64,000 bases of DNA from Trueperaceae bacterium (GTDB lineage Bacteria > Deinococcota > Deinococci > Deinococcales > Trueperaceae), in the NCBI GenBank assembly GCA_034520945.1, contig JAXHNB010000010.1, positions 32,001 to 96,000 on the forward strand. Reading direction: 5' to 3'. The notes under the pieces were generated by a model that worked only from the letters and a program-made list of their open reading frames with translations, was not told the DNA's origin and did no database searches. This document shows positions 1 to 64,000 of the stretch, in pieces; within the stretch, counting starts at the first letter, position 1; the number at the start of each line of letters is the position of its first letter. Position numbers and translations under genes: made by a program.

Positions 1-509
1 ACGCGCACGCCCCCGAGGCCTACCGCACCCTGGACGCGTCACGGCGAGGGACCGTGCTGCACGCCGCCGGCCCGCGCGGGCACGACGACGTCGCGGTCCG
101 CGTGGACGACCTGGCCGCCTACCATGTGGTGCCGTTCGCCGATGCTACCCTCGCGTGGTCGGCCGCGGACCTCGCGATCACGCGGGCCGGGGTCGGCACG
201 TTGTCGGAGGCGGCGTACCACGGCGTGCCGTTGGTGATGGTGCCCCTCCCCAGCGCAGCCGAGGATCACCAGCGCCACAATGCCCGCGCCGTGCGCGACG
301 CCGGCGGGGGACGGATCGCCGAGCAGGGCGATCCGCAGGCGTTGTCGGTCGCATGGGCGGCTTTGCTCGACCCCGAGGCGCGCCATCTCGCCGCCGACGC
401 GATCGGCCGGCGCTCCCCGCGAGGGGCGGCCGCGCGGCTCCTCGCGGTCGTCGAGGGGGCCGCCGATCCCGCGCGCCCCGCGACGACGAGGCGGAAGGAC
501 ACCACATGA
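1..509 (+). CDS. murG: MurG glycosyltransferase, C-terminal part (5' truncated by window edge)
   Basis: Open frame from position 3; [15 protein letters not shown]...[15 protein letters not shown] matches the MurG C-terminal motifs; directly precedes murC. Confidence 0.92.
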
Positions 510-1894
510 GATCGCACCTTCACTTCATGGGCATCGGCGGAATCAGCATGAGTGGGCTGGCCCGCCACTACCGCGCCGCCGGACACGTCGTGTCCGGGTG
601 CGACGGGCAGCCCTCGGCCACCCTGGACGAGCTCGGCACGCTCGGCATTTCCGCCGCGATCGGTCACGACCCACGACACCTCGACGGCGTCGACGTCCTG
701 GTGACCAGCGCCGCGATCGCGGACGACGCCCCCGAGCGCAGTGCGGCCCAGGCGCGCGGCATCCCCGTGCGCCGCCGCATCGACCTGCTGGCCGAGATGT
801 TCGGCCGCTACCGGGCGTTGGGCGTGACCGGCACGCACGGCAAGAGCACCACCAGCGGCATGATCGCGACCGTGCTGCTGGCCGAATCGCGTGATCCGGC
901 CGTGCAGCTGGGCGCGACGCTGCCGGCGCTCGGTGGGGTGATGCGCTACGGCGAGGGGCCGCACCTCGTCGCCGAGGTGGACGAGTCCGATGCGGGGTTC
1001 GCCCAGCTGGTCGCCGACGTCGCCGTCGTCACCAACCTGGAGGACGACCACATCGCCGGCGATCACGGGGAGCGCCGCACCTACCACGCCAGCCTGGACG
1101 AGCTGGAGGCCGCCGTCGTCCGCTACGCGCGGCAGGCCCGCGTGCTGGTGTACTGCGGCGACTGGCCCGTCCTGGACGCTTTGTTGGCGGATCATCCCGC
1201 GCGGGTGCGGTACGGCGAAGCGGCGGACGCGGACTACCGCATCCGCGAGCTGACGCTGCAGCCGGCCGGAAGCCGCTTCGTCCTGGAGGCCCCGGACGGA
1301 GAACGGGCCGAGGTGCAGCTCCGCGTGCCCGGCCGCTACAACGCCCTGAACGCCACCGCGGCGCTGGCCGCCACGCACCGGGTCGGCGTGCCGTTGGCGT
1401 CCGCGGCGTCGGCGCTCGGCTCGTTCGAAGGCGTCGGCCGACGCTGGCAACGGTGGGGCGAGGTGGGCGGCGCGTTGATCATCGACGATTACGCGCATCA
1501 CCCCACCGAGGTGCGCGCCACCCTCGAGGCGGCCCGCGCCACCGGCCGCCGCGTGCGGGCCGTGCTGCAGCCGCACCGCTGGGTCCGCACCGCCCGCCAC
1601 TGGCGTGCATTGGCGGACGCCGCCGCCCTGGCCGACGAGGTGGTGGTGCTGGACGTGTACGGCGCCGGCGAGCAGGCCATCCCCGGCGTGTCCAGCGCGC
1701 ACATCGTGGCGCGCCTGCACGACGCGGGGTGCGATGCTACGCACCTCGACCTCCCCGCCGCCACCCGCTACCTGGGCGGAAGCCTTCGCCCCGGCGACCT
1801 GGTCATCACGCTCGGCGCCGGCGACGTGTGGCGCGTGGCGCAGGCCCTAATCACCCCCGCCGCCGTGTCGGCCGGCACGGGAGGGTCGCCGTGA
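506..1894 (+). CDS. murC: UDP-N-acetylmuramate--L-alanine ligase
   Basis: [44 protein letters not shown] motifs; ATG 506 overlaps murG stop (ATGA). Confidence 0.96.
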
Positions 1895-2781
1895 ACGGCG
1901 GAAGCGGGCCCCCCGCCGACGGCGGGGGCGCGGTGCGCCACGGCGTGCCCGGCGCCCGCGTCACCGTTCGACCGTTGGCGGGGCTGACCACGCTGCGGGT
2001 CGGCGGCCCCGCCGAGGTGTGGGAGGTCGACCGGGACGAGGCGGTGCGGGAGGCGACGCGGGCGCCGTTCCGCGTGATCGGGGCCGGCTCGAACCTGCTG
2101 GTGGCCGATGCGGGCGTGGACGACCGTGTGGTGAAGCTCGGCCGCGCCTACGACGACGTGCGGACGTTCGGCGAGAAGGCCGACGTCTGGTTGGGGGCCG
2201 CCACCCCCCTGCCGGGGTTGGTCCGCCGCGCCCAACGGGCGGGCCTGTCCGGCCTGGAGGGGCTGCTGGGCGTGCCGGCGGTCCTGGGAGGCGCCGTCGC
2301 CATGAACGCCGGCACCCGCTTCGGCGAACTGTCCGACGTGCTGCGCGAGGTCGAGCTCATGATCGACGGTCGCGTCGAACGCCTGCCGGCGGGGGCGTTG
2401 CGGCCGGCCTACCGCCGGGCCCACCTGCCCAGCGGCGCGGTGGTGCTGCGGGCCCGCCTGACGCTGACCCCCTCGACGCCGGAGGCGGTGGCGGAGGCGA
2501 TGCGGCGCGTCGACGCCGCCCGCGAGGGCCAACCGAAGATCAAGTCGGCCGGCTGCGCCTTCAAGAACCCCCCCGGCGACAGCGCCGGACGCATCATCGA
2601 CGCGGCCGGGCTGAAGGGCCTGCGCGTGGGGGACGCCATGGTGGCGTTCGAACACGGCAACTTCATCGTCAACCTGGGCCGCGCCCGCGCCGAGGACGTG
2701 CGCGCCTTGCTGGACGAGGTGCGCGCCCGGGCCGGCGTCCCCCTCGAGCTGGAGTGGCGTTCGTGGGGATGGGAGGGGTGA
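1891..2781 (+). CDS. murB: UDP-N-acetylenolpyruvoylglucosamine reductase
   Basis: TTLRVGGPA, GAGSNLL, GGAVAMNAG, SAGCAFKNP, HGNFIVN motifs; GTG overlaps murC stop (GTGA). Confidence 0.95.
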   Translation: MNGGSGPPADGGGAVRHGVPGARVTVRPLAGLTTLRVGGPAEVWEVDRDEAVREATRAPFRVIGAGSNLLVADAGVDDRVVKLGRAYDDVRTFGEKADVWLGAATPLPGLVRRAQRAGLSGLEGLLGVPAVLGGAVAMNAGTRFGELSDVLREVELMIDGRVERLPAGALRPAYRRAHLPSGAVVLRARLTLTPSTPEAVAEAMRRVDAAREGQPKIKSAGCAFKNPPGDSAGRIIDAAGLKGLRVGDAMVAFEHGNFIVNLGRARAEDVRALLDEVRARAGVPLELEWRSWGWEG

Positions 2782-2785
2782 GCCG

Positions 2786-3397
2786 GTGCGCCGGGTGTTG
2801 ATCGTGCTGTGGTCGGTGGTGCTGGTGGCCTTGATCGTCACGCGGTTCTGGCCCAGCATCGAGCGGGTCGAGGTGATCGGCGGCCCGCACCACGACGCCG
2901 AAGCCGTCCGGCAACTGGCGCGCGTCGCGCCCGGCGATCCGCTGCTGTGGGTCACTCGGTGGCGGGTGCGGGACCTTTCGAACGACCCGTGGGTGCGTCG
3001 GGCGCGGGTGATCCGGCATTGGCCCGACGCGGTGGCGATCCGCGTGTGGGAGCGTGAGCCGCTGGCGCGCAGCGGCCCGGGCGAGGACGCGCACGTGTGG
3101 GCGAAGGACGGCACCCGCCTGCCTGGCGCGAGGCCGGAGGAACGCGCCGATCTGCCCGTCCTGGAGGGGTGGGGTGGCGATCGCAGCGAGGAGGCGCTGA
3201 GGCTGCTTCGCCTCCTCACGGACAGGGAACCGGAGGTGGTACAGTACTCGCCGGAAGGCTTCGAGATCACGCTTTCCGACACGGTCCTCTTCACACCCGA
3301 CCTCGCGGCGATGCGACGTCAATGGGCCGCCGTCGAGAGCCACCGAGGGGGACGGTTGGCCGTCTACCCGTGGGGAGTGAGTAAGGCGAATGAGTGA
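2786..3397 (+). CDS. ftsQ: Cell division protein FtsQ/DivIB (short form)
   Basis: N-terminal TM helix then POTRA-like DPWVRRARVIRHWPDAVAIRVWEREP; located between murB and ftsA. Confidence 0.85.
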   Translation: MRRVLIVLWSVVLVALIVTRFWPSIERVEVIGGPHHDAEAVRQLARVAPGDPLLWVTRWRVRDLSNDPWVRRARVIRHWPDAVAIRVWEREPLARSGPGEDAHVWAKDGTRLPGARPEERADLPVLEGWGGDRSEEALRLLRLLTDREPEVVQYSPEGFEITLSDTVLFTPDLAAMRRQWAAVESHRGGRLAVYPWGVSKANE

Positions 3398-4622
3398 CGA
3401 ACGCATCATCGTGGGTCTGGACATCGGCACCACCAAGATCTGCACGGTCATCGGCGAAGTGCCGGGCGACGGCGTGCTGGACGTCATCGGCGAGGGAACC
3501 GTCGCCAGCGACGGAATCCGCAAGGGTGTGGTCGTGAACCTGGAGCGCACCATCGAGTCGGTGCGCCAGTCGATATCCGCTGCCGAGCGGGTCGCCGGGG
3601 TCACCGTCGAGTCCGCCTGGCTGGGCGTCGCCGGGAACCACCTGCGCGCGTTCACGAGCCACGGGATGGCCGCCATCCGACGCGGGCAGGAGGTCACCCG
3701 AAACGACCTGGAGCGCACCATCGAGAACGCCCGCGCCGTGCCTCTGGAAAGCCACATGGACGTCCTGCACGTCATTCCACAGGAGTACGTGGTCGACGGC
3801 AACGACGGCATCAAAGACCCTGTCGGCATGTCCGGCGTGCGGCTCGAGGTGGACGTGCACATCGTGGCCGGGGCGCAAGGGCCGCTGGCCAACCTCAGGC
3901 GCTGCGCCGAGGACGCCGGCATCGCCGTCGACGGCATGGTGATCCAGGGGCTCGCCTCTGGCCTGGCGGTGCTGAACCGCAACGAACAGGACCTCACCAC
4001 GCTGTTGATCGACATCGGCGGCGGCACCACCGACGTCGGGGTGTTCCGGCGGGGCGTGCTGGCCCACTCGGCCGTGATCCCGTTGGGCGGCGATCACGTC
4101 ACGCAGGACATCAGCCAGTTGCTGCGCATCCCCCCCGACGAGGCCGAGCGCGTGAAGCGCCGCCACGGCGTGGCGCAACCGGAGCTGGCCGACCGCGAGG
4201 TGGTCCTCGAGGTCACCAACCCCAGTTACACCGCCAGCATCTCCACCTTCGAACTGGCGCAGGTCATCAAGCCACGTGCGATGGAGATCCTCGACCTCGT
4301 CAAGCGCAACATCGAGCAACGCATGGGCGCCCTCGAGCTCAGCGCCGGCAACGTCGTCCTCACCGGCGGCGCCAGCCTGATGCCGGGCCTCGAGGCGCTC
4401 GCGGCCGAACGGTTCCGCCTGCCGGTCCGCACCGGCCGTCCGGCCGGTGTGTCCGGACTCACCGACGTGGTGGCCGGGCCCGCCCACGCCACCGCGGTAG
4501 GGTTGGTGCGGTACGGCATGCAGCATGCCTCCCACGCACCGGCCACGCCGGCGGGTCGCGGGCAGGGCGAGGGAAACCCCGTGCTTCGCCGCGTCCGCGA
4601 CATCCTCAGGGACTTCTTCTGA
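3390..4622 (+). CDS. ftsA: Cell division protein FtsA
   Basis: VGLDIGTTKI, IDIGGGTTD, VVLTGGAS actin-fold motifs; C-terminal amphipathic helix (VRDILRDFF). Confidence 0.97.
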   Translation: MSDERIIVGLDIGTTKICTVIGEVPGDGVLDVIGEGTVASDGIRKGVVVNLERTIESVRQSISAAERVAGVTVESAWLGVAGNHLRAFTSHGMAAIRRGQEVTRNDLERTIENARAVPLESHMDVLHVIPQEYVVDGNDGIKDPVGMSGVRLEVDVHIVAGAQGPLANLRRCAEDAGIAVDGMVIQGLASGLAVLNRNEQDLTTLLIDIGGGTTDVGVFRRGVLAHSAVIPLGGDHVTQDISQLLRIPPDEAERVKRRHGVAQPELADREVVLEVTNPSYTASISTFELAQVIKPRAMEILDLVKRNIEQRMGALELSAGNVVLTGGASLMPGLEALAAERFRLPVRTGRPAGVSGLTDVVAGPAHATAVGLVRYGMQHASHAPATPAGRGQGEGNPVLRRVRDILRDFF

Positions 4623-4683
4623 TTCCGAGGCGCCCCCCTCGTTCGATCGACTCTCACCGCCGAGACCCGGCCTGGAGGCTCCC

Positions 4684-5745
<1,062 letters not shown>

Positions 5746-5764
5746 GCGGCGGGAGGCCCCGGCG

Positions 5765-6319
5765 ATGAGTCCCGGTGGAGACGGGCCCGAGGCGCCCGAC
5801 GTCGGCGGGCCGCAGGCGGAGCGCCACCGCGAGACGATCTGGACCGGCCGGATCGTCACGCTGGAGGTACTGGACGGCCGCTACGAGGTGGCGCGGCACG
5901 CCAACGCCGTGTCGGTGCTGGCCACCCGGCCCAGCGGCGAGGTGCTGGGCGTGATCCAGGACCGCCCGGCGATCGGCCGCGAGGCGTGGGAGTTGCCCGC
6001 CGGCCTGATCGAGCCGGGCGAGGAACCCGCCCGCGCCGCCGAGCGAGAGCTGCGCGAGGAGACCCAGTTCACCGCGAATCTCACCTTCGTGACGCGCATG
6101 TTCGTCAGTCCCGGCTTCACGGACGAGGAGGTCGTGCTGTACCAGGCGGGCCCGCTGACGCCGGCGGCCGGCCAACCCGACGAGGGCGAGGAGCTGCGCG
6201 TCGTCTGGCGCGAACCCCGTGAGGTCTGGCGCGAGGTGGCGGCGGGACGCACCGCCACCAGCGCCGTGACGCTGCTGGGTCTGCGTCACCTGCTGGCCGG
6301 GCGTGGGGAGACCCCGTGA
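5765..6319 (+). CDS. NUDIX hydrolase (ADP-ribose pyrophosphatase-like)
   Basis: ELPAGLIEPGEEPARAAERELREET Nudix box; SPGFTDE. Confidence 0.9.
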   Translation: MSPGGDGPEAPDVGGPQAERHRETIWTGRIVTLEVLDGRYEVARHANAVSVLATRPSGEVLGVIQDRPAIGREAWELPAGLIEPGEEPARAAERELREETQFTANLTFVTRMFVSPGFTDEEVVLYQAGPLTPAAGQPDEGEELRVVWREPREVWREVAAGRTATSAVTLLGLRHLLAGRGETP

Positions 6320-7266
6320 GGGTGGAGCGCGAGGTGCGCGCCCTGGCCTTGGACCGGCCGGTGTTGGCCATCGGCGCGTTCGACGGCGTGCACCTGGGGC
6401 ACCGCGCGCTGCTGGCCCGCATGCGGCGCCTGGCCCATGACGAGGGGCGACCCTCCGCGGTGGTGACGTTCTTCCCGCCCGGCAAGGTCCTGTTCCAGGG
6501 CGTGCCGTTCCTCGCGTCGGAGGCCGAGAAGCTGCAGTTGCTCGGCACGTACGCGCCGGAGGCGGTCGCGATGATCCCCTTCACCCGCGCCTACGCCCGC
6601 ACCGACCCGGCCACCTTCCTGGGCGAGCTGGCCTCCCTCCACCCGAGCGCCATCGTGGTGGGCGAGGACTTCCGCTTCGGCCGAGACCGGGCGGGCGGGC
6701 TGGACGACCTGCAGCACGTGCCCGAGCGAATGGAGGTGTTCCGCCTGCTGCTGGACGGCGAGGAGCCGATCAAGAGCTCCCGCATCCGCGACCTGCTGGC
6801 GGCGGGCGACATGACGGAGGCGGAACGCCTGCTGGGCGCGCCCTACCGGGCGCACGGGCGGGTGGTGGCGGGCGACCGGCGTGGACGCGAGATCGGCGTG
6901 CCGACCGCCAACGTCGCCGTGCCCGAAGGGAAGGCGATGCCGCACGGCGTGTTCGCCGTCCGGGTCGACACGCCGCAGGGCCGGTACGACGGCATGGCCA
7001 ACGTGGGACCGCGCCCCAGCTTCCCCGAAGGCGCCCCCAGCCTCGAAGCGAACCTGTTCGACTTCGCCGGCGACCTGTACGACCAGGAGGTGACGGTGCA
7101 CTTCCTGGCCCGCCTCCGCGGGCAGCGGCGCTTCGACGGCGTGGACGACCTCACGCGGCAACTGGCGCTGGACCGCGAGGCGGCCCAGGCGGCGTTGGCC
7201 GGCCGGGGCGACGCAGGCGCAGGCGCGTCCGGCAGCCCCGGCGCCGACGAGGCGGCGGAGGCCTGA
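6316..7266 (+). CDS. ribF: Bifunctional riboflavin kinase/FAD synthetase
   Basis: IGAFDGVHLGH, VGEDFRFG, SSRIR, GREIGVPTAN, NVGPRPSF motifs. Confidence 0.95.
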   Translation: MRVEREVRALALDRPVLAIGAFDGVHLGHRALLARMRRLAHDEGRPSAVVTFFPPGKVLFQGVPFLASEAEKLQLLGTYAPEAVAMIPFTRAYARTDPATFLGELASLHPSAIVVGEDFRFGRDRAGGLDDLQHVPERMEVFRLLLDGEEPIKSSRIRDLLAAGDMTEAERLLGAPYRAHGRVVAGDRRGREIGVPTANVAVPEGKAMPHGVFAVRVDTPQGRYDGMANVGPRPSFPEGAPSLEANLFDFAGDLYDQEVTVHFLARLRGQRRFDGVDDLTRQLALDREAAQAALAGRGDAGAGASGSPGADEAAEA

Positions 7267-7268
7267 GC

Positions 7269-8003
7269 GTGTGGATCTACGGGCACAACCCGGTCCTGGA
7301 AGCCCTCCGCCAACAGGAGGTCCACCAGGTCCTCGTCGCCGACGGCGTCAAGGCGGGCCGCATGCGCGAACTGAGCAAGGCCGCGCGGCAGGCCGGCGTG
7401 GCGACCCGGACCGTCCCCAGGATCGAGCTGGACCGGGCGCTGGGCACGACGGCGCACCAGGGGGTGGCGGCGGAGCTGCCCGAGCTGCACTACGCCGACC
7501 TGGAGGACGCCTTCGCGCGCGCCGACGCCCGCCAGGAGCCGCCGTTGCTGTTGCTGTTGGACCAGGTGCAGGACCCCCGCAACTACGGGGCGATCATCCG
7601 TAGCGCCGAAGTGCTGGGCGCACACGGCGTCGTCACCGAATCGCGCCGCAGCGCGCCCCTCAGCGCGGTCGTGTCCAAGACCTCCGCCGGCGCCGCCAGC
7701 CACCTGCCGCTGATCCAGGTCGCCAACCTCGCCAACCTGCTCCGTTCGCTGAAGGAGCGCGGGGTGTGGGTGTACGGCGCCGACGCCGCGGGCGCGTCGC
7801 GGCCCGAGGAGGTGGACTGGGACCGCCCGGTCGCGCTGGTGATCGGCTCGGAGGGGACCGGCCTGCGCCGCCTCACCAAAGCGTCGTGCGACGAGCTCGT
7901 CCGCATCCCCACCCACGGCACGGTCGCCTCGCTGAACGCCTCGGTCGCGACGGGCGTGCTGCTGTACGCCGTACGGATCGGCCGCGGCCCGGCCCGATCC
8001 TGA
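7269..8003 (+). CDS. rlmB: 23S rRNA 2'-O-methyltransferase RlmB (TrmH/SpoU family)
   Basis: IYGHNPV, HQGV, LDQVQDPRNYGAIIRSA, IGSEGTG, SLNASVA SPOUT motifs. Confidence 0.92.
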   Translation: MWIYGHNPVLEALRQQEVHQVLVADGVKAGRMRELSKAARQAGVATRTVPRIELDRALGTTAHQGVAAELPELHYADLEDAFARADARQEPPLLLLLDQVQDPRNYGAIIRSAEVLGAHGVVTESRRSAPLSAVVSKTSAGAASHLPLIQVANLANLLRSLKERGVWVYGADAAGASRPEEVDWDRPVALVIGSEGTGLRRLTKASCDELVRIPTHGTVASLNASVATGVLLYAVRIGRGPARS

Positions 8004-8012
8004 CGCACGCCC

Positions 8013-8057
8013 GCCCTTCACGCGCGAGCCCTTCACGCGCCAGCCCGACCCGCGCGA
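8013..8057. repeat. Degenerate 15-bp tandem repeat, 3 copies
   Basis: GCCCTTCACGCGCGA / GCCCTTCACGCGCCA / GCCCGACCCGCGCGA in the rlmB-peptidase spacer. Confidence 0.6.
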
Positions 8058-8121
8058 ACCCGGGCCACGCCCGGCGCTCCGCGCGTCCATCGATCCCCCC
8101 GACCCCGAAGGAGCCCGGCCC

Positions 8122-10110
8122 ATGCCCACCCGCCTCTCACGCCTGACCTCCCACCACCTCCAGGACCTGGTGTTCCTGTCCGACCCCAGGCTCACGGCGG
8201 ACGGGCAGCGCGGCTTCTGCGTTCGCACGCGCGTGCAGGTGCGCGAAGACGGACCGCCCCGCTACCACGCGGAGGTGTGCGAGGTGGACCTGACCGGCGA
8301 CGATCCACCGAACGCGCTGCGCGCCCTCACCACCGGGCGGCACGACGCCGACCATCCCCGGCCCTCCCCCGACGGCACGCGCCTGGCCTTCCTGGCCAAG
8401 CGCGCCGAGGAAGGCGAACGGCAGGTGCACATCCTGGACCTGGCGCGCGGCGGCGAGGCGCACGCGGTGACGACGCTCGCCTCGGGCGCCGGCGCGTTCG
8501 CGTGGCGCCCGGACGGCCGCGCCCTGGTGGTGCTGGGCTCCGACGCGCCGCCCGCGCCGGAGGGGGAGGTGGTGGTGGCCCGGACGGTGGCGCGGCTGCA
8601 CGCCAAGGAGGACGGCCTGCCCGCTCCGGGGATCCGGACCGCCCCGGCGCGCCAGGCCTGGTTCGTCGATCCCGAGCGGGGGCGGACGCGGGTGCTCACC
8701 GACCTGCCGGACGGCGTCACCGACGCGGCGTGGGCGCCCGATGGCCGAACGTTGTGGCTATTGGCGGCCGACAGCGTCGAGGAGGCCGACGATTGGTACG
8801 CCCGCCTATGGCGGGTGGGGGTCGGGGCGCGCGGCAACGTGACGCGGGCCCCCCGCGCGGTGACGGGCCCGCTGCTGCGCCCCGCCTCGCTGGCGGTGGC
8901 GCCGGACGGGACGGCCGTGTACTGGCTGGGCCCCAACGACCCGGAGCAGCTGGCCTCCCCCACCGGCGCGTGGCGCGTGCCGGCGGCGGGCGGCACGCCC
9001 ACGCTGTGCAGCGGCGCGCACGACGTCTCCCCCGCCGTAGGGGGCGACGCCCGGCACGGCCGCTACCCGGCCGGGCCCGTGGCGACCGGCGACGGCCTGA
9101 TGGTGATCCAGCACCGCGAGGGCGCGTCGGTGCCCGCCCTGCTGACACCGAACGGCGAGCTGCACACACGCCTTCCGGGCGAGCGCGCCACCACCGCGTT
9201 CGCGCACGCCGCCGGCCGCACCCTGTGCGTGGTCGAGACGCCCACCCGACCGGGGGAACTGACGCTGATCGAGCCGGACGGGTCGCACGGGAGCGTCAGC
9301 GCGGAGAACGCCGACGCGGCCCGCCGCTTCGCGCGGTCCACGTTCGAGGGGCCGTACGTATCGCCGGAGGACGCGGGCGGCGCGGCGTGGTGGCGCCTGT
9401 TGCCGGCCAAACCGCGACGCGACCACGCCCTCGTGGTGCAGGTGCACGGCGGGCCGCACACCAGCGCTGGGTACGGCTTCTCGTTCGAGCATCACCTGTT
9501 GGCGGCGCGCGGCTACACGGTGGTGATCCAGAACCCGCGCGGCAGCGCCAGCTACGGCGCAGCGCACGCCCTGCAGGTGCTGGGCGCGTACGGAGGCGGG
9601 GACGCCGACGACGTACTCGGCGTGGTCGACGCGGCGCTGTCCGCGCACGCGGACCCGGCCGCGCCGGTGCACCTGGCGGGCGGCAGCTACGGCGGGTTCA
9701 TGACCAACTGGCTGGTCGGTCGGACCGACCGCTTCCGCAGCGCCGTGACGCAACGCTCGATCTGCAACTGGATTTCGTTCTACGGCACCAGCGACATCGG
9801 GTACCGCTTCGCCGAGTACGAAGTGGCCGGGACGCCCTGGGCCGACCTCGGCCGGTTGTGGGACCAGAGCCCCCTGAAGCACGTCGCCAACGTGACGACG
9901 CCGACGCTGGTGCTGCACGCCGAGGCCGACCATCGCTGCCCGATCGAGCAGGCCGAGCAGTGGTTCACGGCGCTGAAGCGACTCGGCCGGGCCGACACCA
10001 AGCTGGTGCGCTTCCCCGACGAGGGGCACGAACTGTCCCGCTCGGGCCGGCCGGACCGCCGCATGCGGCGCCTGGACGAGATCGTCGGCTGGTTCGAGGG
10101 GCACGCCTGA
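8122..10110 (+). CDS. S9 family (acylaminoacyl/prolyl oligo-) peptidase
   Basis: Beta-propeller repeats (SPDG), VHGGPH, GGSYGG nucleophile, DHRCP, EGHELSRSG; AAGGAG RBS. Confidence 0.93.
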   Translation: MPTRLSRLTSHHLQDLVFLSDPRLTADGQRGFCVRTRVQVREDGPPRYHAEVCEVDLTGDDPPNALRALTTGRHDADHPRPSPDGTRLAFLAKRAEEGERQVHILDLARGGEAHAVTTLASGAGAFAWRPDGRALVVLGSDAPPAPEGEVVVARTVARLHAKEDGLPAPGIRTAPARQAWFVDPERGRTRVLTDLPDGVTDAAWAPDGRTLWLLAADSVEEADDWYARLWRVGVGARGNVTRAPRAVTGPLLRPASLAVAPDGTAVYWLGPNDPEQLASPTGAWRVPAAGGTPTLCSGAHDVSPAVGGDARHGRYPAGPVATGDGLMVIQHREGASVPALLTPNGELHTRLPGERATTAFAHAAGRTLCVVETPTRPGELTLIEPDGSHGSVSAENADAARRFARSTFEGPYVSPEDAGGAAWWRLLPAKPRRDHALVVQVHGGPHTSAGYGFSFEHHLLAARGYTVVIQNPRGSASYGAAHALQVLGAYGGGDADDVLGVVDAALSAHADPAAPVHLAGGSYGGFMTNWLVGRTDRFRSAVTQRSICNWISFYGTSDIGYRFAEYEVAGTPWADLGRLWDQSPLKHVANVTTPTLVLHAEADHRCPIEQAEQWFTALKRLGRADTKLVRFPDEGHELSRSGRPDRRMRRLDEIVGWFEGHA

Positions 10111-10137
10111 GCGTTCCTGCGCTCGGTGCGCGCCGCG

Positions 10138-10572
10138 TCAGGCGTCCCCCTCTGCTTGGTCGGTGAGGGTCGCCGTGACGCGCCGCGCGCCGCCGTGCTC
10201 GCGCAGTTCCGCCAGCGCGATCCCCTGCCAGGTGCCCAGCGCCAAGCGGCCGTCGCCGATGGGCAATAGCAGCGACACGCCGAACAGGGCGCTGCCGACG
10301 TGCGCCGGCATGTCGTCCGGCCCTTCCAGCGTGTGCCGGAAGCCCGACCACCCATCCGGCACGGCATGGCGCAGCCAGCGGTCCAGGTCGCGCCGCACCT
10401 CGGGCGAGGCGTTCTCCGTCAACGTCAAGCCGGCGGAGGTGTGGCGCAGGAACAGGTGCAGCAGGCCGACCTTCACGCCGTTCAGGTCGACCCCGCGCAG
10501 GATCTCGTCGGTGATCAGGTGCACCCCGCGCGGGCGGGGGGCGAGGGTGAGGTCGCTGCGTACCATGCGCAT
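10138..10572 (-). CDS. yjbQ: YjbQ/UPF0047 family protein
   Basis: HTSAGLTLTENA, EGPDDMPAH, LGTWQGI motifs. Confidence 0.92.
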   Translation of the reverse strand: MRMVRSDLTLAPRPRGVHLITDEILRGVDLNGVKVGLLHLFLRHTSAGLTLTENASPEVRRDLDRWLRHAVPDGWSGFRHTLEGPDDMPAHVGSALFGVSLLLPIGDGRLALGTWQGIALAELREHGGARRVTATLTDQAEGDA

Positions 10573-10618
10573 GGGCCGAGGGTAGCGCAGTCACGGGCGG
10601 ACCCGGCAGGAACCCTGC

Positions 10619-11494
10619 TCACGGGCCGGCGGCCAGGATGCGGGCCAGCGCCGCCCGCCCGGCCGCCTCCAACGCCGCGTCGGCGTGCCGTGCCGCCCAC
10701 ACCACCGTGCCGGTGGCCTCCAGCAGCATCGGGCCGTCCATGTCGGCCGGCGCGGTGCGGGCGGGGCCGCCGCCCGCGCGGTAGCCGGCGAGGAAGGCAT
10801 TCCGAAGGTCCGGCCGGTCCATCCACGTGAAGGCGGCCAGGCGCGCCAGGTCGGCCTCGGGCAGGTCCGGGCGGGCGTGCTCGAAGTCGATGACGCCGGA
10901 CAAGGCGTCGCCTTCGACCATCCAGTTGCGGGGCCCGAAGTCACGGTGGCACGGCCCGCGCCCCCGCCCGCGCACGCGGGGCAGCCAAGCGTCCAGGCGG
11001 GCGCGGACGCGCCGCGACGCGGTGGGGTCCAACGCCCCCTGCGCCCGTCGCAGCCAGGCGTCGGCCCGGCGGGCGTACGCCTCGTCCACCGCGGTGGCGT
11101 CGGGGTCCTCGAACCCAAGGCGGTGCAGGCGGGCCAGCCAGGCCCCGGCCTGACGGTGGACGCGCGCCGAGGCGTGACCGGTACCCCCGCCGGCTGGGGC
11201 GCCGGGAAGCTCGTCCAGCAGCAGCGCGGCGGGGGCGGCGTCGTGGACGCCCCACAGCCGGGCGGTCCACGGCGACAGGTGCGGTGCCCAGTCCAGGTAG
11301 GCCCTGCGTTCGCGCTGGAACGCGGCACGACCGCCGGGCACCTTCAGCACCGCCGCCGCACCCGAGCGCGCACGTACGCGCCACACCCGCGCGCCGCGGC
11401 GTTCGGACAGGGCGCGGGCTTCGGCGAGGGGCGCGGCGAGCACCGACTCGACGAAGCGCGTCAGCTCGGCGCCAGGGCACGCGGCGTCATCCAT
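10619..11494 (-). CDS. Aminoglycoside phosphotransferase/choline-kinase-like protein
   Basis: VLK, HRDFGPRNW (Brenner motif), GVIDFEHA; start placed at ATG 11494 because the longer ORF overlaps rpsO. Confidence 0.8.
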   Translation of the reverse strand: MDDAACPGAELTRFVESVLAAPLAEARALSERRGARVWRVRARSGAAAVLKVPGGRAAFQRERRAYLDWAPHLSPWTARLWGVHDAAPAALLLDELPGAPAGGGTGHASARVHRQAGAWLARLHRLGFEDPDATAVDEAYARRADAWLRRAQGALDPTASRRVRARLDAWLPRVRGRGRGPCHRDFGPRNWMVEGDALSGVIDFEHARPDLPEADLARLAAFTWMDRPDLRNAFLAGYRAGGGPARTAPADMDGPMLLEATGTVVWAARHADAALEAAGRAALARILAAGP

Positions 11495-11500
11495 AGGGTG

Positions 11501-11509
11501 TGCTAGACT
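11501..11509 (+). promoter_or_regulatory. Extended -10 promoter element for rpsO
   Basis: TG-C-TAGACT about 80 nt upstream of the rpsO start. Confidence 0.55.
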
Positions 11510-11588
11510 ACCCGGTCGAATGGCGCGGCCGAGATCGAGCCTCTCACCCTGATCCGGCCGGGTCGACGAATCTGAAGGGAGTCCCCAC

Positions 11589-11858
11589 ATGGCAATGGAC
11601 GCCAGCAAGAAGCGCGAGATCGTCGGGCGGTTCGGGGCCAGCGACACCGACACGGGATCGACCAAGGTCCAGATCGCGCTGCTCACCGCCCGCATCGAAG
11701 AGTTGGCGCAACACCTGAAGAACAACGAGAAGGACCACCACGGCCGCCGGGGGCTGCTGGTGATGGTCGGCAAGCGCAAGCGCCTGCTCTCCTACCTCGA
11801 GAAGACCGACTACGACGGGTACAAGTCGATCCTCCAGGATCTCGGCCTACGGCGCTGA
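11589..11858 (+). CDS. rpsO: 30S ribosomal protein S15
   Basis: [28 protein letters not shown]; 89 aa. Confidence 0.98.
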
Positions 11859-11927
11859 CCTGCGTGCGTTCGAGCGTATGCAGCCCGAGCACGCACCAGG
11901 GCGGCACGCACGGTTCGGCAGCACCTG

Positions 11928-11957
11928 CGCGGCGGGACGTCATGACGTCCCGCCGCG
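11928..11957. repeat. Perfect 30-bp palindrome in the rpsO-pnp spacer
   Basis: CGCGGCGGGACGTCA|TGACGTCCCGCCGCG, 15-bp arms. Confidence 0.8.
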
Positions 11958-12095
11958 TGCCCTCATGATGTCTTGGCGCCCGCGAGCGACGACGCGACGG
12001 CCGAACGCCCCGCGTCGCCCGCACGCGTCGTCCCCTATCTTGACCGCCGGCCACCGTATGGCCGGAACCCGGAACGCCTAGGAGAAGGAGTCGAT

Positions 12096-14297
12096 GTGAA
12101 TATCCCCGAACCGAAACGCTACGCCACCATGCTGGGTGGCCAGGAGCTGGTCATCGAGACCGGCAAGTACGCCACGCAGGTGTCCGGCAGCGTCACCGTC
12201 CGCTACGGCGACAGCATGGTCCTCGTCACCGCCCACATGCGGGACGACCCCTCCCCCATCCCGTTCCTTCCGCTCACCGTCGAGTACGAGGAGAAGCACT
12301 ACGCCATCGGCAAGATCCCCGGCTCGTTCCTGCGCCGCGAAGGGCGCCCGGGCACGCAGGCGACCCTCAACGCCCGCATCACCGACCGGCAGATCCGGCC
12401 GATGTTCCCCAAGCAGCTGCGCAACGAGACGCAGGTGGTGATCACCGTCCTGTCGGCGGACCAGAAGAACGACCCGGGCCCCCTCGGGGCGATCGGCGCG
12501 TCCGCGGCCCTGTCGCTCAGCGACATCCCCTGGGGCGGACCGACCGCCTGTCACCACGTCGCCTACCTAGACGGCCAGTACGTGATGGCGCCGACGTTTC
12601 AGCAGCTGCAGGAGAGCGACCTGGAGCTCACCGTCGCCGCCAGCAAGGACGCCGTGCTGATGGTCGAGGCCGCCGCCAACGAACTGCCCGAGGAGACGAT
12701 GGTCGGCGCGATCGCGTTCGCGCAGGAGCAGCTGAAGCCGGTCGCGGAGCTGATCGAACGCATGCGGCAGGACCTGGGACAGGAGAAGAAGTCGTTCCAG
12801 CCCGCCGTCGATGTGGGGGACGAGGACGTGCAGGCGGTCACCGACGCCGCGGAGCAGGCCGGCCTGGCCGAGGTGCTCCGCACCCCCGGCAAGCACGAGC
12901 GGGGTGAGGCGGTCAAGGCGCTGCGCGACCGGGTGCTGGACGCGATGATTCCAGATCCCGACGCCGAAGGGGCCGCCGCGCGCCGCGAGCAGCTCAAGGC
13001 CGCGTTCGGCTCGGCCGAAGCCACCGTGATGCGCCGCATGGTGCTGAACGACCGCGTGCGCACCGACGGGCGCCGTCCCGACGAGATCCGGCCGATCTGG
13101 ATCGAGACGGGCGTGCTGCCGATGGCGCACGGCTCGGCGGTGTTCACCCGCGGCGAGACGCAGGTGCTCTCGGTCTCGACGCTCGGCACCGGTCGCGACA
13201 ACCGCCTGGTGGACGACCTCGGTCTCGAGGAGAGCGAAGAGTTCATGCTGCACTACAACTTCCCGCCGTTCTCGACCGGCGAGGTCAAGCGGTTGGCCGG
13301 CGTGTCGCGGCGCGAGGTCGGCCACGGCAACCTGGCGCGCCGCGCGGTGGCGGGACAGTTGCCGGACCAGGACGAATTCCCCTACGTGATCCGCGCCGTG
13401 GGCGAGACCCTGGAGTCCAACGGCTCCTCGTCGATGGCGACCGTCTGCGCCACCAGCCTGTCGCTGATGGACGCAGGCGTCCCCCTGAAGTCTCCGGTGG
13501 CGGGCATCGCCATGGGCCTGGTGGCGGACGGCGATCGCTACGCGATCCTCAGCGACATTCTCGGCAGCGAGGACGCGCTGGGCGACATGGACTTCAAGGT
13601 CACCGGCACGGAGCGCGGCGTCACCGCCCTGCAGATGGACATCAAGATCCAGGGCCTCACCTCCGCGCTGATGAACGAAGCGCTGGAACAGGCGCGGCAG
13701 GGCCGCATGCACATCCTGGGCCTCATGAACGACGTCCTTTCCGGTCCGCGCGGAGAGCTGAACCCGCGCGCGCCGCGCATCGTCAGCGTCCAGATCCCCA
13801 GCGACAAGATCGGGGCGGTCATCGGTCCGGGCGGCAAGCAGATCCGCGAACTCGAAGCGCTCGGCGCCAAGATCGAGATCGAAGAGGGCGGCAAGGTCCG
13901 GATCTACACCGACGAGGGCACCATCGCCGACGAGGTGCAACGCCGCATCGAGCAGCTGACCGAATCGCCGGAGATCGGCAAGACCTACACCGGCAAGGTC
14001 GCCAAGGTCGTCGACTTCGGGGCGTTCGTGACGCTCTTCCCCGGCACCGACGGCCTGCTGCACATCAGCCAGATCGCCGAAGGGCGCGTCGAGAACGTCA
14101 CCGACCACCTGTCGGAGGGCGAGACGCTGCAGGTCAAGATCAACGCGATCGACGACCGTGGCAAGATCGACCTGGTCCGACCGGAACTGGAAGGTGTCGT
14201 CGCGCCACGTGCGCCGCGTCGCGGCGGCGGGGGCGGAGGCGCACGCGGCGGTCCCCGTGGCGCGCGCAGCGACGATCGCGGCGGTCGGCCTCGCTGA
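12096..14297 (+). CDS. pnp: Polyribonucleotide nucleotidyltransferase
   Basis: FLPLTVEYEE, RREGRP, HGSAVFTRGETQ, ESNGSSSMA, GDMDFKV, KH and S1 domains; AAGGAG RBS before GTG 12096. Confidence 0.97.
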   Translation: MNIPEPKRYATMLGGQELVIETGKYATQVSGSVTVRYGDSMVLVTAHMRDDPSPIPFLPLTVEYEEKHYAIGKIPGSFLRREGRPGTQATLNARITDRQIRPMFPKQLRNETQVVITVLSADQKNDPGPLGAIGASAALSLSDIPWGGPTACHHVAYLDGQYVMAPTFQQLQESDLELTVAASKDAVLMVEAAANELPEETMVGAIAFAQEQLKPVAELIERMRQDLGQEKKSFQPAVDVGDEDVQAVTDAAEQAGLAEVLRTPGKHERGEAVKALRDRVLDAMIPDPDAEGAAARREQLKAAFGSAEATVMRRMVLNDRVRTDGRRPDEIRPIWIETGVLPMAHGSAVFTRGETQVLSVSTLGTGRDNRLVDDLGLEESEEFMLHYNFPPFSTGEVKRLAGVSRREVGHGNLARRAVAGQLPDQDEFPYVIRAVGETLESNGSSSMATVCATSLSLMDAGVPLKSPVAGIAMGLVADGDRYAILSDILGSEDALGDMDFKVTGTERGVTALQMDIKIQGLTSALMNEALEQARQGRMHILGLMNDVLSGPRGELNPRAPRIVSVQIPSDKIGAVIGPGGKQIRELEALGAKIEIEEGGKVRIYTDEGTIADEVQRRIEQLTESPEIGKTYTGKVAKVVDFGAFVTLFPGTDGLLHISQIAEGRVENVTDHLSEGETLQVKINAIDDRGKIDLVRPELEGVVAPRAPRRGGGGGGARGGPRGARSDDRGGRPR

Positions 14298-14504
14298 CCA
14301 CCGACCCAGGAAGGGACGGTCACGCCCGCACGTCATGAGGCACCGTCCCACCCCCTATTGCATACGACGTCGCCCCGCGCCCCGGCCCGACCGAGGGCGC
14401 CGGCCGACGTGGACATCCACCCCGGGCCTCATGCCCGTCCCCCGTCCGAGCCCCGCGGCGATCCCGCCTGGGCGACCGGCCGGCTAGATTCGAGGACACG
14501 ACCC

Positions 14505-16166
<1,662 letters not shown>

Positions 16167-16189
16167 GGGCACGTCACGGCCGGAGGCTT

Positions 16190-16220
16190 CGGCGGAGCCC
16201 TCCTGCTCAGGGCTCCGCCG
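16190..16220. terminator. Hairpin between convergent rnj and NUDIX genes
   Basis: 12-bp perfect stem CGGCGGAGCCCT / AGGGCTCCGCCG; no U-tract. Confidence 0.5.
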
Positions 16221-16887
16221 GGCCGGCCTCCACGTCCACGCCGGCCCACGACGCCACCTCCGACAGGGCCGCGAGGGTTCCCTCGCGGCCCTCTTCGATC
16301 AGGTCCCCCTCGTGCAGCAACGCATCGCTGGGCCGACGCTGGCAATCCCACCCGCGCGCGAACACCGGCCGGCCGTCCCGCCACAACGCCATGGCCCCCG
16401 GTATCGGCACCGCGTACAGCGCGTCCACCTCGCGGGGATTCAACAGGTACGCCTGGAGCGGCTGCGCGCACCGCATCACGAACACCTCGTGGAACTCGCG
16501 GTCGACGGCGCGTTGGTACACGCGCTCCTCGCGAAACGTCCCCAACGCGTCGATGTCGCGCACCTCCACCCGCAGGCCGAGCTCCTCCTCCACCTCGCGC
16601 AGGGCGTTGGGCCAGTACTCGCCCGCCCGCAGGTGCCCGCCGACCGTGACGTCGAGCTTGCCCCCGGCCAGGTCCTTGTGCGGCGAGCGGCGCTGGAGCA
16701 GTACGTGGTCGTCCCCGTCGACGATCCACAGGTGGAACGCCCGGTGCCAGTCGCCGTCACGGTGCACCGCCGCGCGGGGCTTCGTGTGCCCCGTCGGTCG
16801 CCCCGCCTCGTCCAGAACGTCGAGGAGCTCGTCGGCGTCGTCTTGGGGGCCGGGCGTCCCCCCGGAAGGTCGGGCGTCCTCGGTCAT
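16207..16887 (-). CDS. NUDIX-fold protein, isopentenyl-diphosphate isomerase-like
   Basis: VHRDGDWHRAFHLWI, LLQRRS, GGHLRAGE, ALREVEEELG; start at ATG 16887 because the longer ORF runs into the tRNA. Confidence 0.85.
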   Translation of the reverse strand: MTEDARPSGGTPGPQDDADELLDVLDEAGRPTGHTKPRAAVHRDGDWHRAFHLWIVDGDDHVLLQRRSPHKDLAGGKLDVTVGGHLRAGEYWPNALREVEEELGLRVEVRDIDALGTFREERVYQRAVDREFHEVFVMRCAQPLQAYLLNPREVDALYAVPIPGAMALWRDGRPVFARGWDCQRRPSDALLHEGDLIEEGREGTLAALSEVASWAGVDVEAGPAEP

Positions 16888-16945
16888 GCCGCAAGCGTAC
16901 CCGGCCGGACGGCCCTCGAGGCGCGTGGCGCTGCTGCCGCGCGCC

Positions 16946-16975
16946 TTGACCGCCGCCACGCGGCGCGAGTATGCT
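16946..16975 (+). promoter_or_regulatory. Sigma70-type promoter of tRNA-Pro
   Basis: TTGACC-18 bp-TATGCT, 12 nt upstream of the mature tRNA. Confidence 0.7.
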
Positions 16976-16987
16976 TCCCTAGCGCGA

Positions 16988-17064
16988 CGGGGTGTAGCGC
17001 AGCCTGGTAGCGCACTTGACTGGGGGTCAAGTGGTCGCTGGTTCAAATCCAGTCACCCCGACCA
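16988..17064 (+). tRNA. tRNA-Pro (anticodon GGG)
   Basis: 77-nt cloverleaf: acceptor CGGGGTG/CACCCCG, anticodon arm CTTGA-CTGGGGG-TCAAG, T-loop TTCAAAT, encoded CCA. Confidence 0.98.
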
Positions 17065-17092
17065 GAAGAAAGCCGTCACAGACGGCGAAAGC

Positions 17093-17128
17093 GAAGAACC
17101 GCCCTCGCAGCAGCGGGGGCGGTTCTTC
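17093..17128 (+). terminator. Stem-loop terminator after tRNA-Pro
   Basis: GAAGAACCGCCCTCGC-AGCA-GCGGGGGCGGTTCTTC, 16-bp stem with one G-U pair. Confidence 0.75.
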
Positions 17129-17370
17129 CATTGTGTAGTGTCGGAGCGTCGGCGACCTTCAATTCACGGTCGTTGCCGACCGCTGCTGACCCCGCCCGGG
17201 AGAAATGCATCGCTGAGGCATGGCCTCGCCGCTAGCACACGTGATCGGCCATCGTCAGGCAATGCACCAGGCGAGGTGTTGCTTGTGGGACGCGTTCGGG
17301 GACTCCAGGTCGTGCGGCCTCTTGTACATTGCGCGCGCTCTACGTATAGTCCAAGAAACGGGGCCCCGGC

Positions 17371-17862
17371 TTAGTCCGGGGGCTTCGGCATTCTTGGATC
17401 CTCGAGCGCTTGTTCTGTGAGCACATGAACGCCGGTGTCGTCTGCGTCGAAGGCAATCTTGAACCGGTGCTGAAACTCCTCTACGGAGATCAGGTTGCGC
17501 TCAGTGAATGCCGGGTCGTACGTGGCAACGTGTGATCGCGCCAAGGCATAGTGCAGAGTCAGTGAGGTCCCTTGAGGATTCGAGTAACGACGTCGCACGA
17601 TGTGGGCAATATTGGCCGACGTCATGCTTTGGCCGTTTCGGGCGCCCACAATGCGCGCAAGCGGTTTGTCTGGAGCAATATGGCCGGCCTCGACCATCTT
17701 CCTACGGAACATGCAATAGCCGATAAGATCGGCAGCTTGCACGATGGGCAGCTCGTCTGCGTCGTCGATGCGCTGGACTTCGGCAATGTAGTCCAAGTCG
17801 GCGATGCGTTTCATTGTTTCGACGGTCCTCAGCGGGGAAATGTAAAGACTCTGGCCGAACAA
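17371..17862 (-). pseudogene. Probable 5'-truncated DUF3800-like (RNase H-fold) gene remnant
   Basis: IVQAADLIGY resembles the C-terminal QxAD motif of DUF3800; N-terminal acidic motif absent, in-frame stop near 17941; lower GC than flanks. Confidence 0.5.
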
Positions 17863-17909
17863 GGTCCACAGACGATAGGAGAACCCGGAAGGAAGGGAGA
17901 AACACGAGC

Positions 17910-18212
17910 GTGGTCGTGGCAGCAGAAACGCGAGATCGGTTCAAGCGGGCGCTAGAAGTAGCACAGCGAATTCGTGATGAGCGCGAAACACCCATCGCTA
18001 GCTACCGAGCGCCAGAACCGGAAGAGATCCGGCGGAGACTGGACCTGAGCCAAAGCGAGTTTGCGGACTTGCTGGGCGTAAGCTTACGCACTCTTCAGAA
18101 CTGGGAACAGGGTCACCGTCGGCCCACTGGCGCTGCCGCAATGTTGCTTCGCGTGGCCAATAGGCATCCAGATGCTCTTCTCGAAACGCATAGCGCTTTG
18201 CCGATCTTCTAA
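17910..18212 (+). CDS. XRE-family HTH protein (NadS/HigA-like antitoxin)
   Basis: IRRRLDLSQSEFADLLGVSLRTLQNWEQGHRRPTGAAAMLL; AAGGGAGA RBS before GTG 17910. Confidence 0.85.
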   Translation: MVVAAETRDRFKRALEVAQRIRDERETPIASYRAPEPEEIRRRLDLSQSEFADLLGVSLRTLQNWEQGHRRPTGAAAMLLRVANRHPDALLETHSALPIF

Positions 18213-18447
18213 CCCCAAGCCGCTAGTACGATTCGCGTGCGGTCCGTAATGGCCTGCACGCGCTCTGCGAATGCGCGCGCGCCCTGCCCCTCGCTTGGGC
18301 CGTCCAGTGTTGGGGCGGTCGTCGCTGGCTTGGACGCGACACCAGCCGAGGAACGTAGCGCCTATCGTGTCGCCCAGTCCATATCGGGGCCGGCAGCGCG
18401 CGTCCCTCGGCGCGGCACCGGTGCGCGGGCGGAAAGCGGAGGACATC

Positions 18448-18963
18448 ATGAGGTACGCCGTTTCGAATCGAACGCCACGCAACGCCGCGACACGCGCGAG
18501 GTGGCTCGCGTTCGCGGTCGCGACGCTCGCTCTGGCCCTCCTGGCTTCCACCGTCCACGCGCAAGACGGCGAGGCCGTACGCACGGTGGAGAGCACGCAC
18601 GACTTCGACGCCACGACGTCGCGCCTGGAAACGGCGATCGAGGAACAGGGATTGACGCTCGTCACCACGATCGATCACGCCGCGAATGCCGCGAACGCCG
18701 ACTTGGCGTTGGCCCCCACCACGCTGTTCGTGTTCGGCAACCCGCAGGTGGGAACGCCGCTGATGCAGTCGGCCCGCACCATCGCCCTCGACCTGCCGCA
18801 GAAGATGTTGGTCTGGGAGGACGCGGCCGGCGACGTGTTCGTGAGCTATCGCGACCCGGTCGCCCTGGCCGCGGATCACGGCTTGGCGTCGGACGCAGGT
18901 GCGCTCCCGAACGTGGCAAACCTGCTGGGTCGGCTCGCGCGAAGTGCTGCCGGGATCGAATAG
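18448..18963 (+). CDS. Secreted DUF302 domain protein
   Basis: Signal peptide ending VHA-Q; IDHAANA, FGNPQVGTPLMQ, ALDLPQKMLVWED. Confidence 0.88.
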   Translation: MRYAVSNRTPRNAATRARWLAFAVATLALALLASTVHAQDGEAVRTVESTHDFDATTSRLETAIEEQGLTLVTTIDHAANAANADLALAPTTLFVFGNPQVGTPLMQSARTIALDLPQKMLVWEDAAGDVFVSYRDPVALAADHGLASDAGALPNVANLLGRLARSAAGIE

Positions 18964-19126
18964 GCTGACGGTCTGGACTACGTGAAGCTCGTTCGTCCAT
19001 CGAGGACGGGGTCGGGATGGTTCGGGGCGAACACGTCCCGATCGCGTACGATCGCGCCCTAAGCGCCCTTTGCGGCGTAGTGTAGGCTTCGCGGCGCCCG
19101 GTTCGAGGCGAAGGCCACGGCGGTCG

Positions 19127-20257
19127 TCAGGGAAACAGGTCGCGCACCACTGCCGTCATGCCGGGACGCAAGGCCCCGCCGTCGGTGCCCGTGACGCCCT
19201 CGACATCGTCGATGCGCACGGCGGCGACGTACGTCACGTCGCCGCGGACCAGCGTCGGTTGGAAGCCGATGCGCTCCACCGTGCCCATGAACGAGCGGTC
19301 TGGCAGGGCGTCGACCTCGACCTCCACGCGGTCGCCGACGCCGATGCCCACCACCTGCAGTTCGGTCAGGTTGGTGGTCTCGACGCGCCAACCGCTCAGG
19401 TCGGCGACCGTGACGGCACCGTCGCCGTCGGATCCTGATCCGCCGGCGGCGACGGTCTCCCCCACCTCCGGACGTAGGGCCAGCACGCGGCCGTCGAAGG
19501 GGGCGCGCAATGTCCGCTGCTCGACCGCCAACGCTGCAGATGCGCGAGCTGCTTCCGCCTGTACCTTCTGGGCCTCGGCCTGCGCGACCCGTGCCTGGGC
19601 TTCCTCGACCGCTGCCCGTGCCTCGGCCACGCCGGCTTGCGCCTCGCCGACCGTCGCCTCGGCTTGCCGCTGCTGTGCCTCTGCCTGGGTGATGGTGGCC
19701 TCCGCCTGAGTGGCGGTCAGCCGCAGCGCAGCGTCGGCGGCGTCGCGTCCCGCTTCCGCCGCGCGCACGGTCGCCTCGGCCGCCGTGACCCGCCTCCGCG
19801 CGATCGCCTCGGACGAGCGCGCGACCCCCACTTGGGCGTCGGCGGCCGCCAGCGCGGCGTCGGCCTCACGCAGGCGCGCTCGTTCGGCCGCGTCGTCGAG
19901 GCGCAGCAACGCATCACCTGCAACGACGTCGTCGCCCTCGTCTACCAGCCGCTCTGCCAGCACGCCGGAAACGGCGAACGACACCTGCGAGCTGCGGAGC
20001 GGACGGACCTCGGCCTCGGCGGAATCCGGCAGGCCGGCGAGGTTCGCAGGCAGCGAGGTTTCGCTGTTCTCGCTCGCCCCTGAATCGTTCGCCGTCGACG
20101 TTCCGGCCGCGGTATCGGCGGGTCCGGACGCCGAGCGTGCCGTTTCTGCGTCAGCGGGCCCCGTCGGCGACCCGGGCGGTCCCGCGAACCACCAGAACGC
20201 GGCCGCGCTCAGCGCGGCGCCGATCAGGACGAACGACAACGGTCGGATCAGGCGCAT
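19127..20257 (-). CDS. HlyD/membrane-fusion (periplasmic adaptor) protein
   Basis: N-terminal TM, VDEGDDVVAGDALLRLD lipoyl half-motif, Ala-rich coiled coil, LRAPFDG, LRPGMTA. Confidence 0.88.
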   Translation of the reverse strand: MRLIRPLSFVLIGAALSAAAFWWFAGPPGSPTGPADAETARSASGPADTAAGTSTANDSGASENSETSLPANLAGLPDSAEAEVRPLRSSQVSFAVSGVLAERLVDEGDDVVAGDALLRLDDAAERARLREADAALAAADAQVGVARSSEAIARRRVTAAEATVRAAEAGRDAADAALRLTATQAEATITQAEAQQRQAEATVGEAQAGVAEARAAVEEAQARVAQAEAQKVQAEAARASAALAVEQRTLRAPFDGRVLALRPEVGETVAAGGSGSDGDGAVTVADLSGWRVETTNLTELQVVGIGVGDRVEVEVDALPDRSFMGTVERIGFQPTLVRGDVTYVAAVRIDDVEGVTGTDGGALRPGMTAVVRDLFP

Positions 20258-20330
20258 GGGGCCTCCAGGGCGAGGGCTGAGAATCGATCATGACGGACGT
20301 GCCGCACGGCGGGTGCCGGCCGAACGACGC

Positions 20331-21113
20331 TCACGGCCCACCTTCCGCGAAGGCGCGGACCTCGCCGGGATCGTCGATGATTCGTTCCAGCACGCCATCG
20401 CGCATCAGGATCACGCGGTCGACGACGCGGCACATACGCAGGTCGTGGGTCACCATGATCCCGGCGCGGCCCTCGTCGTGAACCAGGTTGGCGAAGGTCT
20501 CGACCACCTGGTAGGCGCGCTCGGTGTCCAGGCTGGCGGTGGGCTCGTCGGCCAGCACCACCGCCGGCCGGTGGATGAGGGCGCGGGCGATCGACACGCG
20601 CTGCTGTTGTCCGCCCGAGAGCTGCGCGGGAAGGCTGTTCAGCCGGTCGCCCAATCCCAGCTGCGTGAGCAGGTCTACCGCCCAGGCGCGGCCAGCAGGC
20701 GCAAACCGACCGTTGAGCCACAGCATCAGCATCACGTTCTCGAGGACGGCCAGGTAGGGAAGCAGGTTGTTGGCCTGGAAGGTGAAGCCGATGTTGGTTC
20801 GACGGAAGCGGGTCAGCTGCCGGTCGCTCAGTTCGGCGAGGTCGCGGTCGGCGATGCGAACCCGGCCGGCGCTGGGTCGGAGCAGGCCCGCCAGCATCGC
20901 CACGAGCGAGGTCTTGCCGGACCCGGAGGGACCCACCAGGGCCACGAACTCGCCCGCGTGCACTTCGAACGATACGTCGCCCACGGCATGAACGGTCTGC
21001 TGTCCCAGCGCGTAGCTCTTGCTCAGGCCTTCGGCGGTCAGTATGGGACGTCGCGCCTGGAGCCGAGGCGTCTCCCGGCCAAGAGCGGTCGTGGAATCAG
21101 CGGGTGGGTTCAC
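20331..21113 (-). CDS. ABC exporter ATP-binding protein (LolD/MacB-like)
   Basis: [34 protein letters not shown] overlaps the permease stop. Confidence 0.93.
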
Positions 21114-22306
21114 GTGCCGAGCCCCAAGGCCGTGAGAGGTTCCACGCGCAGGGCCGCGCGCAGCGCGACCAGGCCGCCCACGGGTCCGATCACCAACAGG
21201 CCACCGACCGCCAGTCCAACGTTGCCGGGTTGAAACACGATCGGCACGGTCGCCGGGAACGACGCCGCCAGCAGGGCGGTGCCGAGCGCGCCGAACGCCA
21301 CGCCGATCAGGTTGGTGAACACGATCTGCAGTACGGTGGCGACGGCGACCAGCGCGTTGGACGCCCCGATCGCCTTGAGCATGCCGATCTGGCCGAGCTT
21401 CTGGAGCGTCTGGATCTGGAAGAATCCGCCGACCACCAGAACCCCGATCACCAGCGTGAAGCCGGTCTGGGTTTCGACGGTGCTCTTCTGCGCCGAGTAG
21501 CCAGGGATGTTCTCGTAGGCCGTGCGGCGGTCCACGGCGCTCACCGATCGCACTTCGTCTTCGATGCGGGCCGCCAACGCCGCCGGGGACGTGCCGTTCT
21601 CGGCGCGAACCGCGACGAGGTTGAACACCAGGGTGCGTGGGTCCACCTCCGCGTCGGCCTTGGGCTTGACGCGATCGAAGGTGATCAACGGGACCACCAG
21701 CGACGGCAGGATCTGGTACTGCTGACCCTCGGCGATCCCCACCACGCGCAGTTCGTAGCGCTCGTCGACGGCTCCCTGGGTCGAGCGGACGGTGACCGTG
21801 TCGCCGACCCCGGCCTCGAGGCGGATCGCGGCTTGGCGCCCCAGCACCACTTCGTTCGCCCGGGACGACGAGAAGCCGGGGCCCTCGCGGCTGCGCGGCG
21901 CTCCGGGCCGGCCGGGCTCGACGCCGAGCAGCGAAACGCGCGTGCCGGCCGCGCCCTCGCTCGCCGCGCCGCTGGCGCCCGCACGGAGGACGCTGTCCAC
22001 CACCGTCGACGCGAAGGCGATCGCCCCGACCGCTTCGACCCCGTCGACCCGCCGGATCGACGCGATGGCCCCACGGTCGAACTGGCTGGCGGCGATCTGC
22101 AGGTCCGCGGTTCGCTGAAACACCAGCAACTCGGCGTCGATGCCGTCCACGAACTGGCGGTTGCCGAGCGCAAGGCCCTCGCCGAGGCCGGACAGGAACA
22201 GGATCAATACCGTGATGAGCGCGATGATGGCGCTGATCGACGCGAAGCGCCCGACGTTTCGGACCATCTCCTTCACGGCCAGCCAGCCGGCCAGCACCGC
22301 GGTCAC
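21110..22306 (-). CDS. FtsX/MacB-type ABC permease (HrtB/DevC-like)
   Basis: One TM, large periplasmic domain, three C-terminal TMs; QKLGQIGMLKAIGAS. Confidence 0.88.
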   Translation of the reverse strand: MTAVLAGWLAVKEMVRNVGRFASISAIIALITVLILFLSGLGEGLALGNRQFVDGIDAELLVFQRTADLQIAASQFDRGAIASIRRVDGVEAVGAIAFASTVVDSVLRAGASGAASEGAAGTRVSLLGVEPGRPGAPRSREGPGFSSSRANEVVLGRQAAIRLEAGVGDTVTVRSTQGAVDERYELRVVGIAEGQQYQILPSLVVPLITFDRVKPKADAEVDPRTLVFNLVAVRAENGTSPAALAARIEDEVRSVSAVDRRTAYENIPGYSAQKSTVETQTGFTLVIGVLVVGGFFQIQTLQKLGQIGMLKAIGASNALVAVATVLQIVFTNLIGVAFGALGTALLAASFPATVPIVFQPGNVGLAVGGLLVIGPVGGLVALRAALRVEPLTALGLGT

Positions 22307-22857
22307 CAGCGATCCTCATCGTTGCGCATCCGGACAGTCTAGGGGTTCGCCGCGCACGGCACGGTATGCAGAAGTACGCACCGTGCGTGATTCGATCGGC
22401 GCCTCCCTCACCCCGGCGCGCCCCCGGTCCGAGCCCCTCGTGGGCGTCTGCCCCTGCGGAACGGCGCACGGATACGCTCCCGACCGGGCCACGGGCGGCG
22501 TGCACCCAGGCGCCTCCGGCCCGCGCCGCTTCGTCGTCGGCGCATGCGGGTCGGGGACGCCCGGAACGTGCGACCGGTCGCTAGCCTCGCCCCATGGTCT
22601 TCGTACGCGTCAAGCGAACGAGGCGCGATTCGGCGGCGTGCGCCCACCACACGCGGTCCCCGCCTGGGGGCCCACGCGGCCGGCGCGCCGGCGAAATCCT
22701 TCCGCCAGGTACGGCGACGCGCGTACTGCTGTGCGGGGTCGCGTTGTCGCTGTCCCTGTCGGCATGTACACTCGTGTCGAGCGAACCGCGCGTGCCCAGC
22801 GAACCCGTGCAGGCACCCCCGGTCTCGGGCCCTGACATGACGACAGGAGGCCACGCC

Positions 22858-23166
22858 ATGAGCCAAGACGGTCCGTCCGCAGCCGGCATGTCCTACGTGG
22901 TGGACCGCATCGTCGACGGCGCCTGGGCGGTCCTCGAGGACGCGGACGGTGGCACGACCGACCTTCCCGTCGCCTGGCTGCCCGCCGGCGTACAGGAGGG
23001 CGACGTGGTGCGGGTGGACGTCACGACGGCCGCGGGGCTGCCCGACGATGCCGGACGGTCGGTCACCTTCCGACTGGACCGCGACGCGACCGAACGGCGG
23101 CGCGCGGACGCCGCAGCGATGCGTGACCGTCTGCGCCAGGCCCCGGAAGGCGACCTCGACCTCTGA
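22858..23166 (+). CDS. DUF3006 family protein
   Basis: VVDRIVDGAWAVLE...LPAGVQEGDVV...DATERRR; AGGAGG RBS before ATG 22858. Confidence 0.8.
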   Translation: MSQDGPSAAGMSYVVDRIVDGAWAVLEDADGGTTDLPVAWLPAGVQEGDVVRVDVTTAAGLPDDAGRSVTFRLDRDATERRRADAAAMRDRLRQAPEGDLDL

Positions 23167-23168
23167 CG

Positions 23169-24236
23169 ATGCGCGGCCCGACGATGCGTGCGGCCCGGGC
23201 CCTGCTGCTGGGCGCCCTGCTGAGCGTCCTGTCGCTCGCCGCGGCGCTCGAGCTGACCTTCCTCGACGTCGGGCAGGGCCTGTCCGTCCTGATCCGCAGT
23301 CCCAGCGGGCAGGTGGTCCTGTACGACGCCGGTCCGGCCAGCGCGGACGTCGCGCAACGCCTGCAGGCCCTGGGGGTCGACCGCATCGACCTGCTCATCG
23401 CCAGTCACGCCCACAGCGATCACATCGGCGGGATGGCCGACGTGCTGCGCACCTTCCGGCCGCCGAACTACCTGGACAACGGGCTTCCGCACACCACCGC
23501 CACCTTCGAACGGACCCTGCAGGCCGCGATCGACGTCGACGTCGCGCTGCTGTCCCCCGAACGCAGGCGCATCGGCCTGGGCGAGGCGACGCTGCACGTC
23601 GTGCCGCCCCCCGGGGACGAAGGCATGGGGCACAACGCCAACAGCGTCGGCTTGGTGGTGTCGTACGGGACGTTCCGCGCCACGCTCGTCGGCGACGCGG
23701 AACCGGCGCAATGGGCCTGGTGGGGTTCGCGCCACGGCGACCTGCTGTCCGACGTGGACGTGCACGGCGCCGCGCACCACGGCAGCCGCAACGGCGATAC
23801 GCGTCAGGCGCTGGCGCGCCTGACGCCGGCCGTGGTCGTGATCAGTTCCGGGCGGGACAACCGCTACGGCCATCCGCACGCGGAGGCGTTGCGTCGCTAC
23901 CGGGGCGTGGGCGCCGAGGTGTACCGCACCGACCTGCACGGCCGCGTCACGGTGCAGGTGCGGCCCGACGGTACCTACACCGTCGAACCGGAACGGCGGG
24001 CCGACGCACCAGCCCTGGCCGAGGAGAGCGCCGGCGCGGCATGCATCGACGTGAACAACGCTTCGCCGACGCGCCTCACGGAGATCGTGCACATCGGGCC
24101 GAGCCGGGCGGAGGACCTGGTGCGGGAACGGGAGCGGCGCGCCTTCGCGCGCCTGGCGGACCTCACCCGCGTCGACGGCATCGCCGAAGGCCGACTACGC
24201 GACATCCGAGATCAGGGCGTCGCCTGCGTGCCGTGA
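23169..24236 (+). CDS. Secreted ComEC/Rec2-type metallo-beta-lactamase-fold nuclease with C-terminal helix-hairpin-helix domain
   Basis: Signal peptide; FLDVGQG, SHAHSDHIGG, HHGS, NRYGHPH, RTDLHG; C-terminal IDVNNAS...HIGPSRA...VDGI (ComEA-like HhH). Confidence 0.88.
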   Translation: MRGPTMRAARALLLGALLSVLSLAAALELTFLDVGQGLSVLIRSPSGQVVLYDAGPASADVAQRLQALGVDRIDLLIASHAHSDHIGGMADVLRTFRPPNYLDNGLPHTTATFERTLQAAIDVDVALLSPERRRIGLGEATLHVVPPPGDEGMGHNANSVGLVVSYGTFRATLVGDAEPAQWAWWGSRHGDLLSDVDVHGAAHHGSRNGDTRQALARLTPAVVVISSGRDNRYGHPHAEALRRYRGVGAEVYRTDLHGRVTVQVRPDGTYTVEPERRADAPALAEESAGAACIDVNNASPTRLTEIVHIGPSRAEDLVRERERRAFARLADLTRVDGIAEGRLRDIRDQGVACVP

Positions 24237-24884
24237 ACCGCCAGGTTCGGCCAGGAACCAGTCGCGGGCCAGGTCGGCGACGTGTTCCAGCGCGCCCGGC
24301 TCCTCGAACAGGTGGGTCGCGCCCGGCACGACGTCCAGGCGCGTCTCGCAGCGCATGGCGCGCTGCGCGGACTCGTTCAGCTCCAACACCGTGACGTCCA
24401 GGCCGCCCACGATCAGGCACGTCGGCGCGGTCACGCGCCCCAGGTCGTCGCCGGCCAGGTCCGGCCTCCCGCCGCGCGAGACGACGGCGCGCACCGCGTC
24501 GGGCCGGCGGGCGGCCGTCACCAGCGCTGCCGCCGCACCGGTACTGGCGCCGAACAGGCCGAGGGAAAGCGCACGCGTGTCCGGCTCTTCGCCCAGCCAC
24601 GACACGGCGGCCTCCAGCCGGCGCGCCAGAAGGTCGATGTCGAAGCGGTGCTGCCCGGAGCGCGCATCGACGCGTTCTTCGTCCTCGGTCAGCAGGTCCA
24701 GCAGCACCGTCGCGAACCCGGCCTGGTTCAGATGCTCGGCCACGAACCGGTTGCGGGGGCTGTGGCGGCTGCTGCCGCTGCCGTGCGCGAAGAGCACCAC
24801 GCCTCGAGCGTCCTCGAAAAGGGCGAGATCGCCCTCCAACGTCGCGTCGCCTTCGGAGATCCGAACGGTGCGTACGGTCGTCAT
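24195..24884 (-). CDS. Dienelactone hydrolase family alpha/beta hydrolase
   Basis: FAHGSGSSRHSPRN, FGASTGAAAAL, VSRGGRPDLA, GATHLFEE. Confidence 0.88.
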   Translation of the reverse strand: MTTVRTVRISEGDATLEGDLALFEDARGVVLFAHGSGSSRHSPRNRFVAEHLNQAGFATVLLDLLTEDEERVDARSGQHRFDIDLLARRLEAAVSWLGEEPDTRALSLGLFGASTGAAAALVTAARRPDAVRAVVSRGGRPDLAGDDLGRVTAPTCLIVGGLDVTVLELNESAQRAMRCETRLDVVPGATHLFEEPGALEHVADLARDWFLAEPGGSRHAGDALISDVA

Positions 24885-24951
24885 GCCAAACCTCCCCTGC
24901 GTTGCCCTCAGCGTACCGGCTGGGCACGGCTCGTGCCCCGGTGCCGTCCCC

Positions 24952-25746
24952 TCACCCAGGGTGGGAACGCAGGAACGTACGCACCTCGTGTTCGAAGCGT
25001 TCGGGCGCTTCGATGTTCACGACGTGGCCCACTCGCGGCAGGGTGACGCGGGTCGCGGTCGGAATGCCCGCCTCGAGTTCGTCCGCCACGAAGGCCGGGG
25101 AGCGGACGTCGGCGTCGCCGTACAGCAGCAGCGTCGGCACGCGCACCCGGGGCAGCACGTCCCGGAGGTCGGCGTCGGCGAACGCGTGCGCCATGATGCG
25201 GGCTCCGGCGACGTGGTACTCGGACACCATCCTGGTGGTTTCCTCGAGCGCCTCGGGCGTGGCGACGTCCGAGAACAGCGTGGCGACGAACTCCTCCGCC
25301 ATGCGCGCCCGCGGAATCTCGGCCGCCCGTTCGAACGCCGCCACCCGGCGCCGGACCTCCTCCGGCGCCAGCGACCCGCCCCAGCCCGCGTACGCGGACA
25401 CCAGCAGCAGCGACCGCGGAATGGCGGGGTGCCGGCCGTACAGCGCGAGGGCCAGGCCGCCTCCGAACGACAACCCCAACACGTGGGGTCGGTCCAACCC
25501 CACGGCTTCTACGAACGCGGCGAGGCAATCGGCGTAATCGTCCATGCCGAACGACGCGGGCGGGTCCGAGGACTGGCCGCACCCCGGCGCGTCCCACGCC
25601 ACGACCGTGTACGCGTCCGAGAGAGCATTCGCTTCTCGCCGCCACGCGCGGCTGTCCGCCATGCCGCCGTGCAGCAGCAGCAACGGCGGGCCTTCGCCTT
25701 GCGTCCGGTACGCGATGCGCAATCCTTCGACGTCGACGGACCTCAT
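24952..25746 (-). CDS. Alpha/beta fold hydrolase
   Basis: LLLHGG, WDAPGCGQS, GLSFGG nucleophile elbow, GHVVN; GGAGGAGG RBS. Confidence 0.9.
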   Translation of the reverse strand: MRSVDVEGLRIAYRTQGEGPPLLLLHGGMADSRAWRREANALSDAYTVVAWDAPGCGQSSDPPASFGMDDYADCLAAFVEAVGLDRPHVLGLSFGGGLALALYGRHPAIPRSLLLVSAYAGWGGSLAPEEVRRRVAAFERAAEIPRARMAEEFVATLFSDVATPEALEETTRMVSEYHVAGARIMAHAFADADLRDVLPRVRVPTLLLYGDADVRSPAFVADELEAGIPTATRVTLPRVGHVVNIEAPERFEHEVRTFLRSHPG

Positions 25747-25795
25747 CCGTGCCCCTCCTCCCCTGCCGGGGCGCGACCGATCGTCGCGCAAAGCC

Positions 25796-25824
25796 TTGCG
25801 CCCGCCCCGGCATGACAGTATGCT
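25796..25824 (+). promoter_or_regulatory. Sigma70-type promoter of csp, giving a ~120-nt 5'UTR
   Basis: TTGCGC-17 bp-TATGCT. Confidence 0.6.
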
Positions 25825-25949
25825 ACAGCGTTACTGAAGATCGTCGCACCGACCTTTTTCGTGACGAACAGCGCGGGATTCGTCCCGCCAACTTCAATTG
25901 CGCCCACGCACACGCAGTGGCGGTGCGTCGGGCGGTTTAAGGAATGGGC

Positions 25950-26201
25950 ATGGCTAACGGAAACGTCAAATGGTTCAACAACGAAAAGGGCTTCGGGTTC
26001 ATCGCACCAGAGGGTGGCGGGGACGATCTGTTCGTTCACTTCAGCGCCATTCAGGGGCAGGGCTTCAAGAGCCTCGATGAAGGCGACGAGGTCGAGTTCA
26101 CGGTGGGACAGGGCCAGAAGGGCCCCCAGGCCCAGAACGTCAGCGTCACCCGCAAGGGTGCCGGTGGCGGCAACGGCGGCGGCGGGCGGCAGCGCTTCTA
26201 A
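25950..26201 (+). CDS. Cold-shock protein with Gly-rich C-terminal tail
   Basis: [15 protein letters not shown] (RNP1), DLFVHFSAI (RNP2), [16 protein letters not shown]. Confidence 0.96.
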
Positions 26202-26222
26202 GCGCCCTACCCTTGCGACACC

Positions 26223-26250
26223 ACGAGCCCCGGCGTGCGCCGGGGCTCGT
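26223..26250 (+). terminator. Intrinsic terminator after csp
   Basis: ACGAGCCCCGGCG-TG-CGCCGGGGCTCGT followed by TACGTT. Confidence 0.7.
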
Positions 26251-26424
26251 TACGTTGCGCCGCCCACAGGCCCCGCGGCGGGCGGCACCGACCCGCCCGC
26301 CGCGGGCCGCGTCGCGTCACGCCACACGCAGACCGTACATACAGTGTATGCTCAGCGAGCTTGCATCGAATTCTCAGTCAAAGCGTGCGACTTGGCTGGT
26401 GCGGTAGCTAGCCAGGAGGCACTC

Positions 26425-27726
26425 ATGTCATTCGAAACGTTTCAGTTGGACGCCCGCGTTCGCGCCGGTGTCGACGCCGCGGGGTACGTCACCCCCACAT
26501 CCATTCAGGAACAGACCGTACCTGCCGCCGTCGCCGGACGGGACGTGCTGGGCTTGGCGCAAACCGGCACCGGCAAGACGGCCGCGTTCGTACTGCCCAT
26601 GCTGAACCGGCTCATTGACGGCCCCCGCGGCCGTACCCGCGCGCTGGTCGTCGCGCCGACGCGCGAGTTGGCGGAACAGATTCACGCCGAGATCACCACG
26701 CTGGGCAAGAAGACGGGCCTTCGCAGCGCCACCGTGTACGGCGGCGTCGGCAAGGTTCCCCAGGTGCGCGCCCTCCGCGGCGGCGCTGACATCATCGTGG
26801 CGTGCCCCGGTCGCCTGCTGGACCACCTGCGCCACGGCGACGGCAGCCTCGCCAAGGTCGAGGTGCTGGTCCTCGACGAAGCGGACCACATGTTCGACAT
26901 GGGGTTCCTGCCCGACGTGCGCACGATCGTGAAGCAGGTGCCGAGCGGCGCGCAGCGGCTGCTGTTCTCCGCCACCATGCCCGCCGAGCTGCGCCACCTC
27001 GCCGCGGATGTCCTGCACGACCCCGTCACGGTCGAGATCGGGCACAGCGCGCCGGCCAAGACGGTCGAGCATGCGCTCTACCCCGTCGAGAAGCAGCACA
27101 AGACCCGCCTGTTGAAGCACCTGCTGGGGTCGGACGACATGCGTTCGGCCCTGGTGTTCACGCGCACCAAGCGCGGCGCCAAGCGTCTGGCCGAGCAGCT
27201 GGAACGCGACGACTTCAACGCCACCTCCTTGCAGGGGAACCTGTCGCAGAACAAGCGTCAACGGGCGTTGGACGGCTTTCGTGACGGGCGCCATGACGTG
27301 CTGGTCGCGACCGACATCGCCTCCCGCGGGATCGACGTCACCCGCGTGTCGCACGTCATCAACTACGACGTGCCGACCACCGCCGACGCCTACACGCACC
27401 GCATCGGCCGTACCGGCCGCGCGGAACGAAGCGGCGAGGCGTACACCCTGGTCACGCACGAGGACGAGAAGATGATCCGCGACATCGAACGGACGCTCGG
27501 CACGCGCCTGGAGCGCGTCCACCTCGACGGCTACGGCGGTCACGCCACCCCGGCGGCCCCGACGGGTTCTCCGGGGAACGGCCCCGGCCGCAACCGCGGT
27601 GGCGGCGGGGCTCGAGGCGCCGGCAATTCCTCGAACCATGCGCGAGGCAACCGGCGGGGCGGTTCCGGTCGCGGACGCGATCCGTCCGGCCGACGCGGCA
27701 CGGCGCCGCGCAACGACAAGGCCTGA
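26425..27726 (+). CDS. DEAD-box RNA helicase (RhlE-like)
   Basis: Q motif, AQTGTGKT, PTRELA, DEAD, SAT, HRIGRTGR; Arg/Gly-rich tail; GGAGG RBS. Confidence 0.96.
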   Translation: MSFETFQLDARVRAGVDAAGYVTPTSIQEQTVPAAVAGRDVLGLAQTGTGKTAAFVLPMLNRLIDGPRGRTRALVVAPTRELAEQIHAEITTLGKKTGLRSATVYGGVGKVPQVRALRGGADIIVACPGRLLDHLRHGDGSLAKVEVLVLDEADHMFDMGFLPDVRTIVKQVPSGAQRLLFSATMPAELRHLAADVLHDPVTVEIGHSAPAKTVEHALYPVEKQHKTRLLKHLLGSDDMRSALVFTRTKRGAKRLAEQLERDDFNATSLQGNLSQNKRQRALDGFRDGRHDVLVATDIASRGIDVTRVSHVINYDVPTTADAYTHRIGRTGRAERSGEAYTLVTHEDEKMIRDIERTLGTRLERVHLDGYGGHATPAAPTGSPGNGPGRNRGGGGARGAGNSSNHARGNRRGGSGRGRDPSGRRGTAPRNDKA

Positions 27727-27766
27727 CCCCGCCCGCTCCGTACCCACCGGTACGGCATCAAGCCAA

Positions 27767-27795
27767 GCGCGCCCCGTCCTTGCGACGGGGCGCGC
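27767..27795. terminator. Hairpin downstream of the DEAD helicase
   Basis: GCGCGCCCCGTC-CTTGC-GACGGGGCGCGC 12-bp stem. Confidence 0.6.
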
Positions 27796-27920
27796 GCGTC
27801 GGTCGCGCGGACCGGCGGAGGCTTGTAGGCTGGACCCCATGAGCTGCCGTCATTGCCGGGATCCCGGGCTCGTCCCTGCCGCAGGTACCCCAATGAGCAC
27901 CTGAGGTGCCTACCGGCCGA

Positions 27921-28121
27921 TCACTCCGATCCCTGGCTCCGCCGTGCGCTCTCGACACCGGCGCCGATCAACAGGCCAGCCGCTGCGCAGATCCCCACCA
28001 GAACGAACGCCATCGCGTCCCCGGTTACGGAGAAGAGGACGGTCGACACCCCACCTCCGAGCACGATGCCTGCGAGCAGACCGAGGGCGGCGGGTCGATG
28101 ATTCGTCGAGGGGCGCGCCAT
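27921..28121 (-). CDS. Small (66 aa) two-TM membrane protein
   Basis: GGAG RBS 7 nt before ATG; two Gly-rich hydrophobic helices. Confidence 0.6.
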   Translation of the reverse strand: MARPSTNHRPAALGLLAGIVLGGGVSTVLFSVTGDAMAFVLVGICAAAGLLIGAGVESARRSQGSE

Positions 28122-28408
28122 CTGCTGTCTCCCGTTCCTACGTGAAGGTCCTCGCGAATCGATGTCCCTGGGGGTCGTGAGGGAGGACCGTCCCGGGGGT
28201 GCGTAGTGGCGGTGTTCAGCCCGTGCCTCGACGCCCGTGTGCCTGGAGTATGCCGCTCCCGCGCCGTGGTCGGGAGTGGCGAACGTCCCCCGCGCGCACG
28301 CCGCCCCCGCATCCCGGACGCCCCCGCCGGGCGTTGCCGCGCGGTAGGCTGTCCGGTCGAACGGCGCGGCCGAGCCCGCGCCCACCCTGTCCCCTTAGGA
28401 GTCGCTGC

Positions 28409-30016
28409 ATGTCCGACGAACGCGCCGCCCCTGCATCGTCCACCGCTGAGATCGCCCGGCGGCGCACCTTCGCGATCATCTCGCACCCCGACGCCGGCAA
28501 GACCACGCTGACCGAGAAGCTGCTGCTGTACGCCGGCGCGGTCCGCGAGGCCGGCGCGGTGGCGGGCAAGGCCGGCACCAAGCACGTCACCAGCGACTGG
28601 ATGTCGATGGAACGGAGCCGCGGCATCTCCGTCAGCTCCGCCGCCATGCGGATCGACTACCAGGGGCACGTGCTGAACCTGCTGGACACGCCCGGGCACC
28701 AGGACTTCAGCGAGGACACCTACCGGACGCTCACCGCCGCGGACAGCGCCGTGATGCTGTTGGACGCCGCCCGCGGGGTGCAGGAACAGACCGAGAAGCT
28801 GTTCGCGGTGGCGCGGCGGCGCGGGCTGCCGGTGTTCACGTTCGTGAACAAGCTCGATCGCCCCGCCCTCGACCCCGTCGCGCTGCTGGACGAGATCGAG
28901 TCCACCCTGGGCCTGTCCGCGTCGCCGGTCACCTGGCCGATCGGGGACGGGCCCGATTTTCGCGGCGTGTACGAACGCCCCACACGGCAGGTGCACCTGT
29001 TCGAGCGGACGGCCCGCAACGCGCGGCCCGCGCCGGTGTCGACGTCGGGGGTGGACGACCCCAAGCTGGCCGATCTGATCGGTGAACGCGCGCACGCGCA
29101 GTTGCAGGAGCACATCGCGTTCGTGGACGAGGTGCTGCCCCCACTCGACCCGGCGGAGGTGCTGGACGGCACGATCTCCCCCGTGTTCTTCGGGAGCGTG
29201 TTGACCAACTTCGGGGTCGAGCCGTTCCTGCGGCGCTTCCTCGAGTTGGCGCCCCCGCCCGGCGGCGTGGACGTGGTCGGGGGGCGGCTGGAGCCGACCG
29301 ACGACGACTTCGCGGCGTTCGTGTTCAAGCTGCAGGCCAACATGGACCGCAACCACCGCGACCGCACCGCCTTCGTACGGATCGTGTCCGGACGGTTCGA
29401 ACGCGGCATGCACGTGGTGCACGCCCGCAGCGGCCGGCAGTTGAAGCTGGCGCGCGCGCACGCCCTGTTCGGCAAGGAACGCGTCACCGTCGAGGAGGCG
29501 TGGCCCGGTGACGTGCTGGGCTTGATCGTGCCGGGCGCGTTCCGCATCGGGGACGTGCTGTCGTCCCGGCCGAACGTGGAGCTCGTGCGGTTCCCACGGT
29601 TCGCACCGGAGTCGTTCGCGACCGTGCGGCCGCGCAGCGCGGATCGGCGCAAAGCGTTCCGCAAGGGCCTCGAGCAGCTCGGGGACGAGGGCGTGGTGCA
29701 GGTGTTCCACCCCGCGCAGGGGGCCCGCGATCCGATCCTCGGCGCGGTCGGACCGCTGCAGTTCGACGTGTTCCGGCACCGCATGTTGGAGGAGTACGGC
29801 GTCGAGACCGACATGGACGTCGAGCCGCACCGCATGGTGCGCTGGTTGTCGCACGAGCCGGTGCCGGCGCCCCGGGCCGCCAAGCTGGCCGTCGACGCTG
29901 ACGGCGCGCCCGTCGCGCTGTTCCGCGGCGAACACGACGTGCGCTGGTTCGCGGAGGACCACCCGGACGTGGAGGTGCGGGCCTTGCCCGGTGGGCACGA
30001 GGTGGTTCGCCTGTGA
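28409..30016 (+). CDS. prfC: Peptide chain release factor 3
   Basis: [66 protein letters not shown]. Confidence 0.96.
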
Positions 30017-30486
30017 ACGGCCCAGGCGATCCGGAGGCCCACCGGCGTCCCCGCCGCGTCGTGACGGACCTGGACGGCACCCTTGCCGACGTGACGCACC
30101 GCCTGCACTACATCCACCGGCCCGAGCCGGACTGGGACGGCTTCTACCTGGCGTGCGGCGAAGACGCCCCGATCGAGAACACGCTGGTGGTGTTGCGGAC
30201 CCTGCATGGGGCTGGGTACGAGGTGGTGATCGTCAGCGGCCGTAGCGACCTGGCACGGGCGGAGACGGTGGCGTGGCTGGCCCGCCATGACGTCCCCTAC
30301 GACGCGTTGGTGTTGCGGCGGCACGGCGACCCGCGTCACGACGACGAGGTCAAGGCCGAGATGGTCGCCGCGCACGGCCTCACGCCCGAGGAGACGCTGG
30401 TGGTGCTGGAGGACCGCGCCAGCGTGGTGAAGATGTGGCGGCGGCTCGGCTTCCACGTCTTCCAGGTGGACGACGGCGACTTCTAG
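30013..30486 (+). CDS. HAD phosphatase resembling the 3'-phosphatase domain of T4-type polynucleotide kinase
   Basis: [40 protein letters not shown] overlap with the prfC stop. Confidence 0.78.
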
Positions 30487-30537
30487 CCTTCGACCGGCAG
30501 GGACGGCGCGCTCACCGGTCCGGCCAACCGGCGGTGC

Positions 30538-31560
30538 TCAGTAGCTGGGCACGCCGCCCGATCCGGCCTTGACGCCGAATTCACGTCGATAGCGGGTGGT
30601 GATCTCGTGCACCCGATGCGCCAACGCCGGATCGGGCTTGGGGCCTTCCACGGCGCGGATCGCCTCCGCGAGCCGGTCGGGGTCGTTGATGCTCACCACC
30701 GTGGTGGCGATCAGCGGGTCGCACAACGAGAACCGCAACGCGAAGTCCGTCCACGACCCGATCTGGAGGCCCTGTTCCTCTGCCAGTAGGCCCCGCACCT
30801 CGCTGAGGTGATCGTACGCCCGGTCCCACAACGGTTCGCGCTTGGGGTCGTCCTGTGGCAGTCCCTCCCGGTCGATCCGTGGGTCGGTGAGGAGGCCCGC
30901 CAGCAGGGGGCGAATCCCGATGAAGCCCATGCCGCGCTGGCGCATGTCGGGGAACAGGTCCAACATTTCCGTCTCGAGCAGGTCGAAGTACGCCACCACG
31001 CCTTCGAATGCGCCGCTGTCGATCGCCGCCTTGGCGTAGCCCACGGTGTACGGGAACGTCGTCAGGTAGCTCACCAACCCCTCGTCCCGCAGCTCGTCGA
31101 ACACCTCCTGCAGGGGCTCCAGCACGAGCGGCAGGTCGGCCAGGCGGGGCGGCTCCCCGCGGGCGTCGTAGCCGAGCGCGGGATCCACCTCGCCGCGTTG
31201 CAGGTGCTGCACCACGTCGATGCGTTCGGCGCCCAGCTCCTTCAGCGCCCCTTCGATCTTCTGGCGGAAGGCGCGCTTGTTGAACACGCGCTGGCCCCAG
31301 TCGGGCTCGTTGACTTTGATCACGTGGCGCACGTCGTGCCGTTGCGGGTGGCGCGCCAGCACCTCCCCCACCGCCCAGCGGGTGCCGTACTCCTCGCTGG
31401 AGTGCACCACGTTCACGCCCTGCTCCAAGGCCATCTCGAGCGCCCGCATGCCTCGCTGGCTCTGCGCGTCCTGGCCTGGCTGCTTGGCGGCGAAGCGCAT
31501 CGTTCCGAAACACAGTTCGGACAACGTCAACTCCGTGTCTCCGAATCGTCGTAGCTGCAT
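30538..31560 (-). CDS. Aldo/keto reductase family protein
   Basis: RRFGDTELTLSELCFGTM, LKELGAERIDVVQ, IRPLLAGLLT; AAGGAG RBS. Confidence 0.85.
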   Translation of the reverse strand: MQLRRFGDTELTLSELCFGTMRFAAKQPGQDAQSQRGMRALEMALEQGVNVVHSSEEYGTRWAVGEVLARHPQRHDVRHVIKVNEPDWGQRVFNKRAFRQKIEGALKELGAERIDVVQHLQRGEVDPALGYDARGEPPRLADLPLVLEPLQEVFDELRDEGLVSYLTTFPYTVGYAKAAIDSGAFEGVVAYFDLLETEMLDLFPDMRQRGMGFIGIRPLLAGLLTDPRIDREGLPQDDPKREPLWDRAYDHLSEVRGLLAEEQGLQIGSWTDFALRFSLCDPLIATTVVSINDPDRLAEAIRAVEGPKPDPALAHRVHEITTRYRREFGVKAGSGGVPSY

Positions 31561-31782
31561 GGGGATCTCCTTCGCGTGCGCCGTAGCTCGGGGGCAGTCC
31601 TGCCTCGAGCCTACCGGAGGGCGCGTGGAGGTGCCGTCCGCCGGGCGCCGCCGCACGGGGCGTCCGCCAGCAGCGCGCGCGACCTGCGTGCGGTACCGTC
31701 CCGTGAGCCTCCCGGCCGCGCCTGTCAAGGCGGGGCCCCGCGACACTCGCCCCGAAGGGGGCGCCCCGTGAAAGGCAGTCCG

Positions 31783-32382
31783 GTGAACATCTCCCTTCTT
31801 CTGGCCCACCCGAACCCCGAGAGCTTCAATCACGCGCTGGCCGAAGCGGCCGCCGCCGCGCTGAGAGGCGCAGGCCACGAGGTGGCCTTCCACGACCTGC
31901 AAGCCGAAGGGTTCGATCCCGTCATGACCGCCCGTGAGGTGCGCGAGCACCGCTCGGACGATCCCCTTGTCGAGCGGCACTGCGACGAGCTCCGGCACGC
32001 CGGCGGGCTGGTCGTGGTGCACCCCGTGTGGTTCGACCAACCGCCGGCGATCCTGAAGGGCTGGATCGACCGGGTGGTGCGCCAGGAGACCGCGTTCCGG
32101 CGCACGCCCGACGGCCGGGTCGAAGGGCTCCTCGGCGTGGGCCGGGCGCTGCTGATCCACACCGCCAACATGCGTCCCCGCGACGAGGCGTCCGACCCGC
32201 TGGTGACGTTCTGGCGCACCGTGCTGGACCCGTGCGGCGTCACGGACGTGCGCCGCACGCTATTGGCGCCGGTCGTCACCAGCACGCACGAGCAGCGGGC
32301 CGCCTGGCTGCGCGAGGTGGCGGAGCAGGTCGCGGCGGCGTTCCCGGCGGCCGATCCTGGCGCGGCGCCCCGGGAGGATTGA
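31783..32382 (+). CDS. Flavodoxin-fold NAD(P)H:quinone oxidoreductase (MdaB/KefF-like)
   Basis: AHPNPESFNHAL, DLQAEGFDPV, HPVWFDQPPAILKGWIDRV. Confidence 0.88.
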   Translation: MNISLLLAHPNPESFNHALAEAAAAALRGAGHEVAFHDLQAEGFDPVMTAREVREHRSDDPLVERHCDELRHAGGLVVVHPVWFDQPPAILKGWIDRVVRQETAFRRTPDGRVEGLLGVGRALLIHTANMRPRDEASDPLVTFWRTVLDPCGVTDVRRTLLAPVVTSTHEQRAAWLREVAEQVAAAFPAADPGAAPRED

Positions 32383-32386
32383 GGGG

Positions 32387-33490
32387 GTGGCCGACACGCA
32401 TCCCCGCGGCGTCGCCGCGGCGCAGGAGGGCTCCTTGTCGCCGCGCCGGCGCCGGCACCTGCGGGCGTGGCTGTGGAGCGGCGCGGCGCTGACCTTCGTG
32501 ACCCTCGTGGTGGGCGGTATCACGCGCCTGACGCAGTCCGGCCTGTCGATCGTCGATTGGGACCCGATCATGGGCGTCGTGCCGCCCCTGAACGAAGCGG
32601 CGTGGCGCCAGGCGTTCGACCGCTACCGGGCGTTTCCGGAGTACCAGCAGCTGCGGACCGGCATGAGCCTGGCCGAGTTCAAGTTCATCTACTTCTGGGA
32701 GTACCTGCACCGCCTGGTGGCGCGGTTGATCGGGGTGGTGTTCCTGCTTCCGTTCGCCTGGTTCTGGGCGCGTGGCTACCTGAACCGGCGCTGGCTGCGG
32801 CGGGCGGGGCTCCTGTTCGCGCTCGGCGCGTTGCAGGGCGTCATGGGCTGGTTCATGGTGATGAGCGGCCTGGTCGACCGCCCCTCCGTCAGTCACTACC
32901 GCCTGGCCGCCCACCTGGCGTTGGCGTTCGCCATCGTCGGTACCTGCCTGTGGTTCGCCGCCGACCTGTCGCCGCGCGCGGCGTCGCGGGCGCCGGCCCG
33001 GGCGCGTCCGCGCTACCTCCTGGCGGGGGTGTGGGCGTTGGGCGGCGTGCTGGCCGCCCAGGTGGTGTGGGGCGCCTTCACGGCGGGCCTGGACGCGGGG
33101 CACGTGTTCAACACCTTCCCGCGCATGGGCGGGCGGTGGCTCCCGCCCGGCCTGGACGCGCTGAGCCCGGTGGCGCGCAACCTGGTCGAGAACCCGGTGG
33201 CGGTGCAGTGGGTCCACCGCGTGCTGGCGACCGTCCTGCTGGTCGGCGCGGCCGCGCTGCAGGTGTACGCCTGGCGGGCGGGGGCCGACGCGAGGTCGCG
33301 ACGGTTCGCGGCGGGCATGGTCGCGCTGGTGCTGGCGCAGTACCTGCTCGGCGTCGCCACGCTGCTGCTGGTGGTGCCGGTGTCGCTGGCGGTGGCGCAC
33401 CAGGCCGCGGCGTTGGTGTTGTTCGGGACGTGGATTTCGTGGTTGCACCACCTCACGCGCGGCCCGGCGGCGCGGCCAGCGGCAACGTGA
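32387..33490 (+). CDS. ctaA: Heme A synthase (COX15/CtaA type 2)
   Basis: GGITRLTQSGLSIVDW, WEYLHR, QGVMGWFMV.SGL, RLAAHL, QWVHR, AVAHQ. Confidence 0.93.
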   Translation: MADTHPRGVAAAQEGSLSPRRRRHLRAWLWSGAALTFVTLVVGGITRLTQSGLSIVDWDPIMGVVPPLNEAAWRQAFDRYRAFPEYQQLRTGMSLAEFKFIYFWEYLHRLVARLIGVVFLLPFAWFWARGYLNRRWLRRAGLLFALGALQGVMGWFMVMSGLVDRPSVSHYRLAAHLALAFAIVGTCLWFAADLSPRAASRAPARARPRYLLAGVWALGGVLAAQVVWGAFTAGLDAGHVFNTFPRMGGRWLPPGLDALSPVARNLVENPVAVQWVHRVLATVLLVGAAALQVYAWRAGADARSRRFAAGMVALVLAQYLLGVATLLLVVPVSLAVAHQAAALVLFGTWISWLHHLTRGPAARPAAT

Positions 33491-34619
33491 ACCAGAAGGT
33501 CGACCCTTCGCCCGGCGTGCTGCGCACCCCCACCTCTCCGCCCTGACGCTGGGCGAGCTCCTTGACCAGCGTCAGCCCGATGCCGCTCCCTTCCCCGCCG
33601 TCGCGGGCGCGTGCCTTGTCGCCCCGGTAGAAGCGCGTGAACAGGTGCGGCAGGTCCTCGTCCGAGATTCCGGCGCCGCTGTCCTCCACCTCGAAGCGAA
33701 CGCTGCGCGCGTCCTCGCGGGTGGCGCGCAGCCTTACGCGTCCGCCGTGCGGCGTGTGCCGCAGCGCGTTGCTGGTGAGGTTGGCCAGCATCTGCCCCGT
33801 GCGTTCGGCGTCCGTCCACGCCACCAGCGGGCTCGGCGGCGCGTCCACGTCCAGGCGCACCCCCTTGCGTTCGAAGCGCGCCTGGAACGCCTCGCGCGCG
33901 TGCTCGAGCAGGTCGCCGGCCGCCACCGCGGCGGGCCGCAGCTCCAGTTGGCCGGTCTCGACGCGGGACAACACGCTGAGGTCGTCGACCAGCCTGCCCA
34001 GGCGGTCGACCTGCCGCCGGCAGGCGGCCAGCGTGGCTTCGTCGGCGGCGAACACCCCGTCCTCCAGGCCCTCCACGTACCCCTTCAGGTTGGACAGCGG
34101 CGTGCGGAACTCGTGCGCCACGTCGGCCAGCAGCGCGACGCGCTGCGCTTCGGTGGATTCCAGGGTGGCGGCCATTTTGTTGAACGCGCCCACCAGCTCG
34201 CCGATCTCGCCCGGCATGCCGGCGGTGAGGCGATCTTGGTAGGTGCCGCCGGCGATGCGGCGGCTGGCCCGCGTCATGGCGCGAAGGGGCGCCACGATCC
34301 GCCCGGTGACGAACAGGCCGACCAGCGCCGCCGCCACCACCGACCCGGCGGTGGCCCACGCCAGGGAGCTGGTCAGGGCGCGGCGGTAGGCGCCCTCGAG
34401 GTCCGACGCCATGCCTTCCGTCATCGGCCCGCCCTGCGGGCCGTGCATGCCACCCATCATGGCGCCCATGTGGCGCTCCAGGAAGAACGGGGCGAACGCC
34501 TCCCCCGCGACGAAGGCGGTGACCGCACCGACGGCGACCACCAGCAGGTAGGAGGGGAACAGGCGCCAGAACAGGCTGGGCGCCGGCGTGGGCGGCCCTT
34601 GGCGGGACGCGCCGTTCAT
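33453..34619 (-). CDS. Sensor histidine kinase (2 TM, HAMP, HisKA, HATPase) with short Met/His-rich sensor loop
   Basis: DVAHEFRTPL H-box, NLTSNALRH, VEDSGAGI, FYRGD, GSGIGL. Confidence 0.93.
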   Translation of the reverse strand: MNGASRQGPPTPAPSLFWRLFPSYLLVVAVGAVTAFVAGEAFAPFFLERHMGAMMGGMHGPQGGPMTEGMASDLEGAYRRALTSSLAWATAGSVVAAALVGLFVTGRIVAPLRAMTRASRRIAGGTYQDRLTAGMPGEIGELVGAFNKMAATLESTEAQRVALLADVAHEFRTPLSNLKGYVEGLEDGVFAADEATLAACRRQVDRLGRLVDDLSVLSRVETGQLELRPAAVAAGDLLEHAREAFQARFERKGVRLDVDAPPSPLVAWTDAERTGQMLANLTSNALRHTPHGGRVRLRATREDARSVRFEVEDSGAGISDEDLPHLFTRFYRGDKARARDGGEGSGIGLTLVKELAQRQGGEVGVRSTPGEGSTFWFTLPLAAPPGRA

Positions 34620-35305
34620 GAGGGTTCCTCCTCCAGCTTGTAGCCCACCCCGCGCACCGTGGCCAGCCGTCCGTCCGCACCCGCGGCTGCGAGTTTGTGT
34701 CTGAGGTTCGATACGTGCACGTCCACGACGCGGTCCACGCCCATGAAGTCCTCGCCCCACACCGCGTCCAGCAGTTCGGTTCGCGAGAACACGCGGCCCG
34801 GCGTGCGTGCCAGGACGTGCAGCAGGTCGAACTCCAGCGCCGTCAGCGCGACGGGGCGTCCCTGGACGCGCACGGTCCGGCGCGCGGGGTCGATGTGCAG
34901 GCCCGCGTGTTCGATCGTCTCCTGTGCGCCGCCTTCCGGCGGGGAGGTGCGGCGTAGGACCGCCTTGACCCGCGCGACCAACTCGCGGGGGCTGAACGGT
35001 TTGGCCACGTAATCGTCCGCGCCGAGCTCCAGGCCCAGCACGCGGTCGCTCTCCTCAATGCGGGCCGTGAGCATGATCACCGGTGTCGCGGCGTCGCGGC
35101 GAAGGCGCGCCAGGAACGACGGGCCGTCCAGGTGCGGCAGCATCCAGTCCAGCACGATCAACGCGGGGGTACGCTCCTGCGCGGCCCGCAGGCCGGCCAG
35201 CCCGTCGTGCGCCACCTCGACCGCGTACCCCTCGCGCTCCAGGTAGGCGCGCACCACGCTGGCGACGTCGGCGTCGTCCTCGACGACGAGGATCCTAGCG
35301 GCCAC
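34616..35305 (-). CDS. OmpR-family response regulator
   Basis: VVEDD, LDWMLP, GADDYVAKPF, VDVHVSNLR, TVRGVGY. Confidence 0.95.
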   Translation of the reverse strand: MAARILVVEDDADVASVVRAYLEREGYAVEVAHDGLAGLRAAQERTPALIVLDWMLPHLDGPSFLARLRRDAATPVIMLTARIEESDRVLGLELGADDYVAKPFSPRELVARVKAVLRRTSPPEGGAQETIEHAGLHIDPARRTVRVQGRPVALTALEFDLLHVLARTPGRVFSRTELLDAVWGEDFMGVDRVVDVHVSNLRHKLAAAGADGRLATVRGVGYKLEEEPS

Positions 35306-35323
35306 GTCGGCCGGCGCGGCGGG

Positions 35324-36631
35324 TCACGGCCGGTACAGGTCGGCCCGCGAGGGGGGCACCTCCACGCGGCCGCGGTCGTCGGGCTTGCCCAGCAGCGTCT
35401 GGTGGACGGACAGCCGTCCGCGCGCGAAATTGTGGGCGCTGCCGCTCATGAACAGGCGCCAGATGCGGGCGCGGTCCTCGCCGACGGTGGCGACCGCCTC
35501 ATCCCAGGACGCCTCCAGGTTGGCGACCCAATGCCGGAGGGTGGCGGCGTAGTGCTCGCGGAGGTCCTCGACGTCGCGCACTTCGAAGCCGACCGCTTCG
35601 GCGGCGCGGACCGTCTCGGTCAGGTTCAGGATCTCGCCGTCCGGGAACACGTAGCGGTCGATGAACGACGGTTGCTCCGGGTCGCGGCGGTCCTCGAAGG
35701 CGTTGGGGCCGCGGCTGATGGCGTGGTTCATCATCAGCCCGCCGGGCGCCAGTCGGTCCCAGGCGGCCTGGAAGTACTCCTGCATGCCCTCACGCCCGAC
35801 GTGCTCCGCCATGCCGATGCTGGCGACGCGGTCGAAGGTGCCCTCCACGTCGCGGTAGTCGCGAATCTCGACCGACGCGCGGTCCGCCACGCCGGCCTGG
35901 TTCAGGCGGCGCGTCCCCTCCTCCACCTGGCGTTCGGCCAGGGTGATGCCGGTGGCGCGGGACCCGTAGTGCTCGGCGGCGTACCCGACCAGGCTGCCCC
36001 AGCCGCAGCCGATGTCCAGCAGGTGATGCTCGGGGGTGAGGCGCAGCTTGCGGCACACCAGGTCCAGCTTGGCCTCCTGCGCTTCGTCGAGGGTTTCCTC
36101 GCCGGTGGGGAAGTAGCCGCAGGAGTACACCATGCGGCGGTCCAGCCACAAGCGGTAGAAGTCGACCGGCAGGTCGTAGTGGTGCCGGATGGCACTGGAG
36201 TCCCGGTTGCGGCTGTGCCGCTGGCCGCTCAGCGTGGCGGCGCCCTCGGGCGGGTGGCGCGACGCCTGGCGGCGCAACGCCACCACGTCGCCCATGGCGC
36301 GCAGGCGCTCCAGCATGCCCCCGCCGGCGGCGGCCTCCAGCAGCCCGCCCATCGCCTCGAACACGACCTCCAGGTCGCCCTCGACGTCGATCTCGCCGCG
36401 CACGAACGCTTCGCCCGCGGACAGGTCGACGGGCGGTTGGAGGGCCCGGCCCAGGGCGTACGGGTCGGACAGAACCAGCGTGGCCGGGGGTGCGCCCTCG
36501 GCGTCGCCGGAGGCGGGGAGGGTGCTGTCGTCCCACAGGCGCACCGCGAACGGTCTCGGTTCCGGCGCGATGTACGACAGCAGGCGCAGGGTGCGTTCCT
36601 TGGCTTCGGAAGCTTCGCGTGAGATGGTCAT
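35324..36631 (-). CDS. Cyclopropane-fatty-acyl-phospholipid synthase family SAM methyltransferase
   Basis: HHYDLP, MVYSCGYF, LLDIGCGWG, SIGMAEHVG, YVFPDG, HYAATLRHW; GGAGAGG RBS before ATG 36631. Confidence 0.9.
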   Translation of the reverse strand: MTISREASEAKERTLRLLSYIAPEPRPFAVRLWDDSTLPASGDAEGAPPATLVLSDPYALGRALQPPVDLSAGEAFVRGEIDVEGDLEVVFEAMGGLLEAAAGGGMLERLRAMGDVVALRRQASRHPPEGAATLSGQRHSRNRDSSAIRHHYDLPVDFYRLWLDRRMVYSCGYFPTGEETLDEAQEAKLDLVCRKLRLTPEHHLLDIGCGWGSLVGYAAEHYGSRATGITLAERQVEEGTRRLNQAGVADRASVEIRDYRDVEGTFDRVASIGMAEHVGREGMQEYFQAAWDRLAPGGLMMNHAISRGPNAFEDRRDPEQPSFIDRYVFPDGEILNLTETVRAAEAVGFEVRDVEDLREHYAATLRHWVANLEASWDEAVATVGEDRARIWRLFMSGSAHNFARGRLSVHQTLLGKPDDRGRVEVPPSRADLYRP

Positions 36632-36742
36632 CGCCTTGCACCTCTCCATACTTCCGCCGACGCCACCCCTCGTGCGGCGGTTTTTGATCGTATGGGCATG
36701 TTAGCAACCTGCCTCCGATACGCGCGACGCCCCATGGACGAC

Positions 36743-37414
36743 CTATTCGTGCCGTGACCGCGCCGCACGCAACGCCGCGGCCGCGGCTTCGGCGTCCGCC
36801 GGGCGGTTCACGTTGCGGAGCGCGCCGGCCGGCAGCGCCGAGACCGCGACGGCGGTGACGCGCCCCTCGCGCATCGCCGCGTCCAGCCAGGGCTGGAGCG
36901 ACGTGCGCGTCGGCGTTTCGGGCGTCAGCATGCCGGCCAGCTCGGCGCCGAGTGACCCGTGGTACAGCGCCGCCAGGGGTTCCCAGCGTCCGTCCGCGTC
37001 GCGCGGCACCACCGCGAGCGTCCCGCGGCGGTGGCAGGCCGCCAGCCGGGGCCACCACGCGGGCGGCAGGAGCGGCAGGTCCACCGCCTGCACCGCCACC
37101 CAGTCCCGAGGGTGCCGCGCCAGCACCGTGGCCAACCCGCCCATGGGGCCGAGCCCGGGCCGGTCGTCAGGCAGGGCGGTCACGTGGGCCGGGAGCGACG
37201 GCGCGAGGGCGGCTGCACGCTCAGGGGCACCCAGCACCACGTACACCGTGTCGGCGTCCGCGTGCGAGGCGAGGGCCAGGTCGATCAAGCGCCGGCCCGC
37301 CAGGCGCGCCAGCGCCTTGTCGCGACCGAAGCGGCGGGAACGCCCGCCGGCCAGCACGGCGCCGCACCAGCCGCCCTGCGGTCCCGCTGGGCTCCCCTCC
37401 GGCGTGCGGGTCAT
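36743..37414 (-). CDS. mobA: Molybdenum cofactor guanylyltransferase
   Basis: LAGGRSRRFGRDKA, GPMGGL, AVDLP, EPLAALY, NVNRP. Confidence 0.9.
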   Translation of the reverse strand: MTRTPEGSPAGPQGGWCGAVLAGGRSRRFGRDKALARLAGRRLIDLALASHADADTVYVVLGAPERAAALAPSLPAHVTALPDDRPGLGPMGGLATVLARHPRDWVAVQAVDLPLLPPAWWPRLAACHRRGTLAVVPRDADGRWEPLAALYHGSLGAELAGMLTPETPTRTSLQPWLDAAMREGRVTAVAVSALPAGALRNVNRPADAEAAAAALRAARSRHE

Positions 37415-37515
37415 ATGCCAGTGTACGCCCCACGGGAACGGCCATAGCATGCCCTTGCCGATGGCGGGGCGGGGCGCGCCGTGCGCCTCGTGCCGGAACC
37501 TGGGGCGGGAGGTAG

Positions 37516-38805
37516 ATGATGCGTGTTTCGATGAAGCTCTTGTTGTTGTCCGTGTGGCTGGGGGTCGCGGCCGCGCCGGCGTGGGCGCAGGCACCGACCA
37601 TCACGGTCGCGGCCGAGCTCGGCGGCGTGTTCGACGCCCTGGCGGCGGCCTATCCCGGCGAAGCGCCGCAGCGCAGCGCGGGCGAAGCCGATCTGGTGCT
37701 CGCCCCGGGCCGAGCGTCCTGGGACGAGGTGCGCACCGTGGTGCCCGTACCGGACGTCACGCTGCGCGCTCGGACGGACGACGCGGAGGCGGCGGCGTTC
37801 CTGCGCTTCGCCCGGTCGCCGGACGCGCAGGCGGCGTTGATCGAGGGCGGCTTCCTGCCCGCCGAGGTCAGCGTGAGCGACCAGGCGGGCCGCACGGTGC
37901 GCGTGCCGCAACCGGTGCGGCGCATCGCCAGCCCCTACGGCCTGTCCACCTACCTGGTGTACGCGGTGGGGGCGGGCGACCGGCTGGTGACGGCGGGCTA
38001 CCTCGGCGCGCGGGACCCACAGGGGGCCGCGGCGATGGAGCGCATCGATCCCGACTTCCCCGAGGTGAGCGCCGCCGCGCCCGCCGACACCACCAACGTC
38101 GAGTTCCTGGCGACCCTGGCGCCCGACCTGGTGGCGTCCAGCGCCCGCGCCGAGTGGATCCCCTCCGCCCAGGCGCTCGGCATGCCCGTGCTGGCGTTCG
38201 ACGGCGAGTCGCCCGACGCGCTGGCCGACGCGATGCGGATGACCGGGCGCGCCTTGGGGCCCGACGCGGCCGCGCGGGCCGACGCCTGGGTCCGCTACTA
38301 CCGCGACGTCCTGGCGCGGGTCGCGCGGGCCACCGAGCAGGGGCGCGCCGCGCCGCGCGTGCTGTTCACCGGCACCGATCCCAGCCGCGTCGCCAGCGGG
38401 CAGATGTACCAGACCGACCTGATCCAGGCGGCGGGCGGCGTGTCGGTGACGGCCGGCCTGCGCGGGCATTGGGCCGAGGTGGGCCTCGAGCAGGTGCTGG
38501 CGTGGAACCCCGAGCTGATCCTGGTGCCCCCGTACGGAGGCGCGTCGGTGGCGGCCATCACGAACGACCCGTCGTGGCAGTTGCTTCCCGCCGTGCGCGA
38601 GGGGCGCGTGCTGCGCGTGCCCAAGTTGGTCGCGCCGTGGGACACCCCCGTGCCCGATTCGGTACTGGCGGTGGTGTGGTTGGCCGAGGTGCTGCACCCT
38701 GACGCGACGGACCTGTCGTGCGCCGAGGAGGCGAGGTTCTTCTACCGGCGGTTCTACGACTACGCGCTCACCTCGGACGAGGTCACGTCCCTTTGCCGGC
38801 GCTGA
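37516..38805 (+). CDS. Class III ABC substrate-binding protein (MolA/BtuF/FecB fold) with an N-terminal ModA-like segment
   Basis: Signal peptide (AWA-Q); about 90 aa ending AAAFLRFARSPDAQAALIEGGF; then VSDQAGRTVRVPQPVRRIAS, NVEFL..L.PDLV, EQVLAWNPELI, WLAEVLHP. Confidence 0.82.
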   Translation: MMRVSMKLLLLSVWLGVAAAPAWAQAPTITVAAELGGVFDALAAAYPGEAPQRSAGEADLVLAPGRASWDEVRTVVPVPDVTLRARTDDAEAAAFLRFARSPDAQAALIEGGFLPAEVSVSDQAGRTVRVPQPVRRIASPYGLSTYLVYAVGAGDRLVTAGYLGARDPQGAAAMERIDPDFPEVSAAAPADTTNVEFLATLAPDLVASSARAEWIPSAQALGMPVLAFDGESPDALADAMRMTGRALGPDAAARADAWVRYYRDVLARVARATEQGRAAPRVLFTGTDPSRVASGQMYQTDLIQAAGGVSVTAGLRGHWAEVGLEQVLAWNPELILVPPYGGASVAAITNDPSWQLLPAVREGRVLRVPKLVAPWDTPVPDSVLAVVWLAEVLHPDATDLSCAEEARFFYRRFYDYALTSDEVTSLCRR

Positions 38806-39878
38806 GCCAGACCGACGAGGCCGCGACGGTCGCACGTGCCCCGAGGGGATGGCGCCGCCTCCCCTCCCTCGAGGCCTGGAGGTGGGCGGGCACCGCGGCC
38901 GGCCTGGCGTCGCCGCTGCTGCTGGCGCTGATCGCGCTCAGCATGGGCCTGTACCAGGTGAGCCCGTGGGACGTGGCGCGCTCGTTGGCGTCGCTGCTTC
39001 ATCCGGAGGTGGCGGCGGACGTGCCCGAGATCGCCCGCCGCCTGGTGTTGGACGTGCGGCTGCCGCGGGTGCTGGCCGCGCTGCTGATCGGGGCGGGGCT
39101 GGCCGTCACCGGGGTGGTGTTCCAGGGGATCTTCACCAACCCGCTGGTCGACTCCAACCTGCTGGGGGTCACCTCCGGCGCGGGCTTCGGCGCCGCCCTG
39201 GTGCTGCTGCTCGGCGGGTCCGCCTGGGCGGTGCAGGCGTCGGCGTTCGCGTTCGGCCTGCTGGCCGTGTCGCTGGCGTTCCTGGGGTCGCGCCTGTACC
39301 GCAGCGCCCCCAAGATCGTGCTGACGCTGATGGGCATCCTGATCGGGTCGTTCTTCGCATCGCTCACCTCGCTGCTGAAGTACGTCGCCGACCCGTTGGA
39401 CGCGCTGCCCTCGATCACCTTCTGGTTGCTGGGGGGCCTGACGGGCGTGGGGTGGCGGCACGTGCCGCTCCTGGCGGCGCTGACCGCGGCGGGCGCGGTG
39501 TTGTTCCTGCTGGTTCGCTGGCGCCTCAACGTGCTGTCGCTGGGCGACGCCGAAGCCTCCGCGCTCGGCATGCGCCCGGAGCGCATGAAGCTGATCCTGA
39601 TCATCGCGGCCACCCTGGTCACCGCCATCGCCGTCTCCGTCGGCGGGGTGATCGGCTGGGTCGGCCTGGTCGTACCGCACGCGGCCCGCATCGTGGTGGG
39701 GCCCGATCACCGCCGCCTGGTGCCGATGTCCCTGGCATTGGGCGCGTCGTTCCTGCTGATCATCGACACCGTGTCGCGGGCCCTGCTGCCCTCGGAGGTG
39801 CCGCTGGGGGTGCTGACCGGCCTGATCGGCGTCCCGATCCTGGTGCTGCTGTTGCGTCGCACGCGGACGGGGTGGTGA
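38793..39878 (+). CDS. FecCD/BtuC-family (MolB-like) ABC permease
   Basis: RLPRVLAA, FQGIFTNPLVD, GVTSGAGFG, LGDAEASALG, GWVGLVVPH; start (TTG 38793) uncertain. Confidence 0.9.
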   Translation: MPALSQTDEAATVARAPRGWRRLPSLEAWRWAGTAAGLASPLLLALIALSMGLYQVSPWDVARSLASLLHPEVAADVPEIARRLVLDVRLPRVLAALLIGAGLAVTGVVFQGIFTNPLVDSNLLGVTSGAGFGAALVLLLGGSAWAVQASAFAFGLLAVSLAFLGSRLYRSAPKIVLTLMGILIGSFFASLTSLLKYVADPLDALPSITFWLLGGLTGVGWRHVPLLAALTAAGAVLFLLVRWRLNVLSLGDAEASALGMRPERMKLILIIAATLVTAIAVSVGGVIGWVGLVVPHAARIVVGPDHRRLVPMSLALGASFLLIIDTVSRALLPSEVPLGVLTGLIGVPILVLLLRRTRTGW

Positions 39879-41254
39879 GCGTGGCCAGCCTGGTCGCCAC
39901 CGACGTGACCTTCGGCTACGACCCGGCCGTGCCGGTGGTGCACGACGTCTCGGTGCACGTCGGCCCCGGCGAGGTGCTGTTCCTGCTGGGGCACAACGGC
40001 AGCGGAAAAACCAGCCTGCTGTCCTGCTTGAACGGCGTCCAGCGGCCGACGCGAGGCCGCATCACGCTGGACGGCGTGGACGTGCAGGCGCTGGACGCCG
40101 CGCGGCGGGCACGCCGCATCGGCATGATCCCCCAGGTGCACGTGGCGACCTTCGCGTACAGCGTGCACGACGTGGTCCTCATGGGCCGGGCGCCGCACCT
40201 GTCCACGTTCGCGGGGCCCCGCGCGGAGGATCACGCCATCACCCGGCACGCCCTGGAACGCGTCGGCCTGGCGGACCTCGCGCAGCGGCCCTACACCGAG
40301 CTCAGCGGCGGCGAACGGCAACTGGTGATGGTCGCCCGCGGCCTGGCGCAGCAGTGCGACGTGCTGCTGATGGACGAGCCGGACGCGCATTTGGATCCGC
40401 GCAATCAGTACCGCGTGCTGGAGGTGGTCTCCGACCTGGCGCGCCAGCAGGGGCTTTCGTTCGTGGTGTCGTCGCACGCGCCGAATTCGGCGCTGATGTT
40501 CGCCGACCGCGTGGTGCTGTTGCGTCACGGCCGCGTGCTGGCGTCCGGCGGCGTGGAGGACACCCTCAGTGAGGACCGGTTGGCCCAGGCGTACGGCATG
40601 CCGACCGAGGTCGTCACCAAGGTCGTGAACGGGCGGCGGGTGCCGCGGGCCATCCTGCCGCGGCGTATCGACCGGGTGCCCGACGACTTGGAGGCCCTGG
40701 CGCTGACGCCGGCCGCGCTCGATCGACCCGGATCGGCGTTGGCGCGCCTGTTCGACGCGGCCCAGACGGAGCCGCAACGCCTGATCGTGACGGGGGCGCG
40801 TGGGGCCGGCAAGAGCCGCTGGTGCCAGGCGCTGGTGGCGCGCGTGCGGGCGCGGGGCGCCCGGGTGGCGGGGGTCTCCTCACCCGCCGTCCTGCGCGAG
40901 GGGCACAAGGTCGGCATCGACCTGGTCGACCTCGCGACCGACACCCGCCGGCGCCTGGCGGCGCTGCGGCGTGACGACGAGGGCGGCCAGACCACGGAGC
41001 GCTGGCGCTTCGACGACGCCGTGCTGGCGTGGGGCAACGAGGTGCTCCGGGCCGCCGCCGCGGCACGTCCGGACCTTCTGCTGGTGGACGAGCTCGGCCC
41101 GCTGGAGTTCCACCGTAGCGCCGGGCTGACCGCTGGCATCGACGCGGTCGACGGGGGCGCGGCCGGGGTTGCGTGCGTGGTGGTGCGCCCCTCGTTGCTA
41201 AAGGCGGCGACGGCGCGGTGGCCGGACGCTGTGATCGTCGACGTGGAGGATTGA
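39875..41254 (+). CDS. ABC ATPase fused to a C-terminal second P-loop NTPase (THEP1/NTPase_1- or DUF2478-like)
   Basis: GHNGSGKT, LSGGERQ, LLMDEP, SSH; then from about 40775 TGARGAGKS and LLLVDELGPLE. Confidence 0.88.
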   Translation: MSVASLVATDVTFGYDPAVPVVHDVSVHVGPGEVLFLLGHNGSGKTSLLSCLNGVQRPTRGRITLDGVDVQALDAARRARRIGMIPQVHVATFAYSVHDVVLMGRAPHLSTFAGPRAEDHAITRHALERVGLADLAQRPYTELSGGERQLVMVARGLAQQCDVLLMDEPDAHLDPRNQYRVLEVVSDLARQQGLSFVVSSHAPNSALMFADRVVLLRHGRVLASGGVEDTLSEDRLAQAYGMPTEVVTKVVNGRRVPRAILPRRIDRVPDDLEALALTPAALDRPGSALARLFDAAQTEPQRLIVTGARGAGKSRWCQALVARVRARGARVAGVSSPAVLREGHKVGIDLVDLATDTRRRLAALRRDDEGGQTTERWRFDDAVLAWGNEVLRAAAAARPDLLLVDELGPLEFHRSAGLTAGIDAVDGGAAGVACVVVRPSLLKAATARWPDAVIVDVED

Positions 41255-41351
41255 CCTCGGGCCCCGAAGGGCTCCGCCGACGGTGCACGTCACGAAAGCG
41301 GCACGGGCGACGCCGAAGGCGTGCCCGCGCCGAAGATCGCGGGGGGCGCGG

Positions 41352-42257
41352 CTAGATCAGGGGCTCGAACACCCCGGCCAGCAGCACCGCCGCCCGCAGG
41401 AAGAACACCCCCGCCAGCGCCGAGACCGCGGACAGCGCGAGGAGCGGCTTGTTCTTGCCGCGGACCAACGTGTACGCGCCGATCGCCAACGGGACCAGAA
41501 TGCCGATCACGACGATCCCGCCCCAGGTCATCAGGGCAAACTCGCCTGAGGTCATCGCCTGGGCGCCGAGGCGGGCGCCGGCGCTGCCGATCGAGAGGCC
41601 GATGTACAGGAAGGACAGGACGGCCAGCAGCTTGGCGGCGTCGAGCCCCATGCCCAGTCGGACCCCGAAGGCGGAGACCTGCTCGTCCACCCAGCCGAAG
41701 ACGTACATCAGCTCGAGCACGGCGATGGCGGCGATCGACCCGCTGATCACCCACAGTACCGGGATCAGCGCGCTGTTCCAGAGTGGCACGCCGGCGGCCT
41801 GGGTGATCAGGAAGCCGCTGTAGACGGTGACGGCCACGCCGAGTGCGGCGAATAGGCCCACGAAGACGTTGCTGTCATCCAGCGTTCGCGTCCAGCCCAG
41901 CCAACCGATGCGCTCGGAGAGGAACGACAGCTGGGCGACCACCAGGATCAGCGTCGCCAGCAGGTGCACCGACAGCAGCATGATGCCGATCAGCATCCAG
42001 GAGCTGACGTTGAAGTCGAAGTTCACGACCATCAGCCACAGCGTGCGCGGCAGGTTCCACCAGCGGCCCAGGTGGCTGACCACCAGGAGCAGACCGACGA
42101 CCAGCGATCCGAAGATCACCAGCGCCAACGGTCGGCGGCGTACGAAGTAGTAGGCGACCGATCCCATGCCGGCGATGCCGACGAACCACAGGAACCAGGC
42201 GATCGACCAGCCCCAGTGGGCGATGTCGACCTGCATGTGAAGCTCGGCCGGTGTCAT
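41352..42257 (-). CDS. NrfD/PsrC-family membrane anchor subunit
   Basis: WGWSIA, HLGR, SSWM..G, YSGFLI....VPLWN, GVFFLR; about 8 TM; start overlaps the stop of the FeS subunit. Confidence 0.9.
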   Translation of the reverse strand: MTPAELHMQVDIAHWGWSIAWFLWFVGIAGMGSVAYYFVRRRPLALVIFGSLVVGLLLVVSHLGRWWNLPRTLWLMVVNFDFNVSSWMLIGIMLLSVHLLATLILVVAQLSFLSERIGWLGWTRTLDDSNVFVGLFAALGVAVTVYSGFLITQAAGVPLWNSALIPVLWVISGSIAAIAVLELMYVFGWVDEQVSAFGVRLGMGLDAAKLLAVLSFLYIGLSIGSAGARLGAQAMTSGEFALMTWGGIVVIGILVPLAIGAYTLVRGKNKPLLALSAVSALAGVFFLRAAVLLAGVFEPLI

Positions 42258-42862
42258 CAGGATCCCTCCACCACGAAGTACTTGGGCTCGGTACCGGCGT
42301 CCTCGAGCAGGCGCCGGCTGCGCTTGGTCCTCAGCGTGATGCTGACGCTGCTGTCCGGGTCGTTCAGGTCGCCGAAGTCGCGGGCCATCGCCGGGCAGGC
42401 CTGCACGCAGGCGGGCGGAAGCCCGTTCGCGATCAGCTCCTGGCAGCCCTCGCCCATGCACTTCTCGGGCAGGTGCGTGTCGGGGTGGAACCAGCGCACG
42501 TTGTACGGGCAGCTGGTCACGCAGTAGCTGCAGCCGGCGCAGCGGGTCGGATCGAGTTGGACCAGGCCGTCATTGTCGTAATAGACGGCGCCGAACGGGC
42601 AGTTGGTCACGCACGGCGCGTTCTCGCAGTGCTGGCACTGCACCAGCAGCACCTCGGGGCGGCCCTGGGCTGTGACGCTGTCGATGCGGCGGATGTTGGA
42701 CGCGAGCGAGTTCCAGCCCTTCTCCTCGCGCGCCATCATGTCGGGGGCGTTGGTCGAGGTGCAGGCCATCACGCAGGCGCCGCAGGCGATGCACCTGCTG
42801 GCGTCCCATACGTGCGCGAGCCGGCGTTCGGGCGTTTCTCCTCGCTTCAGGCGGGTGCTCAT
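42257..42862 (-). CDS. Four-cluster FeS subunit (PsrB/NrfC/DmsB family)
   Basis: CIACGACVMAC, CQHCENAPCVTNCP, CAGCSYCVTSCP, KCMGEGC...PACVQACP. Confidence 0.95.
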   Translation of the reverse strand: MSTRLKRGETPERRLAHVWDASRCIACGACVMACTSTNAPDMMAREEKGWNSLASNIRRIDSVTAQGRPEVLLVQCQHCENAPCVTNCPFGAVYYDNDGLVQLDPTRCAGCSYCVTSCPYNVRWFHPDTHLPEKCMGEGCQELIANGLPPACVQACPAMARDFGDLNDPDSSVSITLRTKRSRRLLEDAGTEPKYFVVEGS

Positions 42863-42880
42863 TTCAGGAATCCTCCTCGC

Positions 42881-45427
42881 TCACGCCCGGCGGATGCGCA
42901 CGGAGGCGTTGTTGGCGTTGGCGCCGGTGACCGGGTCGACCGTCGCCCTGGAGAACCAGTGCGGGTTGATGCCCTGGGCCCTTCGGGCGAAGCGTTCGTC
43001 CTCGGCGACGCCGCGGCCGCGGTGACCGCCGGAGTAGGAGTAGACGAACAGCGCGCCGGGGTGCACACGCGGCGTGACGTTGACGGTGGTGGTGGCCTTC
43101 CAACCGGTGTCGAGGCCCTCGATCTCGATCTCGTCGTCGCTGGCGAGGCCGAGCCGGGCGGCGTCGTCGGGGTGGATCCAGACGCGGTTGTCCAGCAGGT
43201 ACTGGGTCGGGAAGGCGAGGCTGGAGACGCCGGACGAACCGATCGGGCTCTTGCCGTTGACCAGGAAGAACTCGTCATCGCCGCGCGGCATGGTGTAGGC
43301 GGGCGGGTCGAAGTAGGTCGCGAAACCGCGCTCGCGGTAGCCGCGCAGCACCGGCCGGAACGCGTAGATCTCGAGCCGGCCGCTGGGCGAGGCGAAGGGA
43401 CGGTTGTACGGCGTGCCGCCGTAGCGCTGCTCCTGGAAGGTGACGAAGCCCTTCTCGCGGAGCTCGGCGAGCAGCTCGTCGGGATCGCGGTTCCAGTTCT
43501 CCGCCAGCTTCTCGATCTGGAGTTGCTCGACGTGGTGGAACCAGTCGCGCTTCCAGGTGTCCACATCGGCCATGCGCTCGTCGTGACCCATCATCGCGGC
43601 CTTCTGCGGGTAGGCGGCGCGCAGCATCTCCAGGGCGATCCAGGCGTCCGGGCGGACGTCGGCGCCCTCGGGCGGGTCGGTGACCTTCTGCTGCAGCGCC
43701 GCGGTCGCGGTCATGGTCCAGCCGACGCCCGTGAGGTGGTCGCGCTCCAGGAACATCTCGGCCGGCAGCACGTAGTCGGACCAGTCGTTCAGCTCCTGGT
43801 CGACGATATCGACATTGACGATCAGGTCCAGCTTCCCGAGCGCCTCCTCGATGCGGGCGACGTTGGGGTCGCGGTGGAAGATCGTCGCGCCGAACAGCAC
43901 CAGCGCCGACACCTTGTACGGGTCCTCGTCGAGCACGCCGCCGAGCACCGCGTCGAAGGTGGCGTTCGTCTCGGGGTAGACCGCCTTGTCGATGCGTGGG
44001 GCGTCGGACTTGAGCTCGAAGCTGTCGCCGGTGATCAGCGAGACCATGCCGCCGGAGTTGCCGATCACGCCGGGGACCTTGGAGCTGGGGCGGACGCACA
44101 TGCCGCCGAGGCGGTCGAGGTTTCCGAGCAGACCGTTGACGGTCATGAGCGCCATGATCACGTCGGTGTCGTTGCCGTTTCGCGTGTTGTACCAGGTGTC
44201 CTCGACGACGCCCTGCATGGTGTGCAGCTCGCGGGCGATCCGCGCGATCGTCGCGGCGGGGACGCCGGTGATCTCTGCGGCCCGCTCGGGCGCGTAGTCG
44301 TCCAGGTGCTCCAGCAGCAGGTTCCATGCCGTGGTGACGGTCGCCTCGCTCCCGTCGGCAAGCGTGAGCGTGCCGGCGTAGACCAGCTCGGGCTCGAGGT
44401 CCTCGTCCTGGTGGAAGGCGATCTGGCCGTCGGTGCCCATCAGCGCGAACAGGCCCTCGTCGCCGTCCTCCTGCAGGTCGGCCTGGGTGAGCGGCTGGCC
44501 GTCGTCCTTGATGAGGAGAGGAAGGTTGGTGTAGCGGGTGACGAAGTCCTCGTCGAAGCGTGCCTCGTCGATCAGCACGTGGGCGACGCCCAGCATGAAC
44601 GCCGCGTCGGTGCCGGGCGTGCACGACAGCCACTCGGCGTCGGCGTAGGCCACGTCGGGGTGGGCCGGGTTGAGGAAGACGACCTTGGCGCCGTGCTCGC
44701 GGGCCTTCGCCAGGCGGTGGACCGCGCCGATCGGGGCGTTGAGGCTGCGGCCCGGGAACACCACGTAACGCAGGTTGTCGTAGTCGGGGTCGATCACCGC
44801 GTGGTGGTCGAAGCCGCTGCCCATCATCCAGCGGCGGCCGACGACGCCGGCGGTGTTGCAGGTGCTGGCCTGCGTGATCATGTTGGGCGAGCCCAGGCCC
44901 CAGGCCAGCAGGCTGGCCTCGGTCTTGTAGTCGTGGGTGCTGACGACGACCGAGCGGGCGCCGTCGCGTTCGACGATCTCGCGGAGCTTCGCGCCGATCT
45001 CTTCGAAGGCCTGCTCCCAGGTGATCTCCTCATAGCGGCCCTCGCCGCGCTCGCCGACGCGCTTGCGGGGCTTGCGCAGCCGCAGCGGGCTGTTCCACGT
45101 GTAGGGCGCGGTGGCGCCGCGCCCGCACATGCCGCGTTGCGGGTGGTCGGGGTGTTGGTTGGGGAGGATCAGCATGGCATCCTCGCCCGGCGGCATCCCC
45201 TTCTTCACCAGTCCGGTCAGGCCGCAGCCGGCGCCGCACTGGTGGCAGATGGTGTGACGCACCAGGTAGCCGTTGCGTTCGAGCCCCTCGACATCGATGC
45301 CGTCGGGCCCGAAGAACGGCTGCGCGTCGACCCAGCCCTTCTGCGCCAGCAATGCGGCGGTGGCCACCGACGCCGAGCCGGCGAGGAACCGGCGGCGGCT
45401 GACGGGCCGTTCGTGGAAGCTTCGCAT
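42881..45427 (-). CDS. Tat-exported Mo/W-bisPGD oxidoreductase catalytic subunit, polysulfide/thiosulfate reductase (PsrA/PhsA)-like
   Basis: SRRRFL Tat motif; CHQCGAGC...CGRG FS0 cluster; ISWD-like ITWEQA; QASTC putative Cys ligand; PGTDAA, DYVLP..FLER, SPSGRLE, WIHPDDA. Confidence 0.9.
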   Translation of the reverse strand: MRSFHERPVSRRRFLAGSASVATAALLAQKGWVDAQPFFGPDGIDVEGLERNGYLVRHTICHQCGAGCGLTGLVKKGMPPGEDAMLILPNQHPDHPQRGMCGRGATAPYTWNSPLRLRKPRKRVGERGEGRYEEITWEQAFEEIGAKLREIVERDGARSVVVSTHDYKTEASLLAWGLGSPNMITQASTCNTAGVVGRRWMMGSGFDHHAVIDPDYDNLRYVVFPGRSLNAPIGAVHRLAKAREHGAKVVFLNPAHPDVAYADAEWLSCTPGTDAAFMLGVAHVLIDEARFDEDFVTRYTNLPLLIKDDGQPLTQADLQEDGDEGLFALMGTDGQIAFHQDEDLEPELVYAGTLTLADGSEATVTTAWNLLLEHLDDYAPERAAEITGVPAATIARIARELHTMQGVVEDTWYNTRNGNDTDVIMALMTVNGLLGNLDRLGGMCVRPSSKVPGVIGNSGGMVSLITGDSFELKSDAPRIDKAVYPETNATFDAVLGGVLDEDPYKVSALVLFGATIFHRDPNVARIEEALGKLDLIVNVDIVDQELNDWSDYVLPAEMFLERDHLTGVGWTMTATAALQQKVTDPPEGADVRPDAWIALEMLRAAYPQKAAMMGHDERMADVDTWKRDWFHHVEQLQIEKLAENWNRDPDELLAELREKGFVTFQEQRYGGTPYNRPFASPSGRLEIYAFRPVLRGYRERGFATYFDPPAYTMPRGDDEFFLVNGKSPIGSSGVSSLAFPTQYLLDNRVWIHPDDAARLGLASDDEIEIEGLDTGWKATTTVNVTPRVHPGALFVYSYSGGHRGRGVAEDERFARRAQGINPHWFSRATVDPVTGANANNASVRIRRA

Positions 45428-45452
45428 CGACACCCAACCTCCCATCTCACGG

Positions 45453-45470
45453 TCGTGATTCATTTCACGA
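45453..45470. promoter_or_regulatory. Palindromic operator, Rex- or CRP/FNR-family-like, upstream of psrA
   Basis: TCGTGA-TTCATT-TCACGA, lying just downstream of a minus-strand TTGCCG(45511-45506)-18 bp-TAGCGT(45487-45482) promoter candidate. Confidence 0.55.
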
Positions 45471-45651
45471 TCTCGCCATTGACGCTAGGCTGTGTAGAGG
45501 TCTCCCGGCAACGGAAGAATGTCCCCAGGCCGAGGCCAACGCTCCGCCGGCACGCGTGCCAGCGCTGAGGGCCGCTTTCGGTCGTCGAGATCGGGCAGGA
45601 TCACTGCAACGGGCACTGGGCCCACGGGCCTCGAAGCAGAAGGGAGCACGC

Positions 45652-46089
45652 ATGAAGCGAAACCTGATCGTCCTGCTCGTCCCCCTGTTGGTGACCGGCG
45701 CCGCAGGCCAGGTCGAGTCCACCGCCGCGTCGGAACGGATGGCCGAGGTCATCGAACGGGCCAGCCGGTCCGGCTGGTTGCAGCTTGGCGTCGAAGAAGC
45801 GGCCGCGTACATCATCCAAGTGGAGCCGTTCCTCCTGGATGTACGCACGGTCGACGAGTTCGACGACGGCTACATCGAGGGCGCCGTGAACGTGCCGGTC
45901 ACCGAACTGGACGCCAACCTGCATCGACTGCCCACCGACCTGGACACGCCGATCCTGGTGTACTGCGCGAAAGGCACGCGCAGCTTTTGGGCGCAGGCGT
46001 ACCTGACGGCCCTCGGCTACGACAACGTGCAGAACCTGCGGGAGGGGTTCCGCGCTTGGCGCGCGGCGGGTTTTCCGAGCGCACCCTGA
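45652..46089 (+). CDS. Secreted single-domain rhodanese (sulfurtransferase)
   Basis: Signal peptide MKRNLIVLLVPLLVTGAAG; LLDVRTVDEF..GYIEGAVNVP, active loop YCAKGTRS, GFRAW. Confidence 0.9.
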   Translation: MKRNLIVLLVPLLVTGAAGQVESTAASERMAEVIERASRSGWLQLGVEEAAAYIIQVEPFLLDVRTVDEFDDGYIEGAVNVPVTELDANLHRLPTDLDTPILVYCAKGTRSFWAQAYLTALGYDNVQNLREGFRAWRAAGFPSAP

Positions 46090-46166
46090 CGGCGCCCTCC
46101 GAACCACATGATCGGGACCCCTTCCGCCTCGGACAGGGGCCCTCGATTCGCGCGGTCAGCGGGGGC

Positions 46167-47513
46167 TCAGTCGAAGCCCGGCACGGCCTGGGGCACTGCG
46201 ATGGGACGGCTGCACGCCGGCTCCTGCTCGAACAGGGCACGCTCGGCCTCCGGCAGGGTGGCGCGGGCCAGGTCGCGAATGCCGTTCACGCCGATGAAGA
46301 ACTCCCGCATCATCACCACCAGCAGGTAACGGCCGGTCTCGGTCAGTTCGAGCGCGTCGCCGTCGTCGCGTGCGAAGGCGCCGGCGGCCTTCAGGAAGGC
46401 GTACTCCAGCCACAACGCCCGTTCCACGGGCGCCCCATGGTCCCGGGCGAAGGCGCGCTTGTCCAACCGCAGGCCGAACAGGTCGATCATCATGCGGTAG
46501 CGGCGCCGGTCGCGGCGGCTCAGCGGCATGCGGGCGTCCACGCTGAGGCGGCCCTCCTCGATGGCCTCCTGGTAGCTGCGGAGCGAGAAGGTGTTGGCGT
46601 AGATCTCGCCGCCCAGGTAGCTGAACGAGCCGCTGCCCACCCCCACGTACTCCGCGTGATCCACGATGTACTCGTCGATCAAGGACGGGGCCTCGCTCGA
46701 GGAGGCCACGCGCGAGAAGGCCCAGGCCGAGGCGGGGGCGTAGCGTCCCGCCAGCGTCCGCGAGATCAGGCGGTACTGTCGCGCCTCGCGCCGGTCGTCC
46801 ACGCGGCCCAGGGCGCGCTCCAGCGGCCGCGCCACCGACGGGGACACCATCAACGGGTAGTAGGTGATCTGGTCCGGGTCGGCGTCGACCAGGAGTTCCA
46901 TGTCGCGCTGCAGGATCTCGTCCGTCAGCGAGGGCAGGTTGAAGATCATGTCGACGTTGAGGGTCGGCAAGCGCCCCCGCGCGGCGTCGAGGCCCGCCAG
47001 GATCTGCGCGGCCGAGCCGTACTTGTCGTGCCGCTTCATCTGCCGCAACAGGTCGTCGTTCAGGCTCTGCACGCCGACCGACAGGCGCTGCACGCGACCT
47101 TCCAGCGGCCCCAGCACCGCGTCGTTCAGGTGGTTCGGGTTCGTCTCCGTCGATACCTCGCCGACGTCGAACAGGTCACGGGCCAGATCGATGGTGGCGA
47201 CCAGCTCGCCCACGTCGACCGTGGGCGTGCCGCCGCCGATGTACATCGACGAGAAGCGGTACCCGCGGTCCGCCAGGATCCGCATTTCCTCCCGGAGCGA
47301 CCGGAAGTACCGGTGGGCGGCATCCTCGCGGTAGGGAAATCGATTGAACGAGCAATACGGGCACAACAACTCGCAGAACGGCACGTGCGCGTACAGCAGC
47401 AGCTCCGCGCCTTGCGCCGGTCGCGGCAGGGCGCCGGGGCGGTGCGGTTCCAGGGTGAGCTGCTGGGATCGCAAACCGCGGAGCTTGCGGGTGAGGAGCC
47501 ACCCCGCGATCAT
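46167..47513 (-). CDS. menK: HemN-like class C radical SAM enzyme, probable menaquinone methyltransferase (MenK/MqnK family)
   Basis: HVPFCELLCPYCSF, YIGGGTPT, RLSVGVQS, QITYYPLM signature, C-terminal MREFFIGVN. Confidence 0.8.
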   Translation of the reverse strand: MIAGWLLTRKLRGLRSQQLTLEPHRPGALPRPAQGAELLLYAHVPFCELLCPYCSFNRFPYREDAAHRYFRSLREEMRILADRGYRFSSMYIGGGTPTVDVGELVATIDLARDLFDVGEVSTETNPNHLNDAVLGPLEGRVQRLSVGVQSLNDDLLRQMKRHDKYGSAAQILAGLDAARGRLPTLNVDMIFNLPSLTDEILQRDMELLVDADPDQITYYPLMVSPSVARPLERALGRVDDRREARQYRLISRTLAGRYAPASAWAFSRVASSSEAPSLIDEYIVDHAEYVGVGSGSFSYLGGEIYANTFSLRSYQEAIEEGRLSVDARMPLSRRDRRRYRMMIDLFGLRLDKRAFARDHGAPVERALWLEYAFLKAAGAFARDDGDALELTETGRYLLVVMMREFFIGVNGIRDLARATLPEAERALFEQEPACSRPIAVPQAVPGFD

Positions 47514-47736
47514 CGGGGCCGACCATCAAGGCGGGCAGGACGGGGGCGATAAGAAAGCCGGGCGCTCATGTCGGTGATTCTCGTACGGGTGCCGCTGGCA
47601 TGCTAGGGCAGGATATCCCGGCCGGCGCGGCCGGCGGCGGATCGCACCGTCCCTTGACGGGTCGGTCTGCGATCGGCGTGAATGGTGCGTGGCGGCCCGC
47701 CGCCGAGGGGCCGCCTGCACGGGAGGAGTCCCAGCC

Positions 47737-48738
47737 ATGAAGGTCGCCGTGTTCAGCACCAAGACGTACGACCAGCGCCACCTGGCGCACGCCAACCAGC
47801 ACCACGGGCACGAGCTGACGTTCTTCGAGCCGCGCCTGCACCTCGATACCGCCGTGCTGGCCGCAGGATTTCCCGTGGTCTGCGCGTTCGTGAACGACCG
47901 GCTCGATGCCGAGGTATTGCAGCGCCTGGCGGAGGGGGGCACCAAACTGATCGCCCTGCGGTCGGCAGGGTTCAACCACGTCGACCTCCACGCGGCCGAA
48001 CGGCTCGGCATGACCATCGCCCGCGTGCCGGCCTACTCGCCGCACGCCGTGGCCGAGCATGCCTTGGCCCTCGTCCTGGCGCTGAACCGCAAGATCTACC
48101 GCGCCTACAACCGGGTGCGCGAAGGCAACTTCGCGTTGGAGGGGCTGATCGGCTTCGACATGCACGGCAAGACGGTCGGGGTGGTGGGGACCGGCAAGAT
48201 CGGCGCCACCTTCGCGCGCATCGTGCACGGGATGGGGTGCCAGGTGCTGGCGCTGGACCCGTACCCGAACCCGGACCTCGACGCCATCGCCGAGTACGTG
48301 TCGCAGGACGACCTCTTCGCCCGCGCGGACGTCGTGTCGCTGCATTGCCCCCTGACGCCCGAGACGCACCACCTGATCGACGCGGCCGCGATTCGGCAGA
48401 TGAAGAGGGGCGTGACGCTGATCAACACCAGCCGGGGCCAACTGGTGGACACGCGCGCGGTGATCGACGGCCTGAAGCGTGGACGCATCGGGCGGTTGGG
48501 GCTCGACGTGTACGAGGAAGAGGGCGACCTGTTCTTCGAGGACCTGTCCAACCAGGTGATCCGCGACGACGTGTTCTCGCGGTTGTTGACCTTTCCCAAC
48601 GTGCTGATCACCGGCCATCAGGGGTTCTTCACCGAGGAGGCGTTGCACGCCATCGCCGACACGACCCTGGCCAACGTGAGCGCCTTCGCGTCGGGCGAGG
48701 GCACGTTGTACCGCGTGGACGCCGAGAAGCGCGCGTAG
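47737..48738 (+). CDS. ldhA: D-lactate dehydrogenase (D-2-hydroxyacid dehydrogenase family)
   Basis: [71 protein letters not shown]. Confidence 0.92.
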
Positions 48739-48742
48739 CGAC

Positions 48743-50284
48743 GTGCCGGCCTGGGTCGACGCCTCGTTGGCGGCATCGCCGATCGTCGTCATCCTGGTGG
48801 CGATGCTGGGACTGGGGTGGTCCGCGGCGCGGGCCGGCGCCGCCGGCCTGGCCGTCGCGCTGGCGGTGGCGTGGTGGGGGTTCGGCTACGGCACGCGCAC
48901 GCTGCCCGACCTCGGTCCCGTCATGGCGAGCGGCGGGGCGCTGCTCGAGGCAATGTTCATCGCCGCCACCATCTTGTGGATCATCTTTCCGGCGCTGTGC
49001 ATTCACGAACTCCAGTCCCGAACCGGCGCGCTGGAGGTGCTGCGGCGGGCGATGGGCCGCCTCTCGCCGGACCCGCGCATCGGGGCGCTGCTGGTGGCGT
49101 GGTTCTTCGTGCTGTTCGTGGAGGGGGCGGCGGGGTTCGGGACCTCCGTCGCGCTGGCCGCGCCGTTCCTGGTGGCGGCGGGCTTCGGCCGGGTCGAGGC
49201 GGTCACCATCGCGCTGGTCGGCCACGCCGTCGGCGTCTCGTTCGGCGCGGTCGGCACGCCCATCCTGCCCCAGATGGCGGTCACGCCGTTCACGGGGCGT
49301 GAACTGGCGTCCGCGACGGCGGCGTACCATGCGCTGGCCGGGTGGGTGATGCCGCTGCTGGCGATGCTGCTGGTGACGCGCGCGCTCCCCTCCGCTCGCG
49401 GCGGCCCGGCGATCTGGGGCTGGACGCTGCTGGCGGCGGCGGCGTTCCTGGTGCCGTTCTACGCGATCGCCCGCTTCGTGGGGCCCGAACTGCCGACCCT
49501 GGCGGGATCGCTGGTTGGCGGGGCGGTGTTCGTGGCCGCGTTGACGCTCGTGCGGCGGCTCAGGGGCACGCACGACGAGGAGGCGGCGGAAGCGCAGCCG
49601 TCCGGCGGGCTGCTGCGGGCCGGTGCGCCGTACCTGGCGCTCATCGGCCTGGTGTTGATCACCCGCTTGCTGCCCGGCGTCCGCGACGCACTGTCCGAGG
49701 CCACCGTCGCGTGGGGGCTGTCCGGGGTGTTCTCCGGCGCGTTCGCGCCGCTCTACCACCCCGGCACCATGCTGATGGCGGGCTTCCTGGCGGGGGCCGC
49801 GTTGCAACGCGCCGCCACGGGCGAGGTGACCGGCGCGGCCTGGCGTGCGCTCCGTCAGTTGGCGCCGGTGACGCTGGCGCTGGTCGCGATGTTGGCGATT
49901 TCGCGCGTGATGGTGTACGCGGGCATGATCGACGCGTTGGCCGTCGCCGCGGCCGCCGCGGCGGGTGGGGCGTGGCCGCTGTTCGCGCCGTTCGTGGGGG
50001 TGCTGGGCACGTTCGTGACGGGCTCCGCCACCGCGTCCAACATCCTGTTCACCGATTTTCAGTTCGCGACCGCCGAGCGCCTCGGCCGCCCGGCGCTGCC
50101 GCTGCTGGGGGCGCAGGGGTTCGGCGCCGCGGTCGGCAACATCGTGTGCCCGCACAACATCATCGCGGCGGGCGCGACGGTGAACCTGGCCGGGCGCGAG
50201 GGCGAGGTGTTGCGGCGCACCTTGCCGGTCGCGCTGCTCTACGCCGCGATGGGCGGGGTGCTGGCGTGGTGGGTGTTCGGGTGA
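48743..50284 (+). CDS. lctP: Lactate permease (LctP family)
   Basis: Multi-TM; FVEGAAGFGT, VSFGAVGTP, GTFVTGSATASN.LF. Confidence 0.9.
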   Translation: MPAWVDASLAASPIVVILVAMLGLGWSAARAGAAGLAVALAVAWWGFGYGTRTLPDLGPVMASGGALLEAMFIAATILWIIFPALCIHELQSRTGALEVLRRAMGRLSPDPRIGALLVAWFFVLFVEGAAGFGTSVALAAPFLVAAGFGRVEAVTIALVGHAVGVSFGAVGTPILPQMAVTPFTGRELASATAAYHALAGWVMPLLAMLLVTRALPSARGGPAIWGWTLLAAAAFLVPFYAIARFVGPELPTLAGSLVGGAVFVAALTLVRRLRGTHDEEAAEAQPSGGLLRAGAPYLALIGLVLITRLLPGVRDALSEATVAWGLSGVFSGAFAPLYHPGTMLMAGFLAGAALQRAATGEVTGAAWRALRQLAPVTLALVAMLAISRVMVYAGMIDALAVAAAAAAGGAWPLFAPFVGVLGTFVTGSATASNILFTDFQFATAERLGRPALPLLGAQGFGAAVGNIVCPHNIIAAGATVNLAGREGEVLRRTLPVALLYAAMGGVLAWWVFG

Positions 50285-50321
50285 GGGCGCGACGGGCGTT
50301 GCTCCCGGGTCCCTGAGGCGC

Positions 50322-51209
50322 TCATTCCGTGGTGGCGCCCCCAGCGATCGCGTCCCGCACGCGTTCGCCCGCGGCGGCCAGGCGCCTGCGCGCCTCGGCT
50401 GGCTCGACGTCCGCCAGCAGCGTCACGATGGCGTCCCGAATCCGCTGATCGCAAACGGCGAGGGCCGCCGCGGCCGCCTCGTCGTCCACGCCGGTCGCCT
50501 CGCGGACGATCGTCACGGCGCGGCGGCGCAGCTTGGCGTTGAGGGGACGCATGCCCACCATCAGGTTGCCGTACGCGCCGCCCAACCGCACCAGCACCGC
50601 GGTGGACAGCGCGTTCAACGCGGCCTTCTGGGCCGTGCCGGCCGCCATGCGGGTGCTGCCCGCCAGCACCTCCGGGCCGGAGTCCAGCAGCACGCCCACC
50701 TCGGCCTCGCGCAGCAAGGGCGCCCCCGGCGCGTTGGCCAGGCCGACGGTGAAGGCGCCCAGCTCACGTGCGCGGCGCATCGCGGCGCGGGTGTAGGGCG
50801 TCGCGCCGGACGCCGCCACGCCGATCAGCACGTCCGCCTCGCCCAGGCCCGCCTCGTCCACCTCGCCCCTGGCTGCATCCTCGTCGTCCTCGGCCCCCTC
50901 CATCGAGCGGCGGATGGCGGCGGCGCCACCGGCCAGGAGCACCACGGTCCGGTCGAACCCGAACGTCGGCGCCAGTTCGGCGGCGTCCAGCACCGCCAGG
51001 CGGCCGCTGGTGCCCGCGCCGGCGTAGCCGAGGCGGCCGCCGCGCGCCAGCCGCGGCTCGATGCCTTCGGCGGCGCGGGTCAGGTCGGGGAGGGCGCGGC
51101 GTACCGCGGCGACGCCGCCCTCGTGCCCGGCCACCAGGGCCTCCAGGCTGCGCGCCAGCGGCCAGGCGTCCAGCTCGGCGGTGTCGGGATGGCGGCGTTC
51201 CGTGCTCAT
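50322..51209 (-). CDS. murQ: N-acetylmuramic acid 6-phosphate etherase
   Basis: MSTERRHP, GAGTSGRL..LDAAE..PTFG, EGAEDD, GPEVLAGSTRMAAGTAQK, N.KLRRRA. Confidence 0.94.
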   Translation of the reverse strand: MSTERRHPDTAELDAWPLARSLEALVAGHEGGVAAVRRALPDLTRAAEGIEPRLARGGRLGYAGAGTSGRLAVLDAAELAPTFGFDRTVVLLAGGAAAIRRSMEGAEDDEDAARGEVDEAGLGEADVLIGVAASGATPYTRAAMRRARELGAFTVGLANAPGAPLLREAEVGVLLDSGPEVLAGSTRMAAGTAQKAALNALSTAVLVRLGGAYGNLMVGMRPLNAKLRRRAVTIVREATGVDDEAAAAALAVCDQRIRDAIVTLLADVEPAEARRRLAAAGERVRDAIAGGATTE

Positions 51210-52000
51210 GATGGGGCCTCCGGAGGGGCCAGGTCCAGCGCCAGCCGGTAGCGGTCGCCGCGATACGCGCTGCGTACGAACTCGAACGCGTGCCCGGCTG
51301 CGTCGTAGGTGATCCGCTCCAGGGCCAGCACCGGGTCGGTGGGGCCCAAGGCCAGGCGGCCCTGTTCGGTGCGGGTCGGCAGGCGCGCCGACACCGACTG
51401 GCGGGCCCGGTGCGGCGCCAGGGCGAACTGCTCCCGAAGCGTGCGGTACAGGCTTTCGTTTCGGCGCAGCCGCGGGAGGGACAGGTCGGCGTAGGCGGGC
51501 GCCAGCGTGGCGGTCTGCAGCGCCAACGGTTCGCCGTCGGCGGTGCGCAGGCGCGTGACGGTCAGGACGTGTGCGCCCGAGGGGATGCCCAGGCGGGCCG
51601 CCGCCTCGGCGCTGGCGCGGGCACGGCGGGCGCGCAGCAGGGTGGTGCCGGGCGTGAAGCCGAGGGCGTGCGCCTCGTCGGTGAAGCCCAGCACGCGGTC
51701 GAAGGTCTGTTCGAGGGAGGGACGCCGGACGAAGGTGCCGCTGCCTTGGCGGCGTACGACCAGCCCGTCCTCGACGAGCAGCTCGACGGCCCGGCGTACC
51801 GTCATGCGCGACAGGCCCAGGGTCGTGGCGAGGGTCCGTTCGGGCGGAAGGGCGCGTCCTGCTTCCAACTCGCCGCGCCGGATGGCGTGCTGCATCCGTT
51901 CGTGCAGTTGCAGGTAGGCCGGCGTGGGGCGGGCCTTGTCGATGAGCCACGCCGCGCCGGTGTTCACGGCGTCGCCAGGGGCGCCCCCCGATTCGGTCAC
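51206..52000 (-). CDS. GntR family, HutC/UTRA subfamily regulator (NagR/DasR-like)
   Basis: PAYLQL, LPPERTLA...SRMTVRRA, QGSGTFV, C-terminal UTRA ending YRGDRY. Confidence 0.92.
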   Translation of the reverse strand: MTESGGAPGDAVNTGAAWLIDKARPTPAYLQLHERMQHAIRRGELEAGRALPPERTLATTLGLSRMTVRRAVELLVEDGLVVRRQGSGTFVRRPSLEQTFDRVLGFTDEAHALGFTPGTTLLRARRARASAEAAARLGIPSGAHVLTVTRLRTADGEPLALQTATLAPAYADLSLPRLRRNESLYRTLREQFALAPHRARQSVSARLPTRTEQGRLALGPTDPVLALERITYDAAGHAFEFVRSAYRGDRYRLALDLAPPEAPS

Positions 52001-52830
52001 CGCACGCCCCGCAGCGTCGGATCGAACAGGTCGCGCAGGCCGTCGCCGAACAGGTTGAAACCCAGCGACGCCAACAGGATCGCGAGACCGGAAAAGATCG
52101 ACACCCACGGCGAGATCAGCATGTAGTTGCGGCTCTCCGACAGCATCAGGCCCAGCGAGGGGGCGGGCGGTTGTGTGCCCAGCCCCAGGAAGCTCAGCGA
52201 GGCTTCGACCAGGATGGCGGTGGACAGCGACAGCGTGGTCTGGACCATGATGGGGGCCGCGATGTTGGGCGCCACGTGGCGGAAGATGATGCGGAGGCTC
52301 GAGGCGCCCAGGCCGCGGGCGGCGGCCACGTAGTCCCAGGCGAGGACGGACAGGGCGGGCCCGCGGGCCAGGCGCGCGAAGATCGGCGTGTACACGGTCC
52401 CGATCGCCAGGGCGGTGTTGCCGGGGCTGGGACCCAGGACGGCCAGGATGGCGATCGCCAGCAGGATGATCGGGAACGCCAGCAGCACGTCCATCGTTCG
52501 CATCAGGATCCGGTCGACCCAGCCTCGGTAGAAGGCGGCCAGCAGGCCGATGGTGCCGCCCAGAAGGGTCGCCATGGCGACCGCGCCGAAGGCGACGCCG
52601 ATGCTGGCGCGGTAGCCGAACAGGACGCGGCTGAACACGTCGCGACCGAAGTTGTCGGTGCCTAGCAGGTGCGCCAAGCTGGGTCCCTGGAAGCGGTCGA
52701 CGACGATCTGCTGATGCGGGCCGTGCGTGGCCAGCAGTGGGGCCAGCGCCGCGGCGCTCAACACCAGCACCGACAGCACGAAGCCGATGAACCCGACGCG
52801 GTTGCGGTAGAGCCGGCGCAGGAAGGTCAC
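51997..52830 (-). CDS. Peptide ABC transporter permease (OppC/DppC)
   Basis: HLLGTDNFGRDVFSR, YVAAARGLGAS, EASLSFLGLG, GDGLRD. Confidence 0.94.
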   Translation of the reverse strand: MTFLRRLYRNRVGFIGFVLSVLVLSAAALAPLLATHGPHQQIVVDRFQGPSLAHLLGTDNFGRDVFSRVLFGYRASIGVAFGAVAMATLLGGTIGLLAAFYRGWVDRILMRTMDVLLAFPIILLAIAILAVLGPSPGNTALAIGTVYTPIFARLARGPALSVLAWDYVAAARGLGASSLRIIFRHVAPNIAAPIMVQTTLSLSTAILVEASLSFLGLGTQPPAPSLGLMLSESRNYMLISPWVSIFSGLAILLASLGFNLFGDGLRDLFDPTLRGVR

Positions 52831-52858
52831 GATCGATGCCCGTTCGTGGCTGCGCGTG

Positions 52859-53809
<951 letters not shown>

Positions 53810-53888
53810 GGATGTCGGGCCGAGGGGCGCCGAAGGCGGGCCGGGAGATGGGGCGCCCGGCCCGCCCGCGCGTGGGGCGTCGCAGGGC

Positions 53889-55394
53889 TCAGTTCAGGGT
53901 CGTCTCGCGCAGGTAGCGGAGGCCGCGGGTGGGGAGCTGCTGGAACCCTTCGACGTTCTCGCGAACGCCGGTGAACAGGGTTCCATAGGCGATGTGCGCG
54001 ATGGGGCCCTGGCAGGCGAGCTCGCGCTGCAGCTCGGCGTACACCTCGTAGCGGGCGTCCTCGCCGACGGTGGTGCGGCCCTCCTCCAGCAGCGCGTCCA
54101 CTCCTTGGTTCTGGTAATTGAACACGTTGGTGGCGCCGTCGCTGTGGAAGGTGCGGTACAGGTAGCCGTCGGGGTCGACGTTGCCGCCGTTCAGGCTCAC
54201 GAAGGCGTCGAAGTCGCTGTTCTGCCAGTCCTGCACGAAGGTGCCGAACTCGGCGACGTTGACGTCGACGTCCAGCCCCGCGGCCTCGAACTGCGCCTGC
54301 AGCACCTGGGCGGCGTCGCTGACGACCTGGATGGTGCCGAAGGTGAGGATCTCGAACGAGGCGCCGTCCTCGTACCCCGCCTCGGCCAGCAGGTCTTGGG
54401 CGCGCGCGGCGGCGTCCTCACCGCTCGCGTAGCACTGGAACTCGTCGGTCGGCAGGGCCCAGTTGGCCAGGCCGGGGCTGAGGGGGCCGCCCGGTTCGGC
54501 CTCGCCGAAGTAGACGGCTTCGACGATCTCGTCCCGGTCGATGATCAGGTTGATCGCCTGGCGCACGCGCGGGTCGTCGAACGGCGCCCGGTCGACGTTC
54601 ATGCCGAGCAGGGTGTACGCCAGGTCCTGGATGCCCAACAGCTCCACACCGGACGCGCCCTGCAGCGTCTGTGCGGAGGTGGGATCGACGTCCGGGAGCA
54701 GGTGGTAGTCACCCGTCCTGAGGCCGGCGGCGCGGGTGGACGGCTCGGGCACCACGTTGTAGCGCAGGGCCGCCAAGCGGGGCTGTCCGGCGCGGTAGTA
54801 GTCGGGGTTGGCGACCAGCCGGACGGAGGTGTCCGGCACGATCTCGTCCAGCATGAACGGACCCGTCCCGACCGCGACCTGCTGCAGGCCGTCGTTCTCC
54901 TCGACGACCTCGCGCGGGACGACGCTGAGGTTCGCCAGGTTGGCGAGGAACGGCGCGAACGGCTCACTCAGCGTGAAGCGCACCTCGTGCTCGCCCGTCG
55001 CTACCGCGTCCTCGACCTGACTGAAGCGGCTGGCCTGCGGGGAGCCGGTCTCCTCCGCCATGATGCGTTCAAAGGAGTACACCACGTCGTCGGCGGTCAT
55101 GGCGCGCCCGTTGTGGAAGGTCACATCATTGCGCAGCTGCACGTCGTAGACGCGGCCGCCCTCGGACACCTCCCAGGAGGTCGCCAGGGCGGGCTCGATC
55201 GCCAGGTCGGCGTCGACCTCGACCAGGCCGTCGTAGATCTGGCCGATCACCGCGAAGCTGGAGAACGCCGTGACCACGTGCGGGTCCAGCCCGACGGGGG
55301 CCTGGTCGACGGCCAGCTCCAAGGTGCCCTCCTGCGCGAAGGCGGCGGCGCACGCCAGTAGAGCCGTGAGCAACGATGTCTTGAGGGTGTTCAT
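53889..55394 (-). CDS. Peptide ABC transporter substrate-binding protein (family 5)
   Basis: Signal peptide (AFA-Q); LDPH, PALATSW, FHNG..MTADDV.YSF, GTGPF, PFDDPRVRQA; AGGAGGAGG RBS. Confidence 0.94.
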   Translation of the reverse strand: MNTLKTSLLTALLACAAAFAQEGTLELAVDQAPVGLDPHVVTAFSSFAVIGQIYDGLVEVDADLAIEPALATSWEVSEGGRVYDVQLRNDVTFHNGRAMTADDVVYSFERIMAEETGSPQASRFSQVEDAVATGEHEVRFTLSEPFAPFLANLANLSVVPREVVEENDGLQQVAVGTGPFMLDEIVPDTSVRLVANPDYYRAGQPRLAALRYNVVPEPSTRAAGLRTGDYHLLPDVDPTSAQTLQGASGVELLGIQDLAYTLLGMNVDRAPFDDPRVRQAINLIIDRDEIVEAVYFGEAEPGGPLSPGLANWALPTDEFQCYASGEDAAARAQDLLAEAGYEDGASFEILTFGTIQVVSDAAQVLQAQFEAAGLDVDVNVAEFGTFVQDWQNSDFDAFVSLNGGNVDPDGYLYRTFHSDGATNVFNYQNQGVDALLEEGRTTVGEDARYEVYAELQRELACQGPIAHIAYGTLFTGVRENVEGFQQLPTRGLRYLRETTLN

Positions 55395-55469
55395 CTGGGT
55401 CCTCCTCCTGGGGCGGGCGGACGCGACCGGCGGGGGCCGGGCGTCCTCCCTTGCGAAGCGGATGCGACT

Positions 55470-55555
55470 GCGAACGTACCAATCATAGACCAGCGGCGGC
55501 AAGGCGAGGCGTGCCGGCGCCGTTGACGCAACTGGTCTAGTAGAGGTACGTTCGC
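55470..55555. promoter_or_regulatory. Two divergent promoters sharing a 24-bp inverted repeat with GntR-like TGGTCTA sites
   Basis: Minus strand CTGGTCTATGATTGGTACGTTCGC (55493-55470) vs plus strand CTGGTCTAGTAGAGGTACGTTCGC (55532-55555); each reads TTG(C/A)CG-18 bp-TACGTT. Confidence 0.7.
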
Positions 55556-55654
55556 CTCGGTCATACAGCCCGACCCGCTTCGCCGTGCCACGGCGCTCGC
55601 GTCCAGATCGCGAGGCGGGCCCACCACCGCCGACACGCCCCAGGAGGTCCCCGC

Positions 55655-56890
55655 ATGCCCCGATCCCTTCGCACGCTCGCCCTCACCCTCGCCGTGCTCA
55701 TGTTCGGCGCCGCGCTCGCCCAGGTGGAGCTCGACTTCTGGAGTTGGCGTACCGAGGACGTCGACGCCTACGAGACGTTCATCGAGGCGTTCCGGACCGA
55801 CAACCCCGACATCGACGTGTCCTTCACGCCGTACCGGAACACGGAGTACAACACCATCCTCTCCACCGCCATGCAGGGCGGCGGCGGCCCCGACATCGCG
55901 CACCTGCGCGCCTACGGCGGCCTGGAGTCGCTGGCCGAGGCCGGTCACTTGGTGCGCTTGGACGGCGAGATCGAGGCGCTCGACGACTTCGATCCGGGGA
56001 TCCTCCTGGGCGCCACCAACCGTGACGACGGCGGCGTCTACGGCGTGCCGTTCGCACTGCAGACCGTGCAGGTGCTCTACAACGAGGCCATGTTCGAGGA
56101 GCTGGGGCTCGAGGAGCCGCAGACCTGGGACGAGCTCATCGCCGTCTCCGAGGCGCTCCAGGAGTCCGGCGTGAACGCCTTCGCCAACGGCACCAGCGAC
56201 CCCTGGACGGTCGAGACCCTCTTCGGCGGCGTGGCGCCCACCTTCTACGGCTGCAGCGCCTTCTTCGACGAGATCACCGCTGGCGAGACCGACTTCACCG
56301 ACCCGCGCTTCGCGGCGGGCATCGAGCGCATGGTCGAACTCGTGCCCTACCTCGCCGAGAACCACACCGGCATCGGCTACACCGACATGCAGACGCTGTT
56401 CGCCTTCGAGCAGGCCGGCATGCTGGTCGGCGGCTCCTACGAGCTGGGCGTGATGGCGGACATGAACCCGGACCTCGAGATCGGCTCCTTCGCGGTGCCC
56501 GGCGACGCCGCCGACGACGAGAAGTGCATCTCCTTCTACGTGGACGGCTCGTACGGCGTGAACAGCGCCAGCGAGCACCAGGAGGAGGCGCTCGCCTTCG
56601 TGGAGTGGCAGGCCAGCCAGGAGTTCGGTCAGATGTTCACCGACGAGCTGCAGCAGATCTCGGCCGTCCCCGGCGTGGAACCGACCAGCGAGGAGCTGGC
56701 CAAGATGGCGAGCATGATGAACGAGATCGGCACGCCCTACCTGATGCTGACCTCCTTCCGCTTCGGCCAGCCGAGCGGCAGCACGCTGCTCCAGAACGAG
56801 GTTCAGGCCGTCATGGCGGGCGACCAGAGCATCGACGAGGCGGTGACCGACATCCAGCGCGGCGTCGCCGAGTGGTTCGACTTCCAGTAG
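55655..56890 (+). CDS. Sugar ABC transporter substrate-binding protein
   Basis: Signal peptide (ALA-Q); FWSW, GPDI, YGVP, LYN..MFEELG..PQTWDE; AGGAGG RBS. Confidence 0.93.
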   Translation: MPRSLRTLALTLAVLMFGAALAQVELDFWSWRTEDVDAYETFIEAFRTDNPDIDVSFTPYRNTEYNTILSTAMQGGGGPDIAHLRAYGGLESLAEAGHLVRLDGEIEALDDFDPGILLGATNRDDGGVYGVPFALQTVQVLYNEAMFEELGLEEPQTWDELIAVSEALQESGVNAFANGTSDPWTVETLFGGVAPTFYGCSAFFDEITAGETDFTDPRFAAGIERMVELVPYLAENHTGIGYTDMQTLFAFEQAGMLVGGSYELGVMADMNPDLEIGSFAVPGDAADDEKCISFYVDGSYGVNSASEHQEEALAFVEWQASQEFGQMFTDELQQISAVPGVEPTSEELAKMASMMNEIGTPYLMLTSFRFGQPSGSTLLQNEVQAVMAGDQSIDEAVTDIQRGVAEWFDFQ

Positions 56891-56901
56891 GCCCTACCCC
56901 T

Positions 56902-56941
56902 CGCCTCGTGGTCGCGAGCCCAGCGCCCGCGCCACGAGGCG
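56902..56941 (+). other. Intercistronic stem-loop after the sugar binding-protein gene
   Basis: CGCCTCGTGG ... CCACGAGGCG 10-bp arms; position typical of mRNA-stabilising hairpins in ABC operons. Confidence 0.5.
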
Positions 56942-56974
56942 CACGTTTGCCGTGCTCCCCGCATCGTTCCTGAC

Positions 56975-57904
56975 GTGACGTCTCTGCGCCGCTGGTTCTC
57001 CCGGCACGGGCACCTCGTGGTGTTCCTGCTGCCCGGCCTGCTGCTCTACGGCCTGTTCATGGCCTACCCCCTGGCCTCGTCGTTGACCTACAGCCTCTAC
57101 TCCTGGGACGGCTTCCTGCGGGAGGGGTTCGTCGGCCTGGACAACTTCCGGACCGTGCTGTCGCGTTGGCCCTACAACGAGCGCTTCTGGTCGGCCCTCT
57201 GGCACAACGGCCTGTTCTTCCTGCTCACCTTCGCCATCCAGACCACCCTGGGGCTGTTCGTGGCCGTCCTGCTCAACCGCAAGTGGCGCGGCTTCGCCGT
57301 CTTCCAGGCGGCCTACTTCCTCCCCCATACGCTCTCGCTGGTGGTGGTGGGCTTTCTGTGGCTGCTGCTTCTCAACCCCACCTGGGGTCCCGTCGCGCAG
57401 GGCCTGCGTGCGCTGAACCTCGAGGCGTGGGTGCACCCCTGGCTGGGCGACCGCTCCACGGCGCTGGTGACGATCATCCTCGTCAACGCCTGGGCATGGC
57501 TGGGGTTCCCCATCCTGGTCTACCTGGCCGGCTTGCAGGGCATTCCCCGCGAGTACCACGAGGCTGCGCTCATCGACGGCGCCAACCCCTGGCAGGACTT
57601 CCGCTTCGTCACGCTGCCGATGCTCATGCCGACGATCGCGATGGTCACCATCCTGACCTTCATCTGGGACTTCAACGCCTTCGAGCTGGTGTTCGTGATG
57701 CAGGGGCCCTCCGGCAGCCCCAACTACGCCACCGACCTGTTGGCGACGTATTTCTACCGCACCGCCTTCGGCGATCCCACCACGGGCGGCGAGGCCGGTC
57801 AGATCGGGATTGCTGCCGCCATCGGCGTCCTCATGCTGATCATCATCGGCGTGACCTCGTTTTTCGGGGTTCGCTTCAGCCGGCGCAGCCAGGTCGAGGG
57901 ATGA
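56975..57904 (+). CDS. Sugar ABC transporter permease (MalF-like)
   Basis: FVGLDNF, LAGLQGIP.EYHEAALIDGA, F.FVTLP. Confidence 0.93.
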   Translation: MTSLRRWFSRHGHLVVFLLPGLLLYGLFMAYPLASSLTYSLYSWDGFLREGFVGLDNFRTVLSRWPYNERFWSALWHNGLFFLLTFAIQTTLGLFVAVLLNRKWRGFAVFQAAYFLPHTLSLVVVGFLWLLLLNPTWGPVAQGLRALNLEAWVHPWLGDRSTALVTIILVNAWAWLGFPILVYLAGLQGIPREYHEAALIDGANPWQDFRFVTLPMLMPTIAMVTILTFIWDFNAFELVFVMQGPSGSPNYATDLLATYFYRTAFGDPTTGGEAGQIGIAAAIGVLMLIIIGVTSFFGVRFSRRSQVEG

Positions 57905-58737
57905 CGGTGCGCACCTCCCGGCTTGCCACGCGCCTGGCCATCTACGCCTTCCTCGCGACGCTGGCGGGCCTGTTCCTGTATCCGGTCGTGCTGATGGTGT
58001 TTTCGTCCTTCAAGAGCACGCCGGAGATGTTCCAGAACCCGTTCGGCCTGCCCGAGTCCTGGGGTCTGGGCACCTACGCCGAGGTGTGGGACCGGGCCAA
58101 CTTCGGTACCTACCTGCGCAACAGCCTGATGGTGACGGCCACCTCCGCGGTCCTCCTGCTGGCCTGTGCCGCGCCCGCCGCCTACGCGCTGGCGCGCTAC
58201 ACCTTCCGGCTACAGACGTTCCTGTTCCTGTTCTTCCTGGCGGGCATCATGGTGCCGATTCGCCTAGGCATTCTGCCGCTCTACATCCTCATGCGCGACC
58301 TGAACCTGCTGGACACGCCGTTCTCGCTCATCTTCACCTACGCGGCGTCGGGCATGCCGATGGCCGTCTTCCTCCTGTCGATCTTCTTTCGCAACCTGCC
58401 GCGCGACCTCGAGGACGCGGGCCGCATCGACGGGGCGGGTGAGACCCAGATCTTCTGGCGCATCATGCTGCCGTTGGTGCGACCGGGCCTGGCGACGGTG
58501 GTGATCGTGAACATCGTGCCGTGGTGGAACGACTTCTTCTTCCCGTTGTTGTTCATCCAGAGCGACACCTGGAAGACCATCCCCCTCGGTATGCAGATCT
58601 TCTTCGGGCAGCACATGACGAACTGGAGCCTGGTGTTCTCCGGCATGGTGCTGGCCAGCCTCCCCCTGCTGATCATCTACCTGATCATGTCCCGGCAGTT
58701 CATCGAGGGGCTCACGGCGGGCGCCGTCAAGGGATGA
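57901..58737 (+). CDS. Sugar ABC transporter permease (MalG-like)
   Basis: SSFKS, NSL, AAYALAR, LEDAGRIDGA, WNDF, GLTAGAVKG. Confidence 0.93.
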   Translation: MTVRTSRLATRLAIYAFLATLAGLFLYPVVLMVFSSFKSTPEMFQNPFGLPESWGLGTYAEVWDRANFGTYLRNSLMVTATSAVLLLACAAPAAYALARYTFRLQTFLFLFFLAGIMVPIRLGILPLYILMRDLNLLDTPFSLIFTYAASGMPMAVFLLSIFFRNLPRDLEDAGRIDGAGETQIFWRIMLPLVRPGLATVVIVNIVPWWNDFFFPLLFIQSDTWKTIPLGMQIFFGQHMTNWSLVFSGMVLASLPLLIIYLIMSRQFIEGLTAGAVKG

Positions 58738-59963
58738 CGCGGCCGGCGTTCCGCCTCGGCATCGACGTGCTGCTGTCCGACCCCCTGCGCTGGCTGCCGG
58801 GCCCGCGCGTGGGCCTGCTGGCGAACCAGGCGTCGCTGACCGGCGACGGGCGCCCCACCCTGGACGCGCTGCACGCGGCAAAGGGCGTCGACCTCCGGGC
58901 ACTCCTGGTCTTCGAGCACGGCTGGAGCGGCGTCGAGACCGACGCCACGCCCGTCCCGGACCGCGTCGACGCAAGGACGGGCCTTCCCGTGCACAGCCTG
59001 TACGGGCCGCGTCGCACACCCGATCCCGGCATGCTGGCGACCTTGGACGCGGTGGTGGTGGACGTGCAGGAGGTCGGGGTGCGCTGTTACACCTACGCCG
59101 CCACGGTGGCCCTGCTTCTCGAGGCGGCCGCCGAGGCCGGCACGACCGTGGTGATCTGTGACCGTCCCAACGTGCTCGGCGCCTACGTGGCCGGTCCCCC
59201 CTTGGACCCCACCCTGCGGTCGTTCCTGTCGTACCTGCCCACGCCCTTCCAGCACGCCCTCACGTTGGGAGAGCTCGCTGCATGGTTCGCCGCCACCCAG
59301 GGGCCTGCGCACGCCGTGCCGGTGGTGGTGCCCATGACCGGTTGGCGGCGCGGCGACCCCCCGCGGGAGCCGTGGATTCCGCCCTCTCCCGGACTGCCGA
59401 CCCTGGAGGCGGCGCTGTTGTACCCGGGACTGGTGCTTCTGGAAGGCACCAACCTCTCCGAAGGGCGCGGCACCGCGCTTCCGTTTCAACTCCTCGGTGC
59501 GCCGTGGTTGGACGCCTACCCCTTAGCGGAGGCCGTGAATGCGATGGCCTTGCCGGGCCTGCTGGCGCGCCCGCTCGACTTCGTGCCCGACGCGGGTCCC
59601 TTCGCCGGACGCGTGCTGGGCGGCGTCCATCTCCACGTCCTGGACCGCCGCGCCGTACGTGCCTTCGAGGCCGTGACCGCCGTCCTTGGTCACCTTCGCG
59701 ACACCCATGCGGCGTTCGCGTGGGTCGACGCGGGTGACATGCCCTGGCGTCACGACCCGGAGGCGGGCAACCCACGGCACGAACCCACCCAGGGACCGCT
59801 GGTCGATGGGTTGACCGGAAGCGACGCGTGGCGGCGCACGGTCGTCGAGGACGCAGGCGCCGACCGCGACACGGCCCCCTACGCCTGGAGCGACGCCGCG
59901 CACGCCTTCTTGCACGAGGTGGGGCCGCATCTCCTGTACGCGCCCGAGCCGCGCGCCGCATGA
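58734..59963 (+). CDS. namZ: Exo-beta-N-acetylmuramidase NamZ (DUF1343/YbbC family)
   Basis: GLLANQ, EHG, SLYG, DVQEVGVRCYTY, DRPN, WIPPSP, EGTNLSEGRGT..PF. Confidence 0.88.
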   Translation: MTRPAFRLGIDVLLSDPLRWLPGPRVGLLANQASLTGDGRPTLDALHAAKGVDLRALLVFEHGWSGVETDATPVPDRVDARTGLPVHSLYGPRRTPDPGMLATLDAVVVDVQEVGVRCYTYAATVALLLEAAAEAGTTVVICDRPNVLGAYVAGPPLDPTLRSFLSYLPTPFQHALTLGELAAWFAATQGPAHAVPVVVPMTGWRRGDPPREPWIPPSPGLPTLEAALLYPGLVLLEGTNLSEGRGTALPFQLLGAPWLDAYPLAEAVNAMALPGLLARPLDFVPDAGPFAGRVLGGVHLHVLDRRAVRAFEAVTAVLGHLRDTHAAFAWVDAGDMPWRHDPEAGNPRHEPTQGPLVDGLTGSDAWRRTVVEDAGADRDTAPYAWSDAAHAFLHEVGPHLLYAPEPRAA

Positions 59964-60961
59964 CGCCGCCAGCGCGTTCGCCACGAACGAGGCGAGGGGC
60001 CGCCGCGCCGGTGCTCGGCATCGACGCGGGCGGTTCCAGCACGCGCTGGATCCTGCACGGCGACACCGGCCCTTGGGGCCACGGCGCACTGGGGCCGATG
60101 TCGGGACTTGCGTTCATGGCGTCCCCCGGCGCGACACCGGACGGGGTGCGGGCGCTCGTGCACGACCTGTCGCGCGCCGTGAACGACGTGCTGGCGGTAC
60201 GGGCGGGAACGGGCCGGCCGGAACGCGTCGCGCTTGGCGCCGTCGTCGCGGGCGTGACCGGCCTGACACGCGACGATGCCTCCGCCGCGGCGGTGCGGGA
60301 CCTGCTGGCCGAGGGGTTGGGCGTGGATCCGACCCGCGTGTACGTCATGGACGATGTGATCCTGGCCTACCACAGCGCCTTCGCCCCGGGCGAGGGGATC
60401 GTGGTGTACGCCGGAACCGGCTCCGTCGCCGCGCACGTCGATGCGAAGGGCACCATGGTGCGAGTCGGCGGGCACGGCTACCTGATCGACGACGCCGGCG
60501 GTGGGTACTGGATCGGGCGGCACGCCCTCCGGGCCGTCCTACGCCAGGCCGATCGCCTCGGCGAGCCCGCGGTCGGCATGCTCGCCGAGTCCATCTACCA
60601 GGCCCTGGGGAGCCGCGACTGGCCCGACATCCGTCAGCGTATCTACGGCGGAGGGCGTCGCGAGCTCGCGCAATTGGTACCGGTCGTGCGGCACGCCGCG
60701 ACGCACGGCGACCGTGAGGCCTTGGGAATCGTCGAAGAGGCAGGACGGGAACTGGCGCGCCTGGCAGCCACGCTGATGGAGCGCTTGGGACGTGGCCCGC
60801 TGCCCGTGGCCCTCACCGGTGGGGCGGCGGCCGGGTTGGGGCAGCATCTCCGGCGCGCCATGGCGCGCCATCTCGCGGACGACACCGAACTCCGCGCCGC
60901 CGAACGAACGCCCGTGGAAGCGGCCGTCCACCTGGCGGAGGAACGACGATGGAGACACTGA
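59960..60961 (+). CDS. BadF/BadG/BcrA/BcrD-type GlcNAc/MurNAc kinase
   Basis: GIDAGGSST, YAGTGS, GGHGYLIDDAGGGYWIG. Confidence 0.87.
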   Translation: MTPPARSPRTRRGAAAPVLGIDAGGSSTRWILHGDTGPWGHGALGPMSGLAFMASPGATPDGVRALVHDLSRAVNDVLAVRAGTGRPERVALGAVVAGVTGLTRDDASAAAVRDLLAEGLGVDPTRVYVMDDVILAYHSAFAPGEGIVVYAGTGSVAAHVDAKGTMVRVGGHGYLIDDAGGGYWIGRHALRAVLRQADRLGEPAVGMLAESIYQALGSRDWPDIRQRIYGGGRRELAQLVPVVRHAATHGDREALGIVEEAGRELARLAATLMERLGRGPLPVALTGGAAAGLGQHLRRAMARHLADDTELRAAERTPVEAAVHLAEERRWRH

Positions 60962-61056
60962 AGCCCGTGGCCGAGCGCTGGCAGCCGCGGCGCCGGCACC
61001 GCCACCCTGCCGGCGCGCGGGCGGCATAGCCGCGGCGCCGTGCTACCTTCGCCGCC

Positions 61057-62126
61057 ATGAACGCCTACGCGTCGGCCCTCGAACGGGTCCTCCGTCCCGC
61101 CGTCGAGGCCGGCGAGATCCCCGGCGCCACCGCGGTGGCCGGCACCGCGAGCGATCGCTGCCCGCCGGTCGCGCTGGGCGTGCGGCGCAGCGGCGGCGCG
61201 GCGGTCACATTCGACACGCGCTACGACCTGGCCTCCCTCACCAAGGTGGTCGGCACCCTCCCCTCGGTGCTGCGCCTGGCCGGGGAGGGCGAGGTCGGCC
61301 TGGACGACCGTCTGGGCCGGTACTTCTCGAACGCCGGGTGGTTCCAGTCGCCGTCGCTGGCCGACGTGACGCCGCGCGCGTTGCTGACGCACACCGCGGG
61401 CCTGCCGTCGTGGGCGCCGCTGTTCGCGCGGGCGCCTTCGCGCCTGACCGCGCGGGCGGCGGTGTTGCAGAGCGAGGTGCCCCACCCGCAGGGACGCGTG
61501 CGGTACAGCGATTTGGGGTTCATGCTGGCGGGGATGCTGGTGGAGCGCGTCAGCGGGCTGCGCCTGGACGCGTTCGTGCACGCCCACCTGGCCGCGCCGC
61601 TGGGGTTGGACGGCTTGGCGTACGGCCCGCTACGGGGCGCGCCCGTCGCGGCGACGGAGGACTGCGGCTGGCGCATGCGCCTTCTGGAGGGCGAGGTGCA
61701 CGACGAGAACGCCTGGGTCATGGACGGCGTGGCGGGGCACGCCGGCCTGTTCGGGACTGCCGATGACCTGGCCGGGTACGCGCAGGCCTGGCTGCGGCGC
61801 GACGCGCGGTTGGCGCCGCCCGAGCTGTTGGACCAGGCGACCACGCGGCACACGCCCGAGGACGCGCCGGCGCGCGGCCTGGGGTGGGTGCTGAGCGGCC
61901 CAGGCGGCGCGCGCCTGTCGCACGACGACCGTGAGCCATCCGTGGATTGGCGCGGGCCCCACGGCTTCGGCCACACCGGGTTCACCGGCACCAGCCTGTG
62001 GATCGACCCGGCGGCGGGCACCTTCGCGGTCCTGCTCACCAACCGGGTCCACCCGCACCGCGCAGGGGGCCAGGCGATCGGACGCATCCGGCGCGACCTG
62101 CACCGCGCGGTCGCGGAGGTGGCGGC

Positions 62127-62130
<4 letters not shown>
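61057..62130 (+). CDS. Beta-lactamase-family serine hydrolase (AmiE/YbbE-like)
   Basis: DLASLTK (SxxK), LLTHTAG, YSD, GEVHDENA, GHAGLF, GHTGFTGT; no signal peptide. Confidence 0.88.
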
Positions 62131-63350
<1,220 letters not shown>

Positions 63351-63515
63351 GCCACCTCGGTGCGGCGCCACGGCCGCGCATCCCCAACCGGAAGCGAACC
63401 ACGCGTGATACGGTTCGCGATGCTACGAACCGAGCGACGCTCGGCCCGAGGCCGAACGGCGTCGCCACGTCGCTCGGTGCCAATTGAACCTCGCACTCCG
63501 AAGGGAGTACGCTTC

Positions 63516-64000
63516 ATGAACCATGTTCGACGCTCGGTTGGTTCTTTGCTCGCGCTGGTGCTCGTGACGCTGCTCGGCGGCGGCCACGCCCAAGGCGACG
63601 TGGCCGGCACCTGGCAGGGACGCATCGAGCTCCCCGGTTCGCCCCTGGAGGTCGAGGTCACCCTCCAGATGCAGGACGGCGCTTGGGGCGGCTCGATCGA
63701 CATCCCGGCGCAAGGCGCGCGTGATCTACCGCTTGCCGAGGTGCGCGTGGACGGGCCCGAGGTGCACTTCGGCATCGAGGGCGTGCAGGGCGATCCGACC
63801 TTCGACGGTACCCACACCGAAGGGCGCATCGAGGGAACCTTCGTGCAGGGTGGCCAGGAGGCCCCGTTCACGCTTTCGCGCGCCGAAGGTGAAGGCGAAG
63901 GCGAAGAAGGCGATCGCGACGACGCACAGGCAGGCAGTGGCGCGCAGCCGCCCGGGCCCAGCGGCCAAGACGCGGGCGACGCGGAGCGCGTGGAGGATCC
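63516..64000 (+). CDS. Secreted protein, 3' truncated by window edge; N-terminal beta-rich domain of the kind found on secreted hydrolases
   Basis: GGGAG RBS; signal peptide (GHA-Q); GTWQGRIELPG...SIDIPAQGA...FDG...IEGTFVQGG..PFTL then acidic linker; frame open to window end. Confidence 0.7.
   Translation, partial: MNHVRRSVGSLLALVLVTLLGGGHAQGDVAGTWQGRIELPGSPLEVEVTLQMQDGAWGGSIDIPAQGARDLPLAEVRVDGPEVHFGIEGVQGDPTFDGTHTEGRIEGTFVQGGQEAPFTLSRAEGEGEGEEGDRDDAQAGSGAQPPGPSGQDAGDAERVED

Follow-up and report, generated by a model that had tools for sequence, protein, structure and literature searches.

Thermus, a member of the same phylum as Trueperaceae, has a structurally solved PsrABC (T. thermophilus, PDB 2VPW-2VPZ), whose PsrA is the top solved relative of the catalytic subunit described here. 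Wolinella succinogenes combines a Tat-exported Mo-bisPGD subunit, an iron-sulfur (FeS) subunit and an NrfD-type anchor with a secreted single-domain rhodanese, a class C radical SAM enzyme bearing menaquinone methyltransferase (MKMT) motifs, and the futalosine pathway; its mqnK gene was reported to be required for 8-methylmenaquinone synthesis (PMC10114718). The salt-loving Halodesulfurarchaeum formicicum is described as having (methyl)menaquinone and a Psr-type enzyme adjoining a secreted sulfurtransferase, with Psr co-transcribed with the periplasmic rhodanese (PMC5437934); it differs in being an archaeon and a strict anaerobe, and the likeness is one of description. In addition, phsA in Trueperaceae MAGs is reported in print (PMC6704655). 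Given that report and the solved Thermus complex, the first-pass annotation overstated the surprise of finding such genes in a lineage regarded as aerobic.

The window analyzed here, a 64,000-nucleotide stretch of a Trueperaceae genome, holds all the kinds of parts listed above for W. succinogenes, and its organism shares the futalosine pathway. It differs in that its catalytic subunit, here called Mo860, apparently belongs to another clade, and in that its parts are clustered, with mobA and an importer added. The locus is probably a genuine, if loosely organized, respiratory island that acts on a sulfur substrate of low potential. This gene set suggests that supposedly oxygen-breathing Trueperaceae may also breathe sulfur compounds.

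Locus Architecture and Gene Content

The host is a salt-loving Deinococcus relative, represented by a 97% complete MAG with two haem-copper oxidases and futalosine-pathway genes, including MqnC-like genes and MqnA/D, the latter with two matches over cut-off; 3 kb to the left of the locus lies a haem A synthase gene. The source names attached to close homologues match the Trueperaceae-like assignment made at first pass. Pfam and NCBIfam profile matches recovered every gene listed in the first-pass annotation in its place, and likely starts were read from the translations. Five gene groups lie contiguously at 36743-47513: mobA, a type II ABC importer, Mo860/FeS/NrfD, the rhodanese and the radical SAM gene. 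Their strand order (-, +++, ---, +, -) implies at least four transcription units, and the alternating strands rule out a single operon. Single Logan contigs (X1 and X2 from one sample, X3 from a run of another study) run from the 5' end of the Mo gene through the rhodanese to the 3' end of the radical SAM gene. Since contigs of separate studies bridge this junction, it is unlikely to be an assembly artefact.

Mo860 is a Tat-exported Mo/W-bisPGD catalytic subunit (42881..45463, minus strand) with Molybdopterin and Molydop_binding domains and a likely start at Met13 (45427); it has an RRRFL Tat motif and an N-terminal CHQCGAGC...C FS0 motif (Cx2Cx3C...C). Its match to Thermus PsrA (2VPW_A) reached E 4.5e-66, the next solved structure 1.6e-26, and the aligned counterpart of its residue 173, which we take to be the Mo ligand, is C202 in Mo860; this cysteine is kept. 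Mo860 matches PsrA over three local stretches alone (~227 bits in total) and has ~70 additional residues between positions 312 and 381. The four-cluster, PsrB-like ferredoxin subunit (42257..42862, minus strand; Fer4_11 E 3.8e-21) shows four cysteine groups in translation, and its top NCBIfam matches (NrfC, DsrO, TtrB) all fall under cut-off. Its stop codon is overlapped (TGATG) by the start of the gene for the 301-aa NrfD/PsrC-type quinol-binding membrane subunit (41352..42257, minus strand; Pfam NrfD E 1.7e-23), which has an SD-like GGAGG ahead of the ATG at 42257. This subunit has about eight hydrophobic segments, is 57-86% identical in orthologous loci, had no match among solved structures, and differs from Thermus PsrC in being of the Pfam NrfD rather than the NrfD_2 type. 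No TorD-like chaperone gene adjoining Mo860 was found in the host genome.

To the right lies a secreted single-domain rhodanese of 145 aa, a Sud-like candidate sulfur carrier (45652..46089, plus strand; Rhodanese E 8e-19), with signal peptide MKRNLIVLLVPLLVTGAAG, an active-site loop CAKGTR and an SD-like AAGGGAG ahead of the ATG at 45652. It is 51-65% identical to the rhodanese that closes a Thermus-type psr operon in congeners.

The class C radical SAM enzyme of the MqnK/MenK/MenK2 type (46167..47513, minus strand) scored 484 bits on NF006385 (cut-off 355). Judged against the MKMT motif set in Table 2 of PMC10320005, it holds five of six motifs exactly (LYxHxPFCxxxCxxCxF, YFxxxRxE, GxxFxxxYxGGGT, QxTxYPLx and NxFxxxxY) and the sixth, RxSxGxQxFxxxxL, with one substitution, and it lacks the HNxxYW motif of HemW. 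The MenK signature noted at first pass is confirmed. The same source reports that C. jejuni CgdH2 has all six motifs, yet is a haem chaperone (PMC10320005).

The mobA-like gene for a molybdenum cofactor guanylyltransferase (36743..37414, minus strand; Pfam NTP_transf_3 E 3.6e-32) lies in an ORF open to 37594, with its likely start at the ATG at 37414, immediately ahead of the GAVLAGGRSRRFG motif; its top NCBIfam models are MobA, every one under cut-off (75.3 vs. 179 bits). Next to it, the importer comprises a secreted substrate-binding protein (37516..38805, plus strand; Peripla_BP_2 E 2.7e-22) with signal peptide MMRVSMKLLLLSVWLGVAAAPAWA, a FecCD-type permease (about 38793..39878, plus strand; FecCD E 3.2e-82; ORF open from 38718) and an ABC ATPase with a C-terminal THEP1/NTPase_1-like P-loop domain (about 39875..41254, plus strand; ABC_tran E 2.2e-32, NTPase_1 E 1e-14). 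The two ATPase domains share one open frame and thus form an in-frame fusion, absent from the first-pass annotation; the NTPase part falls under cut-off on the NF010248 NTPase model (46.6 bits) and has a GC3 of 0.91, as expected of coding sequence. An additional N-terminal stretch of ~110 residues in the binding protein matches SBP_bac_11 weakly (24.5 bits, cut-off 25; 20.4 bits in the counterpart at locus L048).

The PDB matches of the binding protein were, in order, 4HN9 and 4OVK, both uncharacterized "iron complex" proteins, and Haemophilus influenzae HI_1472 (E 1.1e-17), with BtuF behind (E about 1e-8). HI_1472, the best solved relative of known function, belongs to MolBC-A (HI_1470-1472), a type II importer of molybdate/tungstate, and this system has the same composition of Peripla_BP_2 binding protein, FecCD permease and ABC ATPase. 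The window's importer differs in its N-terminal extension, in the fused NTPase_1 domain and in matching two uncharacterized structures better than HI_1472. We infer that it is MolA-like and carries molybdate or tungstate. No ModA over cut-off was found in the 97% complete host genome, and ModA is present in all six congeners holding Psr-like enzymes; it also occurs in two of the three importer-bearing genomes, which counts against this reading.

Placement of the Mo860 Family

Members of the Mo860 family occur in Trueperaceae, Wenzhouxiangella and Elioraea, with ~40% identical proteins in Sutterellaceae and Thermoproteota. In both trees, Mo860 fell in its own clade, outside the one that unites PhsA equivalogs with Thermus-type PsrA and holds the sole labelled references. 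IQ-TREE placed the family (support 100, starred) inside a 31-row clade (99, starred), which groups with the PhsA/Thermus-Psr clade in the 45-row set (SH-aLRT 93). PhsA of the Salmonella-type PhsABC (NF012032) is the best-scoring curated model both for Mo860 and for 37 of 60 scanned proteins (59 nearest library representatives plus Mo776 of a congener, G007), these 37 at E <= 1e-90, and three proteins exceed its cut-off. Mo860 itself reached 278.7 bits where the cut-off is 694, and the PhsA equivalogs have a starred clade of their own; score and clade together rule out a canonical Psr/Phs. The phylogeny therefore sets Mo860 in a neighboring clade rather than among the polysulfide and thiosulfate reductases to which the first-pass annotation had likened it. 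Judged from these comparisons, the Mo860 family is an uncharacterized sister family of canonical Psr/Phs, our searches having returned no characterized member, and Mo860 is thus better described as working like Psr than as being Psr.

Gene Neighborhoods in Relatives

The full five-part arrangement was seen in one of the 12 Deinococcota loci with usable flanks, the window alone. Several of its pairings recur. Since a binding-protein orthologue was found in none of 40 relatives (search at E 1e-25), the importer stands beside Mo860 wherever it was found (3/3: window, L048, L050). L048 reads mobA (56% identical and in the same position adjoining the importer), then SBP-permease-ATPase/NTPase-Mo860-FeS-NrfD, followed by a TorD gene, and L050 reads permease-ATPase/NTPase...Mo860; in both, the permease is 78-85% identical and the whole ATPase/NTPase fusion aligns at 64%. 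The rhodanese adjoins Mo860 in four of the 12 loci (window, L046, L047, L064), with L047 and L064 reading TorD-PsrA-PsrB-PsrC-Rhod-Mo860-FeS-NrfD on one strand and L046 the same up to its contig end. In all six Wenzhouxiangella-type loci, a co-oriented MKMT-type gene with four of the six motifs, both MKMT-specific ones included, lies ~300 bp directly upstream of Mo860. From these gene orders, the neighborhood of Mo860 is more than chance. The first-pass proposal of a self-contained sulfur-respiration module accordingly holds for the kinds of parts and for their non-random association, but the enzyme is not a canonical Psr/Phs and, among the loci examined, the complete set was seen in the window alone.

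Within the genus, a Psr-like enzyme is present in seven of the eight genomes with the radical SAM gene and in none of the three without it, the genomes being kin and not independent; the exception, G005, is 83% complete. All nine closest homologues with flanks (75-78% identical) had no Psr-like or rhodanese neighbor and sit elsewhere, adjoining V/A-type ATPase genes. The window copy groups with such ATPase-adjacent metagenome copies (SH-like 88, not starred), not with the psr-adjacent ones. Outside the phylum, an MKMT homologue (41-43% identical) was present in all three Sutterellaceae genomes with a Mo860-like enzyme, a family reported as methylmenaquinone producers (PMC11707229), and was not found in Elioraea or a Pyrobaculum MAG with Mo860-like enzymes.

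Proposed Function and Alternatives

We lean somewhat toward reading the locus as one variant of a shuffled Trueperaceae respiratory island, in which a Psr-like sulfur-reducing enzyme is served by accessory genes. Its core would be a periplasm-facing, membrane-anchored three-subunit enzyme with a Tat-exported Mo- or W-bisPGD subunit and a cysteine ligand. The NrfD subunit would oxidize quinol, the four-cluster FeS subunit would relay electrons to the Mo site, and this site would reduce a low-potential sulfur compound, most likely polysulfide or thiosulfate, or else tetrathionate or elemental sulfur brought by a carrier, presumably at low oxygen. The caution with which the first pass left the substrate unfixed is upheld. 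The secreted rhodanese may bind and present sulfane sulfur in the fashion of Sud, and the radical SAM enzyme may methylate futalosine-derived menaquinone, yielding a lower-potential methylmenaquinone that would make quinol oxidation by such an acceptor feasible. MobA would finish the bisPGD cofactor, and the importer would supply its metal.

The rhodanese and the radical SAM enzyme, first proposed to act with Mo860, could instead be leftovers that belong to, or came to lie next to, a Thermus-type psrABC island since lost from this genome, adjoining Mo860 as a by-product of rearrangement and bearing no functional tie to it, to mobA or to the importer. In congeners both genes go with that other enzyme: in three of them (G007, G004, G003), TorD-PsrA-PsrB-PsrC-Rhod is met by a convergent radical SAM gene, without Mo860 in the vicinity, their psr genes being true Thermus-type orthologues (1159 bits; PsrC E 4.6e-51), and in four same-genus genomes Mo860-FeS-NrfD stands without any other part within 1.2-10 kb. 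In the host genome, no Thermus-type PsrA, PsrC or TorD was found, and a second radical SAM copy, 90% identical to the psr-adjacent type, is truncated and has an in-frame TGA. We nevertheless consider this origin unlikely. The two Psr-like operons adjoin in L046, L047, L064 and, judging by its TorD gene after NrfD, L048, so Mo860 regularly forms part of that island; the window's rhodanese and radical SAM genes are both intact with coding-type GC3; and the Wenzhouxiangella loci tie an MKMT-type gene to Mo860 itself.

Another reading accepts the complex and questions its chemistry: Mo860 would reduce something other than a sulfur compound, for instance selenite, arsenate or an organic molecule, with the rhodanese and the methylated quinone serving other enzymes. 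The family stands apart from all labelled references, in gut Sutterellaceae it is abundant and occurs in duplicate, the wider lineage is reported to include a selenite reductase and an archaeal sulfur reductase (PMC10100899), and a Shewanella Psr homologue is reported also to respire tetrathionate (PMC12949373). Against this, Mo860 gains no more than 78.6 bits on the ArrA model and 99.4 bits on the TtrA model, the secreted rhodanese directly adjoins Mo860 in a third of the Deinococcota loci (4/12), and an MKMT gene does so in two phyla. Such pairing would be expected of an acceptor of low potential more than of arsenate or selenite, and we regard a non-sulfur acceptor as improbable. Less probable still is that the complex runs in reverse, oxidizing sulfide, thiosulfate or sulfite in largely aerobic heterotrophs and passing electrons to the quinone pool. 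The two oxidases and the nearby haem A synthase gene would suit such a role, as would Elioraea, where the enzyme occurs but no MKMT homologue was found, and the lack of MqnA/D, MqnC, MenD or MenB at cut-off in Wenzhouxiangella and Elioraea. Against it, a lower quinone potential should help to reduce an acceptor of low potential rather than to oxidize a donor; in Wenzhouxiangella the MKMT gene adjoins the enzyme, and MenA scores over cut-off in those genomes.

Gene Content and Layout of the Locus

The window has a G+C content of 66-76%, so genes were picked by family matches together with third-position G+C (GC3). By these measures the gene list and coordinates of the first-pass annotation, which had described a self-contained anaerobic sulfur respiration module at 36743-47513, were correct. 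From the left, a haem A synthase gene (COX15/CtaA; 32387-33490, + strand) precedes a two-component system (sensor kinase, 33453-34760, −; response regulator, 34616-35305, −) and a cyclopropane fatty acid synthase gene (35324-36649, −). Then come a mobA-like gene (36743-37414, −; NTP transferase Pfam domain, E 3.6e-32), a secreted Peripla_BP_2 binding protein (37516-38805, +), a FecCD permease (about 38793-39878, +) and an ABC ATPase fused in frame to an NTPase_1-like domain (about 39875-41254, +). An NrfD-type anchor (41352-42257, −) and a four-cluster ferredoxin (Fer4_11; 42257-42862, −) adjoin the Tat-exported Mo-bisPGD catalytic subunit (Molybdopterin and Molydop_binding domains; 42881-45463, −), here called Mo860, as is its family. 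To its right are a secreted rhodanese (45652-46089, +) and a class C radical SAM gene (NF006385; 46167-47513, −), our candidate menaquinone methyltransferase (MKMT; MqnK/MenK/MenK2 type). The locus is not one operon, because the strands alternate, giving at least four transcription units. Single Logan contigs, from two runs of one sample and a run from another study, bridge the 5′ end of the Mo860 gene, the rhodanese gene and the 3′ end of the radical SAM gene.

Next to the radical SAM gene, on its right, lie genes for a D-2-hydroxyacid dehydrogenase (47689-48738, +) and a lactate permease (48743-50284, +), 5 bp apart. They suggest a possible electron donor, though nothing ties them to the module; we saw no conserved link of this pair, or of the haem A synthase gene, to the island. 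The response regulator and kinase (33453-35305) were also considered as the module's regulator. A regulator 44% identical is present upstream in the Wenzhouxiangella loci, but the pair there keeps company with a CpxP-like gene and is set apart by an antiporter gene, and L048, a related locus from another Trueperaceae MAG, has no such pair. We therefore rejected this idea as unsupported.

A Psr/Phs-Like Family of Molybdoenzymes

Mo860 bears an RRRFL Tat motif and an N-terminal CHQCGAGC...C stretch, the FS0 [4Fe-4S] cysteine motif, while its Molybdop_Fe4S4 match is sub-threshold (19.9 vs 22.7 bits). Its C202, invariant across 25 family members, aligns to residue 173 of Thermus PsrA (2VPW_A), a cysteine that we take to be the Mo ligand. 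The stop and start codons of the NrfD and FeS genes overlap, and the Mo860-FeS-NrfD trio is kept in most of 58 loci, wherever the contig reaches far enough. With a Tat-exported Mo/W-bisPGD subunit, a four-cluster FeS subunit and a haem-free NrfD/PsrC anchor, the trio shares these features with PsrABC/PhsABC-type enzymes. Among solved structures, Mo860 best matched 2VPW_A (E 4.5e-66), followed by the next chain at 1.6e-26 and by ArrA at 3.2e-16; the NrfD subunit had no match among them at E ≤ 0.001.

Close homologues of the catalytic subunit carry Trueperaceae names from their sources. A word-seeded search returned 54 clusters at 41-92% identity before a drop to 29%, and an exhaustive search of 50%-identity representatives found only five full-length relatives at 37% or more. 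Named genomes with the family belong to Trueperaceae, Wenzhouxiangella (including the cultured W. limi), Elioraea thermophila, and Halomonas and Meridianimarinicoccus MAGs; a family search over 14 named control genomes gave no loci. Mo860-like proteins about 40% identical occur in Sutterellaceae and other Burkholderiales, and in Sulfolobales, Pyrobaculum and Acidilobaceae MAGs.

We placed the family in two trees, a FastTree of 169 rows and a quick IQ-TREE of 59 rows (LG+G4, SH-aLRT only), with leaves labelled by NCBIfam scores and PDB matches. Mo860 formed one clade in both (support 100, starred). In the IQ-TREE it fell within a 31-row clade (99, starred) of unlabelled PhsA-like proteins, which stood beside, not inside, an 11-row clade (97, starred) holding three PhsA equivalogs and Thermus-type PsrA; together with one small group the two clades made up a 45-row set (SH-aLRT 93). 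The best curated model was PhsA, at 278.7 bits against a cut-off of 694. The earlier assignment of the catalytic subunit to Psr/Phs is therefore not borne out by these trees, which were built without the characterised W. succinogenes PsrA, Salmonella PhsA, SrrA, SreA, TtrA and ArrA. On this phylogenetic evidence, Mo860 is best regarded as a Psr/Phs-like sister family rather than a demonstrated member of Psr/Phs/Srr, a lineage within which archaeal SreA has been placed by others (PMC10100899).

Rhodanese, mobA and Importer

The rhodanese has 145 residues, a signal peptide and one rhodanese domain, with the catalytic cysteine in a CAKGTR loop; by these features of its own sequence it is a secreted, Sud-like single-domain protein. 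For the mobA-like gene, MobA models were the top NCBIfam matches, all below cut-off.

The importer has MolBC-A-type parts, namely a Peripla_BP_2 binding protein, a FecCD permease and an ABC ATPase. Against the PDB, the binding protein matched two uncharacterised proteins first and HI_1472 of H. influenzae third (E 1.1e-17), ahead of BtuF and siderophore binders. HI_1472 is MolA, a molybdate/tungstate-binding protein, and the window's importer may carry a similar cargo. The binding protein also has about 110 extra N-terminal residues (37516-37890, +; also L048:5452-5830), which lie just below the threshold of 25 bits against the C-terminal end of ModA-type SBP_bac_11 (24.5 in the window, 20.4 in L048) and could be the remains of an oxyanion-binding domain of class II. 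No ModA over cut-off was found in the genome carrying the window (G000); its six Psr-bearing congeners all have one. Since ModA co-occurs with the importer in two of its three genomes, the importer is not simply a ModABC replacement, and we rejected ModA complementarity as proof of its cargo.

The C-terminal part of the ATPase fusion is a THEP1/NTPase_1-like P-loop domain (NTPase_1, E 1e-14; weak DUF2478 match) that gave only chance-level matches in the PDB. The whole fusion is 64% identical in two other Trueperaceae MAGs (L048:7751-9256 and L050:886-2379). We know of no such NTPase domain on type II importer ATPases.

A Variable Island in Trueperaceae

An orthologue of Mo860 is present in five of ten same-genus genomes, at 59-88% identity. 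In the four congeners with usable contigs the Mo860-FeS-NrfD trio stands alone, with no other island part within 1.2-10 kb. Three congeners (G003, G004 and G007) instead have their radical SAM and rhodanese genes flanking another operon, which reads TorD-like, PsrA, PsrB, PsrC (NrfD_2), rhodanese, with the radical SAM gene convergent; in G008, G009 and G010 this arrangement was seen piecewise. With a match of 1159 bits to 2VPW_A, the congener PsrA is a true orthologue of the Thermus enzyme, and the congener PsrC matches its Thermus counterpart at E 4.6e-51. Thermus-type PsrA, PsrC and TorD were not found in G000. No TorD-like chaperone lies beside Mo860 there, the genome's two TorD-like genes being at other Mo-enzyme loci. 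These further Mo-bisPGD loci outside the window (C9:158860-163642 and C10:228251-233225) each have FeS subunit and TorD-like chaperone genes.

Loci from other Trueperaceae MAGs combine the parts differently. L047 and L064 read TorD-PsrA-PsrB-PsrC-Rhod-Mo860-FeS-NrfD on one strand, as does L046 as far as its contig reaches. In L048, mobA is followed by binding protein-permease-ATPase/NTPase-Mo860-FeS-NrfD-TorD, and in L050 permease and ATPase/NTPase genes precede Mo860. Counting 12 Deinococcota loci with usable flanks, the window included, Mo860 has a rhodanese gene beside it in four, Thermus-type psr genes in four, the importer in three, mobA in two and the radical SAM gene in the window only (1/12). 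The binding protein occurred in none of 40 relatives, so all three known importer occurrences adjoin Mo860. Taken together, the other Trueperaceae MAGs thus show that all the parts belong to a single island of variable make-up.

The Radical SAM Gene and Its Paralogues

The radical SAM protein scores 484 bits on NF006385, above the cut-off of 355. Of the six MKMT motifs tabulated in PMC10320005 (Table 2, citing Wilkens et al., 2021), five are exact and the sixth has a single F-to-L substitution, and the HNxxYW motif of HemW is absent; the MenK signature read from the sequence at first pass therefore holds. The same source reports C. jejuni CgdH2, which has all six motifs, as a haem chaperone, so the motifs alone are no proof of MKMT activity.

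The nine closest radical SAM homologues with flanks in a metagenome scan (L110-L118, 75-78% identity) lack any Psr-like, rhodanese, mobA or importer gene in their surroundings. In four of these loci (L113:5563-11450, L114, L116 and L118; 76-78% identical) the radical SAM gene has Na/Pi-cotransporter and chromate-transporter genes on one side and an A/B subunit pair of a V/A-type ATPase on the other. Among metagenome loci of lower identity, a Psr-like gene was within reach only in L169, L173 and L175. The window's copy grouped with the ATPase-adjacent copies in a 107-row FastTree (SH-like 88, not starred), and all the congeners' psr-adjacent copies formed a sister group (99, starred) that included a truncated second copy from G000. 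It seems, then, that the psr-adjacent MKMT orthologue has decayed in G000 along with the loss of psrABC.

This second copy (C6:459040-459834) covers residues 163-428 or so and contains an in-frame TGA. It shares 90% identity with the copy next to psr in congener G007, and its flanks are 77-92% identical to the radical SAM locus of congener G005. It looks like a decayed paralogue, and may be of foreign origin given the 5% estimated contamination of the genome. In a tblastx search of C6:448000-472000 against all loci, most of the signal was the low-identity background usual for high-GC DNA; filtered to at least 55% identity, it gave synteny only with the G005 locus. G005 itself has a pair of radical SAM copies (C13:970483-971799 and 981972-983289) that lie about 11 kb from each other in similar flanks, the second split over two frames, and no Psr-like match was found in this 83% complete genome, though the radical SAM gene is present.

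Co-occurrence with Psr-Like Enzymes

Within the genus, a Psr-like enzyme was found in seven of eight genomes with the radical SAM gene and in none of three without it, counts that allow no statistical test since the genomes are kin. Outside the phylum, in all six Wenzhouxiangella-type loci Mo860 is preceded on its own strand, at a distance of about 300 bp, by an MKMT-type gene with four of the six motifs, including two almost absent from HemW. MKMT homologues (41-43% identical) are likewise present in 3/3 Sutterellaceae genomes with a Mo860-like enzyme; none was found in Elioraea or the Pyrobaculum MAG, both of which have such an enzyme.

G000 (3.47 Mb, 10 contigs, 97% complete) has two MqnA/D matches over cut-off and an MqnC-like match just below it (421.6 vs 428.1 bits), and so should make menaquinone by the futalosine route. 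It also has two haem-copper oxidases. MenD, MenB, MqnA/D and MqnC over cut-off were not found in the W. limi genome. Its only MenA-family gene over cut-off lies in L103 (G041:C32:229000-248000), in a cluster with an MtrB/PioB porin, a NapC/NirT tetrahaem cytochrome, MoaA, a MobA-like gene, a MoeB-rhodanese fusion, ArsA-like ATPases and a second UbiA-family gene.

Proposed Mechanism and Alternatives

In Wolinella, Psr works with Sud and with methylmenaquinone made by MqnK. In the locus described here, quinol would be oxidised by the NrfD subunit, and its electrons would travel by way of the four FeS clusters and then FS0 to a Mo/W-bisPGD site with a Cys ligand on the periplasmic side. There they would most probably reduce a low-potential sulfur species brought by the rhodanese; the MKMT would make menaquinone lower in potential, and MobA and the importer would supply the cofactor. 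The analysis itself establishes what the genes are, their export signals, the conserved cysteine and which neighbours recur; the substrate, the direction of the reaction, the making of methylmenaquinone and the cargo of the importer are inferences. We lean towards this mechanism as a whole, with about even confidence tipped in its favour.

The genes could instead be leftover neighbours without a joint function. The claim of a self-contained module was upheld in part: neighbour pairs recur near Mo860, but the radical SAM gene adjoins it in the window only, Mo860 is alone in four congeners, and the closest MKMT homologues lack Psr-like neighbours. We think the leftover reading rather improbable. 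To a non-sulfur substrate for Mo860 we give similarly little credence; its separation from the clade of PhsA equivalogs would leave room for one, and the rhodanese gene beside it in four of the 12 Deinococcota loci speaks against one. Operation in the oxidative direction seems to us unlikelier still: the two haem-copper oxidases speak for it, and the MKMT-type gene beside Mo860 in Wenzhouxiangella is more in keeping with reduction. These alternatives overlap in part.

Significance and Cultured Representatives

Several elements have precedents. Thermus PsrABC has a solved structure (PDB 2VPW), co-transcription of Psr and a rhodanese has been described for a haloarchaeon (PMC5437934), and phsA has been noted in Trueperaceae MAGs at the KEGG annotation level (PMC6704655), the one relevant paper found on Truepera and psr or sulfur respiration. 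We found no literature linking Wenzhouxiangella with polysulfide reductase. Nor did our searches turn up a published description of the island, of Mo860 as a separate family or of its linkage to MKMT genes. An MKMT gene in Deinococcota was not found in print either, a weak claim, as Wilkens 2021 and Hein 2017/2018 lay outside the search.

If Mo860 does work with methylmenaquinone, some Trueperaceae would make a quinone unreported for Deinococci, predicted to be methylmenaquinone-8; a text-mining survey gives (di)methylmenaquinone only for Thermincolia, Coriobacteriia and a few Gammaproteobacteria (bioRxiv 10.1101/2025.09.17.676790). Trueperaceae, usually treated as aerobic heterotrophs, would then be facultative respirers of sulfur compounds in salty, sulfidic habitats, with a dedicated Mo/W supply through a MolA-like importer whose ATPase has a fused NTPase domain. 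More tentatively, Mo860 could be a family of quinol-dependent respiratory molybdoenzymes, working in several lineages specifically with methylmenaquinone from a co-located MKMT and spanning salt-loving Trueperaceae and Wenzhouxiangella, thermophilic Elioraea, gut Sutterellaceae and Thermoproteota. That a gene for quinone methylation is linked to Psr-like enzymes repeatedly, and in separate phyla, supports a wider principle whereby quinone potential may be tuned together with low-potential acceptors.

The locus also provides a way into an uncharacterised enzyme family, one that gut Sutterellaceae commonly carry and have in duplicate. The reading can be tested directly in cultured members that hold the family: Wenzhouxiangella limi C33, Elioraea thermophila YIM 72297, Turicimonas muris YL45 and Parasutterella excrementihominis YIT 11859. 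Duplicated Mo860-like operons were seen in the Sutterellaceae loci L078 (4181-8097 and 10001-13916), L086 and L088; T. muris YL45 has two tandem copies, and P. excrementihominis YIT 11859 has two loci.
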